From NCBI GenBank assembly GCA_965204745.1, contig OZ242010.1:1408001-1472000 (forward strand): a stretch of DNA of 64,000 nucleotides, in the 5' to 3' direction. Position 1 is the first letter of the stretch. Every line of letters starts with the position of its first letter. Below, piece by piece: positions 1-64,000 of this stretch. Made by a program: the position numbers and the translations under genes. The stretch is from Candidatus Latescibacterota bacterium (lineage in GTDB: Bacteria > Latescibacterota > UBA2968). Under the pieces are notes generated by a model. That model had not been told where the DNA came from. It saw only the letters and a list, made by a program, of their open reading frames with translations, and made no database searches.

Positions 1-917
1 CGCATCACCGCAACGATAGCCTGCAAAGGTTTCTTGCCGCGGGCGATGAGTTGGTCATAGAAGGCTTTGACATGGCCTTCGTGTCTGATGGCCACCCAGG
101 CAGGCATATAGAGGGCATGGCGGAGGTACTTATTCCCGGTTTTCGAGATGCGTCTTTGTGGATTGGCGGTTCCGGATTGTTTGGGTTTGGGATCCAGGCC
201 TGCATGTGCGACCCACTGGGGCGGTTGCATCTCCTCTGGCAAAAGGGTCAACTCGGCCAAGAGCCGCAAGGCACTCGTTTGCGCGATGCCAGGCGTCGAG
301 CAGAGGCGTTGGTAGGCACGCTTGAGGGGCTCATCGTGCAAAACGAGATCGAGGGCTTGGCTTTCCAAGTATGCAATCCGGCGTTTGAAGTGTCGAATAT
401 TCACCTGAATATCGCGTGCGATGAGACGTGTGCTGCGGATGTGGTAGCTCTGCGCGTGGTTGCGGCTCTGTTCGCGGATGATCTCCTGCTTGAGTTGGTC
501 AATGCGTCTGGTGAGGGCTTGCAGTTGAAGCCGTTGCTCGCTCGGCGCTTGCCAAGGCACAAAAGGCATGCGCTCGGCATAGTCGAGGATCAACAACGCA
601 TCCTTCGCATCCGTCTTCGCCCGTTGCATGCAGGCTTGGGCGTACTTGCTCATCGCTTTGGGATTGACGACCATGACCTTTGTGTGGCGATGCCGATGCA
701 AGGCCAAGGCCACCCCCAAACTGTAAAGCCCGGTCGCTTCGAGGCACACAGAGACCATGTGCCCGCCCTTCGTGAGCCACTTCAGCAACCGCTTATGCGC
801 TTGGGGATCATTGGCAAAGGTCGCTTGCATGACAGCTTGTCCGGGTCTGGACAGGGCAACGGACAACGTGCGGGCACTGACATCAATGCCGGCAAAAGCG
901 GGGTGAGATTTCGACAT
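1..917 (-). CDS. IS110 DEDD recombinase/transposase (3' end outside window)
   Basis: CAT at 915-917 next to an AGGAGG RBS on the minus strand; matches 17381-18388. Confidence 0.92.
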   Translation of the reverse strand, partial: MSKSHPAFAGIDVSARTLSVALSRPGQAVMQATFANDPQAHKRLLKWLTKGGHMVSVCLEATGLYSLGVALALHRHRHTKVMVVNPKAMSKYAQACMQRAKTDAKDALLILDYAERMPFVPWQAPSEQRLQLQALTRRIDQLKQEIIREQSRNHAQSYHIRSTRLIARDIQVNIRHFKRRIAYLESQALDLVLHDEPLKRAYQRLCSTPGIAQTSALRLLAELTLLPEEMQPPQWVAHAGLDPKPKQSGTANPQRRISKTGNKYLRHALYMPAWVAIRHEGHVKAFYDQLIARGKKPLQAIVAVM

Positions 918-984
918 GGGGGCCTCCTGTGATGAGGGGGTTGTAAGGGATCTGGTGCGCGCTCGGGGTCGCGTCCCGACCATT

Positions 985-1125
985 GACGCCAAGTCTACCG
1001 GTCTTGTATATGCAGCCTCAAGGGGCTTAGATACTCTTCGGCATAGACCCGGCGGTCGGGGGGCCTATCTTACCTACAAGGTCATCGCCTTCAAGAGGGG
1101 CCGGCCTTCCCCGAGCCGGGCATCA
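985..1125 (-). ncRNA. IS110 bridge RNA, copy 1 (approximate bounds)
   Basis: Same sequence as the non-coding left end of copy 2, which has target and donor guide loops. Confidence 0.75.
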
Positions 1126-1186
1126 AGATGGCTTATCTCGATACGAGGGCGCAACTCCTAATTAACCCTTACTTCCAAGATACAAG

Positions 1187-1235
1187 AGGGGAGAGGCAAG
1201 AGGCAAGAGGCAAGAGGGGAGAAGTGAGATGGGAG
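1187..1235. repeat. Purine-rich heptamer tract (AGGCAAG/GAGAGGG-like), the IS110 target family
   Basis: gagaggc-aagaggc-aagaggc-aagaggg; similar tracts at 30765-30790 and 48379-48440. Confidence 0.75.
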
Positions 1236-1240
1236 TTTAT

Positions 1241-1636
1241 TAGGTTCTGTTGACATTTAGGAGCAAAGCAACTGGCTTGAGCGGTTTATCGAGAAAATCA
1301 CGCTCTATCGCAGAATAGGCTCTCGGTTTGAGAAACTGGAATAGTCGCTCCTTATCGGGACCTACCCCCCTAACCCCCCTTCCTGCGAGGAAGGGGGAAC
1401 TGTGAGCGGTTTTGCGAGGGTATTGATGAGGGATTTTTAATCGCTTTATGCCCTCACGCAACACCATCAGAGCAACTAGAGCGAGAAGCCATTAAAGGCA
1501 CTTTACTCCCCTTTCCTCGTAGGAAAGGGGCCGGGGGATAGGTCCCCTCGGTCAACGCCATCAGAAAATGAGCAAGAAGCAACACAGTTGCTACTCTGTG
1601 CGTAACGTGAAAAAATGAAATGTTAACACAACCTAG
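1241..1636 (+). mobile_element. Non-autonomous IS5-like element (MITE) with transposase relic
   Basis: Imperfect TIRs TAGGTTCTGTTGACATTT / AAATGTTAACACAACCTA; relic peptide LERFIEKITLYRRIGSRFEKLE; second copy inverted at 50127-50624. Confidence 0.65.
1357..1550. repeat. REP-like palindromes (CCCCCTTCCT-N-AGGAAGGGGG family)
   Basis: Hairpin family also at 2935-3000, 24558-25005 and 36175-36372. Confidence 0.75.
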
Positions 1637-1817
1637 CCACAAAAGCCACGAGCGGGGTACAACTGGCGACAGCCAGTTCAAAGGTGAGCGATACATGGAG
1701 GGGCGATGCCTCCGTGCTCGCCCAAAGCTACAAGAGACAAATCGCACTGAACGGGAATGTGAAACGCACATGGCGGAGAGGGGACGAGGAAGGGATCGCA
1801 CTTAACGAGGAATTTCC

Positions 1818-2876
1818 ATGTCTGATGAAAAACCGAATGCCGTGCGCGACTTGCGTTGCGAATCACCCATTCTCACCACGACTGTGGGATCGTATCCCCT
1901 GCCCGATTGGCTCTTGGGTGCGGCTGGGGAGACCGCGGTTGTCGATGCCACGTGCGTGATTTTTGACACGCAACGACAGGCCGGCATCGACCTGCCCACG
2001 GATGGCGAGTTGTACCGATTTGACGTCAACCATCCCGAAACCAATGGCATGATCGAATATTTTGTGCGCCCGATGGGCGGCACGCGCGAAGATCTTGGTC
2101 GGTCAGAAGTCGAGGCATTTCGCCGGCAACACGCGATGGATTTTCGCGCCAAGCCCGCTGCGGTTGTCGAGAGCGAACTCGCCGAGGGCACGCTCGATCT
2201 GTTGTCCGATTGCACACGCGCGGCAACGGTGGCGGGTGGCCCGTTCAAATTCACCTTGACCAGCCCGTACATGCTCGCCCGCACGTTGCTCGACAAGTAC
2301 TACGGCGATTTTGAGGCCCTGCTCATGGGCGTGGCGAATGTGCTGGCCGATCAGGTGCGCGGCCTGCCCTGTGCCTGTGTGCAGATCGACGAAGCCAATA
2401 TCCCAGGCAATCCCGAAGACGCGCCTATCGCGGCCCGCGCGATCAATGCGGTGCTCGACGCGGTCGATCCCGGCACGGAAAAAGCCGTTCACTTTTGTTT
2501 TGGCAACTACGGCGGGCAGACGATCCAACGCGGCACCTGGCGAGACCTCATCGCATTTCTCAACGCCCTGCACACCGATCACCTCGTGCTCGAACTCGCC
2601 CATCGCCCAGACGACGATTTGATCGCCCTCAAGGAAATCGATCCGCGCATCCAACTCGGCATTGGAGTGGTGGATATCAAAATCAACCACATCGAAACCG
2701 CCGAACAAATCGCCCGCCGCCTCGACCATGCAGAACGAGAACTCGGCCCGGGGCGCGTCGCCTTCATCCATCCCGACTGCGGGTTCTGGATGCTCAAACG
2801 CTCTGTCACGGACCGCAAAATCGCGGCCCTCGCACAGGGCAGAGATCTGTATTTGGGGAAGGGAATCGCGGATTAA
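1818..2876 (+). CDS. Cobalamin-independent methionine synthase II family protein (C-terminal catalytic domain only)
   Basis: TTTVGSYP, TDGE, QIDE, HFCFGN and HPDCG motifs; GAGG RBS. Confidence 0.85.
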   Translation: MSDEKPNAVRDLRCESPILTTTVGSYPLPDWLLGAAGETAVVDATCVIFDTQRQAGIDLPTDGELYRFDVNHPETNGMIEYFVRPMGGTREDLGRSEVEAFRRQHAMDFRAKPAAVVESELAEGTLDLLSDCTRAATVAGGPFKFTLTSPYMLARTLLDKYYGDFEALLMGVANVLADQVRGLPCACVQIDEANIPGNPEDAPIAARAINAVLDAVDPGTEKAVHFCFGNYGGQTIQRGTWRDLIAFLNALHTDHLVLELAHRPDDDLIALKEIDPRIQLGIGVVDIKINHIETAEQIARRLDHAERELGPGRVAFIHPDCGFWMLKRSVTDRKIAALAQGRDLYLGKGIAD

Positions 2877-3062
2877 GCGGATGAAAGGGATTATAAAGAG
2901 CGATGGCACGCTTAGAAGCCGGCTCAAAATTATTGGGACCTACCCCCCGTTATTCGCATCGCTCATCGTAGGATAACGCCTGTGCCTACGAGGTAGGGGC
3001 ATCGTTCGTTTTAAGACAGTTTCTGAGACACTTGTCCAAATGTCCAAAAAAAAGGAGAACAA

Positions 3063-4286
3063 ATGGTTAAGGCGCGTAAAAAAAAGTCGGGAAAACGTTC
3101 CCGCCGGGCACAATCCTCAAACTGCAAAGGTATCCGTTCAGAACGTGCCCTTCGGAAGTCTCTGCTCGCTGTTGGCATTCTCTTGGCGATCATGGTCCGC
3201 TATCTACTGCTACCTTTTGAGTCGAATGATTATCGTGTCATTATGCTGTGGTACGACTTTATCGTTCAGCACGGTCACTTTGCCGCGCTGAAGTACGATT
3301 TTGCCCCCTACAATGTCTTGTATTTTTATTTTTGGGCGACGGCTGCGTATTTTTTTCCCGATCTCCACTCATTTCTCGCCATCAAGATCATCTCCATAAT
3401 TTTCGATTTTGTCCTCGCCTTTTTCGTCTATCGATGCGTGCGCCTCAAATACCGCGAACCGAACGAGGGGGCCATACCGATTCTGGCCGCGCTGACCGCG
3501 TTGTTGGCACCCACGGTGGTTCTCAATAGCGCGGGGCAAGTGGACGCGACCTATACCTCCTTTTTGGTCGCATGTCTGTATTACTTGCTCGCCGGACGCC
3601 AAGCCGCGGCGTTCATCGCCTTTGGGGTGGCGTTCACCTTCAAATTGCAATCTGTTTTTCTCGCCCCGTTGTTACTGTGGTTGTTGGTAAAAAAGGAAGT
3701 GAATTGGCGTTATGTTTGGTTGAGTCCCGCGGTGTACTTGGTCTTCATCTTGCCCGCTTGGTTTATCGGCAGACCCTTCGCGGATCTGCTCATGATCTAC
3801 TTTGGGCAAGCAGACGAGTTTCGGTATCTCAACATGAACGCGCCCAATTTGTATCAATGGATTCCCAACGCCTATTACGATTTCTATCCGGTCGGCATGG
3901 CGTTCACCGCGATGGTCGCCTTGGGCATCGCCTATTTTGTCTATAAGAGCCGGGTGAAGATCACCGCGGATCGCCTCGTTTTCCTGGCGACCTTCTCTGT
4001 CCTTGTCATGCCCTACTTTTTGCCCAAGATGCACGAACGGTACTTCTTCCCGGCTGACGTCATCGCCATCATTTTGGCTTTCTACTGCCCGCGTTACTGG
4101 TATGTGCCGGTGGTCATCGGCTCCGTGTCGTTCCTTGCGTACAGGTCCTTTGTGCACATGCCCTTTCTGTTCAACATAGCCATTCTCCCGCAGTGGCTAC
4201 CGGCTGTGCTGTTGCTCCTCATCGCGGTTTTGGGGCGACAATTTCTGCTGATGTTTTCGAATAAATCATCAACTCATGAAAGGTGA
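3063..4286 (+). CDS. GT-C membrane glycosyltransferase, family A copy 1 (mannosyltransferase-like)
   Basis: Multi-TM protein with SxDY loop, GQxD and MHERY motifs; GGAG RBS. Confidence 0.8.
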   Translation: MVKARKKKSGKRSRRAQSSNCKGIRSERALRKSLLAVGILLAIMVRYLLLPFESNDYRVIMLWYDFIVQHGHFAALKYDFAPYNVLYFYFWATAAYFFPDLHSFLAIKIISIIFDFVLAFFVYRCVRLKYREPNEGAIPILAALTALLAPTVVLNSAGQVDATYTSFLVACLYYLLAGRQAAAFIAFGVAFTFKLQSVFLAPLLLWLLVKKEVNWRYVWLSPAVYLVFILPAWFIGRPFADLLMIYFGQADEFRYLNMNAPNLYQWIPNAYYDFYPVGMAFTAMVALGIAYFVYKSRVKITADRLVFLATFSVLVMPYFLPKMHERYFFPADVIAIILAFYCPRYWYVPVVIGSVSFLAYRSFVHMPFLFNIAILPQWLPAVLLLLIAVLGRQFLLMFSNKSSTHER

Positions 4287-4289
4287 GAC

Positions 4290-6008
4290 ATGAACGCGCC
4301 CAACCCCCATGTCGGCAAGTTCTACGCCCTGGCCACCGCAGGCGTGTTCCTGATCGCCGCGTACCTGTGTTTGGTCAATCTCGACTATGTCGCGCTGTGG
4401 CACGACGAAGGCCCCGCCGCTGTTCAAGGCAAAATTTTGCTACAACAAGGCGACATCATCGGGTGGGATGGGCGCAATTTGGTTGAGCACACCATGCTCA
4501 ACGAGGACTTGCGTAGCGTATTGCCGCCGTTGATGTACGCGCTCAACGCGGTGGGGTTCGCCATCTTTGGGGTTAATGAAACCGGCGCACGCATCGTCCA
4601 CGCATGCATCGGCATTGCCGCACTCGGGGTCTTCTATTTGTTGTTGCGCCAGCACCTTCGATGCCACCCGCGCTTGGTGTTCTTCATCTTTGTATTCGTC
4701 GCTTGGTCCGCGCAGTTGTTGCTCTACTTCCGCCAGTCGCGCTACTTTTCGATGATGGTGCTCGCGCTACTACTGATCTTTTATCTGTACGAACGCTACT
4801 GGCAAAGCAAAAATCCGGTGTATCTCCCAATCGCTATGATAGTGGCCGCGCTGGCGTTTTTCAATCATTACGCCGGTGGCGCGGCGACGATGCTGTCGGT
4901 GGTCGCCTATCATATCTTTTTTCGCGGACGGGCGACATCGCGGCGGGAGTGGGCACTGTTCGCGCTCTGCGGCGCGGGGGTCGTCGCTATGGGCGCGTGC
5001 TACTTGGCTTGGCTCGGCGTCCTCGGCGGCGAGCGCAGTGGCTTTCTGGATTTTGCCCCCCAAGAGATCGAGCCGTACCGGGGATCCCTCTCGCCCCTCG
5101 TCCTTTTTCTTGTGAAAATAGGTGTCTATACCCGGGAATTGTTCACCGCGGACTGGATTTCATGGCCGGTGTGCCTGTGGTTCGCGGGGGTCATGGTACA
5201 CGCTTGGAGGAGCAGAGACAAACCTGCGCGGCGACGAGATCGCCGGCGGCGTTCTTCGTCCCAACCACCGGACGACAATTTTCCACTAACCGCAGTGGGG
5301 AAAATCATCCTGATGGGCACGCTGTTCGCGCTGTTTTCGGCGATGCTATCCGGGCAACCGATATGGGAGCATTTTGCCGCGGACCTGCGCTATTACGTCG
5401 GCGCGTTGCCCCTGCTGTTGGCGATGAAAGGGCTGTTCGTAGAATGGGTTTGGCGCAAGCATGTCGTCGCAGGCGCGGCAGTGCTTTGCGTACTGCTGTT
5501 CTCCAGCATCGGCTCGATGCCGTTCAACCTCAAACATGCGTTCACCTACAAAACCACCCTCGGCATGCACTTGTTCCAATTCGTCCGCGAGATACATCGC
5601 CCGTACCGCGATCCCATCACCGCGGCTTCCGACTACCTGCTACAAAACGCCGCAAAGGACGACTTGGTGTACGTGCCGCGTTACGCGGATCGCGACGTGC
5701 TGACGTTCTACGCAGGCGACCATGTGCGGTTCTGCTGTTTCTTGGATGAGAACGCGCCGCTACCAAGGGAAAAGATAGCGGCGTTGCAAGCCCCACTCTA
5801 TCTTAAAGAGAACGCGCCGGACTGGATCATCGGCTTTGGCTTCTTGGCAAAGGCATGGTTGGAACAGTTCGCGGCGCGCTATGAGGTCGTTGCCAAGTTG
5901 GATGTTTTCGCCTATCCCACGCAACGGCCAGAGTTAAACGCACACGCCTTTTCTCCGTTAGATGCCGGGCAAAGCGGCGTGATTATCATGAGACGCTTGG
6001 ACGAGTAG
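4290..6008 (+). CDS. GT-C glycosyltransferase (ArnT/PMT-like), family B copy 1
   Basis: LWHDE motif after TM1, PPLMY, many TMs, C-terminal soluble domain. Confidence 0.8.
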   Translation: MNAPNPHVGKFYALATAGVFLIAAYLCLVNLDYVALWHDEGPAAVQGKILLQQGDIIGWDGRNLVEHTMLNEDLRSVLPPLMYALNAVGFAIFGVNETGARIVHACIGIAALGVFYLLLRQHLRCHPRLVFFIFVFVAWSAQLLLYFRQSRYFSMMVLALLLIFYLYERYWQSKNPVYLPIAMIVAALAFFNHYAGGAATMLSVVAYHIFFRGRATSRREWALFALCGAGVVAMGACYLAWLGVLGGERSGFLDFAPQEIEPYRGSLSPLVLFLVKIGVYTRELFTADWISWPVCLWFAGVMVHAWRSRDKPARRRDRRRRSSSQPPDDNFPLTAVGKIILMGTLFALFSAMLSGQPIWEHFAADLRYYVGALPLLLAMKGLFVEWVWRKHVVAGAAVLCVLLFSSIGSMPFNLKHAFTYKTTLGMHLFQFVREIHRPYRDPITAASDYLLQNAAKDDLVYVPRYADRDVLTFYAGDHVRFCCFLDENAPLPREKIAALQAPLYLKENAPDWIIGFGFLAKAWLEQFAARYEVVAKLDVFAYPTQRPELNAHAFSPLDAGQSGVIIMRRLDE

Positions 6009-6019
6009 AGACGACGAGT

Positions 6020-7678
6020 ATGAAATCCTCAAAGCGCCGAAAAAAGGGAGCTCCCGGGAAGCGTCCCGACCGAATGGACGCCGCGCTAGATGTGTTGCTC
6101 CATCCGCAAACGCCCGCCGTGCCCGTGTGGAAGTATCTGGGGCCAGTGCTCGCGCTGGCGTTTGCGATGCGTGCGATCGTCGCCCTGTCCGGCGATTTCA
6201 CGCTACACCCCGATGAGATCATGCAATACTTGGAACCGGCGCATCGCTTGGCCTTCGGCAATGGCGTCGTCTATTGGGAGTTCTACTACGGCGTGCGTTC
6301 GTGGCTAACGCCCGGACTGGTCGCCGGGCTATTGACGCTATTCAACGCCTTTGGCCTCGGCGAACCGATCTGGTACGTGGGGGGTGTCAAACTGATGTTC
6401 TGCGCGTGCTCGCTGGCGATTCCGGCCGGGATGTATTTTTTTGCACGCCGGCACTTTGGGGAATCCGAGGCACGGGTCGCACTGCTGGCCGGCACTTTCT
6501 GGTACGAACTGGTCGGTTTTGCCCACAAGCCGATGACCGAGTTCACGGCCACCGCCATCTTGATGGCATTGCTCGCGCTGTGTATGAGACCATCCCCAGA
6601 CAGACCGAGAGTCGTCTCTCTGGTCGCCTTTCTGGCGGTGCTGGCGGCGGCGGTGCGGATCCAGTACGCCCCGATCTCGCTCGCGCTGTTCGGCCTGTTC
6701 TTTCTGCGTGCAGGGAAAGGCGCCAAGGTGCAACTCGTACTGGTTGCGACCGTGGTTTTCCTCGCGGTTGGCGTCTTCGACGCGATCTCTTGGAACTCCG
6801 AGTTGTTTCACTCGTTCCGCACCTATCTGCGTTTCAATTTTCTCGTCGACCGCACGGCTGAAGCAAGGCCGATGTACGATTATCTGTGGTGGTTGCTGGT
6901 CACCGGCGGGGGGTTGAGTGCCTCGTGCATCGCAATGGCGTTGCGCGATCTCCGCCGCTATGGATTTCTGCTCTTGCTTCTGGCCCTGGTCCTGATCACG
7001 CATTCCGCGAATGCACACAAGGACTACCGCTATGTCTTCGTTTTCATGCCTTTCTGGCTCCTGGTCGCGGCTGGCGTCGTGACGCGGCTCGCCGCAGGCA
7101 TGGGCAAGCCAATTCGAGCGTACGGATTGGCCGGGGCCGCGTTCTCTGCGGTTTCTCTCTCCGGAATCCTAAATGCGTTGCCATACCAGGCCGAGGTGTA
7201 CGCTTCAACCTGGGCATTTACCCTCCGATTCATCCATAAGCAGGACCCCGTCTTCAGCGCGTACCGCTATCTCGCCAATGTGCCAGGCGTTGTTGCAGTG
7301 TGGCATATTGACCGTTATTATCACGATACCCCCGGCTACTATTATCTCCACCGCGAGATACCATTCTACGACGCGCGTACCGGGCCTGCCCACAACCTGC
7401 ACGAGGACATGAAAACGCTCCGTGCCTCGGTCAGCCACCTCGTAACTGGATCCCCGAACCTCGTCGTTCCCGGCTACATGGTGGAGAGGGAATTCGGCGG
7501 CATCCGAATCCTGCGCCGCAAAGAAAACGAATCTCAGGTCCGCGGGTGGCAAAACTTCATCCCGACCGTTGCCGATAATTTTTATCCGCAATTCCTGCGC
7601 CGCATCTACGCCGACACGCCGCCCCCGCCGGCCAATTTCGGCATCCGCTTCGCAACATCTGAAGATGGACAAAATTAA
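6020..7678 (+). CDS. GT-C mannosyltransferase, Alg9/PIG-B (GT22)-like, family C
   Basis: HPDE-x-Q-x-LEPAH, WEF..G.RS and HKDYRY motifs. Confidence 0.8.
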   Translation: MKSSKRRKKGAPGKRPDRMDAALDVLLHPQTPAVPVWKYLGPVLALAFAMRAIVALSGDFTLHPDEIMQYLEPAHRLAFGNGVVYWEFYYGVRSWLTPGLVAGLLTLFNAFGLGEPIWYVGGVKLMFCACSLAIPAGMYFFARRHFGESEARVALLAGTFWYELVGFAHKPMTEFTATAILMALLALCMRPSPDRPRVVSLVAFLAVLAAAVRIQYAPISLALFGLFFLRAGKGAKVQLVLVATVVFLAVGVFDAISWNSELFHSFRTYLRFNFLVDRTAEARPMYDYLWWLLVTGGGLSASCIAMALRDLRRYGFLLLLLALVLITHSANAHKDYRYVFVFMPFWLLVAAGVVTRLAAGMGKPIRAYGLAGAAFSAVSLSGILNALPYQAEVYASTWAFTLRFIHKQDPVFSAYRYLANVPGVVAVWHIDRYYHDTPGYYYLHREIPFYDARTGPAHNLHEDMKTLRASVSHLVTGSPNLVVPGYMVEREFGGIRILRRKENESQVRGWQNFIPTVADNFYPQFLRRIYADTPPPPANFGIRFATSEDGQN

Positions 7679-7799
7679 AAAGCAATGACCGACAACACAG
7701 CGTAGCGAGTAAGAGACGGATCGGGATACAACGGACCGTTTTTTAACCTGAGACGCCTGGACGAGTAGGGGCAACAATTGGTGAATCAAAGAGGAAGCA

Positions 7800-9026
7800 A
7801 TGGGTAAGAAGAAAAAAAAGTCCGGAAAACGTTCCCGCCGGGCACAGTCCTCAAACCGCAAAGGTCTCCGTTCAGAACGCGCCCTTCGGAAGTCTCTGCT
7901 CGCTGGTGGCATTCTCTTGGCGATCATGGTCCGCTACCCCCTGTTGCCTTTTGAGTCGGGTGATTATCAATTCCACCTTAAGCCGTGGTACGACTTTATC
8001 GTTCAGCACGATCACTTTGCCGCGCTGAAGTACGATTTTGCCAACTACAATGTCCCGTATCTCTATCTCTTGGCGACGGTTGCGTATTTTCTTCCTGCTC
8101 TCCACTCACTTCTCGCCATCAAGAGCATCTCCATAATTTTCGATTTTGTCCTCGCCTTTTTCGTCTATCGATGCGTGCGTCTCAAATACCGCGACGAGGG
8201 GGCCATACCGATTCTGGCCGCGCTGACCGTACTATTGGCCCCCACGGTGGTCATCAATAGCGCGCTGTGGGGACAAGCGGACGCGATACATACCGCCTTC
8301 TTGGTCGCATGTCTGTATTACTTGCTCGCCGGACGCCAAGCCGCGGCGTTCATCGCCTTTGGGGTGGCGTTCAGTTTCAAGGCACAATCCGTTTTTTTTG
8401 GTCCGTTTTTACTGTGGTTGTCGGTAAAAAAGGAAGTGAATTGGCGTTGTATTTGGTTGATTCCCGCGGTGTACTTGGTCTCCATCTCGCCCGCTTGGTT
8501 TATCGGCAGACCCCTCGCTGATTTGCTCATGATCTACTTCGATCAAGCAATCTACTTCGATCAAGCAGGCGAGGTTCCGTTGCTCAGCAGGAACGCGCCC
8601 AATTTGTATCAATGGATTCCCAACGCCTATTACGACTTCTATCCGGTCGGCATCGCGTTCACCGCGATGGTCGCCTTGGGCATCGCCTATTTTGTCTCTA
8701 AGAGCCGGGTGAAGATCACCGCGGATCGCCTCGTTTTCCTGGCGAGCTTCTCTGTCCTGATCATGCCCTACCTTTTGCCCAAGATGCACGACCGGTACTT
8801 CTTCCCGGCTGACGTCATCGCCATCATTTTGGCTTTCTACTGCCCGCGTTACTGGTATGTGCCGGTGGTCATCGGCTCCGTGTCGGTCCTTGCGTACATG
8901 CCCTTTCTGTTCTACATAGCCATTCTCCCGCAGTGGCTACCGGCTGTGCTGTTGCTCCTCATCGCGGTTTTGGGGCGACAATTTCTGCTGATGTTTTCGG
9001 ACAAATCATCAACTCGTCACAGGTGA
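7800..9026 (+). CDS. GT-C glycosyltransferase, family A copy 2
   Basis: Close paralog of 3063-4286; WGQAD and MHDRY motifs; 18-nt internal duplication at 8532-8567. Confidence 0.8.
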   Translation: MGKKKKKSGKRSRRAQSSNRKGLRSERALRKSLLAGGILLAIMVRYPLLPFESGDYQFHLKPWYDFIVQHDHFAALKYDFANYNVPYLYLLATVAYFLPALHSLLAIKSISIIFDFVLAFFVYRCVRLKYRDEGAIPILAALTVLLAPTVVINSALWGQADAIHTAFLVACLYYLLAGRQAAAFIAFGVAFSFKAQSVFFGPFLLWLSVKKEVNWRCIWLIPAVYLVSISPAWFIGRPLADLLMIYFDQAIYFDQAGEVPLLSRNAPNLYQWIPNAYYDFYPVGIAFTAMVALGIAYFVSKSRVKITADRLVFLASFSVLIMPYLLPKMHDRYFFPADVIAIILAFYCPRYWYVPVVIGSVSVLAYMPFLFYIAILPQWLPAVLLLLIAVLGRQFLLMFSDKSSTRHR

Positions 9027-9036
9027 GATACAAGAC

Positions 9037-10734
9037 ATGAACGCGCCCAACCCCCATGTCGCCAAGTTCTACGCCCTGGCCACCGCAGGTGTGTTCCTGA
9101 TCGCCGCGTACCTGTGCTTGGTCAATCTCGACTATGTCGCGCTGTGGCACGACGAGGGGCATACGGCTATGCGCGCGAAAATTTTGTTGCAACAGGGCGA
9201 CATCATCGGGTGGGATGGGCGCAATTTGGTTGAGCACACCATGCTCAATGAGGACCTGCGGGGGGTATGGCCGCCGTTGATGTACGCGCTGACTGCGGTG
9301 GGGTTCGCCATCTTTGGGATTGACGAAATCGGCGCACGCATCGTCCACGCGCTCATCGGCATCGCCGCACTCGGGGTCTTCTATTTGTTGTTGCGCCAGC
9401 ACTTGCCGAATCACCCGCGCTCGGTGTTCTTCATCTTTGTATTCGCCGCTTGGTCCGCGCAGTTGCTGCTCTACTTCCGCCAGTCGCGCTACTTTTCGAT
9501 GAAGGTGCTCGCGCTACTACTGATCTTTTATCTGTACGAACGCTACTGGCAAAGCAAAAATCCGGCGTATCTCCCAATCGCTATGATAGTGGCCGCGCTA
9601 TCGTTTTTTAACCATTACGCCGGTGGCGCGGCGACGATGCTATCGGTGGCCGCATATCATATCCTCTCTCGCGGGCGTGCGACATCGCGGCGGGAGTGGG
9701 CACTGTTCGCGCTCTGTGGTGCGGGGGTCGTTGCAATGGGCATGGGCTACTTGGCGTGGCTCGGCGTCCTTGGGGGCGAGCGCAGCGGCTTTATGGATTT
9801 CGCGACCCAAGCCGCGCCGTATCGCGGAGACCTCTCGGCTCTTGCCCTGTTTCTTTGGAAGATGGGGGTGTATATCCGAGAGTTGTTCACCGCGGACTGG
9901 ATTTCATGGCCGGTGTGCCTGTGGTTCGCGGGGGTGATGTTGTTCGGGCGGGTGCGTAAAGGCAGATCGGCGCAGAGACCGAATCGACGCAGGCGCTCTC
10001 CTGCCCAGATGGCTGACGACGATTTTCCACGGGGCCCAGTGGGGAAGATCATCCTGATGGGCGCGTTGTTCGCGTTGTTTTCGGCGATGCTGTCCGGGCA
10101 ACCGATGTGGTTGAATCCGGTCGCGGACCTGCGCTATTACGTCGGCGCGTTGCCCTTGCTGTTGGCGATGAAGGGGTTGTTCGTAGAATGGGTTTGGCGC
10201 AAGCATGTCGTCGCAGGCGCGGCGGTGCTCTGCGCGTTGCTATTCTCCAGCATCGGCGCGGCGCCGTTCAACCTCAAAAATATTTTCACCGGCAAAGCCA
10301 CCCTCGGCATGCACTTGTTCCAATTCGTCCGCGAAGTGCATCGTCCGTACCGCGATCCCATCGCCGCGGTTTCCGACTACATGTTGCAGAACGCCGCAAA
10401 GGACGACTTGGTGTACGTGCCGAGTTACGCGGATCGCGAAGTGCTGATGTTCTACACAGGTGACCATGTGCAGTTCTGTTGCTACTTGGATGAGAATACG
10501 CCGCTACCAAGGGCAAAGATAGCGGCGTTGCAAGCCCCCTATCTTAAAGAGAACACGCCGGACTGGATCATCGGCGGGGTGGAATTGGAGCAGTTCGCTG
10601 CCCGCTATGAGGTCGTTGCCGAGTTGGATGTTTTCCCCTATCCCACGCAACGGCCGGAGTTAGGCATACACGCCTTTTCTCCGTTAGATGCCGGGCAAAG
10701 CGGCGCGGTTATCATGAGACGCTTGGACGAGTAG
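9037..10734 (+). CDS. GT-C glycosyltransferase, family B copy 2
   Basis: Close paralog of 4290-6008. Confidence 0.8.
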   Translation: MNAPNPHVAKFYALATAGVFLIAAYLCLVNLDYVALWHDEGHTAMRAKILLQQGDIIGWDGRNLVEHTMLNEDLRGVWPPLMYALTAVGFAIFGIDEIGARIVHALIGIAALGVFYLLLRQHLPNHPRSVFFIFVFAAWSAQLLLYFRQSRYFSMKVLALLLIFYLYERYWQSKNPAYLPIAMIVAALSFFNHYAGGAATMLSVAAYHILSRGRATSRREWALFALCGAGVVAMGMGYLAWLGVLGGERSGFMDFATQAAPYRGDLSALALFLWKMGVYIRELFTADWISWPVCLWFAGVMLFGRVRKGRSAQRPNRRRRSPAQMADDDFPRGPVGKIILMGALFALFSAMLSGQPMWLNPVADLRYYVGALPLLLAMKGLFVEWVWRKHVVAGAAVLCALLFSSIGAAPFNLKNIFTGKATLGMHLFQFVREVHRPYRDPIAAVSDYMLQNAAKDDLVYVPSYADREVLMFYTGDHVQFCCYLDENTPLPRAKIAALQAPYLKENTPDWIIGGVELEQFAARYEVVAELDVFPYPTQRPELGIHAFSPLDAGQSGAVIMRRLDE

Positions 10735-10765
10735 GGGCAACAATTGGTGAATCAAAGAGGAAGCG

Positions 10766-12031
10766 ATGGGTAAGAAACAAAAAAAGTCCGGAAAACGTTC
10801 CCGCCGGGCACAGTCCTCAAATCGCAAAGGTCTCCGTTTAAGGCGAGACTATCGAAAGGCCCTGCTCGCTGTTGGCATTCTCTTGGCGATCATGGTCCGC
10901 TACCCACTGTTGCCTTTTAAGTCGTATGATTATATAGTCGCCCTGCGTCCGTGGTACGAGTTCATCGCCTCTAATGGCAACTTTGCCGCGCTGAAGTACG
11001 ATTTTTCCCACTACAATGTCCCGTATCTCTATCTCTTGGCGACGGTTGCGTATTTTTTTTTCGATCTCCACTCACTTCTCGCCATCAAGATCACCTCCAT
11101 AATTTTCGATTTTGTCCTCGCCTTTTTCGTCTATCGATGCGTGCGTCTCAAATACCGCCAACCGAACGAGGACGCCATACCGATTCTGGCCGCGCTGGTC
11201 GCGCTGTCGATGCCCACGGTGGTCATCAATAGCGCGCTGTGGGGACAAGCGGACGCGATATATACCGCCTTCTTGGTCGCATGTCTGTATTACTTGCTCG
11301 CCGGACGCCAAGCCGCGGCGTTCATCGCCTTTGGGGTGGCGTTCAGTTTCAAGGCACAATCCTTTTTTTTTGCTCCGTTTTTACTGTGGTTGTCGGTAAA
11401 AAAGAAAGTGAATTGGCGTTGTGTTTTGTCCCCAATGGTATACTTGATCTCCATCCTGCCCGCATGGTTCATCGGTAGACCCCTATACGATTTGCTCATG
11501 ATCTATCCCAATCAAATGGCTCATTACGAATATAAGAGACGCCTCAGTCTGAATGCACCCAATTTGTATCAATGGATTCCCAACGCCTATTACGACTTCT
11601 ATCCGGTCGGCATGGCGTTCACCGCGATAGTCGCCTTGGGCATCGCCTATTTCGTCTTTAAGAGCCGGGTGGAGATCACCGCGGATCGCCTCGTTTTCCT
11701 GGCGACCTTCTCTGTCCTGATCATGCCCTACCTTTTGCCCAAGATGCACGACCGGTACTTCTTCCCGGCTGACGTCATTGCCATCATTTTGGCTTTCTAC
11801 TGCCCGCGCTATTGGTATGTGCCGGTGGTCATCGGCTCCGTGTCGGCCCTTGCGTACATGCCCTATCTGTTCTACATATTCATTCTCCCGCAGTGGCTAC
11901 CGGCTGTGCTGTTGCTCCTCATCGCGGTTTTGGGGCGGCAATTTCTGCTGATGTTTCGGACAAACACCCACTGCGCGGACAGGCACGGGGGCATGGCCCC
12001 TACGACTGATGGAGGTAGGCGGAATGGCTGA
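10766..12031 (+). CDS. GT-C glycosyltransferase, family A copy 3
   Basis: Paralog of family A; 3' end runs into a GTAG-REP. Confidence 0.8.
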   Translation: MGKKQKKSGKRSRRAQSSNRKGLRLRRDYRKALLAVGILLAIMVRYPLLPFKSYDYIVALRPWYEFIASNGNFAALKYDFSHYNVPYLYLLATVAYFFFDLHSLLAIKITSIIFDFVLAFFVYRCVRLKYRQPNEDAIPILAALVALSMPTVVINSALWGQADAIYTAFLVACLYYLLAGRQAAAFIAFGVAFSFKAQSFFFAPFLLWLSVKKKVNWRCVLSPMVYLISILPAWFIGRPLYDLLMIYPNQMAHYEYKRRLSLNAPNLYQWIPNAYYDFYPVGMAFTAIVALGIAYFVFKSRVEITADRLVFLATFSVLIMPYLLPKMHDRYFFPADVIAIILAFYCPRYWYVPVVIGSVSALAYMPYLFYIFILPQWLPAVLLLLIAVLGRQFLLMFRTNTHCADRHGGMAPTTDGGRRNG

Positions 12032-13670
12032 GTATGGTGGTCCCACTGCGGAGGCGGTGACGAGAAGCCGCTCTGTTCAGAGTTGGCTGAAGCGTCTATT
12101 CCTGCCCGGCGATACCCACACCGAGAACGCGATTTTCCTCGGCCTGATACTCATTGGCACTGCGGTTCGCCTGACCTTGCTAGGCGACATCCCCGCGGGG
12201 TTACACCAAGACGAGGCCAGCACGGGCTACAACGCCTACGCGGTATTGGAATACGGCATCAGTCGGCACGGCTATCGCAACCCGGTTCATTTTATTGCTT
12301 GGGGAAGCGGACAGGACGCCCTATACGCGTATTTCTCGATGCCGTTCATCAAGGCTATGGGCTTGAACATCGTGTCCATCCGTCTCGCGCAGGCCCTGTT
12401 GGGCGTCGTCTCTCTGTTCGTAATGTACGCCATTGGTCGGCGTCTCGCAGATGGGCGATTCGCCCTGTTCGCTCTGTTTGTGCTGACCATCTCGCCATGG
12501 CATGTCATGATGAGCCGGTGGGGTTTGGAATGTAACTTGTTGCCGGCGATGTTACTGCTGAGCTTCGCCTTGTTGCTTCGGGGATTAGAGCACCCACGCT
12601 ACATAATCCCCTCGTTCTTCCTATTGTCGCTTTCTCTATACGCTTATGCCACGGCTTACTTCTTTGTGCCGTTGTTTACACTCGGGGTTCTCCTTATGGC
12701 GGTTAAGTGCCGTCTGGTGGACTTCAGGTACTATGGGATCGGTTTGGTCGTGATGGTTGTAACCGCGATTCCCATTGGTTTGGTCGTGGCGATCAATTTG
12801 TTCGACGCTCCGACCATAGAAACGCCGCTGTTTTCCATGCCGCGCTACACCGGCGGGGCGAGGTATCCCGGGCAAGCGGGGTTCAAGACGTATGTTTTCG
12901 AAGATATTTGGCGCAATGCCAAAGAACTTTTTTTTCTTTTTGTAGTACGGGGTCATGGCAGGTATGTTTACAATGCCCTGCCCGAGTTCGGATATTTCTA
13001 CCGCTGGGGCGGCTTTCTCGTCTCTCTGGTCGGTGCCTGTTTTCTGGTACGCGATACTGCAAAGGATCGCCGCCCCGAGAACCTGCTCGTGCTCCTGTGG
13101 CTGGTGGTCGCGCTCCTGACCTCAATGGCTGTGTATCCGAACATCAATCGATCTAACTGCATATTTCTTTCGCTACTCTTGTGCGCCGCCTACGGATTGT
13201 ACACCGCGCTTGGCGACGGGTACGGGTCAATGGCGAAAATCTTGGGCGTCATCGCGCTGGCGTATCTGACAATTTCATTTGCGGGCTTCACCAAGGCGTA
13301 CTTCGGCGACTACCGCTATCAAAAGATACCCTTTTTCGCTCCTTCTTATGGCGAGGCATTTGCACACATCGCACGCCATGCCGACGAGCGCGAAACCATC
13401 TACCTGACGGACCAAGAACGCCATACATTCGCGTTGTTCTATGCCCGCCCGGATCCCCGCGTGTATATGGAGACAGCGGATATTCCGAATCGAACAGCGC
13501 TATTTCAATTCCCCAAATCCTTTGACCGATACGTATTCGGCATTGACGCAGAGGCGCGGAAGAAGGGCGACGTATTCCTCATCGCCAACCGGAAATTGCA
13601 ATTTTTTTCCCCATCCGACTTCATCATCGTCAGGTTTCACCATTATAGCGCGGCGTACCGCCGTCGATAA
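12024..13670 (+). CDS. GT-C glycosyltransferase (ArnT/PMT-like), family D copy 1
   Basis: PAGLHQDEAS and SPWH..SR motifs; GGAGG RBS before ATG at 12024. Confidence 0.8.
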   Translation: MAEYGGPTAEAVTRSRSVQSWLKRLFLPGDTHTENAIFLGLILIGTAVRLTLLGDIPAGLHQDEASTGYNAYAVLEYGISRHGYRNPVHFIAWGSGQDALYAYFSMPFIKAMGLNIVSIRLAQALLGVVSLFVMYAIGRRLADGRFALFALFVLTISPWHVMMSRWGLECNLLPAMLLLSFALLLRGLEHPRYIIPSFFLLSLSLYAYATAYFFVPLFTLGVLLMAVKCRLVDFRYYGIGLVVMVVTAIPIGLVVAINLFDAPTIETPLFSMPRYTGGARYPGQAGFKTYVFEDIWRNAKELFFLFVVRGHGRYVYNALPEFGYFYRWGGFLVSLVGACFLVRDTAKDRRPENLLVLLWLVVALLTSMAVYPNINRSNCIFLSLLLCAAYGLYTALGDGYGSMAKILGVIALAYLTISFAGFTKAYFGDYRYQKIPFFAPSYGEAFAHIARHADERETIYLTDQERHTFALFYARPDPRVYMETADIPNRTALFQFPKSFDRYVFGIDAEARKKGDVFLIANRKLQFFSPSDFIIVRFHHYSAAYRRR

Positions 13671-13674
13671 TACA

Positions 13675-14007
13675 TGGACAGGCACAGGGGCCTGTTCCTA
13701 CGACTGATAGGGGAAACCCCTGACCCCTTGAGAAGGATAGCGCGACCACCTTCTCCCCTCTTGCCTCTCCCGTCTCCCCTCTCACCGAAGGGGGGTTGGG
13801 CGGGGCGGACTGACCACTGCCCCCTTAAGAAGGATAGCGCGGTTGCCTTCTCCTCTTGTATCTTTGGGCGAGCACAGGGGCATCGCCCCTACACATATCG
13901 CTCACCTTTGAACTGGCTGTCGCTCAGTTGTACCCCGCTCGTGCCTTTTGTGGCCTCCCCTCTTGCCTCTCCCGTCTCCCCTCTCACCAAAGGGGGGTTG
14001 GGCGGGG
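13675..14007. repeat. Composite REP/heptamer cluster
   Basis: GGGCGAGCACAGGGGCATCGCCCCTAC REP plus CCCCTCT/CCCGTCT heptamers; near-copy at 18408-18690. Confidence 0.75.
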
Positions 14008-14072
14008 TGGAATTGGAGCAGTTAGATGCCGGGCAAAGCGGCGCGGTTATCATGAGACGCTTGGACGAGTAG
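14001..14072 (+). pseudogene. 3' relic of a deleted family B glycosyltransferase
   Basis: GGVELEQ + LDAGQSGAVIMRRLDE* match two separate segments of the B2 C-terminus. Confidence 0.7.
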
Positions 14073-14103
14073 GGGCAACAATTGGTGAATCAAAGAGGAA
14101 GCG

Positions 14104-15321
14104 ATGGGTAAGAAGCAAAAAAAGTCCGGAAAACGTTCCCGCCGGGCACAACCCTCAAATCGCAAGGGTATCCGTTCAAGGCGAGACTATCGAAAGGCCC
14201 TGCTCGCTGTTGGCGTTCTCTTGGCGATCATGGTCCGCTACCCCCTGTTGCCTGTTGAGACGCATGATTATCAAGTCCACTTGAAGCCGTGGTACGACTT
14301 TATCGTTCAGCACGATCACTTTGCCGCGCTGAAGTACGATTTTGCCAACTACAATGTCCCGTATCTCTATCTCTTGGCGACGGTTGCGTATTTTTTTTCC
14401 GATCTCCACTCACTTCTCGCCATCAAGATCACCTCCATAATTTTCGATTTTGTCCTCGCCTTTTTCGTCTATCGATGCGTGCGTCTCAAATACCGCCAAC
14501 CGAACGAGGGGGCCATACCGATTCTAGCCGCGCTGACCGTGTTGTTGGCCCCCACGGTGGTTCTCAATAGCGCGCTGTGGGGACAAGCGGACGCGATACA
14601 TACCGCCTTCTTGGTCGCATGTCTGTATTACTTGCTCGCCGGACGCCAAGCCGCGGCGTTCATCGCCTTTGGGATGGCGTTCACCTTCAAATTGCAATCT
14701 GTTTTTTTTGGCCCGTTTTTACTGTGGTTGTTGGTGAAAAAGGAAGTGAATTGGCGTTATGTTTGGTTGAGTCCCGCGGTGTACGTGGTCTCCAGCTTGC
14801 CCGCTTGGTTTATCGGCAGACCCTTCGCGGATCTGCTCATGATCTACTTCGGTCAAGCAGACGTATTTCGGGATCTCTGTAGAAACGCGCCCAATTTGTA
14901 TCAATGGATTCCCAACGCCTATTACGATTTCTATCCGGTCGGTATGGCGTTCACCGCGATGGTCGCCTTGGGCATCGCCTATTTTGTCTCTAAGAGCCGG
15001 GTGAAGATCACCGCGGATCACCTCGTTTTCCTGGCGACCTTCTCTGTCCTGATCATGCCCTATTTTTTGCCCAAGATGCACGACAGGTACTTCTTCCCGG
15101 CTGACATCATCGCCATCATTTTGGCTTTCTACTGCCCGCGTTACTGGTATGTGCCGGTGGTCATAAGCTCCGTGTCGGTCCTTGCGTACATGCCCTATCT
15201 GTTCAACATATTCATTCTCCCGCAGTGGCAACCGGCTGTGCTGTTGCTCCTCATCGCGGTTTTGGGGCGGCAATTCCTGCTGATGTTTTCGGACGAACAT
15301 CGACTTGGACGCAGGGGGTGA
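14104..15321 (+). CDS. GT-C glycosyltransferase, family A copy 4
   Basis: Paralog of family A. Confidence 0.8.
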   Translation: MGKKQKKSGKRSRRAQPSNRKGIRSRRDYRKALLAVGVLLAIMVRYPLLPVETHDYQVHLKPWYDFIVQHDHFAALKYDFANYNVPYLYLLATVAYFFSDLHSLLAIKITSIIFDFVLAFFVYRCVRLKYRQPNEGAIPILAALTVLLAPTVVLNSALWGQADAIHTAFLVACLYYLLAGRQAAAFIAFGMAFTFKLQSVFFGPFLLWLLVKKEVNWRYVWLSPAVYVVSSLPAWFIGRPFADLLMIYFGQADVFRDLCRNAPNLYQWIPNAYYDFYPVGMAFTAMVALGIAYFVSKSRVKITADHLVFLATFSVLIMPYFLPKMHDRYFFPADIIAIILAFYCPRYWYVPVVISSVSVLAYMPYLFNIFILPQWQPAVLLLLIAVLGRQFLLMFSDEHRLGRRG

Positions 15322-15326
15322 CTGGC

Positions 15327-17023
15327 ATGACAAAAAAACAAAAAAATCGGCGGACGAGGAACCGTCAGGGGCGTGCCAACACCGCCAAACCGCAGACCCC
15401 GGTGCAGGTAGCGGCGAGCGATCACCCTGTTAAGCGTTGGCTGAAGCGGTTGTTCCTGCCCGGGGATAATGCTGTTGAGAACGCGATCTTCCTCGCTCTG
15501 ATACTGGTCGGTGCCGCAGTTCGCCTGATTTTGCTCGGCGACATTCCCGCAGGGTTGAACCAAGACGAGGCCGCTCTGGGCTACGACGCCTGGGCCTTGT
15601 TGGAATACGGCATTGACCGGCACGGTTATCACAACCCGGTGCATTTTGTGTCTTGGGGAAGCGGGCAGAACGCCCTGTACGGCTATTTCTCGATGCCGTT
15701 CATCAAGGCGATGGGCTTGAACATCGTGTCCATCCGTCTCGCGCAGGCCCTGTTGGGCGTCGTCTCCTTGTTCGCAATGTACGCCATTGGTCGGCGTCTC
15801 GCAGATGGGCGATTCGCCCTGTTCGCCTTGTTTGTGTTGACCATCTCGCCGTGGCACGTCATGATGAGCCGATGGGGGTTGGAGTCCAACTTATTGCCGC
15901 CATTGTTGCTGTTCAGTTTCTCCTTTTTGCTTCGGGGATTGATCACCTCGCGCTACATCATCCCCGCGTTCTTCCTGCTGTCCCTTTCCCTGTACGCGTA
16001 TGGCACGGCTTACTTCTTTGTGCCGATCTTTACACTCGGGGTTCTCGTCTATGGGATGAAGCACCGCCAGATCGACGTCCGGCACTGGGGAGGCGGCTTG
16101 GTCGTGATGATCGTGACCGCGATTCCCATTGGCTTGTTCTTGGCGGTCAATTTGTTCGAATGGGAGGCCATAGAAACGCCGCTGTTCTCCATGCCGCGCT
16201 ACACTGGCGTGCCGAGGTATGCCACAACTGCCGCGTTCTTCAGTGCGGATTTTTTTTTCAAATTTGGCAGAACGGCCTGCACTTAGGGCCACTGATAGCG
16301 ACTGGACACGGCGAACCTATTTACAATGCCCTGCCCGAGTTCGGATATTTCTACCGCTGGGGCGGTTTTCTCGTCTCTGTGGTCGGCACGGGCTTTCTCG
16401 TGCGCGATGGCGTGCGGGGGCGCCGCCCCGAAAACCTGCTCGTGCTCCTGTGGCTGGTGGTCGCGCTTTTGACGTCAATAACGGTGAAGCCGAACATCAA
16501 TCGGATCAACGTCATATTCTTTCCGCTACTTCTGTGCACTGCGTACGGGCTGTACACCGCGCTTGGCGAGCAGTACAGGTCCATAGTGAAAATCGCGGGT
16601 GTCGTCGCGCTGGCGTATCTGATCTTTTCATTTGCGGCTTTCACCAAGACGTACTTCAGCGACTACCGCTGGCAACAAGTGCAATATTTCGCTCCTTCTT
16701 ATGGCGAGGCATTTGCACACATCGCACGCCATGCCAACGAGCGCGAAACCATCTATCTGACGGGCTACCAACTCCATACATTTGCGTTGTTCTACGCCCG
16801 CCCGGATCCCCGCGTGTATATGGAGACAGCGGATATTCCGAATCCAACAGCGGAATTTCAATACGTCAAATCCTTTGACCGATACGTATTCGGCATTGAC
16901 GCAGAGGCGCGGAAGAAGGGCAACGTATTCCTCATCGACAACCGGGAATTGCAATTTTTTTCCCCATCCGACTTCATCATCGTCAGGTTTCACCATTATA
17001 GCGCGGCGTACCGCCGTCGATAA
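15327..17023 (+). pseudogene. GT-C glycosyltransferase, family D copy 2, frameshifted at a T9 tract
   Basis: Homology to D1 switches frame at 16250-16258. Confidence 0.75.
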
Positions 17024-17174
17024 TACATGGACAGGCCCCTGTGCCTGTCCCTACGACTGATAGGGGAAACCACTGACCCTTGAGAAGGATAGCGCGGTTG
17101 CCTTCTCCCCTCTTGTATCTTGGAAGTAAGGGTTAATTAGGAGTTGCGCCCTCGTATCGAGATAAGCCATCTTG

Positions 17175-17312
17175 ATGCCCGGCTCGGGGAAGGCCGGCCC
17201 CTCTTGAAGGCGATGACCTTGTAGGTAAGATAGGCCCCCCGACCGCCGGGTCTATGCCGAAGAGTATCTAAGCCCCTTGAGGCTGCATATACAAGACCGG
17301 TAGACTTGGCGT
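17175..17312 (+). ncRNA. IS110 bridge RNA with target-binding and donor-binding loops (approximate bounds)
   Basis: Guides CCCCTCTT (17198) and AGGTAAG (17223) match the target; AGAGTATCT (17261) and ATACAAG (17289) match the donor junction; each pair flanks a stem. Confidence 0.8.
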
Positions 17313-17380
17313 CAATGGTCGGGACGCGACCCCGAGCGCGCACCAGATCCCTTACAACCCCCTCATCACAGGAGGCCCCC

Positions 17381-18388
17381 ATGTCGAAATCTCACCCCGC
17401 TTTTGCCGGCATTGATGTCAGTGCCCGCACGTTGTCCGTTGCCCTGTCCAGACCCGGACAAGCTGTCATGCAAGCGACCTTTGCCAATGATCCCCAAGCG
17501 CATAAGCGGTTGCTGAAGTGGCTCACGAAGGGCGGGCACATGGTCTCTGTGTGCCTCGAAGCGACCGGGCTTTACAGTTTGGGGGTGGCCTTGGCCTTGC
17601 ATCGGCATCGCCACACAAAGGTCATGGTCGTCAATCCCAAAGCGATGAGCAAGTACGCCCAAGCCTGCATGCAACGGGCGAAGACGGATGCGAAGGATGC
17701 GTTGTTGATCCTCGACTATGCCGAGCGCATGCCTTTTGTGCCTTGGCAAGCGCCGAGCGAGCAACGGCTTCAACTGCAAGCCCTCACCAGACGCATTGAC
17801 CAACTCAAGCAGGAGATCATCCGCGAACAGAGCCGCAACCACGCGCAGAGCTACCACATCCGCAGCACACGTCTCATCGCACGCGATATTCAGGTGAATA
17901 TTCGACACTTCAAACGCCGGATTGCATACTTGGAAAGCCAAGCCCTCGATCTCGTTTTGCACGATGAGCCCCTCAAGCGTGCCTACCAACGCCTCTGCTC
18001 GACGCCTGGCATCGCGCAAACGAGTGCCTTGCGGCTCTTGGCCGAGTTGACCCTTTTGCCAGAGGAGATGCAACCGCCCCAGTGGGTCGCACATGCAGGC
18101 CTGGATCCCAAACCCAAACAATCCGGAACCGCCAATCCACAAAGACGCATCTCGAAAACCGGGAATAAGTACCTCCGCCATGCCCTCTATATGCCTGCCT
18201 GGGTGGCCATCAGACACGAAGGCCATGTCAAAGCCTTCTATGACCAACTCATCGCCCGCGGCAAGAAACCTTTGCAGGCTATCGTTGCGGTGATGCGAAA
18301 GTTGCTCCATTCGATCTGGGGCATGTTGCGCCATGACCAAGATTTTGAGGGCGAAAAATTCTATCGAATCACCCCGAAAACCCCTTGA
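17381..18388 (+). CDS. IS110 DEDD recombinase/transposase
   Basis: GIDVS, CLEATG, KTDAKDA, QSG and ISKTGNKYLR motifs; AGGAGG RBS. Confidence 0.95.
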   Translation: MSKSHPAFAGIDVSARTLSVALSRPGQAVMQATFANDPQAHKRLLKWLTKGGHMVSVCLEATGLYSLGVALALHRHRHTKVMVVNPKAMSKYAQACMQRAKTDAKDALLILDYAERMPFVPWQAPSEQRLQLQALTRRIDQLKQEIIREQSRNHAQSYHIRSTRLIARDIQVNIRHFKRRIAYLESQALDLVLHDEPLKRAYQRLCSTPGIAQTSALRLLAELTLLPEEMQPPQWVAHAGLDPKPKQSGTANPQRRISKTGNKYLRHALYMPAWVAIRHEGHVKAFYDQLIARGKKPLQAIVAVMRKLLHSIWGMLRHDQDFEGEKFYRITPKTP

Positions 18389-18407
18389 CCTTTTAAGAGA
18401 GTATCTT

Positions 18408-18714
18408 GCCTCTCCCGTCTCCCCTCTCACCAAAGGGGGATTGGGCAGGGCGGACTGACCACTGACCCCTTGAGAAGGATAGCGCGGTTGCCTTCTCCTT
18501 CTTGTATCTTTGGGCGAGCACAGGGGCATCGCCCCTACACATATCGCTCACCTTTGAACTGGCTATCGCCTTTTGTGCCTTTGAACTGGCTGTCGCTCAG
18601 TTGTACCCCGCTCGTGCCTTTTGTGGCCTCCCCTCTTGCCTCTCCCGTCTCCCCTCTCACCAAAGGGGGATTGGGCGGGGCGGACTGACCACTGACCACT
18701 GACTACTGACTACT
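18408..18714. repeat. Composite REP/heptamer cluster ending in (CTGACCA/CTGACTA)n
   Basis: Near-copy of 13762-14007; heptamers at 18684-18713. Confidence 0.75.
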
Positions 18715-18717
18715 CCC

Positions 18718-21700
18718 ATGCGCTATATCCACACCATCTACATCGTCTTGATTCTCGCGACGTGCGTCTTCGCCCAAGCCTCTATCGTCACTATCGCAGG
18801 GGGTGGGTTGGAAGATGGCGACAATGTGCGGGCAACGGATGTGATGCTCAACCAGCCGCGGGGCATTGCCTTAGATGCGCGGGGCAACCTCTACATCGCG
18901 GATACGGACCACCATCGCATTCGGCGGGTCGATGCGGCGACGGGCATCATCACCACTGTCGCGGGCACGGGCGAACCCGGGTTCTCAGGCGATAGCGGGC
19001 CGGCAACACGCGCCATGCTCAACGCGCCGCAAGGCATTGCGGTTGACAGCGCGGGCAATATCTATCTCAGTAGCGGAGGCGCGAATGACGCGCAAAATCG
19101 CCGGGTTCGGCGCGTCGATCCCGCGGGCATTATCACCACTGTCGCGGGCACGGGCGAAGGGGGGTTCAACGATGGCGTGCCCGCCCTGGAAGCCACGTTC
19201 TACGACATTGTCGCGCTGGCGATGTTGGGCGACGCCGCGCTGTTGATTTCCGATGCCGGGGATCAAACCGGGCAAGGCAACAACCGAGTGCGACAACTCA
19301 ATTTGACGCGCAATACCGTCGGCACCGTGGCCGGCAATGGCAACGCCCGGGCGTCCAATATCCAAGATGGGGGGCTGGCGCACCGCGCGGGATTAACCCC
19401 TGGGCAACTCGCCATCGCGGACGATGGAGACCTGCTGATTGCAGACGTTGCCAATGGGCGCGTCCGCCGGGTCAGCCGGGCCATGCAAGACACGACCGTT
19501 GTCGTCGTCATCACCACCGTGGCCGGGCGAGAGGCGAGTCCTGAAGAAATGCTTTACAAGGGCGATGGGGGGGCCGCGACGAGTGCGTTGTTCTCCAACC
19601 CGTCGGGCGTTGCGATAGACCAGCGCGGCAATATTTATATCGCGGACACGGGCAACCACCGCATCCGCATCGTGGAAGCGGAAACCGGCGTCGTCTTGCC
19701 CCTGGCGGGCACCGGCACCGAGGGCGTGGGGGCCGAAGGCGCGTTGGGCCTGTTGTCCGATTTGCAAGGCCCCGCGCACATGATGATCGACGGCGATGGC
19801 GATCTCCTCTTTATCGACAACGACCGCATCCGAAAATTGCGCGACCCAGGGTTTCGCATGCCCCTCTTCAACGCGCCTGCCGAGGACATCGACTTTGGCA
19901 CGGTCAGCATCGGAGATCCCGCCGTGCGCGGCCTGGCCGTTGAAAACCGCGGCAACCTGCCCGTCCGCATCGACACCGTCGTTTCCGACAATGCTGGGTT
20001 CCGCATCTTATCCGCCTTGCCCTTTGATTTGGGCGTGGCGCAACTGGCAGAGATCGAACTGGCGTTTGACCCCATCCGCGAAGGGCGAGCGCAGGGGATC
20101 GTCACCCTGACCACAGACGACCCGCGCACGCCTTCTGCCACAGTCCGCGTCCAAGGCACAGCAGAATCCGCAGCTATCGGCTTGTTCCCGCCGGACGTCT
20201 TGGTTTTTGACCCCACGGCTATCGGGCAAGCGCAATCCTCGTCCGTCCGCATTTCCAACTTGGGCGCGGGCGTGCTGGTCGTTTCCCATGCCGCGACGAC
20301 CGACTCGCAATTCGTCGTGGCACAAACCGACACCTTGCGAATCGCCTCTGGGCAAAGCCAATCCCTCCGAATCGCATTTCACCCGACGGCCGAAAACGCG
20401 CAACGCGCAACGCTCACCATTTTTAGCAACGCGCCCGCAACCCCGGCGGCCACGCTCCGGTTGCAGGGCTTGGGACAACGCGCCCGGGCAGATGGATTCG
20501 TCGATGAGGCGGCCAACGCGGGCCTAGGCGACCTCGGCGCGGGATTTGGCGCGGCCTGGGCGGATTACGACCGCGACGGGGATCTCGACCTGTCCGTCGT
20601 CCGCAGCAACGAACCCAACCGCTTGTACCGCAACGATGGCGACCGGTTTACCGACGTCGCCCCAACACTGGGCATCGCCGATCCCGGCGACGGCAGCGCG
20701 GGAATCTGGGGCGATGTGGACCGCGACGGGGACTTGGATCTCTACGTCACCAATTTCGGCGAACCCAACCGCTTGTTTCGCAATGATGGCGACCGGTTTA
20801 CCGACGTCGCCCCGGCCCTGGGCATCGCCGATCCCGGCGACGGATACGGCGCGGCTTGGGCGGATTACGACCGCGACGGGGATTTGGATCTCTACGTCGC
20901 GAATTTTGGCGCGAACCGGTTTTACCAAAACGATGGCGACGGCTTTGTCGAGCGTGCCGATTCTTTGGGCCTCGCGGACGCGGAAAGCGGGATTCAGCCG
21001 GCTTGGGGCGATTTTGACAACGATGGGGATCCGGATCTCTTTTTGGCAAACAGCGGCCCCAACCGCTTGTTTCGCAATGACGGCGACCGGTTCACAGCGA
21101 TTGAAAACAGCTTCAGCCCGACCGATGCCGGGCCGAGTTTTGGCGCGGCTTGGGGCGATTTTGACAATGATGGGGATCTCGATTTGTTCATCCCCTACTT
21201 TGGCGCGCCCAACCGATTGTACGTCAATGACGGCGGCAGGTTCACGGATCGCGCGCCGGCCCTTGGCCTCGACCACGATGGGCGCGGCAGAGGCGCGGCT
21301 TGGGGCGATTTTGACAACGATGGATTTCTCGATCTCTACGTCACCAACAGGGAGCAGCCGAATTTGTATTACAAAAATCGAGATGGGCAGGAGTTCATCG
21401 AATTGGCCGATACCTTGGGCCTCGCGCTCGATGCGAACAGCAGGGGCCTCGCGCTCGCGGATTACGACTCGGATGGCAAGTTGGATCTGTACGTCGCGGT
21501 GCAAAATGGGGCCGATGCCCTGTATCGCAACCGCGAAGCCGCTGGCAACTGGCTCGGCATTCGCCTGCGCGGCACGCAAAGTAGCGCGGACGCGATAGGC
21601 ACGCGCGTTGAAATTGTCTATGGCGACGACCGCCGCGCCATCCGCGAGATTTCCGGGGGGGCGTCCTTCTTATCTCAAGACGCGCCCATCGCTCGGTTCG

Positions 21701-23358
21701 GCATAGGCGACGCCGAGCGCGTCTCGGTGCTTTCCCTGCGCTGGCCGAGTGGCATCGTGCAGCAAAGGGATACGGATGAGTTATCGGTCAATCGCATCAT
21801 CGCCATCACCGAGCAGGCGCCGCGCCCGGCAGCGCGGGTGCGCTTAACCGCAGACGCGACCCACTTATTGAGCAATGGGGTCTCGGAAGCCGAACTCACG
21901 GCGCGAATCGTCACCCGCGAGAACACGCCCGTCGTCGCCAGCGGGCGCGCCGTGCGATTCCTCATTGAAACCGGGAGCGGCCTGATCATCCCGTCGCGGA
22001 CCTCAGAGCAAGTGGGCGAAGATGAGATAGCGGTGAGCGATGGGGTCGCGACCTCGCGTTATCGCGCAGGCCAAGACCCGGGCCGCGTGGTCATCATCGC
22101 GGAAAGCCAAGGGCTCGCGCCCGGCCGCGTCGAAATCGAACTCGTCCAACCCTTCGCAGAAGACGCCCTGACCATCCGCACTATCGCGGGTTCGGGGGAT
22201 GAGACCGGCGGATTTGCCGGCGATAGCAGCGCGGCAACAGACGCGCTCCTCCAAAATCCGCAGGGCATCACAACGGATTCCCGCGGCAATATTTACATCG
22301 CGGACGCGGGCAACAATCGCGTTCGCCAAGTCGAAACGGGCATCATCCAAACCCTCGCGGCAACCGCAGAGGGGGAACTCGCCACGCCGTCCGCCTTGGT
22401 CTTCAAGGGCAACGCGCTGATCATCAGCGAACCCCAAGCCCATGTGGTGCGGCAGGTACGCAATGGCGCGCTGGCCTCGTTTGCAGGCACGGGCATCGGG
22501 CAATTTGGCGGGGACGGGGGCCGCGCATCCAACGCCAACCTCAGACGCCCCACCGGTCTCGCTATCGATCAAACTGGCAATGTGTATATCGCGGATACGG
22601 ACAACCACCGCGTTCGCAAAGTCGATCCCACGGGCATCATCACCACCTTTGCCGGCAGTGGCAATCCAGATGAGGGGGCTTATGCCGGCGACAACGGCGC
22701 AGCCACACGCGCCCGCCTCAACCGGCCCCATGCCCTTGCCATTGACGCACAGAACAATGTGTATATCGCGGATACGGACAACCACCGCGTTCGCAAGGTC
22801 GATCCCACGGGCATCATCACCACCCTTGCGGGAACCAGCACCCCCGGATTTTCCGGAGATGGGAACCTGGGCACGCGCGCCCAACTCAACCGGCCACAGG
22901 GCATTGCCGTCGATGATCGCGGGCATCTTTTCATCGCGGATACGGACAACCACCGCATTCGCCTGCTCGACCTGACCACCGGCCTGATCCAAAGCATCGG
23001 CGGCACCGGTTCCGGACGCCTCGATCTCGAAACCGGCGGCGGCCTCGCGGTGAGCCTCAACACCCCTCGCGGCTTGGGGATCAGCCCCACAGGCACCCTG
23101 CTCATCGCAGACGCGGGCAATCACCGCATCCGCGAACTCTCCATTGCATTCCCCTCGGCGATCACAATGCCCACGAGCAATAAAAAGCCCCTCGACTTCA
23201 ACGCCGATGGCCGCGTAGATCTCCGCGACTTCCGCCTGTTCACCGCTGCCTTCGCCACCACCGACCCACACTTCGACCTCACCGCCGACGGCCACGTAGC
23301 CTTCGCCGACTTCCTGCGCTTTGCCAAAATTTACGAGGAAGTAGTCAGTAGTCAGTAG
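18718..23358 (+). CDS. Large secreted protein: NHL repeats, two ASH/Ig-like domains, FG-GAP repeats with ASPIC/UnbV, Ig-like domain, NHL repeats, C-terminal EF-hand/dockerin-like domain
   Basis: Signal peptide; YIADTxNHRIR repeats; WGDFDNDGDLDL repeats; DFNADGRVDLRDF at the C-terminus. Confidence 0.85.
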   Translation: MRYIHTIYIVLILATCVFAQASIVTIAGGGLEDGDNVRATDVMLNQPRGIALDARGNLYIADTDHHRIRRVDAATGIITTVAGTGEPGFSGDSGPATRAMLNAPQGIAVDSAGNIYLSSGGANDAQNRRVRRVDPAGIITTVAGTGEGGFNDGVPALEATFYDIVALAMLGDAALLISDAGDQTGQGNNRVRQLNLTRNTVGTVAGNGNARASNIQDGGLAHRAGLTPGQLAIADDGDLLIADVANGRVRRVSRAMQDTTVVVVITTVAGREASPEEMLYKGDGGAATSALFSNPSGVAIDQRGNIYIADTGNHRIRIVEAETGVVLPLAGTGTEGVGAEGALGLLSDLQGPAHMMIDGDGDLLFIDNDRIRKLRDPGFRMPLFNAPAEDIDFGTVSIGDPAVRGLAVENRGNLPVRIDTVVSDNAGFRILSALPFDLGVAQLAEIELAFDPIREGRAQGIVTLTTDDPRTPSATVRVQGTAESAAIGLFPPDVLVFDPTAIGQAQSSSVRISNLGAGVLVVSHAATTDSQFVVAQTDTLRIASGQSQSLRIAFHPTAENAQRATLTIFSNAPATPAATLRLQGLGQRARADGFVDEAANAGLGDLGAGFGAAWADYDRDGDLDLSVVRSNEPNRLYRNDGDRFTDVAPTLGIADPGDGSAGIWGDVDRDGDLDLYVTNFGEPNRLFRNDGDRFTDVAPALGIADPGDGYGAAWADYDRDGDLDLYVANFGANRFYQNDGDGFVERADSLGLADAESGIQPAWGDFDNDGDPDLFLANSGPNRLFRNDGDRFTAIENSFSPTDAGPSFGAAWGDFDNDGDLDLFIPYFGAPNRLYVNDGGRFTDRAPALGLDHDGRGRGAAWGDFDNDGFLDLYVTNREQPNLYYKNRDGQEFIELADTLGLALDANSRGLALADYDSDGKLDLYVAVQNGADALYRNREAAGNWLGIRLRGTQSSADAIGTRVEIVYGDDRRAIREISGGASFLSQDAPIARFGIGDAERVSVLSLRWPSGIVQQRDTDELSVNRIIAITEQAPRPAARVRLTADATHLLSNGVSEAELTARIVTRENTPVVASGRAVRFLIETGSGLIIPSRTSEQVGEDEIAVSDGVATSRYRAGQDPGRVVIIAESQGLAPGRVEIELVQPFAEDALTIRTIAGSGDETGGFAGDSSAATDALLQNPQGITTDSRGNIYIADAGNNRVRQVETGIIQTLAATAEGELATPSALVFKGNALIISEPQAHVVRQVRNGALASFAGTGIGQFGGDGGRASNANLRRPTGLAIDQTGNVYIADTDNHRVRKVDPTGIITTFAGSGNPDEGAYAGDNGAATRARLNRPHALAIDAQNNVYIADTDNHRVRKVDPTGIITTLAGTSTPGFSGDGNLGTRAQLNRPQGIAVDDRGHLFIADTDNHRIRLLDLTTGLIQSIGGTGSGRLDLETGGGLAVSLNTPRGLGISPTGTLLIADAGNHRIRELSIAFPSAITMPTSNKKPLDFNADGRVDLRDFRLFTAAFATTDPHFDLTADGHVAFADFLRFAKIYEEVVSSQ

Positions 23359-23483
23359 TCAGTAGTCAGTAGTCAGTAGTCAGTAGTCAGTAGTCAGTAG
23401 TCAGTAGTCAGTAGTCAGTAGTCAGTAGTCAGTAGTCAGTAGTCAGTAGTCAGTAGTCAGTAGTCAGTAGTCAGTAGTCAGTA
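23341..23483. repeat. Perfect heptamer tandem repeat (GTAGTCA) x ~20
   Basis: Read directly; supplies the stop codon of the upstream gene and resumes after the IS at 24468. Confidence 0.95.
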
Positions 23484-24467
23484 ATGCGAATTAAGAGTTG
23501 AATCCATCGCGTACTTGTCTTTTCTTGAGGGCTCAGTCATTTCACCCTTAAAGGAAGGAGCACGCGATGGATTGGCAAGATAAACTCATTCACTTGTATG
23601 TCTATATTTGTCAGCAGTATGACCAAAAGCATCTGTGGTTTTATACACAACGCATGAGCAATAACGATACGCCGACCTTCACAGATGAAGAAGTGCTGAC
23701 GATCTATTTGTTTGGGATCATGCAACAGCACACGCAGATCAAGGCGATTTATACCTATACCAAGGATCATCTTTCCGACTGGTTTCCCCATCTGCCCACT
23801 TATGCAGGCTATATCCAGCGGTTGAACCGCTTGTGTGTGGTCTTCGCGCCATTGATTGAACAAATCCAAAAGGACAGTCCCGCAACCGATCTCTCTGAAC
23901 ACACCTACTTGGTGGATTCCATGCCGATTGTCATGGCACAATCGGCACGCAGCGGTCAGGCGTGTGTGGCCGAAGAACAACTGGCCAACAAAGGCCGCTG
24001 CGCTTCCAAAAAGATGTGGTATTACGGCACCAAACTGCACATTGTCGCACAAGACCGTGAGAACGGCCTCCCGAAAGCAGAGTACATCGGCTTGACAGGT
24101 GCAGCAGAGCATGACCTGACCGCTTTGCGACAAGTCTTACCCGTTTTGCGTGATGGACACCTCTACGGCGATAAAATCTACGCCGATCAGCCCTTAAAAG
24201 ACACGCTTAGCAAACAGCAGAACCTGATCTTCGAGACGCCGGTGAAGCGCAAGAAGGGACAAGAAAGCCTGACCGAAGCCGAAAAAGACTATTCTCGGGC
24301 GGTTTCGAGCATACGACAGCCGATTGAGGCCTTGTTCAGTTGGATTGAACGAAAGACGAACATCTCGATGGCGTCTCGGGTACGATCCTATGAGGGCTTA
24401 CTCGTTCATGTCTTTGGGCGATTGACCGCGGCTTGCTTCTTACTCGCTTTCTACTCTTAATTCGCAT
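23484..24467 (+). mobile_element. IS982-family element
   Basis: TIRs ATGCGAATTAAGAGT / ACTCTTAATTCGCAT; CAGTA on both flanks. Confidence 0.88.
23567..24460 (+). CDS. IS982-family DDE transposase
   Basis: VDSMP, YYGTKLH, YGDKIY and RQPIEALF motifs. Confidence 0.9.
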   Translation: MDWQDKLIHLYVYICQQYDQKHLWFYTQRMSNNDTPTFTDEEVLTIYLFGIMQQHTQIKAIYTYTKDHLSDWFPHLPTYAGYIQRLNRLCVVFAPLIEQIQKDSPATDLSEHTYLVDSMPIVMAQSARSGQACVAEEQLANKGRCASKKMWYYGTKLHIVAQDRENGLPKAEYIGLTGAAEHDLTALRQVLPVLRDGHLYGDKIYADQPLKDTLSKQQNLIFETPVKRKKGQESLTEAEKDYSRAVSSIRQPIEALFSWIERKTNISMASRVRSYEGLLVHVFGRLTAACFLLAFYS

Positions 24468-24557
24468 CAGTAGTCAGTCCCCGCTCCGCCCTACCGCCAC
24501 TCGTCCATTCCAGCGCACGCGCAACGTCAGTAATCCAGTAACTTTCCGGCGGCGGGG

Positions 24558-25005
24558 CGAGGGGACCTATCCCCCGGCCCCGTTATTCGCTTCGCTCATT
24601 GTAGGCTACGCCTGTGCCTACGAGGAAAGGGGAGTAAAGTTCCTTGATGGCTTCTAAGCTCTGGTTGCTCTGATGGCGTTTTGCGAGGGGACCTATCCCC
24701 CGGCCCCGTTATTCGCTTCGCTCATTGTAGGCTACGCCTGTGCCTACGAGGAAAGGGGAGTAAAGCACCTTTGATGGCTTCTCGCTCTGGTTTCTCTGAT
24801 GGCGTTGCGCGAGGGGACCTATCCCCCGGCCCCTTTCCTACAAGGAAAGGGGAGTAAAGTGCCTTTGATGGCTTATATCTCTAGTTGCTCTGATGGCGTT
24901 GCGCGAGGGCATAAAGCGATTAAATATCCCTCACACCATCCCCCCGCAAAACCCATCCGCGTTCCCCCCTTCCTTGCAGGAAGGGGGGTTAGGGGGGTAG
25001 GTCCC
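24558..25005. repeat. Tandem cluster of REP-like palindromes (about 3-4 units)
   Basis: GAGGGGACCTATCCCCCGGCCCC...GGAAAGGGGAGTAAAG repeated three times, then a CCCCCCTTCC..GGAAGGGGGG hairpin. Confidence 0.8.
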
Positions 25006-25015
25006 GCCATTCCCC

Positions 25016-25885
25016 CTTGTATCTTGGAAGTAAGGGTTAATTAGGAGTTGCGCCCTCGTATCGAGACGAGACATCTTGATGCCCGGCTCGGGGAAGGCCG
25101 GCCCCCCTTGAAGGCGATGACCTTGTCAGGAAGAGAGGCCCCCCGACCGCCGAGTCTATGCCGAAGCGTATCTAAGTCCATTGAGGCTGCATAGACAAGA
25201 CCGGTAGACTTGGCGTGAAAAGGTCGGGACTCGAGCGCACATCAGACCCCCTTAGACCCCTCATCACAGGAGGCCCCCATGTCGAACTCTCAACCCGCTT
25301 TTGCCGGCATTGATGTCAGTGCCCGCAACTTGTCCGTTGCCCTGTCCCTGCCTGGACAAGGTGTCATGCAAACGACCTTTGACAATGATTCCCGGGCGCA
25401 CAAGCGGTTGCTGAAGTGGCTCACCAAGGGCGGGCACATGGTCTCTGTCTGCCTCGAAATGACCGGATTTTATAGCCTGGAGGTGGCCTTGGCCTTGCAT
25501 CGGCATCGCCGCACGCAGGTCATGGTCATCAATCCCAAGGCGATGAGCAAGTACGCCCAAGCGTGCATGCAAGGGACAAAGACGGATGCGAAGGATGCGT
25601 TGTTGATCCTCGATTATGCCGAGCACATGCCCTTTGTGCCTTGGCAACCGCCGAGCGAGCACCTGCTCCAACTGCAAGCCCTGACCACACGGATTAACCA
25701 ACTCAAGCAGGAGATCAGCCGCGAACAGAGCCACAGCCACGCGCAGGGCTACCACACCCGGAGCACACGTCTCATCGCACGCGATATTCAGGTGAATATT
25801 CGATACCTCAAACGCCGGATTGCATACTTGGAAGGCCAAGCCCTCGATCTCGTTTTGCAGGACGAGACCCAAAAGCGTAGCCTAC
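25016..25885 (+). mobile_element. IS110 element copy 3, diverged and 3'-truncated
   Basis: Same left end GTATCTTGGAAGTAAGGG; homology to copy 2 stops near 25885. Confidence 0.88.
25079..25216 (+). ncRNA. IS110 bridge RNA variant with altered target guides
   Basis: Guides CCCCCCTT (25102) and CAGGAAG (25127) within a conserved scaffold. Confidence 0.75.
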
Positions 25886-25899
25886 AACGAAGCGAGTAA
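25279..25899 (+). pseudogene. Truncated IS110 transposase (lacks the catalytic-Ser Tnp domain)
   Basis: DEDD domain present; ORF ends at 206 aa inside a REP sequence. Confidence 0.85.
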
Positions 25900-25999
25900 C
25901 GGGGGTTAGGGTCCCGATAATGTAGCGTTCCTTTGATGGCTTATAGCTATGGCTACTCTAATGGCGTTGCGCGAGGGCATAAAGCGATTAAATATCCCT

Positions 26000-26282
26000 C
26001 ATCAATACCCTCGCAAAACCGCTCCGATCAAGCCATCACGCACAGCGCGCAAGTCCGTCTCGCAACCAACATCCATCTTGCAACCCACCTTGCAGGCTGA
26101 CGCCTATCGTTCTGTTACAAAAGCGTTTTGCGCTGTGCAAGCCTCTCGGCGTTTGAGAGCGGCATTTTTGAACTGCTGGGGCAGTTGTACCCCGCTCGCC
26201 TACTTTTTTTTGCTGTTGAAAAAAAGTAGGTCGCCGAAGGCATCGGAGGCAACCAACGAGGCTATAAGGCCAAACGTTTTAG
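26000..26282 (+). repeat. Internal segment of the MITE family
   Basis: Reverse-complement similarity to 50190-50465. Confidence 0.7.
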
Positions 26283-26395
26283 ACCAGCATCGCATGATCC
26301 CTACGGAACGTCTATTCCTCATTCATTCCTGATGTGAGGCAGGATGCGGACAAGATAAAATCAAATTGGTATTACTTCTCACCACTGGAATCCCC

Positions 26396-26830
26396 ATGTC
26401 ACACGCACAAATTGGCGACCGCGTATCGGTCTATTACAAAGGCATTTTGGACGACGGCACCATTGCCGAAGGCACGGCTGAGGGCGATCCGTACGAATTT
26501 ACCGTCGGCGATGAGGCGGTGAAACGCATCTTTACGCGCCTCGTGCTCGGCATGGCAGAAGGCGAGTCGCGCACGGTCGTCCTGTCTCCGGAAGAGGCGT
26601 TTGGCCCGTACAATCCGGATTTTGTGATCGAGGTTGCGCGGTCCAAATTTCCACCGGACGCGCCGCTCGAAAAGGGCGTGCGGATGGAGGTGCGCGCCGA
26701 GCCGGATGGCACGCCTGTCGAGGTGTCCGTCCTCAACGTGACGCCCGAAACCGTAACCTTAGACGGCAACCACCCGCTGGCCGGGCGCGAAGTGACCATG
26801 ACGATGCAGTTGCTGGAGATCGCGGGCTAA
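26396..26830 (+). CDS. FKBP-type peptidyl-prolyl isomerase (SlyD/FkpB-like)
   Basis: GDRVSVYYKG, PEEAFG and LDGNHPLAG motifs. Confidence 0.88.
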   Translation: MSHAQIGDRVSVYYKGILDDGTIAEGTAEGDPYEFTVGDEAVKRIFTRLVLGMAEGESRTVVLSPEEAFGPYNPDFVIEVARSKFPPDAPLEKGVRMEVRAEPDGTPVEVSVLNVTPETVTLDGNHPLAGREVTMTMQLLEIAG

Positions 26831-26852
26831 CCGCGCTTCCAAAGGGGATGAG

Positions 26853-27362
26853 ATGGGGCGTCAACTGGGCATGATCGCGTTTTGTCTCGCGCTGTTCGCG
26901 TGCGGCCCCGATGTCCAAATCGTAGAGGACGGGCACGAGAAATACCACGTGTATTGGGATGACGGGCACGAGCGGTATTTCAGGCACGGGGCTTACCAGT
27001 CGTTTTACGAAAGTGGCCGCGTGCGGTCGGCAGGCGAGTACGAGCACGACGTCAAAGTTGGGGTTTGGACGCACTGGTACGAGAACGGGCAAAAACAAGG
27101 AGAGATGGACTGGGTCGACGGCAAACCCGAAGGCGTGGTCGAGGAATGGTACGAAAATGGACAACTCAAGAACGCGGGCACCTGGAAAAATGGCGGGCGG
27201 CACGGGCTTTCGACTTGGTGGTACGCGCATGGCGTCAAACAAAAGGAAGTGACCTACGTCAATGGCGAACCCGATGGCATCTGGACGTACTGGGATTCAA
27301 CCGGCGCAGTCACAAAAAAACAATTCTGGAATCGCGGCGCATTCCTGCGCGTCGAAGAATGA
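26853..27362 (+). CDS. MORN-variant repeat (YwqK-like) lipoprotein
   Basis: LFAC lipobox; repeated WYENGQ..G units. Confidence 0.8.
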   Translation: MGRQLGMIAFCLALFACGPDVQIVEDGHEKYHVYWDDGHERYFRHGAYQSFYESGRVRSAGEYEHDVKVGVWTHWYENGQKQGEMDWVDGKPEGVVEEWYENGQLKNAGTWKNGGRHGLSTWWYAHGVKQKEVTYVNGEPDGIWTYWDSTGAVTKKQFWNRGAFLRVEE

Positions 27363-27388
27363 CGCCGCCAAAAATTCAAGGAGTGAAC

Positions 27389-30157
27389 ATGTTGGATAAC
27401 ACCCTGTATTTGTTGGATGGGATGGCGTTGGTGTATCGGGGGCATTTTGCGATGATCCGCAATCCGCGCATGACGGCGAAAGGGATGAACACTTCGGCGT
27501 TATTTGTTTTTGCAAACACCCTGTTGGACATTTTGGACAACGTGCAACCCTCGCATTTGGCCGTGGTTTTCGACACGCCAGAGCCTACGCATCGGCACGA
27601 AATGTACGGAGCGTACAAGGCGCAACGAGAAGCCATGCCCGAGGATTTGAGCGTCGCGCTACCCTATATCGATCAGATGTGCGACGGGTTCAACGTGCCG
27701 GTGATTCGCAAGCCGGGGTACGAGGCCGACGACGTGATCGGCACGCTGGCCAAGGCCGCCGAGCAGGCCGGGTTCACCACGTACATGGTCACGCCGGACA
27801 AGGACTTTGCCCAACTCGTATCGGAAAAAACCCGGATCAGCAAGCCCGGGCGCATCGGGTATGGCGCGGAGATTTTGGGCGTGGCAGAGGTGTTGGCGCA
27901 ATGGGAAATCGAGCGCGTGGATCAAGTGGTCGATATGCTCGGCCTGATGGGCGATTCGAGCGACAATGTGCCGGGGGTGCCGGGCATTGGGCCAAAAACC
28001 GCGCAAAAACTGATCGCGCAATACGGCAGTGTGGAGGGCCTGCTCGATCATATTGACGATTTGAAGGGCAAGCAAAAAGAGAATGTGGAGACGCATCGCG
28101 ACCAGGCATTGCTGTCAAAGGAATTGGTCACCATCCACCGCGACGTGCCGGTGGATTGCGGGTTGGATGACCTGCTGGTCAAGCCGCGAGACGACGCGAA
28201 GTTGAAGCCCCTGTTTGCCGAGTTGGAGTTCCACACCCTGGGCAAGCGGCTGTTTGGCAGTGAGTTTGACGTGGATCGACAACAGCCATCCCTGTTCGGC
28301 GATGCGGCAACTGAGCCGCCGGGCGAATCGCAGTACAAAACCCTCGCGGATGTCGAACACGAGTATCACCTGATAGACACGCGGGAAAAGCGCGCGGCAC
28401 TGATCGAAGACTTGGCGCGGCAAAAGGCATTTTGCTTTGACACGGAAACGACGGGCCTGAATCCGAGAACGTGCGACTTGCTCGGCTTGGCCTTTGCGTT
28501 TCAACCGCACGCGGGGTATTACGTGCCCATGCCGGAAGACGCGGCTGAACGCAATGCCGCGTTGGAAGAATTTCGGGCCGTGTTGGAAAATCCCGAGACA
28601 GAAAAGATCGGCCACCACCTCAAATTCGACCTGGCCGTGTTGCTGTGGCAGGGCATTGACGTGCGCGGGCCGATGTTCGACACCATGCTGGCCGCGTACG
28701 TCATCGCCCCGGAATCGCGGCGCGGCATGGACTTTTTGGCACAAACCGTGTTGGGCTACGAACCCATTGCACTTGAGTCTTTGATCGGAAAAAAGAAAAA
28801 GGGCATCAAACAAAAAACCCTGCGCGACGTTCCGCTGGCCCGGGTGGCGGAATACGCGGCAGAGGATGCGGACATCACCTTGCAACTGGCCGACGCATTG
28901 CGGCCGAAAATCGAGGAGAAGGGACAGACGCGCGTGTTTGAAGCCATCGAATGCCCGCTGATCCCGGTGCTCGCGGGCATGGAGTACGAGGGCATCCGCA
29001 TGGACGTGCCGGTGATCGAGGTGTTGTCGGACGACTTGCAAGACGAACTCGCGGCCATTCACAAGCGCATCTACGAGTTGGCAGGCGAGGAGTTCAACCT
29101 CAACTCCCCCAAGCAACTGGGCGAGATCTTGTTCGACAAGCTGAAACTCGACCCCCATGCGCGGCGCACCACCAAGACCAAGCAGTATCAAACCGGGGAA
29201 TCCATTTTGCAGCGGCTGGCGCACAAACACGAGATCGTCGAACAAATTTTGATGTACCGCACGTACTCGAAGTTGAAATCCACGTACTTGGACATGTTGC
29301 CGGGCACGGTCTTTGCCAAGACCGGGCGCGTGCATACGCATTACGAACAAGCCGTGACCGTGACCGGACGCCTGCAATCGCACGAACCGAATTTGCAAAA
29401 TATCCCCATTCGCACGAAAAAGGGCCGCGAGATTCGCAAAGCCTTTGTGCCGCGCAACGCGCACTACGCGCTGTTGTCCGCAGATTATTCGCAGATCGAA
29501 TTGCGCGTGGTCGCAGAACTGAGCGCCGATGCCGAGATGGGCAGGGCCTTTCGGGATGGGCTGGATATTCACGCGGCGACCGCGATGAAAATTTACGGCT
29601 TGGACGAAGGCGATGTGACCGCCGAGATGCGCCGTCAGGCCAAAACCGTGAACTTCGGCATTATTTACGGGATTTCGGCATTTGGCTTGGCACAGCGGTT
29701 GGACATTCCGCGGTCGGAGGCCGGGCGGTTGATCGATCAGTATTTCGACCAGTTTCCGGGGGCGAAAAAGTACATGGACGAAACCATTGCTTTTGCGCGC
29801 GACCACGGGTACGTGGAGACGATGACGGGCCGCAGGCGGTACTTGCGGGATATCCACTCGCGCAACGCCACTACGCGCAAGCGCGCAGAGCGCAATGCGA
29901 TCAATTCGCGGATCCAGGGCACGGCGGCGGACATGATCAAAATTGCGATGCGCCTGATTCAAGACGCGCTGCAAGAACGCGCATTAAAAACGCGCATGTT
30001 GCTCCAAGTCCACGACGAACTCGTTTTTGACATGCACAAAGACGAGGCCGAGGTGGCGATGCCACTCATCGAAGAGGCGATGAAAAACGCCCTGCCGATG
30101 TCCGTGCCGATTGTGGTGGAAATGGGCATGGGAAGCAACTGGCTGGAAGCGCATTGA
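27389..30157 (+). CDS. polA: DNA polymerase I
   Basis: LLDG, EADD, FDTETTGL, DYSQIELR, KTVNFGIIYG and QVHDEL motifs; GGAG RBS before ATG at 27389. Confidence 0.97.
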   Translation: MLDNTLYLLDGMALVYRGHFAMIRNPRMTAKGMNTSALFVFANTLLDILDNVQPSHLAVVFDTPEPTHRHEMYGAYKAQREAMPEDLSVALPYIDQMCDGFNVPVIRKPGYEADDVIGTLAKAAEQAGFTTYMVTPDKDFAQLVSEKTRISKPGRIGYGAEILGVAEVLAQWEIERVDQVVDMLGLMGDSSDNVPGVPGIGPKTAQKLIAQYGSVEGLLDHIDDLKGKQKENVETHRDQALLSKELVTIHRDVPVDCGLDDLLVKPRDDAKLKPLFAELEFHTLGKRLFGSEFDVDRQQPSLFGDAATEPPGESQYKTLADVEHEYHLIDTREKRAALIEDLARQKAFCFDTETTGLNPRTCDLLGLAFAFQPHAGYYVPMPEDAAERNAALEEFRAVLENPETEKIGHHLKFDLAVLLWQGIDVRGPMFDTMLAAYVIAPESRRGMDFLAQTVLGYEPIALESLIGKKKKGIKQKTLRDVPLARVAEYAAEDADITLQLADALRPKIEEKGQTRVFEAIECPLIPVLAGMEYEGIRMDVPVIEVLSDDLQDELAAIHKRIYELAGEEFNLNSPKQLGEILFDKLKLDPHARRTTKTKQYQTGESILQRLAHKHEIVEQILMYRTYSKLKSTYLDMLPGTVFAKTGRVHTHYEQAVTVTGRLQSHEPNLQNIPIRTKKGREIRKAFVPRNAHYALLSADYSQIELRVVAELSADAEMGRAFRDGLDIHAATAMKIYGLDEGDVTAEMRRQAKTVNFGIIYGISAFGLAQRLDIPRSEAGRLIDQYFDQFPGAKKYMDETIAFARDHGYVETMTGRRRYLRDIHSRNATTRKRAERNAINSRIQGTAADMIKIAMRLIQDALQERALKTRMLLQVHDELVFDMHKDEAEVAMPLIEEAMKNALPMSVPIVVEMGMGSNWLEAH

Positions 30158-30168
30158 GGAGGGGAGGG

Positions 30169-30765
30169 ATGTTCCACTGGATAAAAAAATTGTTCGCGCC
30201 GCCTGTCGAACGCCTGCCGCAACTCGAAATGTTCCGCGATCACCTCTGCGACCTGCCCGAGATCGAGAAGGTGAGCGCGTACGCGGTTCGCACCTATTGT
30301 CCGGGTGACGAAGCCGCGTGGTGTCGCATCATGGAAGGGAATGTGGGCAGCAACTGGACCGTGCAGAAATGCCGAGAGAATTTAATTTGGGATTCCCGGT
30401 TTCAAGCCGAGAACCTCTTTTTTCTCACCCACGAGGGCGACCCCATTGCCAGCGCTTGTGCGTGGCGCGCGGATGACCAATCGCCAGCCATCGGCGAGAT
30501 TCACATGGTCGCCGTGCTGTCCGACCATCGCGGCAAGGGGCTCGGGCATTTGCTCAACGCGCTCGTCCTGCATCGCCTCAAAGCACTGGGCTATCAAAAA
30601 GCCCATCTCAAAACCGACGACTGGCGTTTGCCTGCGATCAAGACCTACCTGACCGCGGGCTTCCAACCCCTCAATACGCACGAGAGCCACCCCGAGCGAT
30701 GGGAAGCGATAGTTGCGAAGTTGGAAGGAGGGCCGGGCCACTCCCTGCCCAACCGCCTTCGGTAA
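30169..30765 (+). CDS. GNAT-family acetyltransferase
   Basis: VAV...HRGKGLG motif A and AIKTYLTAGF. Confidence 0.85.
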   Translation: MFHWIKKLFAPPVERLPQLEMFRDHLCDLPEIEKVSAYAVRTYCPGDEAAWCRIMEGNVGSNWTVQKCRENLIWDSRFQAENLFFLTHEGDPIASACAWRADDQSPAIGEIHMVAVLSDHRGKGLGHLLNALVLHRLKALGYQKAHLKTDDWRLPAIKTYLTAGFQPLNTHESHPERWEAIVAKLEGGPGHSLPNRLR

Positions 30766-30804
30766 GAGGTGAGACGGGAGATGGGAGAGGGTGCTGCGCT
30801 CCAG

Positions 30805-33800
30805 TCAAAACAACGACAACTGCTCCGTGGATTTGGTGCGGGTTTTGGGGCGTAGCTCGACGCGGTCGATCACATCTTCGGGAATATCATCTACAAAGCG
30901 CGACACCTCGGGCCGAATGCGTTCGCCAAATCGCGTGCGGCTTCGGGCGTGCGTGAGGATCACCTCGTCTTGCCCGCGCGTGATGCCCACGAAAAACAGG
31001 CGACGTTCCTCTGCGACATCCGCATCCGAATACGGCAACAATCCCTCCTCTGTGCCGCAGATAAAGACCACCGGAAACTCCAGCCCCTTGGACGCATGCA
31101 AGGTCATCAGGGTCACGGCTTCGGGGCGGATAACCCGGCCGTGGCGCACGAAATCGCCATCTTGCCCCAGTGTGACCACGTCCAATAATTCCGCGATGGT
31201 ATCCACGCCTTCGGCCAACAATCCCAAGCGCGCGATGTCCACATCCTCGGACGATGCAAATTCATCTGCCCACGCCGCGATGAGTTCCGCGGGCGATAGC
31301 CCGGGCAATGCCTCGCGGAAGCGATCCGCAGCCTCGCGCACCGCATCCCATTTCTCTTGCACGGCGTCTGGCAATGCGTCGGGCAAACCGCCCTTGCGAA
31401 TGCCCTTTCGGAGGGCCGCACGCGCCTCGCGCCCGGGGTCGAATTTCGGAAGGGTCAAGACGTCGATCAATGCGTGGGCGTCGCCGCGCAGGACGTACTT
31501 GAAAAATCCGAGGGCCTGCTGTGTGGAGGGCGCGTCCAAATACCCCTTTTGCCCGATGACGCGATAGGGAATGCCCGCCTCCAAAAAACGCGATTCCAGC
31601 GCGTCTGCCTGCCGCCCGGTGCGGAACAAAACCGCAAAATCCCCCAACCCGCGCTTGCCCTCTTCATTGGCGTTTAGCAAATCCGCGCCGCCGACCCGCT
31701 CCACAATCGCATCCACTATCGCAATGCCCTCGGCCAGTTCCCCCGGCGCGGATAATAATTTCAGATTCGCGCCGCGCCCTCGCACCGCGACAAGGGATCG
31801 CCCGGCGATGCGCGCGCCCGCGGCCACGATTTGGGGCGTTGAGCGAAACGTGCGTTGCAACACCACCTCGCGCGCCTTGGGGAAATCCGCTTTCAGTTGG
31901 GCAAAATACGCCGCGCTCGCCCCGCGAAATCCGTAGATCGCCTGATCCGGATCCCCGATGACAAACAGCCCATCGCCGTTCCCGGCCAATTTTTGAACCA
32001 GCGCGTACTGCACCGCATTGACATCTTGGAACTCATCCACCAACACATGGGCAAAACGCGCCTGCACATCCCGCAACACCTCGCCGCACAACACCTCGTC
32101 CAAGACGAGCAAAATATCGTCAAAATCCATCAGCCCATAAGACGCCATGAGACCCTGATACGCCGCATAAATCGCACGCGAATCAGCGTCTAATTCCCGC
32201 GCACCGGCCTTGCACATCGCGATATCGGACAGGGCTTGGTCAACCGACACCTCTGCCCCCAAACTGGCAACCGCCTCTTGCAAAACGCCGCGCGCCTCGG
32301 CCCTATCGGCGATGGTGCCCAACCGGTCGGGCGCGTATTCCCGCAGGAGATCCAACGCCAAGCGGTGAAACGTGCCCACGCGCAACGGCACGAGTTCCTC
32401 GCCCCCGGAGAACAGGGTCACGACGCGCTCCCACATTTCAGCCGCAGCGCGATTGGTAAATGTCACGGCCATGACGGATGCCGGCGACACGCCGCGATTT
32501 TGAATCAAATCGACGATGCGATGCGTGAGCACGCGGGTTTTTCCGGTACCGGGGCCGGCGATGGCGATTGTGGGGCCTGTGGCGATTGCGACGGCTACCC
32601 GTTGGTCCGGGTCTAAGCCAGAGGTGGAAAGCGGCGAGGGGTTGTGCGCTGGTGGTTGTGCGCTAGGGATTGTGCGTTCTGCGTCTTTCTTTTTAGCGGG
32701 GATTATCTGCTCCACCTTTGCGGGTAGATGGAACAGGGCGTCTTGTCGGCTTAGGATGGCGCGGTCTTCGTCTGAAAAAACTTGGATTTTCCCGTACACG
32801 CCGTCGTAGCCCGGCGCGATATGAACTTCGCCTACGCGCATCCGGCGGATGCCTTCGGCGATGAGGGGGTCGCCCGTTCGTGCGAGTTCTTCCACTGGCA
32901 AGGCGCGCAAAATGTGCAATTCTGGCCCGTGCGTTGCCAGCATGGTCTCGTACGCGGCTTGCACGCGCTTGCTCGTCGGCCCCACCTGCAAAACCGAGCC
33001 GATGATCTCGGGCAGGGGGATCAGGTTCTCATAAGGCATCGCCACGTCCGGGCGGGCGTCTTCTGCGCGGTCCGCGAGCCGTTCGACTCGGTGCAACACG
33101 CCCACGGTCAACGCACGCCCGCACACCGGGCAGATTCCCTCGGCGCGGAGGGTCTGCGCGGGTTTCCAACACACGTCGCATTTGCGGTGCCCGTCAAAAT
33201 GGTACTTGCCCTCTTCCGGATAAAATTCCAGCGTGCCCGTGAACCGCGTGGGATCTCGGTCTCGCAATGCCTCGTACATCCCGCGAAATGAGAGGTCCGT
33301 GTCAAAACAAGTGGCTTCGCGAGCCAATTTTTGCGGCGAATGCGCGTCCGAGTTGGAGACGATTGCGTAATCGTCTAGCATGGACAACCGCCAATTCATC
33401 GGCGGGTCAGACGACAGGCCGGTTTCCACCGCAAAAATATGGGGCAACATGTCTTCAAAACACTCGTCCAACGTATCAAACCCGGAACTCGCGCCCAAAA
33501 CCGCGAAATGGGGCGTCCAAATATGCGCGGGGATGAACAACACCTCGTCGCATGCGTCCAAACAAATCTCCACCAGATCTCGGCTGTCCAAGCCCAAAAT
33601 GGGCCGCCCGTCTGACTTCAGATTGCCAATGGCCCCCAAGCGCGCATTCAACCGCGCAACCGCGTCAAAACTCGGCATCACCACCACATGGTGAACTTTC
33701 CGCGTTTTGCCATTTTTTTTGTAAATGAGGCTGATCTCGACCGAGAGCACAAAGCGCGTCTCCCCGAGACACGCCTGCGGCAACGCCGCATCCACGTTCT

Positions 33801-34014
33801 GCCGCAAATCGCGCCGCAGTTGGAACAAGCCCTCTTCGCTCGGTTCGAGTTGATCGCGCAATTCTTCAACCCATACCGGATGCGTAAAATCGCCCGTGCC
33901 CACCACTGTCAGCCCTTTGATGCGGCTCCACCGATACAAATTTTCCGGATTCAATGTCTTGCTCGTCGCACGGGCAAAACGCGAATGCAGGTGAACATCG
34001 GCGATGTATTTCAT
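30805..34014 (-). CDS. PHP/endonuclease Q-like domain fused to a UvrD/PcrA SF1 helicase
   Basis: DVHLHS, GTGDFTHP, NSDAHS and Zn knuckle; then AGPGTGKT, VDEFQD, GDPDQAIY and TLHASKGLEF. Confidence 0.9.
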   Translation of the reverse strand: MKYIADVHLHSRFARATSKTLNPENLYRWSRIKGLTVVGTGDFTHPVWVEELRDQLEPSEEGLFQLRRDLRQNVDAALPQACLGETRFVLSVEISLIYKKNGKTRKVHHVVVMPSFDAVARLNARLGAIGNLKSDGRPILGLDSRDLVEICLDACDEVLFIPAHIWTPHFAVLGASSGFDTLDECFEDMLPHIFAVETGLSSDPPMNWRLSMLDDYAIVSNSDAHSPQKLAREATCFDTDLSFRGMYEALRDRDPTRFTGTLEFYPEEGKYHFDGHRKCDVCWKPAQTLRAEGICPVCGRALTVGVLHRVERLADRAEDARPDVAMPYENLIPLPEIIGSVLQVGPTSKRVQAAYETMLATHGPELHILRALPVEELARTGDPLIAEGIRRMRVGEVHIAPGYDGVYGKIQVFSDEDRAILSRQDALFHLPAKVEQIIPAKKKDAERTIPSAQPPAHNPSPLSTSGLDPDQRVAVAIATGPTIAIAGPGTGKTRVLTHRIVDLIQNRGVSPASVMAVTFTNRAAAEMWERVVTLFSGGEELVPLRVGTFHRLALDLLREYAPDRLGTIADRAEARGVLQEAVASLGAEVSVDQALSDIAMCKAGARELDADSRAIYAAYQGLMASYGLMDFDDILLVLDEVLCGEVLRDVQARFAHVLVDEFQDVNAVQYALVQKLAGNGDGLFVIGDPDQAIYGFRGASAAYFAQLKADFPKAREVVLQRTFRSTPQIVAAGARIAGRSLVAVRGRGANLKLLSAPGELAEGIAIVDAIVERVGGADLLNANEEGKRGLGDFAVLFRTGRQADALESRFLEAGIPYRVIGQKGYLDAPSTQQALGFFKYVLRGDAHALIDVLTLPKFDPGREARAALRKGIRKGGLPDALPDAVQEKWDAVREAADRFREALPGLSPAELIAAWADEFASSEDVDIARLGLLAEGVDTIAELLDVVTLGQDGDFVRHGRVIRPEAVTLMTLHASKGLEFPVVFICGTEEGLLPYSDADVAEERRLFFVGITRGQDEVILTHARSRTRFGERIRPEVSRFVDDIPEDVIDRVELRPKTRTKSTEQLSLF

Positions 34015-34089
34015 GGGAAATCCTCGGGATGAGCGGTTAGCGGCGCACGCACAGACGTAGCCAACGCCGGATCTAGACGCTTACTTTTT

Positions 34090-35076
34090 CTAAATCTGCG
34101 AATCGTAAATCGCATCGACCAATGCCATAGACTTTGCCGCGTCTTCAAAATTGGTCTCGGGTTGCCGGCCCGTTTTAATACAGTCGATAAAATGGCGGTT
34201 GATGGCATAGGCGCCAAACGCGACATGGGCTTCTCGGCTCTTGCCCAGTGCCCAGGGATCGAGCGTCTGCACGGGTTCGACATTGCCATCGGCAAAGACC
34301 TGCCCGCCCTCTTCGGGATCGCCAAACATCGACACGCCCGCCGAATGCGCTTCCACCGTGAACATGCGCCGCCCCATCATGTAACAATTTTGCAACACGC
34401 CGGTCGCGCCGGACGAAAAGCGCACCAATGCCGTGTGCATATTCCTAAATGTGGCATCCAATCGCCGCACGTCGCTCGCCACGCCCTCCACTTCGCCCCC
34501 GCACAAATACCGCAGGGTATCCACCGCGTGAATCCCATCGCAGGTCAGCTTTTCCATCGCGCCCTTGTAAATCGGTTGCCCGCCCACCTCGTTTTTGTAG
34601 AAATACGCGGCCGCGCTGTGAATGGGCCCGTTTTGCTCGCAGATCGCTTTGCCTGTGCGGATCACGGGCGCGAACCGCCGCTGGAATGTCACGCCGGTGA
34701 TCACCCGATTTTTTTTCGCGAGCAATGCCATCTGTTTGGCTTGTTCGGTCGTGACCGCGGGCGGTTTTTCAATGACGAGATGCACGCCCATCTCCATGAT
34801 ATTCGCCGCGAGGTCATAGACGTGATGCGGCGGCATAATCGCATAGACCACATCCGGCTTTTCCCGCTCGATCATCGCCGCGTAATCCGTGTATTGCGCG
34901 GGGATATCGTATTCTTCGGCCACCTGATTCATGCGCGTTTCATTCAATTCGCACACGGCCACTATCGCCACATCTGCCATATCGCGCAGCGAGGGATAGT
35001 GGGCACTGCGCGCCCGCCCCCCGGCGCCGATCATGGCGACCTTCACGCCCCCGTTAGACGATGTTGCTCGTTTCAT
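34090..35076 (-). CDS. Gfo/Idh/MocA oxidoreductase
   Basis: IGAG Rossmann motif, EKP and DGIH. Confidence 0.88.
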   Translation of the reverse strand: MKRATSSNGGVKVAMIGAGGRARSAHYPSLRDMADVAIVAVCELNETRMNQVAEEYDIPAQYTDYAAMIEREKPDVVYAIMPPHHVYDLAANIMEMGVHLVIEKPPAVTTEQAKQMALLAKKNRVITGVTFQRRFAPVIRTGKAICEQNGPIHSAAAYFYKNEVGGQPIYKGAMEKLTCDGIHAVDTLRYLCGGEVEGVASDVRRLDATFRNMHTALVRFSSGATGVLQNCYMMGRRMFTVEAHSAGVSMFGDPEEGGQVFADGNVEPVQTLDPWALGKSREAHVAFGAYAINRHFIDCIKTGRQPETNFEDAAKSMALVDAIYDSQI

Positions 35077-35115
35077 CTTGCTCTCCTCGTGTGTTGGCGT
35101 TGAGCTACCTGACCG

Positions 35116-36066
35116 CTAATCGCTTTCCCAAACCACTTGAACTAGCGCACGCATATACCCCACGGCAAAAGCGCGACCCGCCCAATCCGTGCCCGATTGC
35201 CAGAACTTGGGCGTGTGGTCCATCATGAACGGCCCGTTGAATCCCACGGATTTGTACGTTTGCATGGCGTTGTGCATATCGTTTTGCCCCTCGTCGATAA
35301 ACACCTCGCGGAAACTTCGCGGCGTGCCCTGAATGTCTCGAAAATGCACGTACGCGATTTTGCCCTTGCCACCGATATCGCGGATCGCTTCGCAAACATC
35401 CTCGCCCATTTCAGCCACACAGCCCTGGCAAAACAGCATGGCATTGCGCTCGCTACGGACGAGGTCAAAGATGCGGTGGTAGTGGTCGAGCGTTGATACG
35501 ATGCGCGCGGCCCCGCCCATGGGTTCGGGAATGGGCGGATCGTCCGGGTGCAAGGCCATGGTCACGCCGTATTCCTCGGCCACGGGTACGACGCGCTGCA
35601 AAAAGTACTCGATATTTTCCCACATGCCCGCTTCCGAGATCTCCTTGTCCGGATGATGCACGCCTTGGCGTGCCCATTCGTCGTAGTCAAACGTGCTGTA
35701 TTTGACGCCCCCGCGCCCTGTGGCAGACGCCGTGCGGAAATTCCCCACGGGCTTAAAATTGTACCCCAAAGTGGGGACGCCCGCCTCGCCCAAGTTGCGA
35801 ATGAACATGCACCAGGCGTCAATTTTTTCGTCTCGGTCTTCTCGCGCCAAAGTGATTTCATCCCAGCACGCGCTCGCGGCATTTTGCAAAACCAAGCCGT
35901 GTGCGGCCGCGAGATCGCGCATCTCCGCCCAGTACGCGCGGCGGTCTTTGCCATCGCGCATGTCCATCGACGGGTTGATGGTCAGATAGTCCACGCCTAT
36001 CGCTTTGAGAAAACTCAGGGATTCGTCATTCACCTGCGCGTAGTGCAACTGCTCTTGAATGGTCAT
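35116..36066 (-). CDS. uxuA: Mannonate dehydratase
   Basis: ALHPDDPP, FCQG, YVHFRD and DHTP motifs; GGAGG RBS before the ATG at 36066. Confidence 0.8.
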   Translation of the reverse strand: MTIQEQLHYAQVNDESLSFLKAIGVDYLTINPSMDMRDGKDRRAYWAEMRDLAAAHGLVLQNAASACWDEITLAREDRDEKIDAWCMFIRNLGEAGVPTLGYNFKPVGNFRTASATGRGGVKYSTFDYDEWARQGVHHPDKEISEAGMWENIEYFLQRVVPVAEEYGVTMALHPDDPPIPEPMGGAARIVSTLDHYHRIFDLVRSERNAMLFCQGCVAEMGEDVCEAIRDIGGKGKIAYVHFRDIQGTPRSFREVFIDEGQNDMHNAMQTYKSVGFNGPFMMDHTPKFWQSGTDWAGRAFAVGYMRALVQVVWESD

Positions 36067-36079
36067 GACAACCTCCTTA

Positions 36080-36372
36080 TCTCTTTGGGCGAGCACGGGG
36101 GCATCGCCCCTACGGGTCTCAGGTCTCGATTTTGGGGGATGGCAGGGTGGCCCTCTTCCGTCTTCCTCGCAAGCCCTATCCCCCCGGCCCCCTTTCCTAC
36201 AAGGAAAGGGGGAGCGCATGGCTTTTTGAAGGTTTGTATCCCTAGCTGTTTTGATGGCTTTGAGCGAATGGATCACGCCATGAACCCCAAAAACCTCTCG
36301 CGCAAATCCCTCACAAACCCTCTCGCCATTCCCCCCTTCCTCACAGGAAGGGGGGTTAGGGGGGTAGGTCCC
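36080..36372. repeat. Composite REP cluster
   Basis: GTAG-REP plus CCCCTTTCC..GGAAAGGGG hairpins; related units at 38145-38206 and 40450-40560. Confidence 0.7.
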
Positions 36373-36444
36373 AATAAACGTCTCGATCTTGGTTGACCAT
36401 TGAGACGGGACCGAGAGGGATTGAATCCACCGAGTAGCGAAAGG

Positions 36445-36479
36445 ACAAGCACGCGATGGATCCAACGCTTAATTCGCAT
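36445..36479 (-). mobile_element. Isolated IS982 left end
   Basis: Reverse complement ATGCGAATTAAGCGTTGGATCCATCGCGTG matches 37374 onward. Confidence 0.65.
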
Positions 36480-36500
36480 TGACAACTGACAACTGACAAC

Positions 36501-37352
36501 GGCGTTGTTGCATAAATGTTGTCGTGGCTAAGTTCGTCCCTTTCCCGCGAGATTTAAGCCCCTCTTTCTCTGGGATAGGACACGGGTTTCGCGATCCTCA
36601 TCATGCGATTGAGCACATCCCAACCGCGCTTCCGTTTCTTGGTTCTCCTGACTTCGCGCACGCAACTGCCGCCCAATGCGTTGTTTGTAGCGGCATAGTT
36701 GGGTTTCAACGACCGAGCGACGATGATAGCCACGGGTGCGTTTCCACTTTCGGCGGCCTTGACGCCGGATGGCTCGGATGATTTCATCGCGGGCCAAGGG
36801 AGGGACCTTCCTGTTTCCGTGTTGTTCAATTTTCGCGTCATGGCGCGGGGGAAGAAGGGGCCGGATGGGTGCTCCTTCTGTCGCCGGCAGAGGGTCGTGT
36901 GATCGGGCACACGCAACCACCCCCATCAACGCCAGGATGGACGTGAGAAACCCCTCGGTTTGACGCAGGGGCAAGGCAGAGACCAAGCGCAACATCAATG
37001 CCGTTTGAATAGCCAAATCTGAAAAGGTGTATGGCCTCCCCCGTTGCGTTGGCCCTTGATGGTACCACCCCCGAAGGGCTTGCGGCGTGATCCAAAACGT
37101 CAGACTGCCCCGTTGCTTGAGACCGGCCTCGTAGGCCGCCCAGTTCCTAACCCGATAGACAGGCTCACAGCGCGGGCGACGCGGGCGACGAGGTGCCTTG
37201 ACGGCGGTCTTGGAAGCGGTTATCTTGGGCATGGCAGGTTCCTTAGTGAGAAAGGGTGAGTTGTTTTGGTGATCCATATGCCCAATCTACGAAGGAGCCT
37301 GTCTTTTTGCAATCCCAACTTGCAGGCAATAGCTAATTTATGCAACAACGCC
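36501..37352 (-). mobile_element. IS5-family (IS903-like) element with degenerate transposase
   Basis: Perfect 17-bp TIR GGCGTTGTTGCATAAAT; YRVRNW..Y...L.QRGSLTFW and GYHRRSVVET motifs; frameshift and deletion; 8/9 match between flanks (ACTGACAAC / ATTGACAAC). Confidence 0.85.
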
Positions 37353-37373
37353 ATTGACAACTGACAACTGACA

Positions 37374-38032
37374 ATGCGAATTAAGCGTTGAATCCATCGC
37401 GTACTTGTCTTTTCTTGAGGGCGCAACCCTTTCACCCTCAAAGGAAGGAGCACGCGATGGATTGGCAAGATAAACGCATTCACTTGTATGTCTCTATTTA
37501 TCAGCAGTATGACCAAAAGCATCTGTGGTTTTATACACAACGCATGAGCAAGAACGACACGCCGACCTTCACAGATGAAGAAGTGCTGACGATCCCTCTG
37601 TTTGGGATCATGCAACAACACACGCAGATCATGGCGATTGATACCTATACGAAGGATCATCTGTTCGACTGGTTTCCCAATCTGCCCACTTATGCAGGCT
37701 ATGTCCGGCGGTTGAACCGCTTGTGTGTGGTCTTCGCCCCATGGATTGAACAAATCCAAAAGGACAGTCCCGCAACCGATGTCTCTGAACACACCTACTC
37801 GGTGGATTCCATGCCGATTGTCATGGCACAATCGGCACGCAGGCCGAAAAAGACTTTTCTCGGGCGGTTTCGAGCATGCGACAGCCGATAGCGGCCTTGT
37901 TCAGTTGGATTGAACAAAAGACAAACCTCTCGATGGCGTCTCGGGTACGATCAGAGGATGGCTTACTCGTTCATGTCTTTGGGCGATTGACCGCGGCTTG
38001 CTTCTTACTCGCTTTCTACTCTTGATTCGCAT
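37374..38032 (+). mobile_element. Internally deleted IS982 copy (pseudogene)
   Basis: Homologous to 23484-24467 with a deletion near 37841 and frameshifts. Confidence 0.88.
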
Positions 38033-38039
38033 TGTCAGT

Positions 38040-38105
38040 GGCGTTGTTGCATAAGTGCCTTCTGTTTGGGGGTTGCAAAAAGACAGGCTCCTTCGTAGAT
38101 TGGGT
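38040..38105 (+). mobile_element. Isolated IS5 left end
   Basis: GGCGTTGTTGCATAA...TTGCAAAAAGACAGGCTCCTTCGTAGATTGGG matches the reverse complement of 37280-37352. Confidence 0.7.
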
Positions 38106-38237
38106 CTATTTGTCACCGAAACAACTCATCCTTTCGCATGTCAGCCCCCGCCCAGCCGCCCAAAATCGAGACGTGAGACCGTAGGGGCGATGCTCCTGTG
38201 CTCGCCGCATGATCGCTGACTGCTGGTCGCTTATTTT

Positions 38238-48695: not shown

Positions 48696-49298
48696 TCACG
48701 CCTTTGCGCGTGCGAGAAAATCCCGCACCTTTTTGTGATCCTTTTTGCCCGGTTCGGCTTCTACACCGCTGCTCGTATCGACCGCATAAGGGGCCACTTG
48801 TTCAATCGCTTCTCGCACATTGTCCGGATTTAGCCCGCCGGAGAGGATGATGCGCCCATAATTTTTGGCTTCTCGCGCCTTTGCCCAATCAAATGTCTCG
48901 CCCGTGCCGCCGTAAGAACCTGCCCGCGCCGTATCCAACAAAAACGTGCGGACCGGATAAGATCGCAGGGCCAGCGCGTCAAACTCGTTGCCTACGCGCA
49001 ACGTACGAATCACGGGGACATCATGTCCCAAACACGCTTCCGGGGGTTCGTCGCCGTGCAACTGAATCGTGCGCAAGCCCGCCAATTTCACAGTGGCAGC
49101 GATGTGCGGCGCGTTGACAAACACGCCCACGGGCGTTACAAACGGGGGCAAATCGCAAATGATCTCCGCGGCTTTTTCCGGCGCGACATAGCGCGGGCTC
49201 TTTTCGTAAAAAATGAAGCCCAACGCATCTGCGCCGCACTTGACCGCGCACAGCGCGTCCTCGCGGCTTGTAATGCCACAAATTTTAGCATGCACCAT
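48696..49298 (-). CDS. trpF: Phosphoribosylanthranilate isomerase
   Basis: KICGIT, QLHGDE, GGTG.FDW and D.SSGVE motifs. Confidence 0.95.
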   Translation of the reverse strand: MVHAKICGITSREDALCAVKCGADALGFIFYEKSPRYVAPEKAAEIICDLPPFVTPVGVFVNAPHIAATVKLAGLRTIQLHGDEPPEACLGHDVPVIRTLRVGNEFDALALRSYPVRTFLLDTARAGSYGGTGETFDWAKAREAKNYGRIILSGGLNPDNVREAIEQVAPYAVDTSSGVEAEPGKKDHKKVRDFLARAKA

Positions 49299-50079
49299 AG
49301 CCCAATAGCTCCCGCAACTTGCCGCCTACATCTGAGGCGCGCATCAAACTTTCGCCCACCAACACCGCATCTGCGCCCGCGTCTTTGAGTGCTGCGACAT
49401 CTTCGCGCGTGTCAATACCGCTTTCGCTGATCTTCAGGATGCCCTTGGGGATATGTGGGATCAGCGCGTAAGTCGTGTCCAAAGACGTTTCAAAGGTCTT
49501 CAAATTCCGATTGTTGATCCCGATCATCTCCGCGCCCGCGTCGAGGGCGATAGTCAATTCCTCTCGGTCATGGACTTCCACCAGCGCGTCCAGGCCCAAG
49601 GCCCGACTCGTCGCCAAAAATGCGGCTAGTTCATCGGGCGTTAAAATCGCCACAATCAGCAGCACAGCCGACGCGCCCAAGGCCCGCGCTTCGCAAATCT
49701 GATAGGGGTCTATCGTGAAATCCTTTCGCAAAATGGGGCGATCCACAACGCTCGCAATGCGCGTCAAATCACCTGCGGACCCGCCAAAGAATTTCTCATC
49801 CGTCAACACGGACAGGGCGGCGGCCCCATTTTTTGTGTAAATTTTCGCAATGCCCACCGCGTCAAAATCCGCACGGATCACGCCCTTGGATGGCGACGCC
49901 TTTTTGACCTCGGCCATGATCGCGATATCGCCCGCATCCATCAGCCCATCAAAAAGCGATGGCACAGGCGGCGCGCTTTCCGCCAACCGCATCATCTCAT
50001 CCCGCGACGTCTGCGCCATGCACTCGGAGAGAAATCCGCGCTTGTAAGCCACGATTTTATCAAGAATTGTTTTTGCCAT
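49285..50079 (-). CDS. trpC: Indole-3-glycerol phosphate synthase
   Basis: AEVKKASPSKG, SVLTD, LRKDF, GINNRNL and SESGI motifs. Confidence 0.96.
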   Translation of the reverse strand: MAKTILDKIVAYKRGFLSECMAQTSRDEMMRLAESAPPVPSLFDGLMDAGDIAIMAEVKKASPSKGVIRADFDAVGIAKIYTKNGAAALSVLTDEKFFGGSAGDLTRIASVVDRPILRKDFTIDPYQICEARALGASAVLLIVAILTPDELAAFLATSRALGLDALVEVHDREELTIALDAGAEMIGINNRNLKTFETSLDTTYALIPHIPKGILKISESGIDTREDVAALKDAGADAVLVGESLMRASDVGGKLRELLGYGAC

Positions 50080-50126
50080 ATCGTCACGTCCGATCTACGG
50101 AACGGGATATATACCAATTTGATTTT

Positions 50127-50624
50127 TAGTTGTGGTAACATTTTATTTTTTGATGTTACGCACAGATTAGCAAGTGTTGCTTGCTCATTTAAGGCGTTTG
50201 GTCATACAACCTCGTTGGTTGCCTTTGATGCCTTCGGCGTCAAACGCTCAAATTATTCGCGTTTTCATACTTTTTTTCAAGAAAAAAAAGTAGCCAAAAA
50301 ATGCCGCTCTCAAACGCCGAGAGGCTTGCACAGCGCAAAGCACTTTTGTAACAGCACAATATGCGCCAGCCTGCAAGGTGGATTGCAAGATGGATGTAGG
50401 TTGCCAGACGGCCTTGCGCGCTGCGCGTGATGGCTTGATCGGAGGGTGTTTTGCGAGGGCACTTATTGGGATGCCTTCAATGAGCGTGGTAGCAAAAGGC
50501 GAGAAATCTGAAGGAGCGACTGTTCCAATTTCTCAAACCGAGAGCATATTCTGCGATAGGGCTTGATCTTCTCGATAAGCCGCCTCATTCCGTTGCATGG
50601 CTCGCAAATGTCAACACAACCTAG
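50127..50624 (-). mobile_element. MITE-like element, second full copy
   Basis: Both termini match 1241-1345 and 1566-1636 in reverse; same transposase relic IEKIKPYRRICSRFEKLE. Confidence 0.65.
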
Positions 50625-50656
50625 TCCCGACGACTTGCAACGTCGGGACATAACCG

Positions 50657-53600
50657 GTTTCAATCCGCTCCCCTCACTGATGTAAGGGGAGATTCGGCCC
50701 GCAAGGCGACCAAGGGCGACACGGACTAGTTTCAAGGGGAGATATGGCGTGCATGGAACATGATTGGGATACAGGGTATGTTTCAATCCGCTCCCCTCAC
50801 GGATGTAAGGGGAGATTTCCACCGACGATAGATTACAAATCGGCTTCCAAGTTTCAATCCGCTCCCCTCACGGATGTAAGGGGAGATTCCGCCTCCACAG
50901 CCGAAAGCCGCGATTGCGCGCTGTTTCAATCCGCTCCCCTCACGGATGTAAGGGGAGAATCTATCTCGCAGGAGGTGTTTGAGCGCATGTCCAGTTTCAA
51001 TCCGCTCCCCTCACGGATGTAAGGGGAGAGCGCGATCTCGATACCTACCGCCGCGCGGCACAACAGTTTCAATCCGCTCCCCTCACGGATGTAAGGGGAG
51101 ATTCGCTATCCTTGCGTCAATCTCCTCGTCCGTGCGTGTTTCAATCCGCTCCCCTCACTGATGTAAGGGGAGATTCTCAGTTTGAGATTGTGCCACAAAT
51201 CAATAAGGAGTTTCAATCCGCTCCCCTCACGGATGTAAGGGGAGATGATAGGTGCGCGTATCATGCCTACGTCAAATTTCGGGTTTCAATCCGCTCCCCT
51301 CACGGATGTAAGGGGAGATTGCTACAATGCTACAATGCCGTGTTACACAACATGGTTTCAATCCGCTCCCCTCACGGATGTAAGGGGAGATTTGACGGGT
51401 TGACCACCCACAGCGCGGCGAGAGCGGTTTCAATCCGCTCCCCTCACGGATGTAAGGGGAGATCTTTTCGCAACGCTTTGCGTGCCTCGTGCAACTCGTT
51501 TCAATCCGCTCCCCTCACGGATGTAAGGGGAGATGCCATGCGTATGCACGAAAGCACCAAATCATCGAGGTTTCAATCCGCTCCCCTCACGGATGTAAGG
51601 GGAGATCGAGCGGATTTGAACCGCTATCTGTGCCGTGCAAGGTTTCAATCCGCTCCCCTCACGGATGTAAGGGGAGATATCTATGGCCAGGATTGGATCA
51701 ATTTCATGATGGAAGTTTCAATCCGCTCCCCTCACGGATGTAAGGGGAGATTCACCAGCAGCCTTGAGACACAACGCAAACAACCGTTTCAATCCGCTCC
51801 CCTCACGGATGTAAGGGGAGATGCGGAATAAAGCCAGTGGTAGCCCGAAAACTGATCATCGGTTTCAATCCGCTCCCCTCACGGATGTAAGGGGAGATGA
51901 GGCCGAAATGCTGTCGCCAGCAACAACAGGTAGTTTCAATCCGCTCCCCTCACGGATGTAAGGGGAGATAACAGGGTTGCAGGTCGAGCGCGAGACCATA
52001 CATAGTTTCAATCCGCTCCCCTCACGGATGTAAGGGGAGATGAGGCCGAAATGCTGTCGCCAGCAACAACAGGAAGTTTCAATCCGCTCCCCTCACGGAT
52101 GTAAGGGGAGATATCATCGCCAGTAGCGAGAATACAGAGCGCGAACAGTTTCAATCCGCTCCCCTCACGGATGTAAGGGGAGATCACAGCTAACAGACAT
52201 AGGGCCAAAGTCCTCGCGAATGTTTCAATCCGCTCCCCTCACGGATGTAAGGGGAGATGCCTCCGCGATCACCTTCCGAGGTGTACGTCAATGTTTCAAT
52301 CCGCTCCCCTCACGGATGTAAGGGGAGATTTTATGGTCAGGATTGGATCAATTTTATGATGGAAGTTTCAATCCGCTCCCCTCACGGATGTAAGGGGAGA
52401 TTGGCTTTGGATACCCAACGCTTTTCTCAGCAGCAATGTTTCAATCCGCTCCCCTCACGGATGTAAGGGGAGATATCGCTCTCAGAGCAGTTAAAACGGT
52501 GCCCAAATAGTTTCAATCCGCTCCCCTCACGGATGTAAGGGGAGATAGATCGACGTTGAAAGACTGGACTATAGCTCCGGAGTTTCAATCCGCTCCCCTC
52601 ACGGATGTAAGGGGAGATGCTGTTCCCGCCGCTGGCGGTTTTCTGGCTGGCCTTGTTTCAATCCGCTCCCCTCACGGATGTAAGGGGAGATGTCAAAAGA
52701 CTCAACGAATGCACCATTGTCATCCGGGTTTCAATCCGCTCCCCTCACGGATGTAAGGGGAGATTTGATCCATGCAACGCAACAATCTTGATCCGACTGC
52801 CGTTTCAATCCGCTCCCCTCACGGATGTAAGGGGAGATTTAACTTGTGTTGAATGTTGCGGTAGCAGTATTTGTTTCAATCCGCTCCCCTCACGGATGTA
52901 AGGGGAGATTCATCCAGAGCGCGATAGACATACACCCCGACCTCTGTTTCAATCCGCTCCCCTCACGGATGTAAGGGGAGATGGGGCTGTTGCCAGCGGA
53001 CGACGGCGGCGGCTGTGTTTCAATCCGCTCCCCTCACGGATGTAAGGGGAGATGTGTTGTCCTCGGCCTTCTCCGAGGATGAGGCCAGGTTTCAATCCGC
53101 TCCCCTCACGGATGTAAGGGGAGATAACAATGATCAACAAGAAAGGAGCGGTTATTTGATGTTTCAATCCGCTCCCCTCACGGATGTAAGGGGAGATACA
53201 GATAAAACAGGCTCCCTGCTTCCTGAAAGGCTGTTTCAATCCGCTCCCCTCACGGATGTAAGGGGAGATGAGGATGACCTGCGAGAGATTCAGCGCATTA
53301 ATGAGGTTTCAATCCGCTCCCCTCACGGATGTAAGGGGAGATTTATGTGCAATATTGACGCCTTCCGCGTCATTCCAGTTTCAATCCGCTCCCCTCACGG
53401 ATGTAAGGGGAGATTCATTACGCGCTGAATTCCAAGTCCTACACCGTCGGTTTCAATCCGCTCCCCTCACGGATGTAAGGGGAGATCCAAACAGCCGCAT
53501 GAGGACGTCATCATAGTAGCGGTTTCAATCCGCTCCCCTCACGGATGTAAGGGGAGATACAAAGATAGAGATCATCGCCGCAATCATCTCCGCGGTTTCA

Positions 53601-56600
53601 ATCCGCTCCCCTCACGGATGTAAGGGGAGATTTGAGCGTGTTTGCTATGCTGTGTCCTCTGCCGCTGTTTCAATCCGCTCCCCTCACGGATGTAAGGGGA
53701 GATCCTGCCGATGCGTATGGTCGCGCTGGGTACGTATGTTTCAATCCGCTCCCCTCACGGATGTAAGGGGAGATTCGTATTTACAATGACATGGCTGCAA
53801 AGGTTAAAATGTTTCAATCCGCTCCCCTCACGGATGTAAGGGGAGATCTTTAAGTCCTATACGCAAGGAGGTGATTTCCCATGTTTCAATCCGCTCCCCT
53901 CACGGATGTAAGGGGAGATATGCACGATGATTCTTTCCAGCGTCTTATGGAAGGTTTCAATCCGCTCCCCTCACGGATGTAAGGGGAGATGCTATTGTCT
54001 TACTGAGCAGAAGAAACTTAGAACGTTTCAATCCGCTCCCCTCACGGATGTAAGGGGAGATCTGAGTATCCGCAACAAAGCCCTGCTCCTCTCCTATGTT
54101 TCAATCCGCTCCCCTCACGGATGTAAGGGGAGATCCGCCCCGATTTGTTGGTTGTCCAAATCGGAACGGGTTTCAATCCGCTCCCCTCACGGATGTAAGG
54201 GGAGATGCGGCTGGCTGTGCTATCATACGCAGAACAGCCGCGTTTCAATCCGCTCCCCTCACGGATGTAAGGGGAGATTCCTCGCGCGACAGGGTTCGCC
54301 CCTCGGCGGCCTGTTTCAATCCGCTCCCCTCACGGATGTAAGGGGAGATCTCCTCGCGCGACAGGGTTCGCCCCTCGGCGGCCTGTTTCAATCCGCTCCC
54401 CTCACGGATGTAAGGGGAGATAGAGTGTGATAAAAAGTTAATGGGCGTGGCGCAAGTTTCAATCCGCTCCCCTCACGGATGTAAGGGGAGATACAGTAGA
54501 TAACGGAGCAAACAGAAACTCATTCGCGTTTCAATCCGCTCCCCTCACGGATGTAAGGGGAGATCGCCTCTGTCGAAGAAGCGGTGGAGAAGTGGAAACG
54601 TTTCAATCCGCTCCCCTCACGGATGTAAGGGGAGATAATAATGCGATCCGATATAATCTGCGTAATGGCGATGTTTCAATCCGCTCCCCTCACGGATGTA
54701 AGGGGAGATTGCCAAACGCGCTTGGCAGTGACCGCAGAATGGTTGTTTCAATCCGCTCCCCTCACGGATGTAAGGGGAGATATGGCGCCATCGCCGAATC
54801 CGCCCTCGTCCGTCTGGTTTCAATCCGCTCCCCTCACGGATGTAAGGGGAGATCCCCCGCTGTCGGTGAAGTCGTCCCACTTTTTACTTGTTTCAATCCG
54901 CTCCCCTCACGGATGTAAGGGGAGATACTTCAATTTCAACGACTTGCGGATGTTTGGACAGGTTTCAATCCGCTCCCCTCACGGATGTAAGGGGAGATAC
55001 CCCAACCAAACATCTTTCTTGGAATAGAGACAATGTTTCAATCCGCTCCCCTCACGGATGTAAGGGGAGATTATTCGGCAAACTTGTCATCGCCAAACTT
55101 CGCGTGGTTTCAATCCGCTCCCCTCACGGATGTAAGGGGAGATGTCTGTGCCATATCTTTCCTCTCCTGTGTTAAACGTTTCAATCCGCTCCCCTCACGG
55201 ATGTAAGGGGAGATCGTGGGCGTTCTTCTGTATCCTCGCGATAGGCAAGTTTCAATCCGCTCCCCTCACGGATGTAAGGGGAGATTGCACTTCTGCGATG
55301 AGCATGGCCTGCAATACCTGTGTTTCAATCCGCTCCCCTCACGGATGTAAGGGGAGATGTCGTGCTCCCGTAAGAGCTGTCCATCTGCGCCAAGTGTTTC
55401 AATCCGCTCCCCTCACGGATGTAAGGGGAGATTTCGCATGCAGTCTCGTCAGCATGAGCATGAGCAGTTTCAATCCGCTCCCCTCACGGATGTAAGGGGA
55501 GATCCAAGCACAAACCTCGTCGTCCGCGCAAGAAACGTGTTTCAATCCGCTCCCCTCACGGATGTAAGGGGAGATGACAAAATCATCCGACGTCAAGTTG
55601 ATTCCCACACCAGTTTCAATCCGCTCCCCTCACGGATGTAAGGGGAGATTGACTCGATATCGCATGGTAATAGTTTGTATTCACAGTTTCAATCCGCTCC
55701 CCTCACGGATGTAAGGGGAGATGTTGTCAGATCGTCCGTGTCCCAAACAGGAGCGATGTTTCAATCCGCTCCCCTCACGGATGTAAGGGGAGATATATAG
55801 ACGATCTGCCGTTCACTACATTACGGCGGTGTTTCAATCCGCTCCCCTCACGGATGTAAGGGGAGATGATTGATCTATCCGCGCCGTGGCCGTCGCGGCC
55901 ACGTTTCAATCCGCTCCCCTCACGGATGTAAGGGGAGATCGGATTGCCAACGCTCCCGTCAAGATCGGTTTGTCAGTTTCAATCCGCTCCCCTCACGGAT
56001 GTAAGGGGAGATCAAAATCATCCGACGTCAAGTTGATTCCCACACCAGTTTCAATCCGCTCCCCTCACGGATGTAAGGGGAGATACAGACCGCCGCAATG
56101 CACCAGGCTCTACTCTCTGTTTCAATCCGCTCCCCTCACGGATGTAAGGGGAGATGTAATTTCTCATTTTGAGCGCGCAATCGCTTATTGTTTCAATCCG
56201 CTCCCCTCACGGATGTAAGGGGAGATCTCACACACGCGAGGCTTTTCTGCCAAAGGGGTTGCGTTTCAATCCGCTCCCCTCACGGATGTAAGGGGAGATC
56301 CCTCAAGCCACTCCGCGGAGCTCCTCATCTCGTTGTTTCAATCCGCTCCCCTCACGGATGTAAGGGGAGATGAACATCGGTGACTATTGACGGGCTGGCA
56401 GCGGAGTTTCAATCCGCTCCCCTCACGGATGTAAGGGGAGATCGGTGACTGACCCCAATGATGTGATATTCATCGCAGGTTTCAATCCGCTCCCCTCACG
56501 GATGTAAGGGGAGATTTTATACGCCTGCCTCCATTCCCGCGGATACCGACGGTTTCAATCCGCTCCCCTCACGGATGTAAGGGGAGATTTGTGAATACGA

Positions 56601-59600
56601 GTGCGACATGTCCAACACCCTTGTTGGTTTCAATCCGCTCCCCTCACGGATGTAAGGGGAGATTTGCCGCGGATGGCCTTTCTCGTGGAGAGTTCGAGTT
56701 TCAATCCGCTCCCCTCACGGATGTAAGGGGAGATGTATTCGCAAGTGTGCCGACGTTTCTCGCTCGATGTTTCAATCCGCTCCCCTCACGGATGTAAGGG
56801 GAGATTGCTCGGCGCGCTTCTTAAGGATGGTACGCACGCCGGTTTCAATCCGCTCCCCTCACGGATGTAAGGGGAGATCACGCGCGTAAAAGCGCTGTGC
56901 TTCGATTGATTCACGTTTCAATCCGCTCCCCTCACGGATGTAAGGGGAGATGCGTCACGCAGGGCACTATATCTCGTCCCTGGCGTGTTTCAATCCGCTC
57001 CCCTCACGGATGTAAGGGGAGATCGCGCACCTTGCCAATGTGCTGGTTGCCGAATCGTGTTTCAATCCGCTCCCCTCACGGATGTAAGGGGAGATTCGGC
57101 GGGATTGATGCGACAGATAGATATTTGGCCTGTGTTTCAATCCGCTCCCCTCACGGATGTAAGGGGAGATACCTTGAGCGTGAGCGCGTGGTCAGTTGAT
57201 ATTGGTTTCAATCCGCTCCCCTCACGGATGTAAGGGGAGATTCAACCTGGGCGAAGATGGCGACATCGCAGACAATGTTTCAATCCGCTCCCCTCACGGA
57301 TGTAAGGGGAGATTCAATCAGTCTGGCCGCTACTCCATGCGGTGGGGCGTTTCAATCCGCTCCCCTCACGGATGTAAGGGGAGATTTGACCGTGCGTGGG
57401 GCGATTTCGTCTCAACGTGATGTTTCAATCCGCTCCCCTCACGGATGTAAGGGGAGATCAGGGGGCGTATCCAGCAGATTGTAAGAGACTTTGATGTTTC
57501 AATCCGCTCCCCTCACGGATGTAAGGGGAGATTGCGATTGCCACGCTCAATCTTGCTCTTTCGCAAGTTTCAATCCGCTCCCCTCACGGATGTAAGGGGA
57601 GATCATTTTTGTCTTCTTCTTCAAAGCGGTAATACTTGTTTCAATCCGCTCCCCTCACGGATGTAAGGGGAGATCGCCGACCATTGAATTATGGCGGTTG
57701 CCCTCTACGTTTCAATCCGCTCCCCTCACGGATGTAAGGGGAGATTGTCTGCGCCTACTGGCCTTATCACCGCTTTGCAGTTTCAATCCGCTCCCCTCAC
57801 GGATGTAAGGGGAGATAGTAACACTAAAAATTGTGTATTGTTGCCATTCTTGTTTCAATCCGCTCCCCTCACGGATGTAAGGGGAGATAACAGTTGCAGA
57901 GGGTTCAAAGAGATAGAGTGTTGTTTCAATCCGCTCCCCTCACGGATGTAAGGGGAGATAAATATGACCAAAATATAACCTATTTGGGTTGGGTTGTTTC
58001 AATCCGCTCCCCTCACGGATGTAAGGGGAGATTGGCAACCAGTTGGGCAGCCGCGAAAGAACATTTTGTTTCAATCCGCTCCCCTCACGGATGTAAGGGG
58101 AGATAAATCTGACCAAAATATAACATATTCGGGTAAGGTTGTTTCAATCCGCTCCCCTCACGGATGTAAGGGGAGATATCCCTTCAAATACGCTCTCTGA
58201 CTACTGGCTCTATGTTTCAATCCGCTCCCCTCACGGATGTAAGGGGAGATTACGATGCCGATCTCGCCTGTTACAACTTCGGTGCTGTTTCAATCCGCTC
58301 CCCTCACGGATGTAAGGGGAGATAAGACGATCCATAATATTGCGGTAAGACATATTTTGTTTCAATCCGCTCCCCTCACGGATGTAAGGGGAGATTCTGG
58401 GATCTCGCGCCTTGCGCAATCAATTGATGCGAGTTTCAATCCGCTCCCCTCACGGATGTAAGGGGAGATCAAGAAAAGAGAGGGACGCGGGCATATCCAT
58501 CCAGTGTTTCAATCCGCTCCCCTCACGGATGTAAGGGGAGATTTCCTGTCGCTCATAGCGAAAGACCGGCGCGGGTGTGTTTCAATCCGCTCCCCTCACG
58601 GATGTAAGGGGAGATTTGGGGCCGCTTCCGAGAAGGACGCGGAAGGACGCGGTTTCAATCCGCTCCCCTCACGGATGTAAGGGGAGATGGCATGGCGGAC
58701 CGGCAGAGCGAGGATATGAAGTTGTTTCAATCCGCTCCCCTCACGGATGTAAGGGGAGATGTGCGTGCGAGCGGAAAACTCACACAAATGGGGACCGTTT
58801 CAATCCGCTCCCCTCACGGATGTAAGGGGAGATAGAAAAAAAAGGGGGGGGGGATGGATGAGGCAAGGTTTCAATCCGCTCCCCTCACGGATGTAAGGGG
58901 AGATAGCGCGAGATCGACGCCTTTGTCGAAGAGCAGATCCGTTTCAATCCGCTCCCCTCACGGATGTAAGGGGAGATACCGACCTCGCGCTTCAATGGAG
59001 CACACAGGGCAGTTTCAATCCGCTCCCCTCACGGATGTAAGGGGAGATCAACCGCGGGTTGCGAAACTTGCGCTCGCCCATGTTGTTTCAATCCGCTCCC
59101 CTCACGGATGTAAGGGGAGATACGCGCACAGCGCGCCGGACTTGCTCCTCGACAAAGTTTCAATCCGCTCCCCTCACGGATGTAAGGGGAGATCGAATTT
59201 TTCGCACACCCTCGGCAACACCAGCAGGATCGTTTCAATCCGCTCCCCTCACGGATGTAAGGGGAGATCGGCCGAGGCGTTTGTCGATGCGCTGATCGCA
59301 CATCATGTTTCAATCCGCTCCCCTCACGGATGTAAGGGGAGATGTGATCTCGCTTTGTGCTGCGAGCTTCGCCAGTTCAGTTTCAATCCGCTCCCCTCAC
59401 GGATGTAAGGGGAGATCGGGCGCACAGGGCATGCTCACCCAGCCAATATCATGTTTCAATCCGCTCCCCTCACGGATGTAAGGGGAGATTGCCAGAACCG
59501 CAGTTTCCGGTTTGTCGTTATTTATGGTTTCAATCCGCTCCCCTCACGGATGTAAGGGGAGATCGTCACTGCAAGTCGGCGACTTCAGAAAGGTCGGTGT

Positions 59601-62600
59601 TTCAATCCGCTCCCCTCACGGATGTAAGGGGAGATTAGAAATTCGCAACCACTTCTTTTTGCGTTACGGATGTTTCAATCCGCTCCCCTCACGGATGTAA
59701 GGGGAGATTTCGTGGGCGGCGTGTTCATCTCTCCAAACACCACGGTTTCAATCCGCTCCCCTCACGGATGTAAGGGGAGATCCACCGCGCGCTCGACAGG
59801 AGCGCGATGCGGCGGCGTTTCAATCCGCTCCCCTCACGGATGTAAGGGGAGATAAAATTCCACAGAATTTGCCGAGCCGCGCTTGTTGTTTCAATCCGCT
59901 CCCCTCACGGATGTAAGGGGAGATTGCGTCCGCACACAGCGTGCGGACGGCGGCCTGTTCGTTTCAATCCGCTCCCCTCACGGATGTAAGGGGAGATTTT
60001 TTCCCTGCTTGTCCACCCACTCAAGCGTCTCGAGGTTTCAATCCGCTCCCCTCACGGATGTAAGGGGAGATATTTCTTTCTCACACGACGAAAAACTTGC
60101 GATCCCGTTTCAATCCGCTCCCCTCACGGATGTAAGGGGAGATGGGATGGTTGGGCGGTGTGCCGCCTGCGGTCGAGGGGATGTTTCAATCCGCTCCCCT
60201 CACGGATGTAAGGGGAGATCCTGGTGCGAAAAATCGGGCGCACGACCGAGTATATGTTTCAATCCGCTCCCCTCACGGATGTAAGGGGAGATTCAGATCA
60301 GCGACCACATCGGAGAGGATTGTGTTGTTTCAATCCGCTCCCCTCACGGATGTAAGGGGAGATCCCAAACATGAAAATCAAGGAAATGCTGAACACAGAG
60401 TTTCAATCCGCTCCCCTCACGGATGTAAGGGGAGATTCGACGCCTGTCGCGTAGTGATAGCGCGCGATTCCGCGTTTCAATCCGCTCCCCTCACGGATGT
60501 AAGGGGAGATTTTTGTTATGGTGTCAAAAGCTTCGGTGAGTGTATCGTTTCAATCCGCTCCCCTCACGGATGTAAGGGGAGATCTGTGCCCAGCGCGGAT
60601 CGACTTGCGAAAAATAAGTTTCAATCCGCTCCCCTCACGGATGTAAGGGGAGATTTCTGTGGTCACGCTTCCCATCGCGTACGCGGCTAAAAAGTTTCAA
60701 TCCGCTCCCCTCACGGATGTAAGGGGAGATCCGCAATACCCCCGACGTTCTGATCGCATTGAGCAGTTTCAATCCGCTCCCCTCACGGATGTAAGGGGAG
60801 ATAAAAAGCCTTGATCTCCCTCGGCTTCGAAAAGCGCGTTTCAATCCGCTCCCCTCACGGATGTAAGGGGAGATCGAACGGGTTGAGCACACGAATAAAC
60901 CTCGGAATTTGTTTCAATCCGCTCCCCTCACGGATGTAAGGGGAGATTCTCAAAGAGTGCGAGCCCATCTCCTCGCGCACAATTTGTTTCAATCCGCTCC
61001 CCTCACGGATGTAAGGGGAGATGGGCGAGCCAACGGTTGTAGGTGGAAGGGTGGAGGGTTTCAATCCGCTCCCCTCACGGATGTAAGGGGAGATGAAAGA
61101 GGATGTCATCGCCCATGTGCCCCACCCCGAGGTTTCAATCCGCTCCCCTCACGGATGTAAGGGGAGATATACGCCTTGGTGCTGATCGAAACCTTTTTTT
61201 TCCAGGTTTCAATCCGCTCCCCTCACGGATGTAAGGGGAGATTTTTCCGCAGCGCACTCGCGCACTTGGTGCCCGCAGTTTCAATCCGCTCCCCTCACGG
61301 ATGTAAGGGGAGATTTGGTACCGAGCGTGGCGGTAATCGAAAAGTCCAAGTTTCAATCCGCTCCCCTCACGGATGTAAGGGGAGATCGCGCCTGTTGGGC
61401 CGCGGCATAGTCCAAGGGTGTGTTTCAATCCGCTCCCCTCACGGATGTAAGGGGAGATTTGAGCATTGCTAAAACTCTCTTTGCTTGCATCAGTTTTGTT
61501 TCAATCCGCTCCCCTCACGGATGTAAGGGGAGATCACGCCTAACCAGTCTAAATTGTTACCCCACAGGAACTGTTTCAATCCGCTCCCCTCACGGATGTA
61601 AGGGGAGATACAGAAACCCAAAAATAGGCAACCCACAACCCTTTAGGTTTCAATCCGCTCCCCTCACGGATGTAAGGGGAGATGACAGGCATAACCAAGG
61701 TATGGCTAACCTTGCTATGTTTCAATCCGCTCCCCTCACGGATGTAAGGGGAGATAACCCGTTTGGATAACTTCCCAAATGCACCAGACCGAGTTTCAAT
61801 CCGCTCCCCTCACGGATGTAAGGGGAGATAATTTCAGTATCCAAGTCCTGCTTGACGCCTTCCCGGTTTCAATCCGCTCCCCTCACGGATGTAAGGGGAG
61901 ATTCAAATCCCTCTTGGACTTGCAAGCCCCAAGAATTGTTTCAATCCGCTCCCCTCACGGATGTAAGGGGAGATATGGTCAGCGTTATCAATTTTGATTT
62001 CAACGCTTTCCATGTTTCAATCCGCTCCCCTCACGGATGTAAGGGGAGATCTGCGATTCTGGCACCGTGCATACAGCTAGATTTCCTGTTTCAATCCGCT
62101 CCCCTCACGGATGTAAGGGGAGATTCGACCATGTCATCCCGCAGTCGCGGGGTGGGGACGTTTCAATCCGCTCCCCTCACGGATGTAAGGGGAGATAGCA
62201 GACGGGGTGATTTCCGGCCACTTTAATGATCGGTTTCAATCCGCTCCCCTCACGGATGTAAGGGGAGATGGTTTGACCTTCGAGTTTTTTGAACTCTTCG
62301 CGCAGTTTCAATCCGCTCCCCTCACGGATGTAAGGGGAGATACGAAGACGAAAATGGTTGGGTCGACGACAACGACGTTTCAATCCGCTCCCCTCACGGA
62401 TGTAAGGGGAGATGCCCGGGCGACCATCACAGCGCGAAGTGTGACATGTTTCAATCCGCTCCCCTCACGGATGTAAGGGGAGATTCACGGTTTCCAACTT
62501 GGCTCGCTGACCAACATAGGTTTCAATCCGCTCCCCTCACGGATGTAAGGGGAGATTTGGGCGCGTGAACTCAACGCTTGCAAAAAAATTGTGTTTCAAT

Positions 62601-64000
62601 CCGCTCCCCTCACGGATGTAAGGGGAGATGCGTTTCGAGATTCCCAGACCCGGGGGGCGTGCCGGCTGTTTCAATCCGCTCCCCTCACGGATGTAAGGGG
62701 AGATCGCGGGGCCGTCTGGGCGCACCAACATCGCGGATGTTTCAATCCGCTCCCCTCACGGATGTAAGGGGAGATTCCCGCGAGCATCGACGGATCGGCG
62801 TACCTGGTGCCGGTTTCAATCCGCTCCCCTCACGGATGTAAGGGGAGATACAGCGGGGCAACTCGACAGCATGATCCCCGTCGAGTTTCAATCCGCTCCC
62901 CTCACGGATGTAAGGGGAGATAGATTCAGATCCCGCACAGGATGTGATCGCGATGAAGTTTCAATCCGCTCCCCTCACGGATGTAAGGGGAGATTGGGTT
63001 GGGTGCGATAGAAAGCAAGTACATCCAAGTTTCAATCCGCTCCCCTCACGGATGTAAGGGGAGATAAATGCCCCGGCCTGATGAGGCCAGAGAGGGCCGA
63101 GTTTCAATCCGCTCCCCTCACGGATGTAAGGGGAGATCGCGCACGCAATATGTGTGACCGAGATCGCGGCAAAGTTTCAATCCGCTCCCCTCACGGATGT
63201 AAGGGGAGATCGCCCCGCAAATTTCGTACACGCGCTTGAGATCGCGGTTTCAATCCGCTCCCCTCACGGATGTAAGGGGAGATAAAATGGCTGGATTCGT
63301 ACTCATCAGTCGGCTGCTGTTTCAATCCGCTCCCCTCACGGATGTAAGGGGAGATAAGACGCGGATCAAACGGACGGCGACGCGGACCAAACGGTTTCAA
63401 TCCGCTCCCCTCACGGATGTAAGGGGAGATATCACGGGTCGGCCGGTACTTGGCATCCTCACTTCCAAGTTTCAATCCGCTCCCCTCACGGATGTAAGGG
63501 GAGATATGAGACTCGCCCTTTCCGAAGACCTTGTGAGCATTGTTTCAATCCGCTCCCCTCACGGATGTAAGGGGAGATCGCCACAATGCGATCCGACTCC
63601 CACTGGCCAGACGCGAGGTTTCAATCCGCTCCCCTCACGGATGTAAGGGGAGATACAACAGGCCCGAAAAGCTGATGATGCCACCCAAAGTTTCAATCCG
63701 CTCCCCTCACGGATGTAAGGGGAGATAAACAGGCGCGCCGTCTCCGCATTGACAATGGCATGTTTCAATCCGCTCCCCTCACGGATGTAAGGGGAGATGA
63801 TGCCTCACAACCGCCGCCTTCGCCTTCTCCTCGGTTTCAATCCGCTCCCCTCACGGATGTAAGGGGAGATTTGGCCTGCAAGTCCAAGATGCACCTGAAC
63901 GACGCCCGTTTCAATCCGCTCCCCTCACGGATGTAAGGGGAGATCAAGGCGGGGTCGATTTGAGCGAATCGGACCCCATCGTTTCAATCCGCTCCCCTCA
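50657..64000 (-). CRISPR. Very long CRISPR array, about 185-190 repeats, continuing past the window end
   Basis: 37-nt repeat GTTTCAATCCGCTCCCCTCACGGATGTAAGGGGAGAT (reverse complement ends ATTGAAAC, internal hairpin); spacers ~33-37 nt; degenerate repeats at the left (trailer) end; count estimated from the ~71-nt period. Confidence 0.98.

Follow-up and report, generated by a model that had tools for sequence, protein, structure and literature searches.

An IS110-group insertion sequence with a predicted, readable IS621-type bridge RNA in heptamer arrays of a sponge-associated Latescibacterota genome

The element, its copies and its recombinase

We analysed a 64,000-nucleotide stretch of DNA (the window) from a sponge-associated genome of the Latescibacterota, an uncultured phylum. 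At its centre of interest lies an IS110-family element with a long non-coding left end of 269 nt (17112-17380), a recombinase gene with AGGAGG ahead of it at 17370-75, and a right end of 18 nt (18389-18406; Table 1). The left junction reads cccct, CT and then TGTATCTT, and the right junction AGAGTAT, CT and then tgcct, with AAG and CTT flanking the donor sequence AGAGTAT-CT-TGTAT. Across the genome, blastn recovers 52 full-length copies, 30 of them at 100% identity over 1295 nt, and the open reading frame is intact in 51 of the 52. All 52 copies have CT at their start and end, and beyond this short core, shared by the two junctions, the target is not duplicated, as in the IS110 group. The preliminary description had given the core as CT/CTT; CT stands, but the following T does not belong to it, because at copy G000:1297034 the left junction reads CT-T but the right one CT-C.

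Table 1. Features of the element, its predicted RNA and its insertion sites, in window coordinates.
Feature	Position	Strand	Details
IS110-family element	17112-18406	+	1295 bp including the CT core at both ends, one CT being the target's; blastn
Second, identical copy, cut by the window start	1-1186	-	Predicted bridge RNA core 967-1116; blastn
Truncated copy of the ~89% subfamily, element positions 1-880	25016-25889	+	Predicted bridge RNA core 25086-25236; blastn
Left target half (LT) CCCCT	17107-17111	+	Final five bases of a CTCCCCT heptamer unit
Core dinucleotide CT, left copy	17112-17113	+	From flanks of genomic copies
Right donor half TGTAT	17114-17118	+	
Candidate -10 box TATCTT of the junction promoter	17116-17121	+	
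Subterminal inverted repeat CTT, 3 nt	17119-17121	+	Criterion as given in PMC11208160
Predicted bridge RNA core	17182-17337	+	Closing stem P0 GCTCGGGG (17182-89) / CCCCGAGC (17330-37) around target and donor modules; constrained folds, model R1, pair counts
Target-binding module	17192-17236	+	Outer stem GGCC/GGCC (17192-95 / 17233-36); hairpin AAGG-CGATGA-CCTT 17207-20 (AAGG 17207-17210, CCTT 17217-17220)
Left target guide (LTG) CCCCTCTT	17198-17205	+	8 nt; same sense as target top strand LT + CT + T
Right target guide (RTG) AGGTAAG	17223-17229	+	7 nt; reverse complement of CT-TACCT
AT after RTG	to 17231	+	Reads as handshake guide; complement of donor positions 6-7 (..AT-CT)
Donor-binding module	17238-17323	+	Stems CCCGACC/GGTCGGG, GCCGGGTC/GACTTGGC, TGCCG/CGGTA; hairpin AGCC-CCTTGA-GGCT 17271-84 (AGCC 17271-17274, GGCT 17281-17284)
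Left donor guide (LDG) AGAGTATCT	17261-17269	+	9 nt; identical to right-end terminus + core
Right donor guide (RDG) ATACAAG	17289-17295	+	7 nt; reverse complement of CT-TGTAT
AC after RDG	to 17297	+	Donor-module handshake position
Recombinase gene	17381-18388	+	335 aa + stop; DEDD RuvC-like domain residues 9-154, Tnp domain 203-287
Candidate -35 box TTGACC of the junction promoter	18385-18390	+	Overlaps the recombinase stop codon
Right end	18395-18406	+	Subterminal repeat AAG 18395-97, left donor half AGAGTAT 18398-18404, core CT 18405-06
Right target half TGCCT	18407-18411	+	Wobble variant
Unoccupied exact target 12-mer CCCCTCTTGCCT	13755-13766, 13957-13968, 18630-18641	+	
Unoccupied exact target 12-mer CCCCTCTTGCCT	1208-1219	-	

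The 335-aa product matches both Pfam models of the family, the N-terminal DEDD RuvC-like domain PF01548 (E 1.2e-24, 87.3 bits, cut-off 29) and the C-terminal Tnp domain PF02371 (E 4.8e-20, 72.2 bits, cut-off 21.3), and among solved structures it matches the IS621 recombinase at E 5.8e-36. The catalytic residues given for IS621 in PMC11208158 are D11, E60, D102, D105 and S241, with G242; in the alignment to 8wt6, whose chain numbering is offset by 2 from that of PMC11208158, D11/E60/D102/D105/S241-G242 align with D12/E60/D103/D106/S248-G249, and each of the genome's 10 distinct full-length proteins retains these residues. The earlier characterisation of an intact, compact (335-aa) recombinase is sustained in part: as read from its sequence the enzyme is intact, with domains and catalytic residues present, but 335 aa is normal for the family, in which the published range is given as about 300-460 aa and the IS621 recombinase has 326 residues (PMC11208158).

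Guides and structure of the predicted bridge RNA

Two internal loops in the left end can be read as guides, their 5' sides having the sense of the top strand and their 3' sides complementing it, with the core present in all four guides; the published IS621-type layout likewise has 8-9 nt on the 5' side and 4-7 nt on the 3' side. Within 17122-17380 every guide word is found a single time, and the four follow one another as LTG, RTG, LDG, RDG; none of 200,000 mononucleotide shuffles contains all four words, and 0.12% contain at least two. Handshake guides, described in PMC11208158 as lying 3' of RTG and RDG and pairing with positions 6-7 of the other DNA (A81/U82 in wild-type IS621), have candidate counterparts here: the AT of the target module fits the donor ..AT-CT at both positions, and the AC of the donor module fits the target ..CT-CT at one of two, A alone fitting target position 7. 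The target loop, the donor loop, their stems and the closing GCCGGGTCTA (17245-17254) / TAGACTTGGC (17301-17310) all lie exactly where the preliminary description had placed them.

That description had also named an RNA fold and a covariance model as a check; both were run, and the stems are supported by covariation, with compensatory change on both sides at 21 of 41 pairs among 18 distinct sequences. In the donor module, pairing stands at 70-100% in helices 4-6, and of the 25 pairs in these helices 14 have changed on both sides. Pairing over the same 18 sequences amounts to 86.4% of cells and falls to 29-47% once the partners are slid, and none of 500 shuffles reaches the observed value on all five pairing measures, a control that overstates the support given that the pair-count alignment was fitted to a hand-drawn structure and that the sequences are related. 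Folded as a single sequence, 17112-17380 is only modestly better than its shuffles (z = -2.26). Both its unconstrained fold and RNAalifold on 7 close relatives pair LTG with RTG, because the two share the core; we rejected this pairing and therefore folded with the guides held open, whereupon the same fold is obtained in 11 of 11 parsed relatives. In the window copy, which carries a 6-nt insertion, the closing stem had its 3' strand misaligned by MAFFT, and model R1 was built from the 11 other sequences; its match to the window copy ends at 17331 and not 17337 because that insertion is specific to this genome. Rfam gives no match in 16500-19000 at E <= 1; the RNA thus falls outside its curated families, which we do not count against it.

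Guides and insertion sites across copies

The flanks of genomic copies yield the target consensus ..CCCCT-CT-T[A/G]CCT within CCTCTNN heptamer arrays, which bears out the earlier view that a genomic heptamer repeat is the target. Among the 45 copies with the main guide, CCCCT stands at the left flank in 41, and in 41 the LTG loop equals the flank at 8 of 9 positions; 20 sit at CCCCT-CT-TACCT and 17 at CCCCT-CT-TGCCT. The perfect site TACCT is filled 20 times and empty 5 times (80% occupied) and the wobble site TGCCT filled 17 times and empty 65 times (21% occupied), giving a Fisher odds ratio of 15 and p = 1.2e-7 when copies are treated as independent. From these occupancies the preferred target reads as ..CCCCT-CT-TACCT. 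The target first reconstructed, CCCCT-CTT-GCCT with one U:G wobble, is indeed present at this copy but is not the preferred or perfect one: RTG perfectly complements CT-TACCT, and TGCCT is its wobble variant. Unoccupied exact sites reading LT-CT-RT number 70 in the genome. In the window, the target 12-mer with at most one mismatch has 9 matches where 0.30 are expected, a number reached by none of 100 shuffles; the empty targets reported earlier at 13755, 13957 and 18630 are exact, and a fourth was found at 1208 on the minus strand.

Guides vary together with flanks. The ~89% subfamily has LTG CGCCTCTT or TGCCTCTT with RTG AAGTAAG and is flanked by tcgcct-CT-tactt or near variants, and the copy at 1297034 has LTG TCCCTCTC with RTG AGGTGAG and the flank ttccct-CT-cacct. 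One sister genome has ATCC[T/C]CCTT and AGAAAAG with the flank cc[tc]cc-CT-tttct; another has CTCGCCTCT and AGGGAG with the flank ctcgcct-CT-ccc... One of these two sister genomes has a loop shortened by one nucleotide, which displaces the register of LTG against its stem by a single position. When 8 guide classes are scored against 8 site classes (77 copies, 3 genomes), the diagonal is 0.81 and the off-diagonal 0.54; only 4 permutations in 20,000 attain the diagonal value, and 6 of the 8 classes score highest at their own sites. Seven distant relatives at 52-64% protein identity, read by eye, keep the scaffold while their guides differ and fit their own flanks, RTG fitting at 7/7 positions in L044, L045 and L046. 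The donor side is nearly invariant: LDG is identical to the copy's own right end in 76 of 77 copies. In the two sister genomes a single position of RDG does not match the left end, and any donor covariation comes from one relative, L044, in which LDG and the right end change jointly.

It is very probable, in our judgement, that 17112-18406 on the plus strand is a complete IS110-group insertion sequence whose left end encodes a bridge RNA that reads both the target and the element's own ends, with RNA expression, binding, a circular form and the chemistry attributed to it by homology to IS621. The IS621-type bridge RNA layout proposed earlier is supported by the domains, the catalytic residues, the left-end position of the RNA, guide-target covariation, the covarying stems and the junction promoter, and we take the predicted RNA to be a true bridge RNA of the IS621 type, which joins a known kind as a new member. 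In the proposed mechanism, the left end (269 nt) would encode a bridge RNA of about 200 nt, with a closing stem around target-binding and donor-binding stem-loops that have one internal loop each, and the donor loop, AGAGTATCT with ATACAAG, would read the element's own joined ends AGAGTAT-CT-TGTAT. The RNA-bound 335-aa DEDD/Ser recombinase may then recombine the circular form with the CTCCCCT/CTTACCT unit junction in heptamer arrays, strand exchange presumably taking place at the CT core. Transcription of the RNA would come mainly from the circle, where the right-end -35 meets the left-end -10: joined in silico, the right and left ends bring TTGACC and TATCTT or TATGTT to a spacing of 17-19 nt in 52 of 52 copies, with the boxes at the same positions in 9 relatives, and in the integrated copy the RNA has no promoter-like site of this type ahead of it.

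Two other explanations need to be weighed. The element could be a true IS110 with a readable bridge RNA that has since fallen silent, its copies left by a past burst with no transcription or movement today. The missing upstream promoter-like site of the integrated copy would suit this, as would the weak expression of IS621 from genomic loci reported in PMC13626964. The contigs of 4 runs contain no clean circle or empty-site joint, a weak point in its favour since assembled contigs cannot show this; the joints that do occur in them (e.g. 17063 to 18443) have sides that are 21-38 nt long and fall within repeats, and they are indistinguishable from paralogous cassettes. The 30 copies identical over all 1295 nt and the 51 of 52 intact reading frames argue for recent activity, however, and the catalytic residues and junction promoter are kept in every copy, where decay would have made differences; we hold present silence to be quite unlikely.

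More improbable still, to the point that we give it very little credence, is that the matches to the guides are passive echoes, be they fragments captured from the target or the element ends or low-complexity C/T-rich sequence, while the protein or the DNA structure of the arrays picks the target without RNA pairing. A repetitive C/T-rich target does make short matches easier, an extra structural layer of target recognition is reported for ISPpu10 (bioRxiv 10.64898/2026.03.19.712850), and some copies sit in sites that fit their own guides poorly: G000:602780 (LTG 6/9, RTG 5/8), 1928662 and 5152005 (right flank CCCGT, RTG 4/8), and 4 copies with LT TTACCT (6/9). Against this, echoes would have to account for four words, each found a single time and in order within internal loops of covarying stems, and for a strand logic that holds in 8 guide classes and in 7 more distant relatives with unrelated, non-repetitive targets, such as aaatagt-CT-cacct. 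It counts further against echoes that single guide substitutions follow single flank substitutions and that the Watson-Crick site has four times the occupancy of the wobble site.

Relation to known systems and an associated hairpin repeat

The closest described counterpart in kind is IS621 of E. coli as presented in PMC11208160 and PMC11208158, which shares with this element both Pfam domains, the aligned D-E-D-D and Ser-Gly residues, an RNA in the long left end, two modules each built of stem, left guide, hairpin and right guide, and a CT core in all four pairings with donor ends ..TAT-CT. The likeness extends to a GU linker before the 7-nt RTG and a putative AU handshake pair after it, to 3-nt inverted repeats AAG/CTT around a 14-bp donor, to a -35 box in the right end and a -10 box in the left, and to a high-copy genomic repeat as target. 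On the other side, protein similarity is at family level only (E 5.8e-36), the two RNAs are not linked by Rfam or sequence searches, and both modules are here enclosed by an 8-bp closing stem, unlike in the IS621 RNA, given as 177 nt (PMC11208160, PMC11208158). The target module is 45 nt here and 65 nt in IS621, the donor module 86 nt against 68 nt, and the target is an array of tandem heptamers, where that of IS621 is a REP hairpin; the 52 copies in one genome also set the element apart. Its best match among solved structures is the ISCro4 transposase (PDB 9t56, under the depositor's molecule name; E 7.6e-40, residues 7-326 aligned), a likeness in sequence. ISPpu9 (PMC12288879) and ISPpu10 (bioRxiv 10.64898/2026.03.19.712850) of Pseudomonas putida are likewise described as IS110 elements in one conserved multi-copy intergenic host repeat, though their target is a palindromic REP and not a tandem heptamer, and ISPpu9 is given 7 copies against 52 here. 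The seekRNA-type IS1111 group also pairs a DEDD/Ser recombinase with an RNA guide but, as published, carries the RNA in a long right end and has subterminal repeats of 7-17 bp; with its long left end, short right end and 3-bp repeat the present element therefore belongs to the IS110 group and not to IS1111.

We found no paper mentioning IS110 together with Latescibacterota. With this element, a phylum that is uncultured and sponge-associated contributes a natural, well-documented bridge-recombinase system. A closed genome with 52 insertion sites, several guide variants each in its own heptamer variant, and a clear preference for Watson-Crick pairing over U:G wobble together form a natural specificity data set, one that agrees with the laboratory rules for IS621. 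Short readable guides and a 335-aa enzyme that is predicted to be intact make the system a reasonable candidate orthologue for bench testing. Understanding of how bridge-recombinase systems work is unchanged; the kind was described in 2024.

A hairpin repeat of about 40 nt (for example 18500-18538) occurs 138 times in the genome; its first 10 nt, CT-TGTAT-CTT, are exactly those of the core, the right donor half and the subterminal repeat in the element, but it has no matching right end. It could be a half-donor site recognised through the donor loop alone, either a hitch-hiking satellite or one of some 140 natural 'half-match' recombination sites, but we consider this reading unlikely; were the half-site reading true, about 140 recombination sites would let the element rearrange the chromosome. 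The repeat is in high copy in 3 genomes and has 0-3 copies in 18, and within the genus the element is likewise restricted to those three; we rejected this co-occurrence as independent evidence because the three form one branch of the rpoB tree (support 100/99). In a sister genome the flanks of the repeat do not follow that genome's target guide. Movement as a REP by a RAYT is unsupported, a family model search giving no Y1 transposase (PF01797) either here or in G082. We also rejected the reading of the repeat as a miniature derivative of the element with two ends, as right-end-like AGAGAGTATCT has only 6 occurrences apart from full copies and a common tail module lies within 400 nt of only 26 of 71 strict heads. 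That tail module ends in what appears to be the first unit of the next heptamer array.

Anatomy, copies and classification of the element

On all the defining features open to a sequence-based test, the element is an IS110-group member with an IS621-type bridge RNA; recombinase domains, guide logic, covarying stems and a predicted junction promoter all agree with the layout proposed in the preliminary description, and every motif named there is present where it was placed in the sequence of 16900-18800. The protein contains both IS110 domains (PF01548, E = 1.2e-24; PF02371, E = 4.8e-20) and aligns along almost its full length with the solved structures of ISCro4 (E = 7.6e-40) and IS621 (E = 5.8e-36). 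In the alignment, the IS621 active-site residues D11, E60, D102, D105 and S241-G242, as named in the portion of PMC11208158 used here (PDB chain numbering is two higher than the paper's), correspond to D12, E60, D103, D106 and S248-G249. The recombinase had been called compact, but its size is ordinary for the family. The left end has no matching family in Rfam.

Features of the IS110-family element and its predicted guides (window coordinates)
Feature	Position or length	Strand	Description
Element	17112-18406	+	Bounded by CT at 17112-17113 and CT at 18405-18406 (sequence of 16900-18800)
Left end	269 nt	+	Non-coding
Recombinase ORF	17381-18388	+	335 aa; AGGAGG six bases upstream
Right end	18 nt	+	Begins inside the ORF stop codon
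Left target guide (LTG)	17198-17205	+	CCCCTCTT; equals top strand of left target half + CT + T
Right target guide (RTG)	17223-17229	+	AGGTAAG; reverse complement of CT-TACCT
Left donor guide (LDG)	17261-17269	+	AGAGTATCT; equals right-end terminus + core
Right donor guide (RDG)	17289-17295	+	ATACAAG; reverse complement of CT-TGTAT (left-end start)

The genome containing the window (G000) is closed, at 5.48 Mb, and blastn recovers 77 stretches matching the element, 52 of them full length and together 67.3 kb (1.23% of the genome). Thirty full-length copies are 100% identical to the element, 7 lie at 99.1-99.9% and 8 at 96.1%, with one each at 95.8% and 94.8% and 5 at 88.5-89.1%. The 335-aa frame is intact in 51 of the 52, the catalytic residues are kept in all 10 distinct full-length proteins, and all 57 PF01548 matches in the genome come from the same family. 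Expression of the RNA, its ends, a circular form and activity are predicted from homology and from the near-identity of the copies.

Several copies have unusual structures. At G000:C1:1121591-1124182, two same-strand copies, one from the 100% and the other from the 96% subfamily, are arranged head to tail with only 5 nt (tacct) between them, so that the second copy's site is partly made of the first copy's right end. A deletion derivative at G000:C1:2972659-2972850 has the bridge-RNA region fused to the right-end terminus just past the right donor guide. Compared with the sister genomes, copies in G000 have 6 inserted nt (window 17324-17329) separating the donor module from the closing stem's 3' strand; the copy at G000:C1:5150716-5152005 has a 5-nt deletion at this position.

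Full-text searches found no paper combining IS110 with Latescibacterota and none on heptamers together with IS110 and bridge RNA; orthologue tables in the supplements to the 2024 papers may list the element. The element offers a clean natural data set and a candidate orthologue.

Guides and predicted RNA fold

In the pairing rules taken from Durrant et al. (PMC11208160, consulted in part), each internal loop has a 5' side that pairs with 8-9 nt of the bottom strand and a 3' side that pairs with 4-7 nt of the top strand, and all four pairings include the CT core. The four guide words each occur once in the left end, in the order LTG, RTG, LDG, RDG, and not one of 200,000 shuffles contained all four together. 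The core had been given as CT/CTT; it is CT, because the base after CT in the copy at G000:1297034 is T at the left junction but C at the right. The guides of that copy, TCCCTCTC and AGGTGAG, fit its flank ttccct-CT-cacct perfectly. A target read with one U:G wobble holds for the window copy, where TGCCT is the wobble variant, but the perfect match of the RTG is TACCT. Element sequence also occurs in contigs from sponge and marine metagenomes (8 studies, with no run recorded as RNA). Contigs of four of these runs yielded no legible circle junction or unfilled site, and showed that other samples carry altered guides (17198 C>T and 17224 G>A).

Folding and a covariance model had been proposed among the checks on the RNA. 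With the four guides held open, all 11 folded sequences (the distant relative L043 left out) share one predicted architecture: a closing stem, a target module of outer stem, internal loop and hairpin, and a donor module of three stacked stems, internal loop and hairpin. The model, whose structure was hand-drawn on an alignment of 11 relatives, matches the window at 967-1116 (minus strand), 17182-17331 and 25086-25236, and, searched against 151 genomes of the phylum, has matches in 13. Across 19 model-aligned matches (18 distinct), standard pairs fill 86.4% of cells, a share that drops to 29.4-47.2% once partners are shifted by 1-3 columns, and 21 of 41 pairs have changed on both sides; for each of five measures none of 500 shuffles reached the observed value, although these figures lean towards the structure because the alignment was fitted to it and the sequences are related. 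Compensatory changes are plain in the raw sequences of the closing stem, the middle donor stem and the donor hairpin, where A-U, C-G and U-G occur at one pair.

As in IS621 (from the portion of PMC11208158 consulted), a GU linker precedes the 7-nt RTG and AU follows it; this AU would pair with donor positions 6-7 following strand exchange. Unlike IS621, the element encloses both modules in a closing stem, has modules of other lengths, targets a tandem heptamer rather than a REP, and is present at very high copy number.

Guide variation and target sites

Guide positions vary between subfamilies within the genome, and the flanks vary in the same manner. Guides of the ~89% subfamily read C[G]CCTCTT or TGCCTCTT, plus A[A]GTAAG, and 4 of its 5 copies lie at tcgcct (or tcacct, ttacct)-CT-tactt. 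A further 25 relatives, with 76-84% protein identity and the same ends, come from two other Latescibacterota chromosomes; in one, guides ATCC[T/C]CCTT and AGAAAAG accompany flanks cc[tc]cc-CT-tttct, and in the other CTCGCCTCT and AGGGAG accompany ctcgcct-CT-ccc... Scoring every guide class against every class's sites, core excluded, gave 0.81 on the diagonal and 0.54 off it, the diagonal value being reached by 4 of 20,000 permutations. Own sites were the best fit for 6 of 8 guide classes; for the remaining two it was the sites of a sister class.

Among 168 genomes of the phylum, 12 have a match; eight of them, beyond those above, hold relatives at 52-64% identity. These relatives keep the left-end scaffold while, judged by eye, their guides fit very different, non-repetitive flanks, for example AAATAGTCT beside aaatagt-CT; likewise by eye, the RTG fit is 7/7 in the relatives L044, L045 and L046, and in L044 a changed left donor guide accompanies a changed right end.

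Exceptions exist. Copy 602780, apparently a chimera between two subfamilies, fits its own site poorly (6/9 and 5/8). The right flanks of copies 1928662 and 5152005 fit just the core and two further positions, resembling in this left-only match the 'half-match' insertions of a 2026 preprint, as far as the part consulted describes them. Both sister genomes have one mismatch in the right donor guide, and in one of them the loop is one base shorter, leaving the core register ambiguous. In a 54%-identity relative in another genome (three copies: L043, L053, L058), the left target guide ends ..GCGCAT, not ..CT; two of the three copies have the left junction ..gcgcAT-TGTATC, without CT, and the right target guide is still perfect for CT-AACGT.

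The target can be read straight from the 52 flank pairs, without reconstruction. Among 45 copies with the main guide, 20 lie at CCCCT-CT-TACCT and 17 at CCCCT-CT-TGCCT, followed by TACCT-CT-TACCT (4), CCCCT-CT-CCCGT (2), ..TACTT (one) and ..TGCCC (one). The target is the junction of two units in CCTCTNN-type heptamer arrays. Period-7 arrays identified by TRF in the genome number 533 (26.7 kb), ~208 of CCTCTNN type and ~303 of CTGAC[CT]A type; a CCTCTNN-type array contains or adjoins 29 of the 52 copies, and likewise 48 of the 70 exact sites that are empty.

Empty exact sites number 5 CCCCTCTTACCT and 65 CCCCTCTTGCCT genome-wide, with ~1.8 expected from composition. With 20 Watson-Crick and 17 wobble sites filled, occupancy is 80% and 21%, respectively (Fisher odds ratio 15, p = 1.2e-7, a generous value as copies are not strictly independent events). 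The direction of this bias is what RNA pairing predicts.

Predicted junction promoter and neighbouring repeats

When the right and left ends are joined in silico, all 52 copies present TTGACC, a spacer and TATCTT (TATGTT in the 89% subfamily). The spacer is 18 nt, shortened to 17 in the 96% subfamily and lengthened to 19 by an inserted base in one copy; nine relatives have identical boxes at identical positions with a 17-nt spacer, and the -35 box is retained even where the stop-codon overlap is lost. In the integrated state, a consensus scan found nothing promoter-like upstream of the RNA; the published arrangement of IS621 is the same. Left flanks with CTCTTGC as the third heptamer upstream, such as G000:C1:1409186 (window 1187-1216), place a -35-like TTGCCT 18 nt from the element's -10 box (located by hand), and on this sequence some array contexts might drive the RNA in the integrated state.

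To the right of the element, window 18500-18538 is a member of a ~40-nt hairpin repeat with 161 copies in the genome by BLAST and 138 by a 21-nt pattern with at most 2 mismatches. Its first 10 nt (CT-TGTAT-CTT) equal the element's start, namely the core, right donor half and subterminal repeat; no right end matching the repeat was found. In the sister genome G082, the left flanks of 20 repeat copies are not those that its target guide would call for, and neither a Y1 transposase nor a RAYT was found in two of the three repeat-rich genomes (G000, G082). The repeat is abundant only in three same-genus genomes carrying the insertion sequence (138, 190 and 57 copies; each of the other 18 has 0-3), and those three form one branch of the rpoB tree. 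Period-7 arrays recur in cassettes of module A, array and module B (window examples 18684-18714 and 13750-13970). The element at 17112 fills one of two neighbouring cassettes and the hairpin repeat at 18500 fills the other, 17073-17111 resembling 18464-18499 and 18407-18470 resembling 18636-18700.

What the first reader, a model, noticed from the sequence alone, without database searches (positions are those of the whole stretch)
25005..25278. Natural retargeting: sister bridge RNA has changed guides that match a different repeat family
Seen: the scaffold is nearly the same as copy 2, but the left target guide is CCCCCCTT (was CCCCTCTT) and the right guide is CAGGAAG (was AGGTAAG). Its left flank is ATTCCCCCTT, and the guides predict a target CCCCC-CTT-CCTG. 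That is the REP hairpin arm seen at 1375-1385, with variants near 24964 and 36331. Donor guides also differ (AGCGTATCT, AGACAAG). Inference: two sibling elements partition two host repeat families through guide changes, a covariation visible within one window. The right flank is lost, so the right-guide match is predicted, not observed.
Basis: partly seen in the sequence, partly recalled or inferred. Interest (0 to 1): 0.8.

Follow-up and report, generated by a model that had tools for sequence, protein, structure and literature searches.

The report
Dead IS110 copy with REP-aimed guides
This is a broken copy of an RNA-guided jumping gene whose guide RNA is tuned to a palindromic host repeat rather than the seven-base tandem repeats its many intact relatives use, a clear natural example of a principle that is already published.

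Summary
Window 25019-~25889 is a 3'-truncated IS110-family element, 89.6% identical to the intact copy at 17114-18404. Its bridge-RNA scaffold is conserved, but the target loop reads CCCCCCTT / CAGGAAG instead of CCCCTCTT / AGGTAAG.

The genome holds 52 full-length relatives. Guide and flank sequences covary across at least five guide classes here and in three related genomes.

The 45 copies with copy 2's guides sit at junctions inside CT-rich heptamer tandem arrays. The sister's lineage (3 copies with guides, 1 end fragment, all truncated) sits in REP hairpin arms.

The retargeting reading is therefore supported, with these corrections:
- The right flank is not fully lost. A deletion runs from the transposase gene into the same REP, whose right part survives at 25872-25935.
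- Relic evidence gives right flank CCTC, not the predicted CCTG. That matches 6 of 7 guide positions.
- The REP-aimed lineage is extinct here, and no intact copy was found in any collection searched.
- The donor-guide differences show no significant excess and no sign of retargeting.

Guide-target covariation and REP targeting in IS110 elements were published in 2024. This is a new member of a known kind.

The parts
25019..25889 (+). Sister element: 3'-truncated IS110-family copy. It covers the left end, the bridge-RNA region and the first ~200 codons of the recombinase. Its last ~18 bases overlap the junction with the REP remnant.
   Evidence: blastn against copy 2 gives 89.6% identity over query 3-886. 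Alignment.
25011..25018 (+). Left target of the sister: TCCCC + CT core + T. This is the end of a REP arm (..GCCATTCCCCCTT).
   Evidence: It matches the LTG at 7 of 8 positions.
25058..25215 (+). Predicted bridge RNA of the sister: 5' stem-loop, target-binding loop and donor-binding loop. Transcript ends are unknown.
   Evidence: Consensus folds and single-sequence fold.
25102..25109 (+). Left target guide CCCCCCTT (copy 2 has CCCCTCTT).
25127..25133 (+). Right target guide CAGGAAG (copy 2 has AGGTAAG). Its reverse complement is CTTCCTG.
25165..25173 (+). Left donor guide AGCGTATCT (copy 2 has AGAGTATCT).
   Evidence: The same variant occurs in intact copy E_1297030, whose right end reads AGAGTAT.
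25193..25199 (+). Right donor guide AGACAAG (copy 2 has ATACAAG). This state is shared with elements of G016, G018 and G092.
25279..25899 (+). Truncated recombinase ORF (206 aa). It has the DEDD domain only; the C-terminal serine domain is missing.
   Evidence: PF01548 only.
25872..25935 (+). Right part of the long-hairpin REP that the sister was inserted in. It is joined to the recombinase gene by a deletion at a short stretch of similarity (AAGCGT.GCCTAC).
   Evidence: Alignment with an empty REP unit and with copy 2.
24965..24987 (.). Intact short REP hairpin CCCCCTTCCT-TGC-AGGAAGGGGG, just upstream of the sister.
17114..18404 (+). Copy 2: intact IS110-family element lying between CT cores at 17112-17113 and 18405-18406. 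Its 335-aa recombinase ORF is at 17381-18388.
   Evidence: PF01548 + PF02371.
17198..17229 (+). Target-binding loop of copy 2: LTG CCCCTCTT at 17198-17205, an inner hairpin, and RTG AGGTAAG at 17223-17229.
   Evidence: The flanks read CCCCTCTT | CTTGCCT.
1..1192 (-). Another main-lineage copy, cut by the start of the window (genome 1409192-1407888).
1375..1397 (.). Short REP hairpin whose + strand reads CCCCCTTCCTG. With the preceding C this is the 12-mer predicted by the sister's guides.
36332..36354 (.). REP hairpin in the same orientation as the sister's left flank (..CTCGCCATTCCCCCCTT). Here the arm continues CCTC.

Best explanation
The feature is the left two-thirds of a dead IS110-family (bridge-recombinase) insertion sequence. 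It belongs to a sub-lineage whose bridge-RNA target loop was tuned to the arm of a REP-type palindromic repeat.

Proposed mechanism. Base-pairing here is inferred from sequence match, and recombination was not tested.
- The 5' side of the target loop (LTG) has the sequence of the top strand of the left target plus the CT core.
- The 3' side (RTG) is the reverse complement of the CT core plus the right target.
- The donor loop reads the element's own joined ends (AGAGTAT-CT-TGTAT) in the same way.

The main lineage has 45 copies, with LTG CCCCTCTT and RTG AGGTAAG. It inserts at CCCCT-CT-T(A/G)CCT junctions inside CT-rich heptamer tandem arrays. The sister's lineage (LTG C-run+CTT, RTG (C/T)AGGAAG) inserted at (T/C)CCCC-CT-TCCT(C) in REP arms.

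This copy entered a long-hairpin REP unit. It later lost its 3' ~420 bp, together with about 17 bp of flank, by a deletion between similar short sequences in the recombinase gene and the REP.

All members of this sub-lineage in the genome are truncated. The retargeting is therefore a fossil record, not a current division of labour.
For: Family identity:
- Copy 2's recombinase has PF01548 and PF02371. The sister has PF01548 only.
- The left end folds into a 5' stem-loop plus two modules of stem, internal loop and hairpin. The variable positions lie in the first internal loop.
- The outer stem of the donor loop shows 3 compensatory pairs.

Donor match:
- LDG AGAGTATCT equals the right end plus CT.
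- The reverse complement of RDG ATACAAG is CT+TGTAT, the left end.

Target match over the 70 copies with both flanks (52 here, 7 in G016, 11 in G018):
- Main class, n=45: left flank matches 8/8 in 41 and 6/8 in 4. Right flank matches 7/7 in 24, 6/7 in 18, 5/7 in 1 and 4/7 in 2. Of the 18, 17 read CTTGCCT, which is a G.U wobble.
- CGCCTCTT/AAGTAAG class, n=4: 8/8 in 3 and 7/7 in 3.
- G016 and G018 classes match their own flanks likewise.
- Guide classes match their own flank sets at 13.4 of 15 positions, against 10.6 for other classes. Only 3 of 40,320 class permutations reach the observed total.
- G092 adds a sixth class, AAGCATCT / GTGTGAG, with flanks (A/C)AGCATCTT | CTCAT(A/G)C.

REP targeting by the sister's lineage:
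- 4 of 4 copies have REP-arm left flanks.
- A right-end fragment is followed by CTT|CCTCGCAGGCACAGG.
- 15 REP units carry a GTATCTT scar exactly at the predicted core.
- A REP remnant lies downstream of the sister.
- The predicted 12-mer is a 94-copy repeat. Only 8 of 17,010 equally mutated variants of copy 2's target occur 50 or more times.

The mechanism follows Durrant et al. 2024, PMC11208160 (passages read).
Against: - No intact copy with the (C/T)AGGAAG guide exists in this genome, in the 132 genomes of the class searched, or in two pattern scans each of the genome and metagenome collections. The right-guide match therefore rests on relics.
- The outermost RTG base does not match the relic right flank (guide predicts G or A, DNA has C).
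- The sister's outermost LTG base does not match its own flank (C against T).
- The right-end fragment and the scars cannot be assigned to this sub-lineage by sequence. The fragment is 85-87% identical to all lineages.
- About 11 of the 15 scars share one long left flank, so they may be one event copied with the repeat.
- Single-sequence folds are no better than shuffles (z = -0.9 and -1.2), and the target-loop stems never vary. The structure therefore rests on analogy plus the covariation in the donor-loop stem.
- No Rfam family matches.
- Expression and recombination are untested.
Confidence: 0.85

Rival explanations
1. The guide differences are random decay of a dead pseudogene copy, and the resemblance to the REP arm is coincidence.
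For: The copy is truncated and cannot transpose on its own. Its outermost guide positions mismatch its own site.
Against: - The same RTG core AGGAAG and C-rich LTG occur in two other copies that differ elsewhere.
- Substitutions are enriched in the target guides: 4 of 15 against 7 of 129.
- Only 8 of 17,010 equally mutated targets hit a repeat of 50 or more copies.
- All four left flanks are REP arms.
Confidence: 0.04
2. The choice of REP arm is set mainly by the hairpin structure of the target, or by protein contacts, with the guides playing a secondary role. This would resemble the sequence-structure dual match proposed for ISPpu10.
For: - Targets of this sub-lineage are hairpin arms.
- Insertions or relics occur on both arms and strands despite a one-base difference next to the loop.
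- A 2026 preprint reports that a target stem-loop adds specificity for ISPpu10 (abstract read).
Against: - Sibling lineages with the same protein family and scaffold insert into non-palindromic heptamer arrays.
- Their sites track single-base guide changes.
- The guides alone predict 10 of 12 positions of the sister's inferred site.
Confidence: 0.08
3. The sister was placed in the REP by off-target or trans action of another lineage's bridge RNA, and its own loop says nothing about where it sits.
For: - One full-length copy (genome 602776) has flanks that fit a sibling's guides (7/8 and 7/7) better than its own (7/8 and 5/7). Mismatch between a copy's own guides and its site therefore does occur.
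- A 2026 preprint reports half-match off-target insertion (abstract read).
Against: - The sister's own loop fits its site (7/8 left; inferred 6/7 right) far better than any other class in the genome does.
- Three copies with this loop type are all in REP arms.
Confidence: 0.03

Closest known systems
IS621 of Escherichia coli (IS110 group) and its bridge RNA. Source: Durrant et al. 2024, PMC11208160, passages read. The structural paper PMC11208158 was seen only in the search listing.
   Same: - DEDD (PF01548) plus serine-domain (PF02371) recombinase.
- Long left end encoding an RNA with a target-binding and a donor-binding internal loop.
[quoted passage not shown]
- CT core on both sides and no target duplication.
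- REP hairpins as natural targets (true here of the sister's lineage).
   Different: - No Rfam or other curated model links the RNAs.
- The left guide here appears to cover 5 bases + CT (+T) rather than 8-9.
- The main lineage targets heptamer tandem arrays rather than REPs.
- Activity is untested.
Published survey of natural IS110 guides against target motifs (Durrant et al. 2024, text on Fig. 2 and Extended Data Fig. 5a).
   Same: Natural elements binned by LTG/RTG have target consensus motifs concordant with the guides, with zero to two mismatches. This is the same logic as the finding.
   Different: That survey spans thousands of orthologues. Here at least five guide classes of one young family sit in a single genome, with single-base guide changes matched by single-base flank changes.
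ISPpu10 of Pseudomonas putida (preprint 10.64898/2026.03.19.712850; abstract read).
   Same: An IS110 element that inserts into copies of a conserved intergenic stem-loop repeat.
   Different: A structural gate is claimed there and was not tested here. The sequence relationship was not examined.
IS1111 group / seekRNA elements. This comparison is recalled; the only source seen was a review title and abstract in the listing.
   Same: RNA-guided DEDD recombinases of the same superfamily.
   Different: As recalled, and as the Extended Data Fig. 10 legend of Durrant et al. states, the IS1111 group has short left ends and long right ends. Here the non-coding RNA region lies in a ~265-bp left end and the right end is ~16 bp past the stop codon. 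This element therefore belongs to the IS110 group.

Membership tests
IS110 family, IS110 group (bridge recombinase elements) | [quoted passage not shown] | tested here: met
   Copy 2: E=1.2e-24. Sister: E=3.9e-24.
IS110 family, IS110 group (bridge recombinase elements) | C-terminal serine-containing domain (PF02371) | tested here: met
   Met in copy 2, E=4.8e-20. Not present in the sister, whose ORF stops at 206 aa with PF01548 only. The sister is therefore a defective member.
IS110 family, IS110 group (bridge recombinase elements) | Long non-coding left end upstream of the recombinase, short right end | tested here: met
   The left end is ~265 bp (17114-17380). The right end is ~16 bp after the stop codon (18389-18404).
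IS110 family, IS110 group (bridge recombinase elements) | CT core on both sides of the element, with no target-site duplication beyond it | tested here: met
   All 52 full-length copies here and the 18 examined in G016 and G018 have ..CT(T)|GTAT.. and ..GTAT|CT... G018's loop and right flank lack the third T, which points to CT rather than CTT as the core.
Bridge RNA | Two internal loops, each flanked by a stem and closed by a hairpin | tested here: inconclusive
   RNAalifold predicts exactly this layout. The outer donor-loop stem has 3 compensatory pairs, but the target-loop stems are invariant. Single-sequence z-scores are -0.9 and -1.2. No Rfam model matched.
Bridge RNA | Target-loop guides match the two flanks (left in sense, right as reverse complement, both including the core) and covary with them | tested here: met
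   70 copies in 8 guide classes. Own flank sets match at 13.4 of 15 positions, against 10.6 for others. 3 of 40,320 permutations reach the observed total. G092 adds a further class.
Bridge RNA | Donor-loop guides match the joined right and left ends | tested here: met
   AGAGTATCT equals the right end plus CT. The reverse complement of ATACAAG is CT+TGTAT. Only 12% of donor-guide columns vary across the family.
Bridge RNA | Promoter assembled across the right-left junction of the circular form | tested here: inconclusive
   TTGACC lies 20 nt from the right end. With an 18-nt spacer it meets TATCTT in the left end. No sigma-70-like site lies upstream of the RNA in the integrated copies. No circle or transcript data are available.
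Bridge RNA | RNA binds the recombinase and directs recombination | not testable with these tools
   No RNA run was listed.
REP-type repeats (the sister's target) | Short, high-copy, imperfect palindromes | tested here: met
   - CCCCCTTCCTG: 130 copies with a shared 90-nt consensus containing CCCCCCTTCCT-GCG-AGGAAGGGGGG.
- A long-hairpin variant: 189 copies of its core 20-mer.
- Whether these repeats are extragenic was not tested.

The most novel reading that the evidence does not exclude
The dead REP-aimed copies may still matter. Their bridge-RNA scaffold and donor loop are nearly those of the 51 intact siblings. An orphan RNA from window 25058-25215 could therefore be loaded by a sibling's recombinase and send sibling circles into the several hundred REP-arm sites, acting as a latent second address kept in the genome.

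Linked to this, the 7-bp GTATCTT scars sit exactly at predicted cores in REP arms and heptamer arrays. They would mean that these recombinases sometimes resolve at a second GTAT-CT-T inside the left end. That would leave a readable fossil record of past insertions, which is contrary to scarless excision.
Probability: 0.15. Interest if true: 0.55.

Novelty: new member of a known kind. Interest (0 to 1): 0.3.

Why it matters
The case shows, in one genome and without experiments, how few base changes in a bridge-RNA loop move an IS110 element between host repeat families and between junction types within one family.
- The CGCCTCTT/AAGTAAG class differs from the main class by one LTG and one RTG base, and its flanks differ at exactly those bases.
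- This gives a natural set of matched guide-target pairs on one scaffold. That could be useful for benchmarking rules of guide length, wobble tolerance and the outermost positions.
- It also shows that a retargeted lineage can die out while its sibling expands to about 45 near-identical copies.

It does not change the understanding of the mechanism. Guide-target covariation and REP targeting are published.

Tried and rejected
Searches for an intact REP-aimed copy, all without success:
- The whole genome holds only truncated copies.
- Of 41 relatives, 31 genomes of the family and 132 of the class, only G016, G018 and G092 carry the family, each with other guides.
- Two exact patterns of the sister-type target loop gave 0 hits in genome contigs and 0 in metagenome contigs. 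The tool notes that records of the window's own genome may be left out.

Expression:
- No RNA holder was listed.
- Laying contigs of runs X1, X2, X5 and X6 gave only short pieces (longest listed 374 nt), mostly with main-lineage letters at the guide positions. No piece spans the element, so this says nothing about an intact copy.

Other checks that led nowhere:
- Rfam gave nothing at gathering thresholds and only chance-level hits at E of 1 or more.
- Assigning the right-end fragment (genome 5088577-5088855) to a lineage failed. It is 85-87% identical to all of them.
I prefer CT, because G018's loop and flanks lack the third T.
- I considered that the GTATCTT-(T/C)GGGCGAGCAC repeat is a miniature element with IS-like ends. 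I found no matching right end in the copies inspected and left the question open.
- A paper search for IS110 together with footprint or imprecise excision listed 6 papers, none with the phrase 'imprecise excision'. This is a weak negative, limited to the held library.
- Supplementary files of papers were not consulted. Supplementary Data 2 of Durrant et al. may list related elements.

Full report
WHAT IS THERE

The finding lies in the left end of an IS110-family insertion sequence.
- Its 335-aa ORF (17381-18388) carries PF01548 and PF02371.
- The sister begins with the same GTATCTTGGAAG at window 25019.
- The sister stays alignable to copy 2 up to about 25889, at 89.6% identity over positions 3-886 of the 1305-nt query.
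- Its ORF (25279-25899) has only the DEDD domain, so it is a truncated, non-autonomous copy.

THE OBSERVATION

- Left target guide: CCCCCCTT against CCCCTCTT.
- Right target guide: CAGGAAG against AGGTAAG.
- Donor guides: AGCGTATCT and AGACAAG against AGAGTATCT and ATACAAG.
- Left flank: ..GCCATTCCCCCTT.
- REP hairpins at 1375-1397, 24965-24987 and 36332-36354.

Differences between the two copies are enriched in the target guides. They hit 4 of 15 guide positions against 7 of 129 other positions of the predicted RNA (p=0.017). The donor guides differ at 2 of 16 positions, which is not significant.

THE FAMILY

The genome (5.48 Mb, one contig) holds 52 full-length copies, 51 of them with a 335-aa ORF, plus fragments. 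RNAalifold on 15 variants, and on 7 variants including a distant one, gives this layout:
- a 5' stem-loop;
- a stem enclosing an internal loop whose 5' side is the variable left guide and whose 3' side is the variable right guide, closed by a hairpin;
- a second module of the same design holding the donor guides.

Only the outer stem of the second module shows compensatory changes (3 pairs). The target-loop stems never vary, and single-sequence folds do not beat shuffles. The structure therefore rests partly on analogy with the published IS621 bridge RNA. Rfam has no matching family.

DOES IT BEHAVE LIKE A BRIDGE RNA?

Yes, as far as sequence can show.
- The donor guides equal the element's own ends. 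AGAGTATCT is the right end plus CT, and the reverse complement of ATACAAG is CT+TGTAT.
- The target guides equal the flanks.

Of the 45 copies with copy 2's guides:
- the left flank matches 8/8 in 41 and 6/8 in 4;
- the right flank matches 7/7 in 24, 6/7 in 18, 5/7 in 1 and 4/7 in 2;
- of the 18 at 6/7, 17 read CTTGCCT, a G.U wobble.

Other guide classes match other flanks:
- CGCCTCTT/AAGTAAG with CGCCTCTT|CTTACTT: 4 copies, 3 with a perfect left flank and 3 with a perfect right flank.
- TCCCTCTC/AGGTGAG with TCCCTCTT|CTCACCT.
- G016: TCC(T/C)CCTT/AGAAAAG with ..CCTT|CTTTTCT.
- G018: CGCCTCT/AGGGAG with CGCCTCTT|CTCCC...
- G092: AAGCATCT/GTGTGAG with (A/C)AGCATCTT|CTCAT(A/G)C.

Own-class matches average 13.4 of 15, against 10.6 for other classes. 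Only 3 of 40,320 permutations of classes over flank sets reach the observed total. The classes are related, so this is descriptive rather than a strict probability. G018's loop and flanks point to a CT core, as in IS621, rather than CTT.

WHAT THE TWO LINEAGES TARGET

The main lineage's flanks are runs of CT-rich heptamers (CCTCTTG, CCTCTTA, CCTCTCC and similar).
- The genome has 1,119 period-7 tandem arrays by TRF, many of this type.
- The core CT is the end of one unit, and the guides read that unit and the next.
- The heptamer-targeting classes therefore differ in which junction of unit variants they recognise.

The sister's class is different. The 12-mer its guides predict occurs 94 times, against a mononucleotide expectation of 1.3. 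It is the arm of a REP-type hairpin..GGGACCTACCCCCCTAAC-CCCCCCTTCCT-GCG-AGGAAGGGGGG-AACTGTGAGCGGTTTTGC... Only 8 of 17,010 four-substitution variants of copy 2's target occur 50 or more times, so landing on such a repeat is not chance.

First, the orientation.
- The left flanks of all four copies of this class (window copy; genome 921766, 1263481, 2089472) read GCAAAACC..CTC.C..TTCCCCCTT. That is the other strand of the REP.
- On that strand the arm continues CCTC.
- Genome-wide, TCCCCCTT is followed by CCTC 122 times and by CCTG 3 times.
- The hairpin at 36332 in the window shows the same continuation.

Second, direct relics.
- A fragment holding only a right end (genome 5088577-5088855) is followed by CTT|CCTCGCAGGCACAGGCGTAGCC, a long-hairpin REP variant.
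- Fifteen units of that variant carry GTATCTT inserted exactly between ..CCCCTT and CCT(C/T)G... About 11 of them share one long left flank and may be one event.
- One scar (genome 2420789) and one left-end fragment (genome 1264391) lie on the CCTG strand, so both arms were used.

Third, the sister's right flank is not wholly lost.
- Window 25872-25935 aligns with the right part of a long-hairpin REP unit.
- The junction lies where the recombinase gene (..CAAGCGTGCCTACCAACG..) resembles the REP (..CAGGCGTAGCCTACAACG..).
- This implies a deletion that removed the 3' ~420 bp of the element and about 17 bp of flank.

The inferred site is TCCCC-CT-TCCTC. It matches the sister's guides at 10 of 12 positions, and both misses are at the outermost positions.

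Fourth, the class is extinct here. Every copy is truncated. No intact one was found in any collection searched.

Fifth, the donor guides.
- AGACAAG is the state in intact, multi-copy elements of G016, G018 and G092, which have the same GTAT left end.
- AGCGTATCT also occurs in an intact copy whose right end reads AGAGTAT.
- A diverged right-end fragment (genome 5323345) does read AGCGTAT, so a matching lost end cannot be excluded.

COMPARISON WITH WHAT IS KNOWN

Durrant et al. 2024 (PMC11208160; passages read) describe the following:
- the conserved CT core;
- REP elements as natural targets;
- natural IS110s binned by LTG/RTG, whose target motifs agree with the guides within zero to two mismatches.

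The finding is a within-genome instance of that result. Later work seen only as abstracts bears on the open questions, not on the verdict. It covers half-match excision and off-target insertion, a target stem-loop as an extra determinant, copy-out pathways and weak bridge-RNA expression from integrated loci.

VERDICT

This is a new member of a known kind, of modest interest as a clean natural series of guide-target pairs. Two side observations may deserve their own look: the scars and a repeat family that shares the element's terminal heptamer.

Noticed in passing
Genome-wide; e.g. G000:C1:1079910, 3668577, 415942, 2420789 (none in the window): Seven-base GTATCTT insertions sit exactly at predicted cores. 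GTATCTT is the element's first 7 nt, and also its last 4 nt plus CTT. There are 15 in long-hairpin REP units, 1 in a short REP arm and a few in heptamer arrays. They look like scars of element loss between the two terminal GTATCTT copies, which is at odds with scarless excision.
   Followed up: partly
window 18504-~18640 and 13858-; 71 copies genome-wide: A repeat family begins GTATCTT(T/C)GGGCGAGCAC(A/G)GGGGCATCGCCCC.. and nearly always follows ..CTT, in both heptamer-type and REP-type left contexts. It shares the IS terminus, but I found no IS-like right end. Its origin is unexplained.
   Followed up: partly
G000:C1:602776-604074 (L040): This full-length copy's guides (TGCCTCTT/AAGTAAG) fit its flanks (TCCCTCTT|CTCACCT) worse than the guides of sibling 1297030 do. 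Possible causes are a chimeric left end, later gene conversion, or insertion guided in trans.
   Followed up: no
G000:C1:1263481-1264391 (L037): One REP appears to have been hit in both arms by oppositely oriented copies. A truncated forward copy abuts an inverted 45-nt left-end fragment whose flank is the other arm.
   Followed up: partly
G000:C1:1122885-1124187: Two full-length elements lie in tandem, separated only by CTTACCTCTT. The second therefore inserted into the heptamer unit next to the first.
   Followed up: no
window 50643-64000: A very long CRISPR-like array of about 180 copies of a 37-nt repeat (GTTTCAATCCGCTCCCCTCACGGATGTAAGGGGAGAT) with ~35-nt spacers. It runs to the window's end.
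   Followed up: no
window 23340-23480; genome-wide: (AGTAGTC)n heptamer array. The genome has 1,119 period-7 tandem arrays by TRF, in two main families..CTGAC.. types and CT-rich types.
   Followed up: partly
window 24540-24900: About three tandem ~120-nt units made of a long-hairpin REP variant (..GGGGACCTATCCCCCGGCCCC..GTAGGCTACGCCTGTGCCTACGAGGAAAGGGGAG..) plus a CCTTTGATGGCTT..CTGATGGCGTTGCGCGAGGG module. The same module recurs at 25925-25975 after the truncated element.
   Followed up: no
window 23567-24460 and ~37373-: DDE transposase ORF (PF01609) of another IS family, with a 93% identical partial copy 13.9 kb downstream.
   Followed up: no
window 3000-16700: Four copies of a multi-kilobase direct repeat, spaced 3.0-4.8 kb apart and 62-94% identical. 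This suggests a tandem family of paralogous genes.
   Followed up: no
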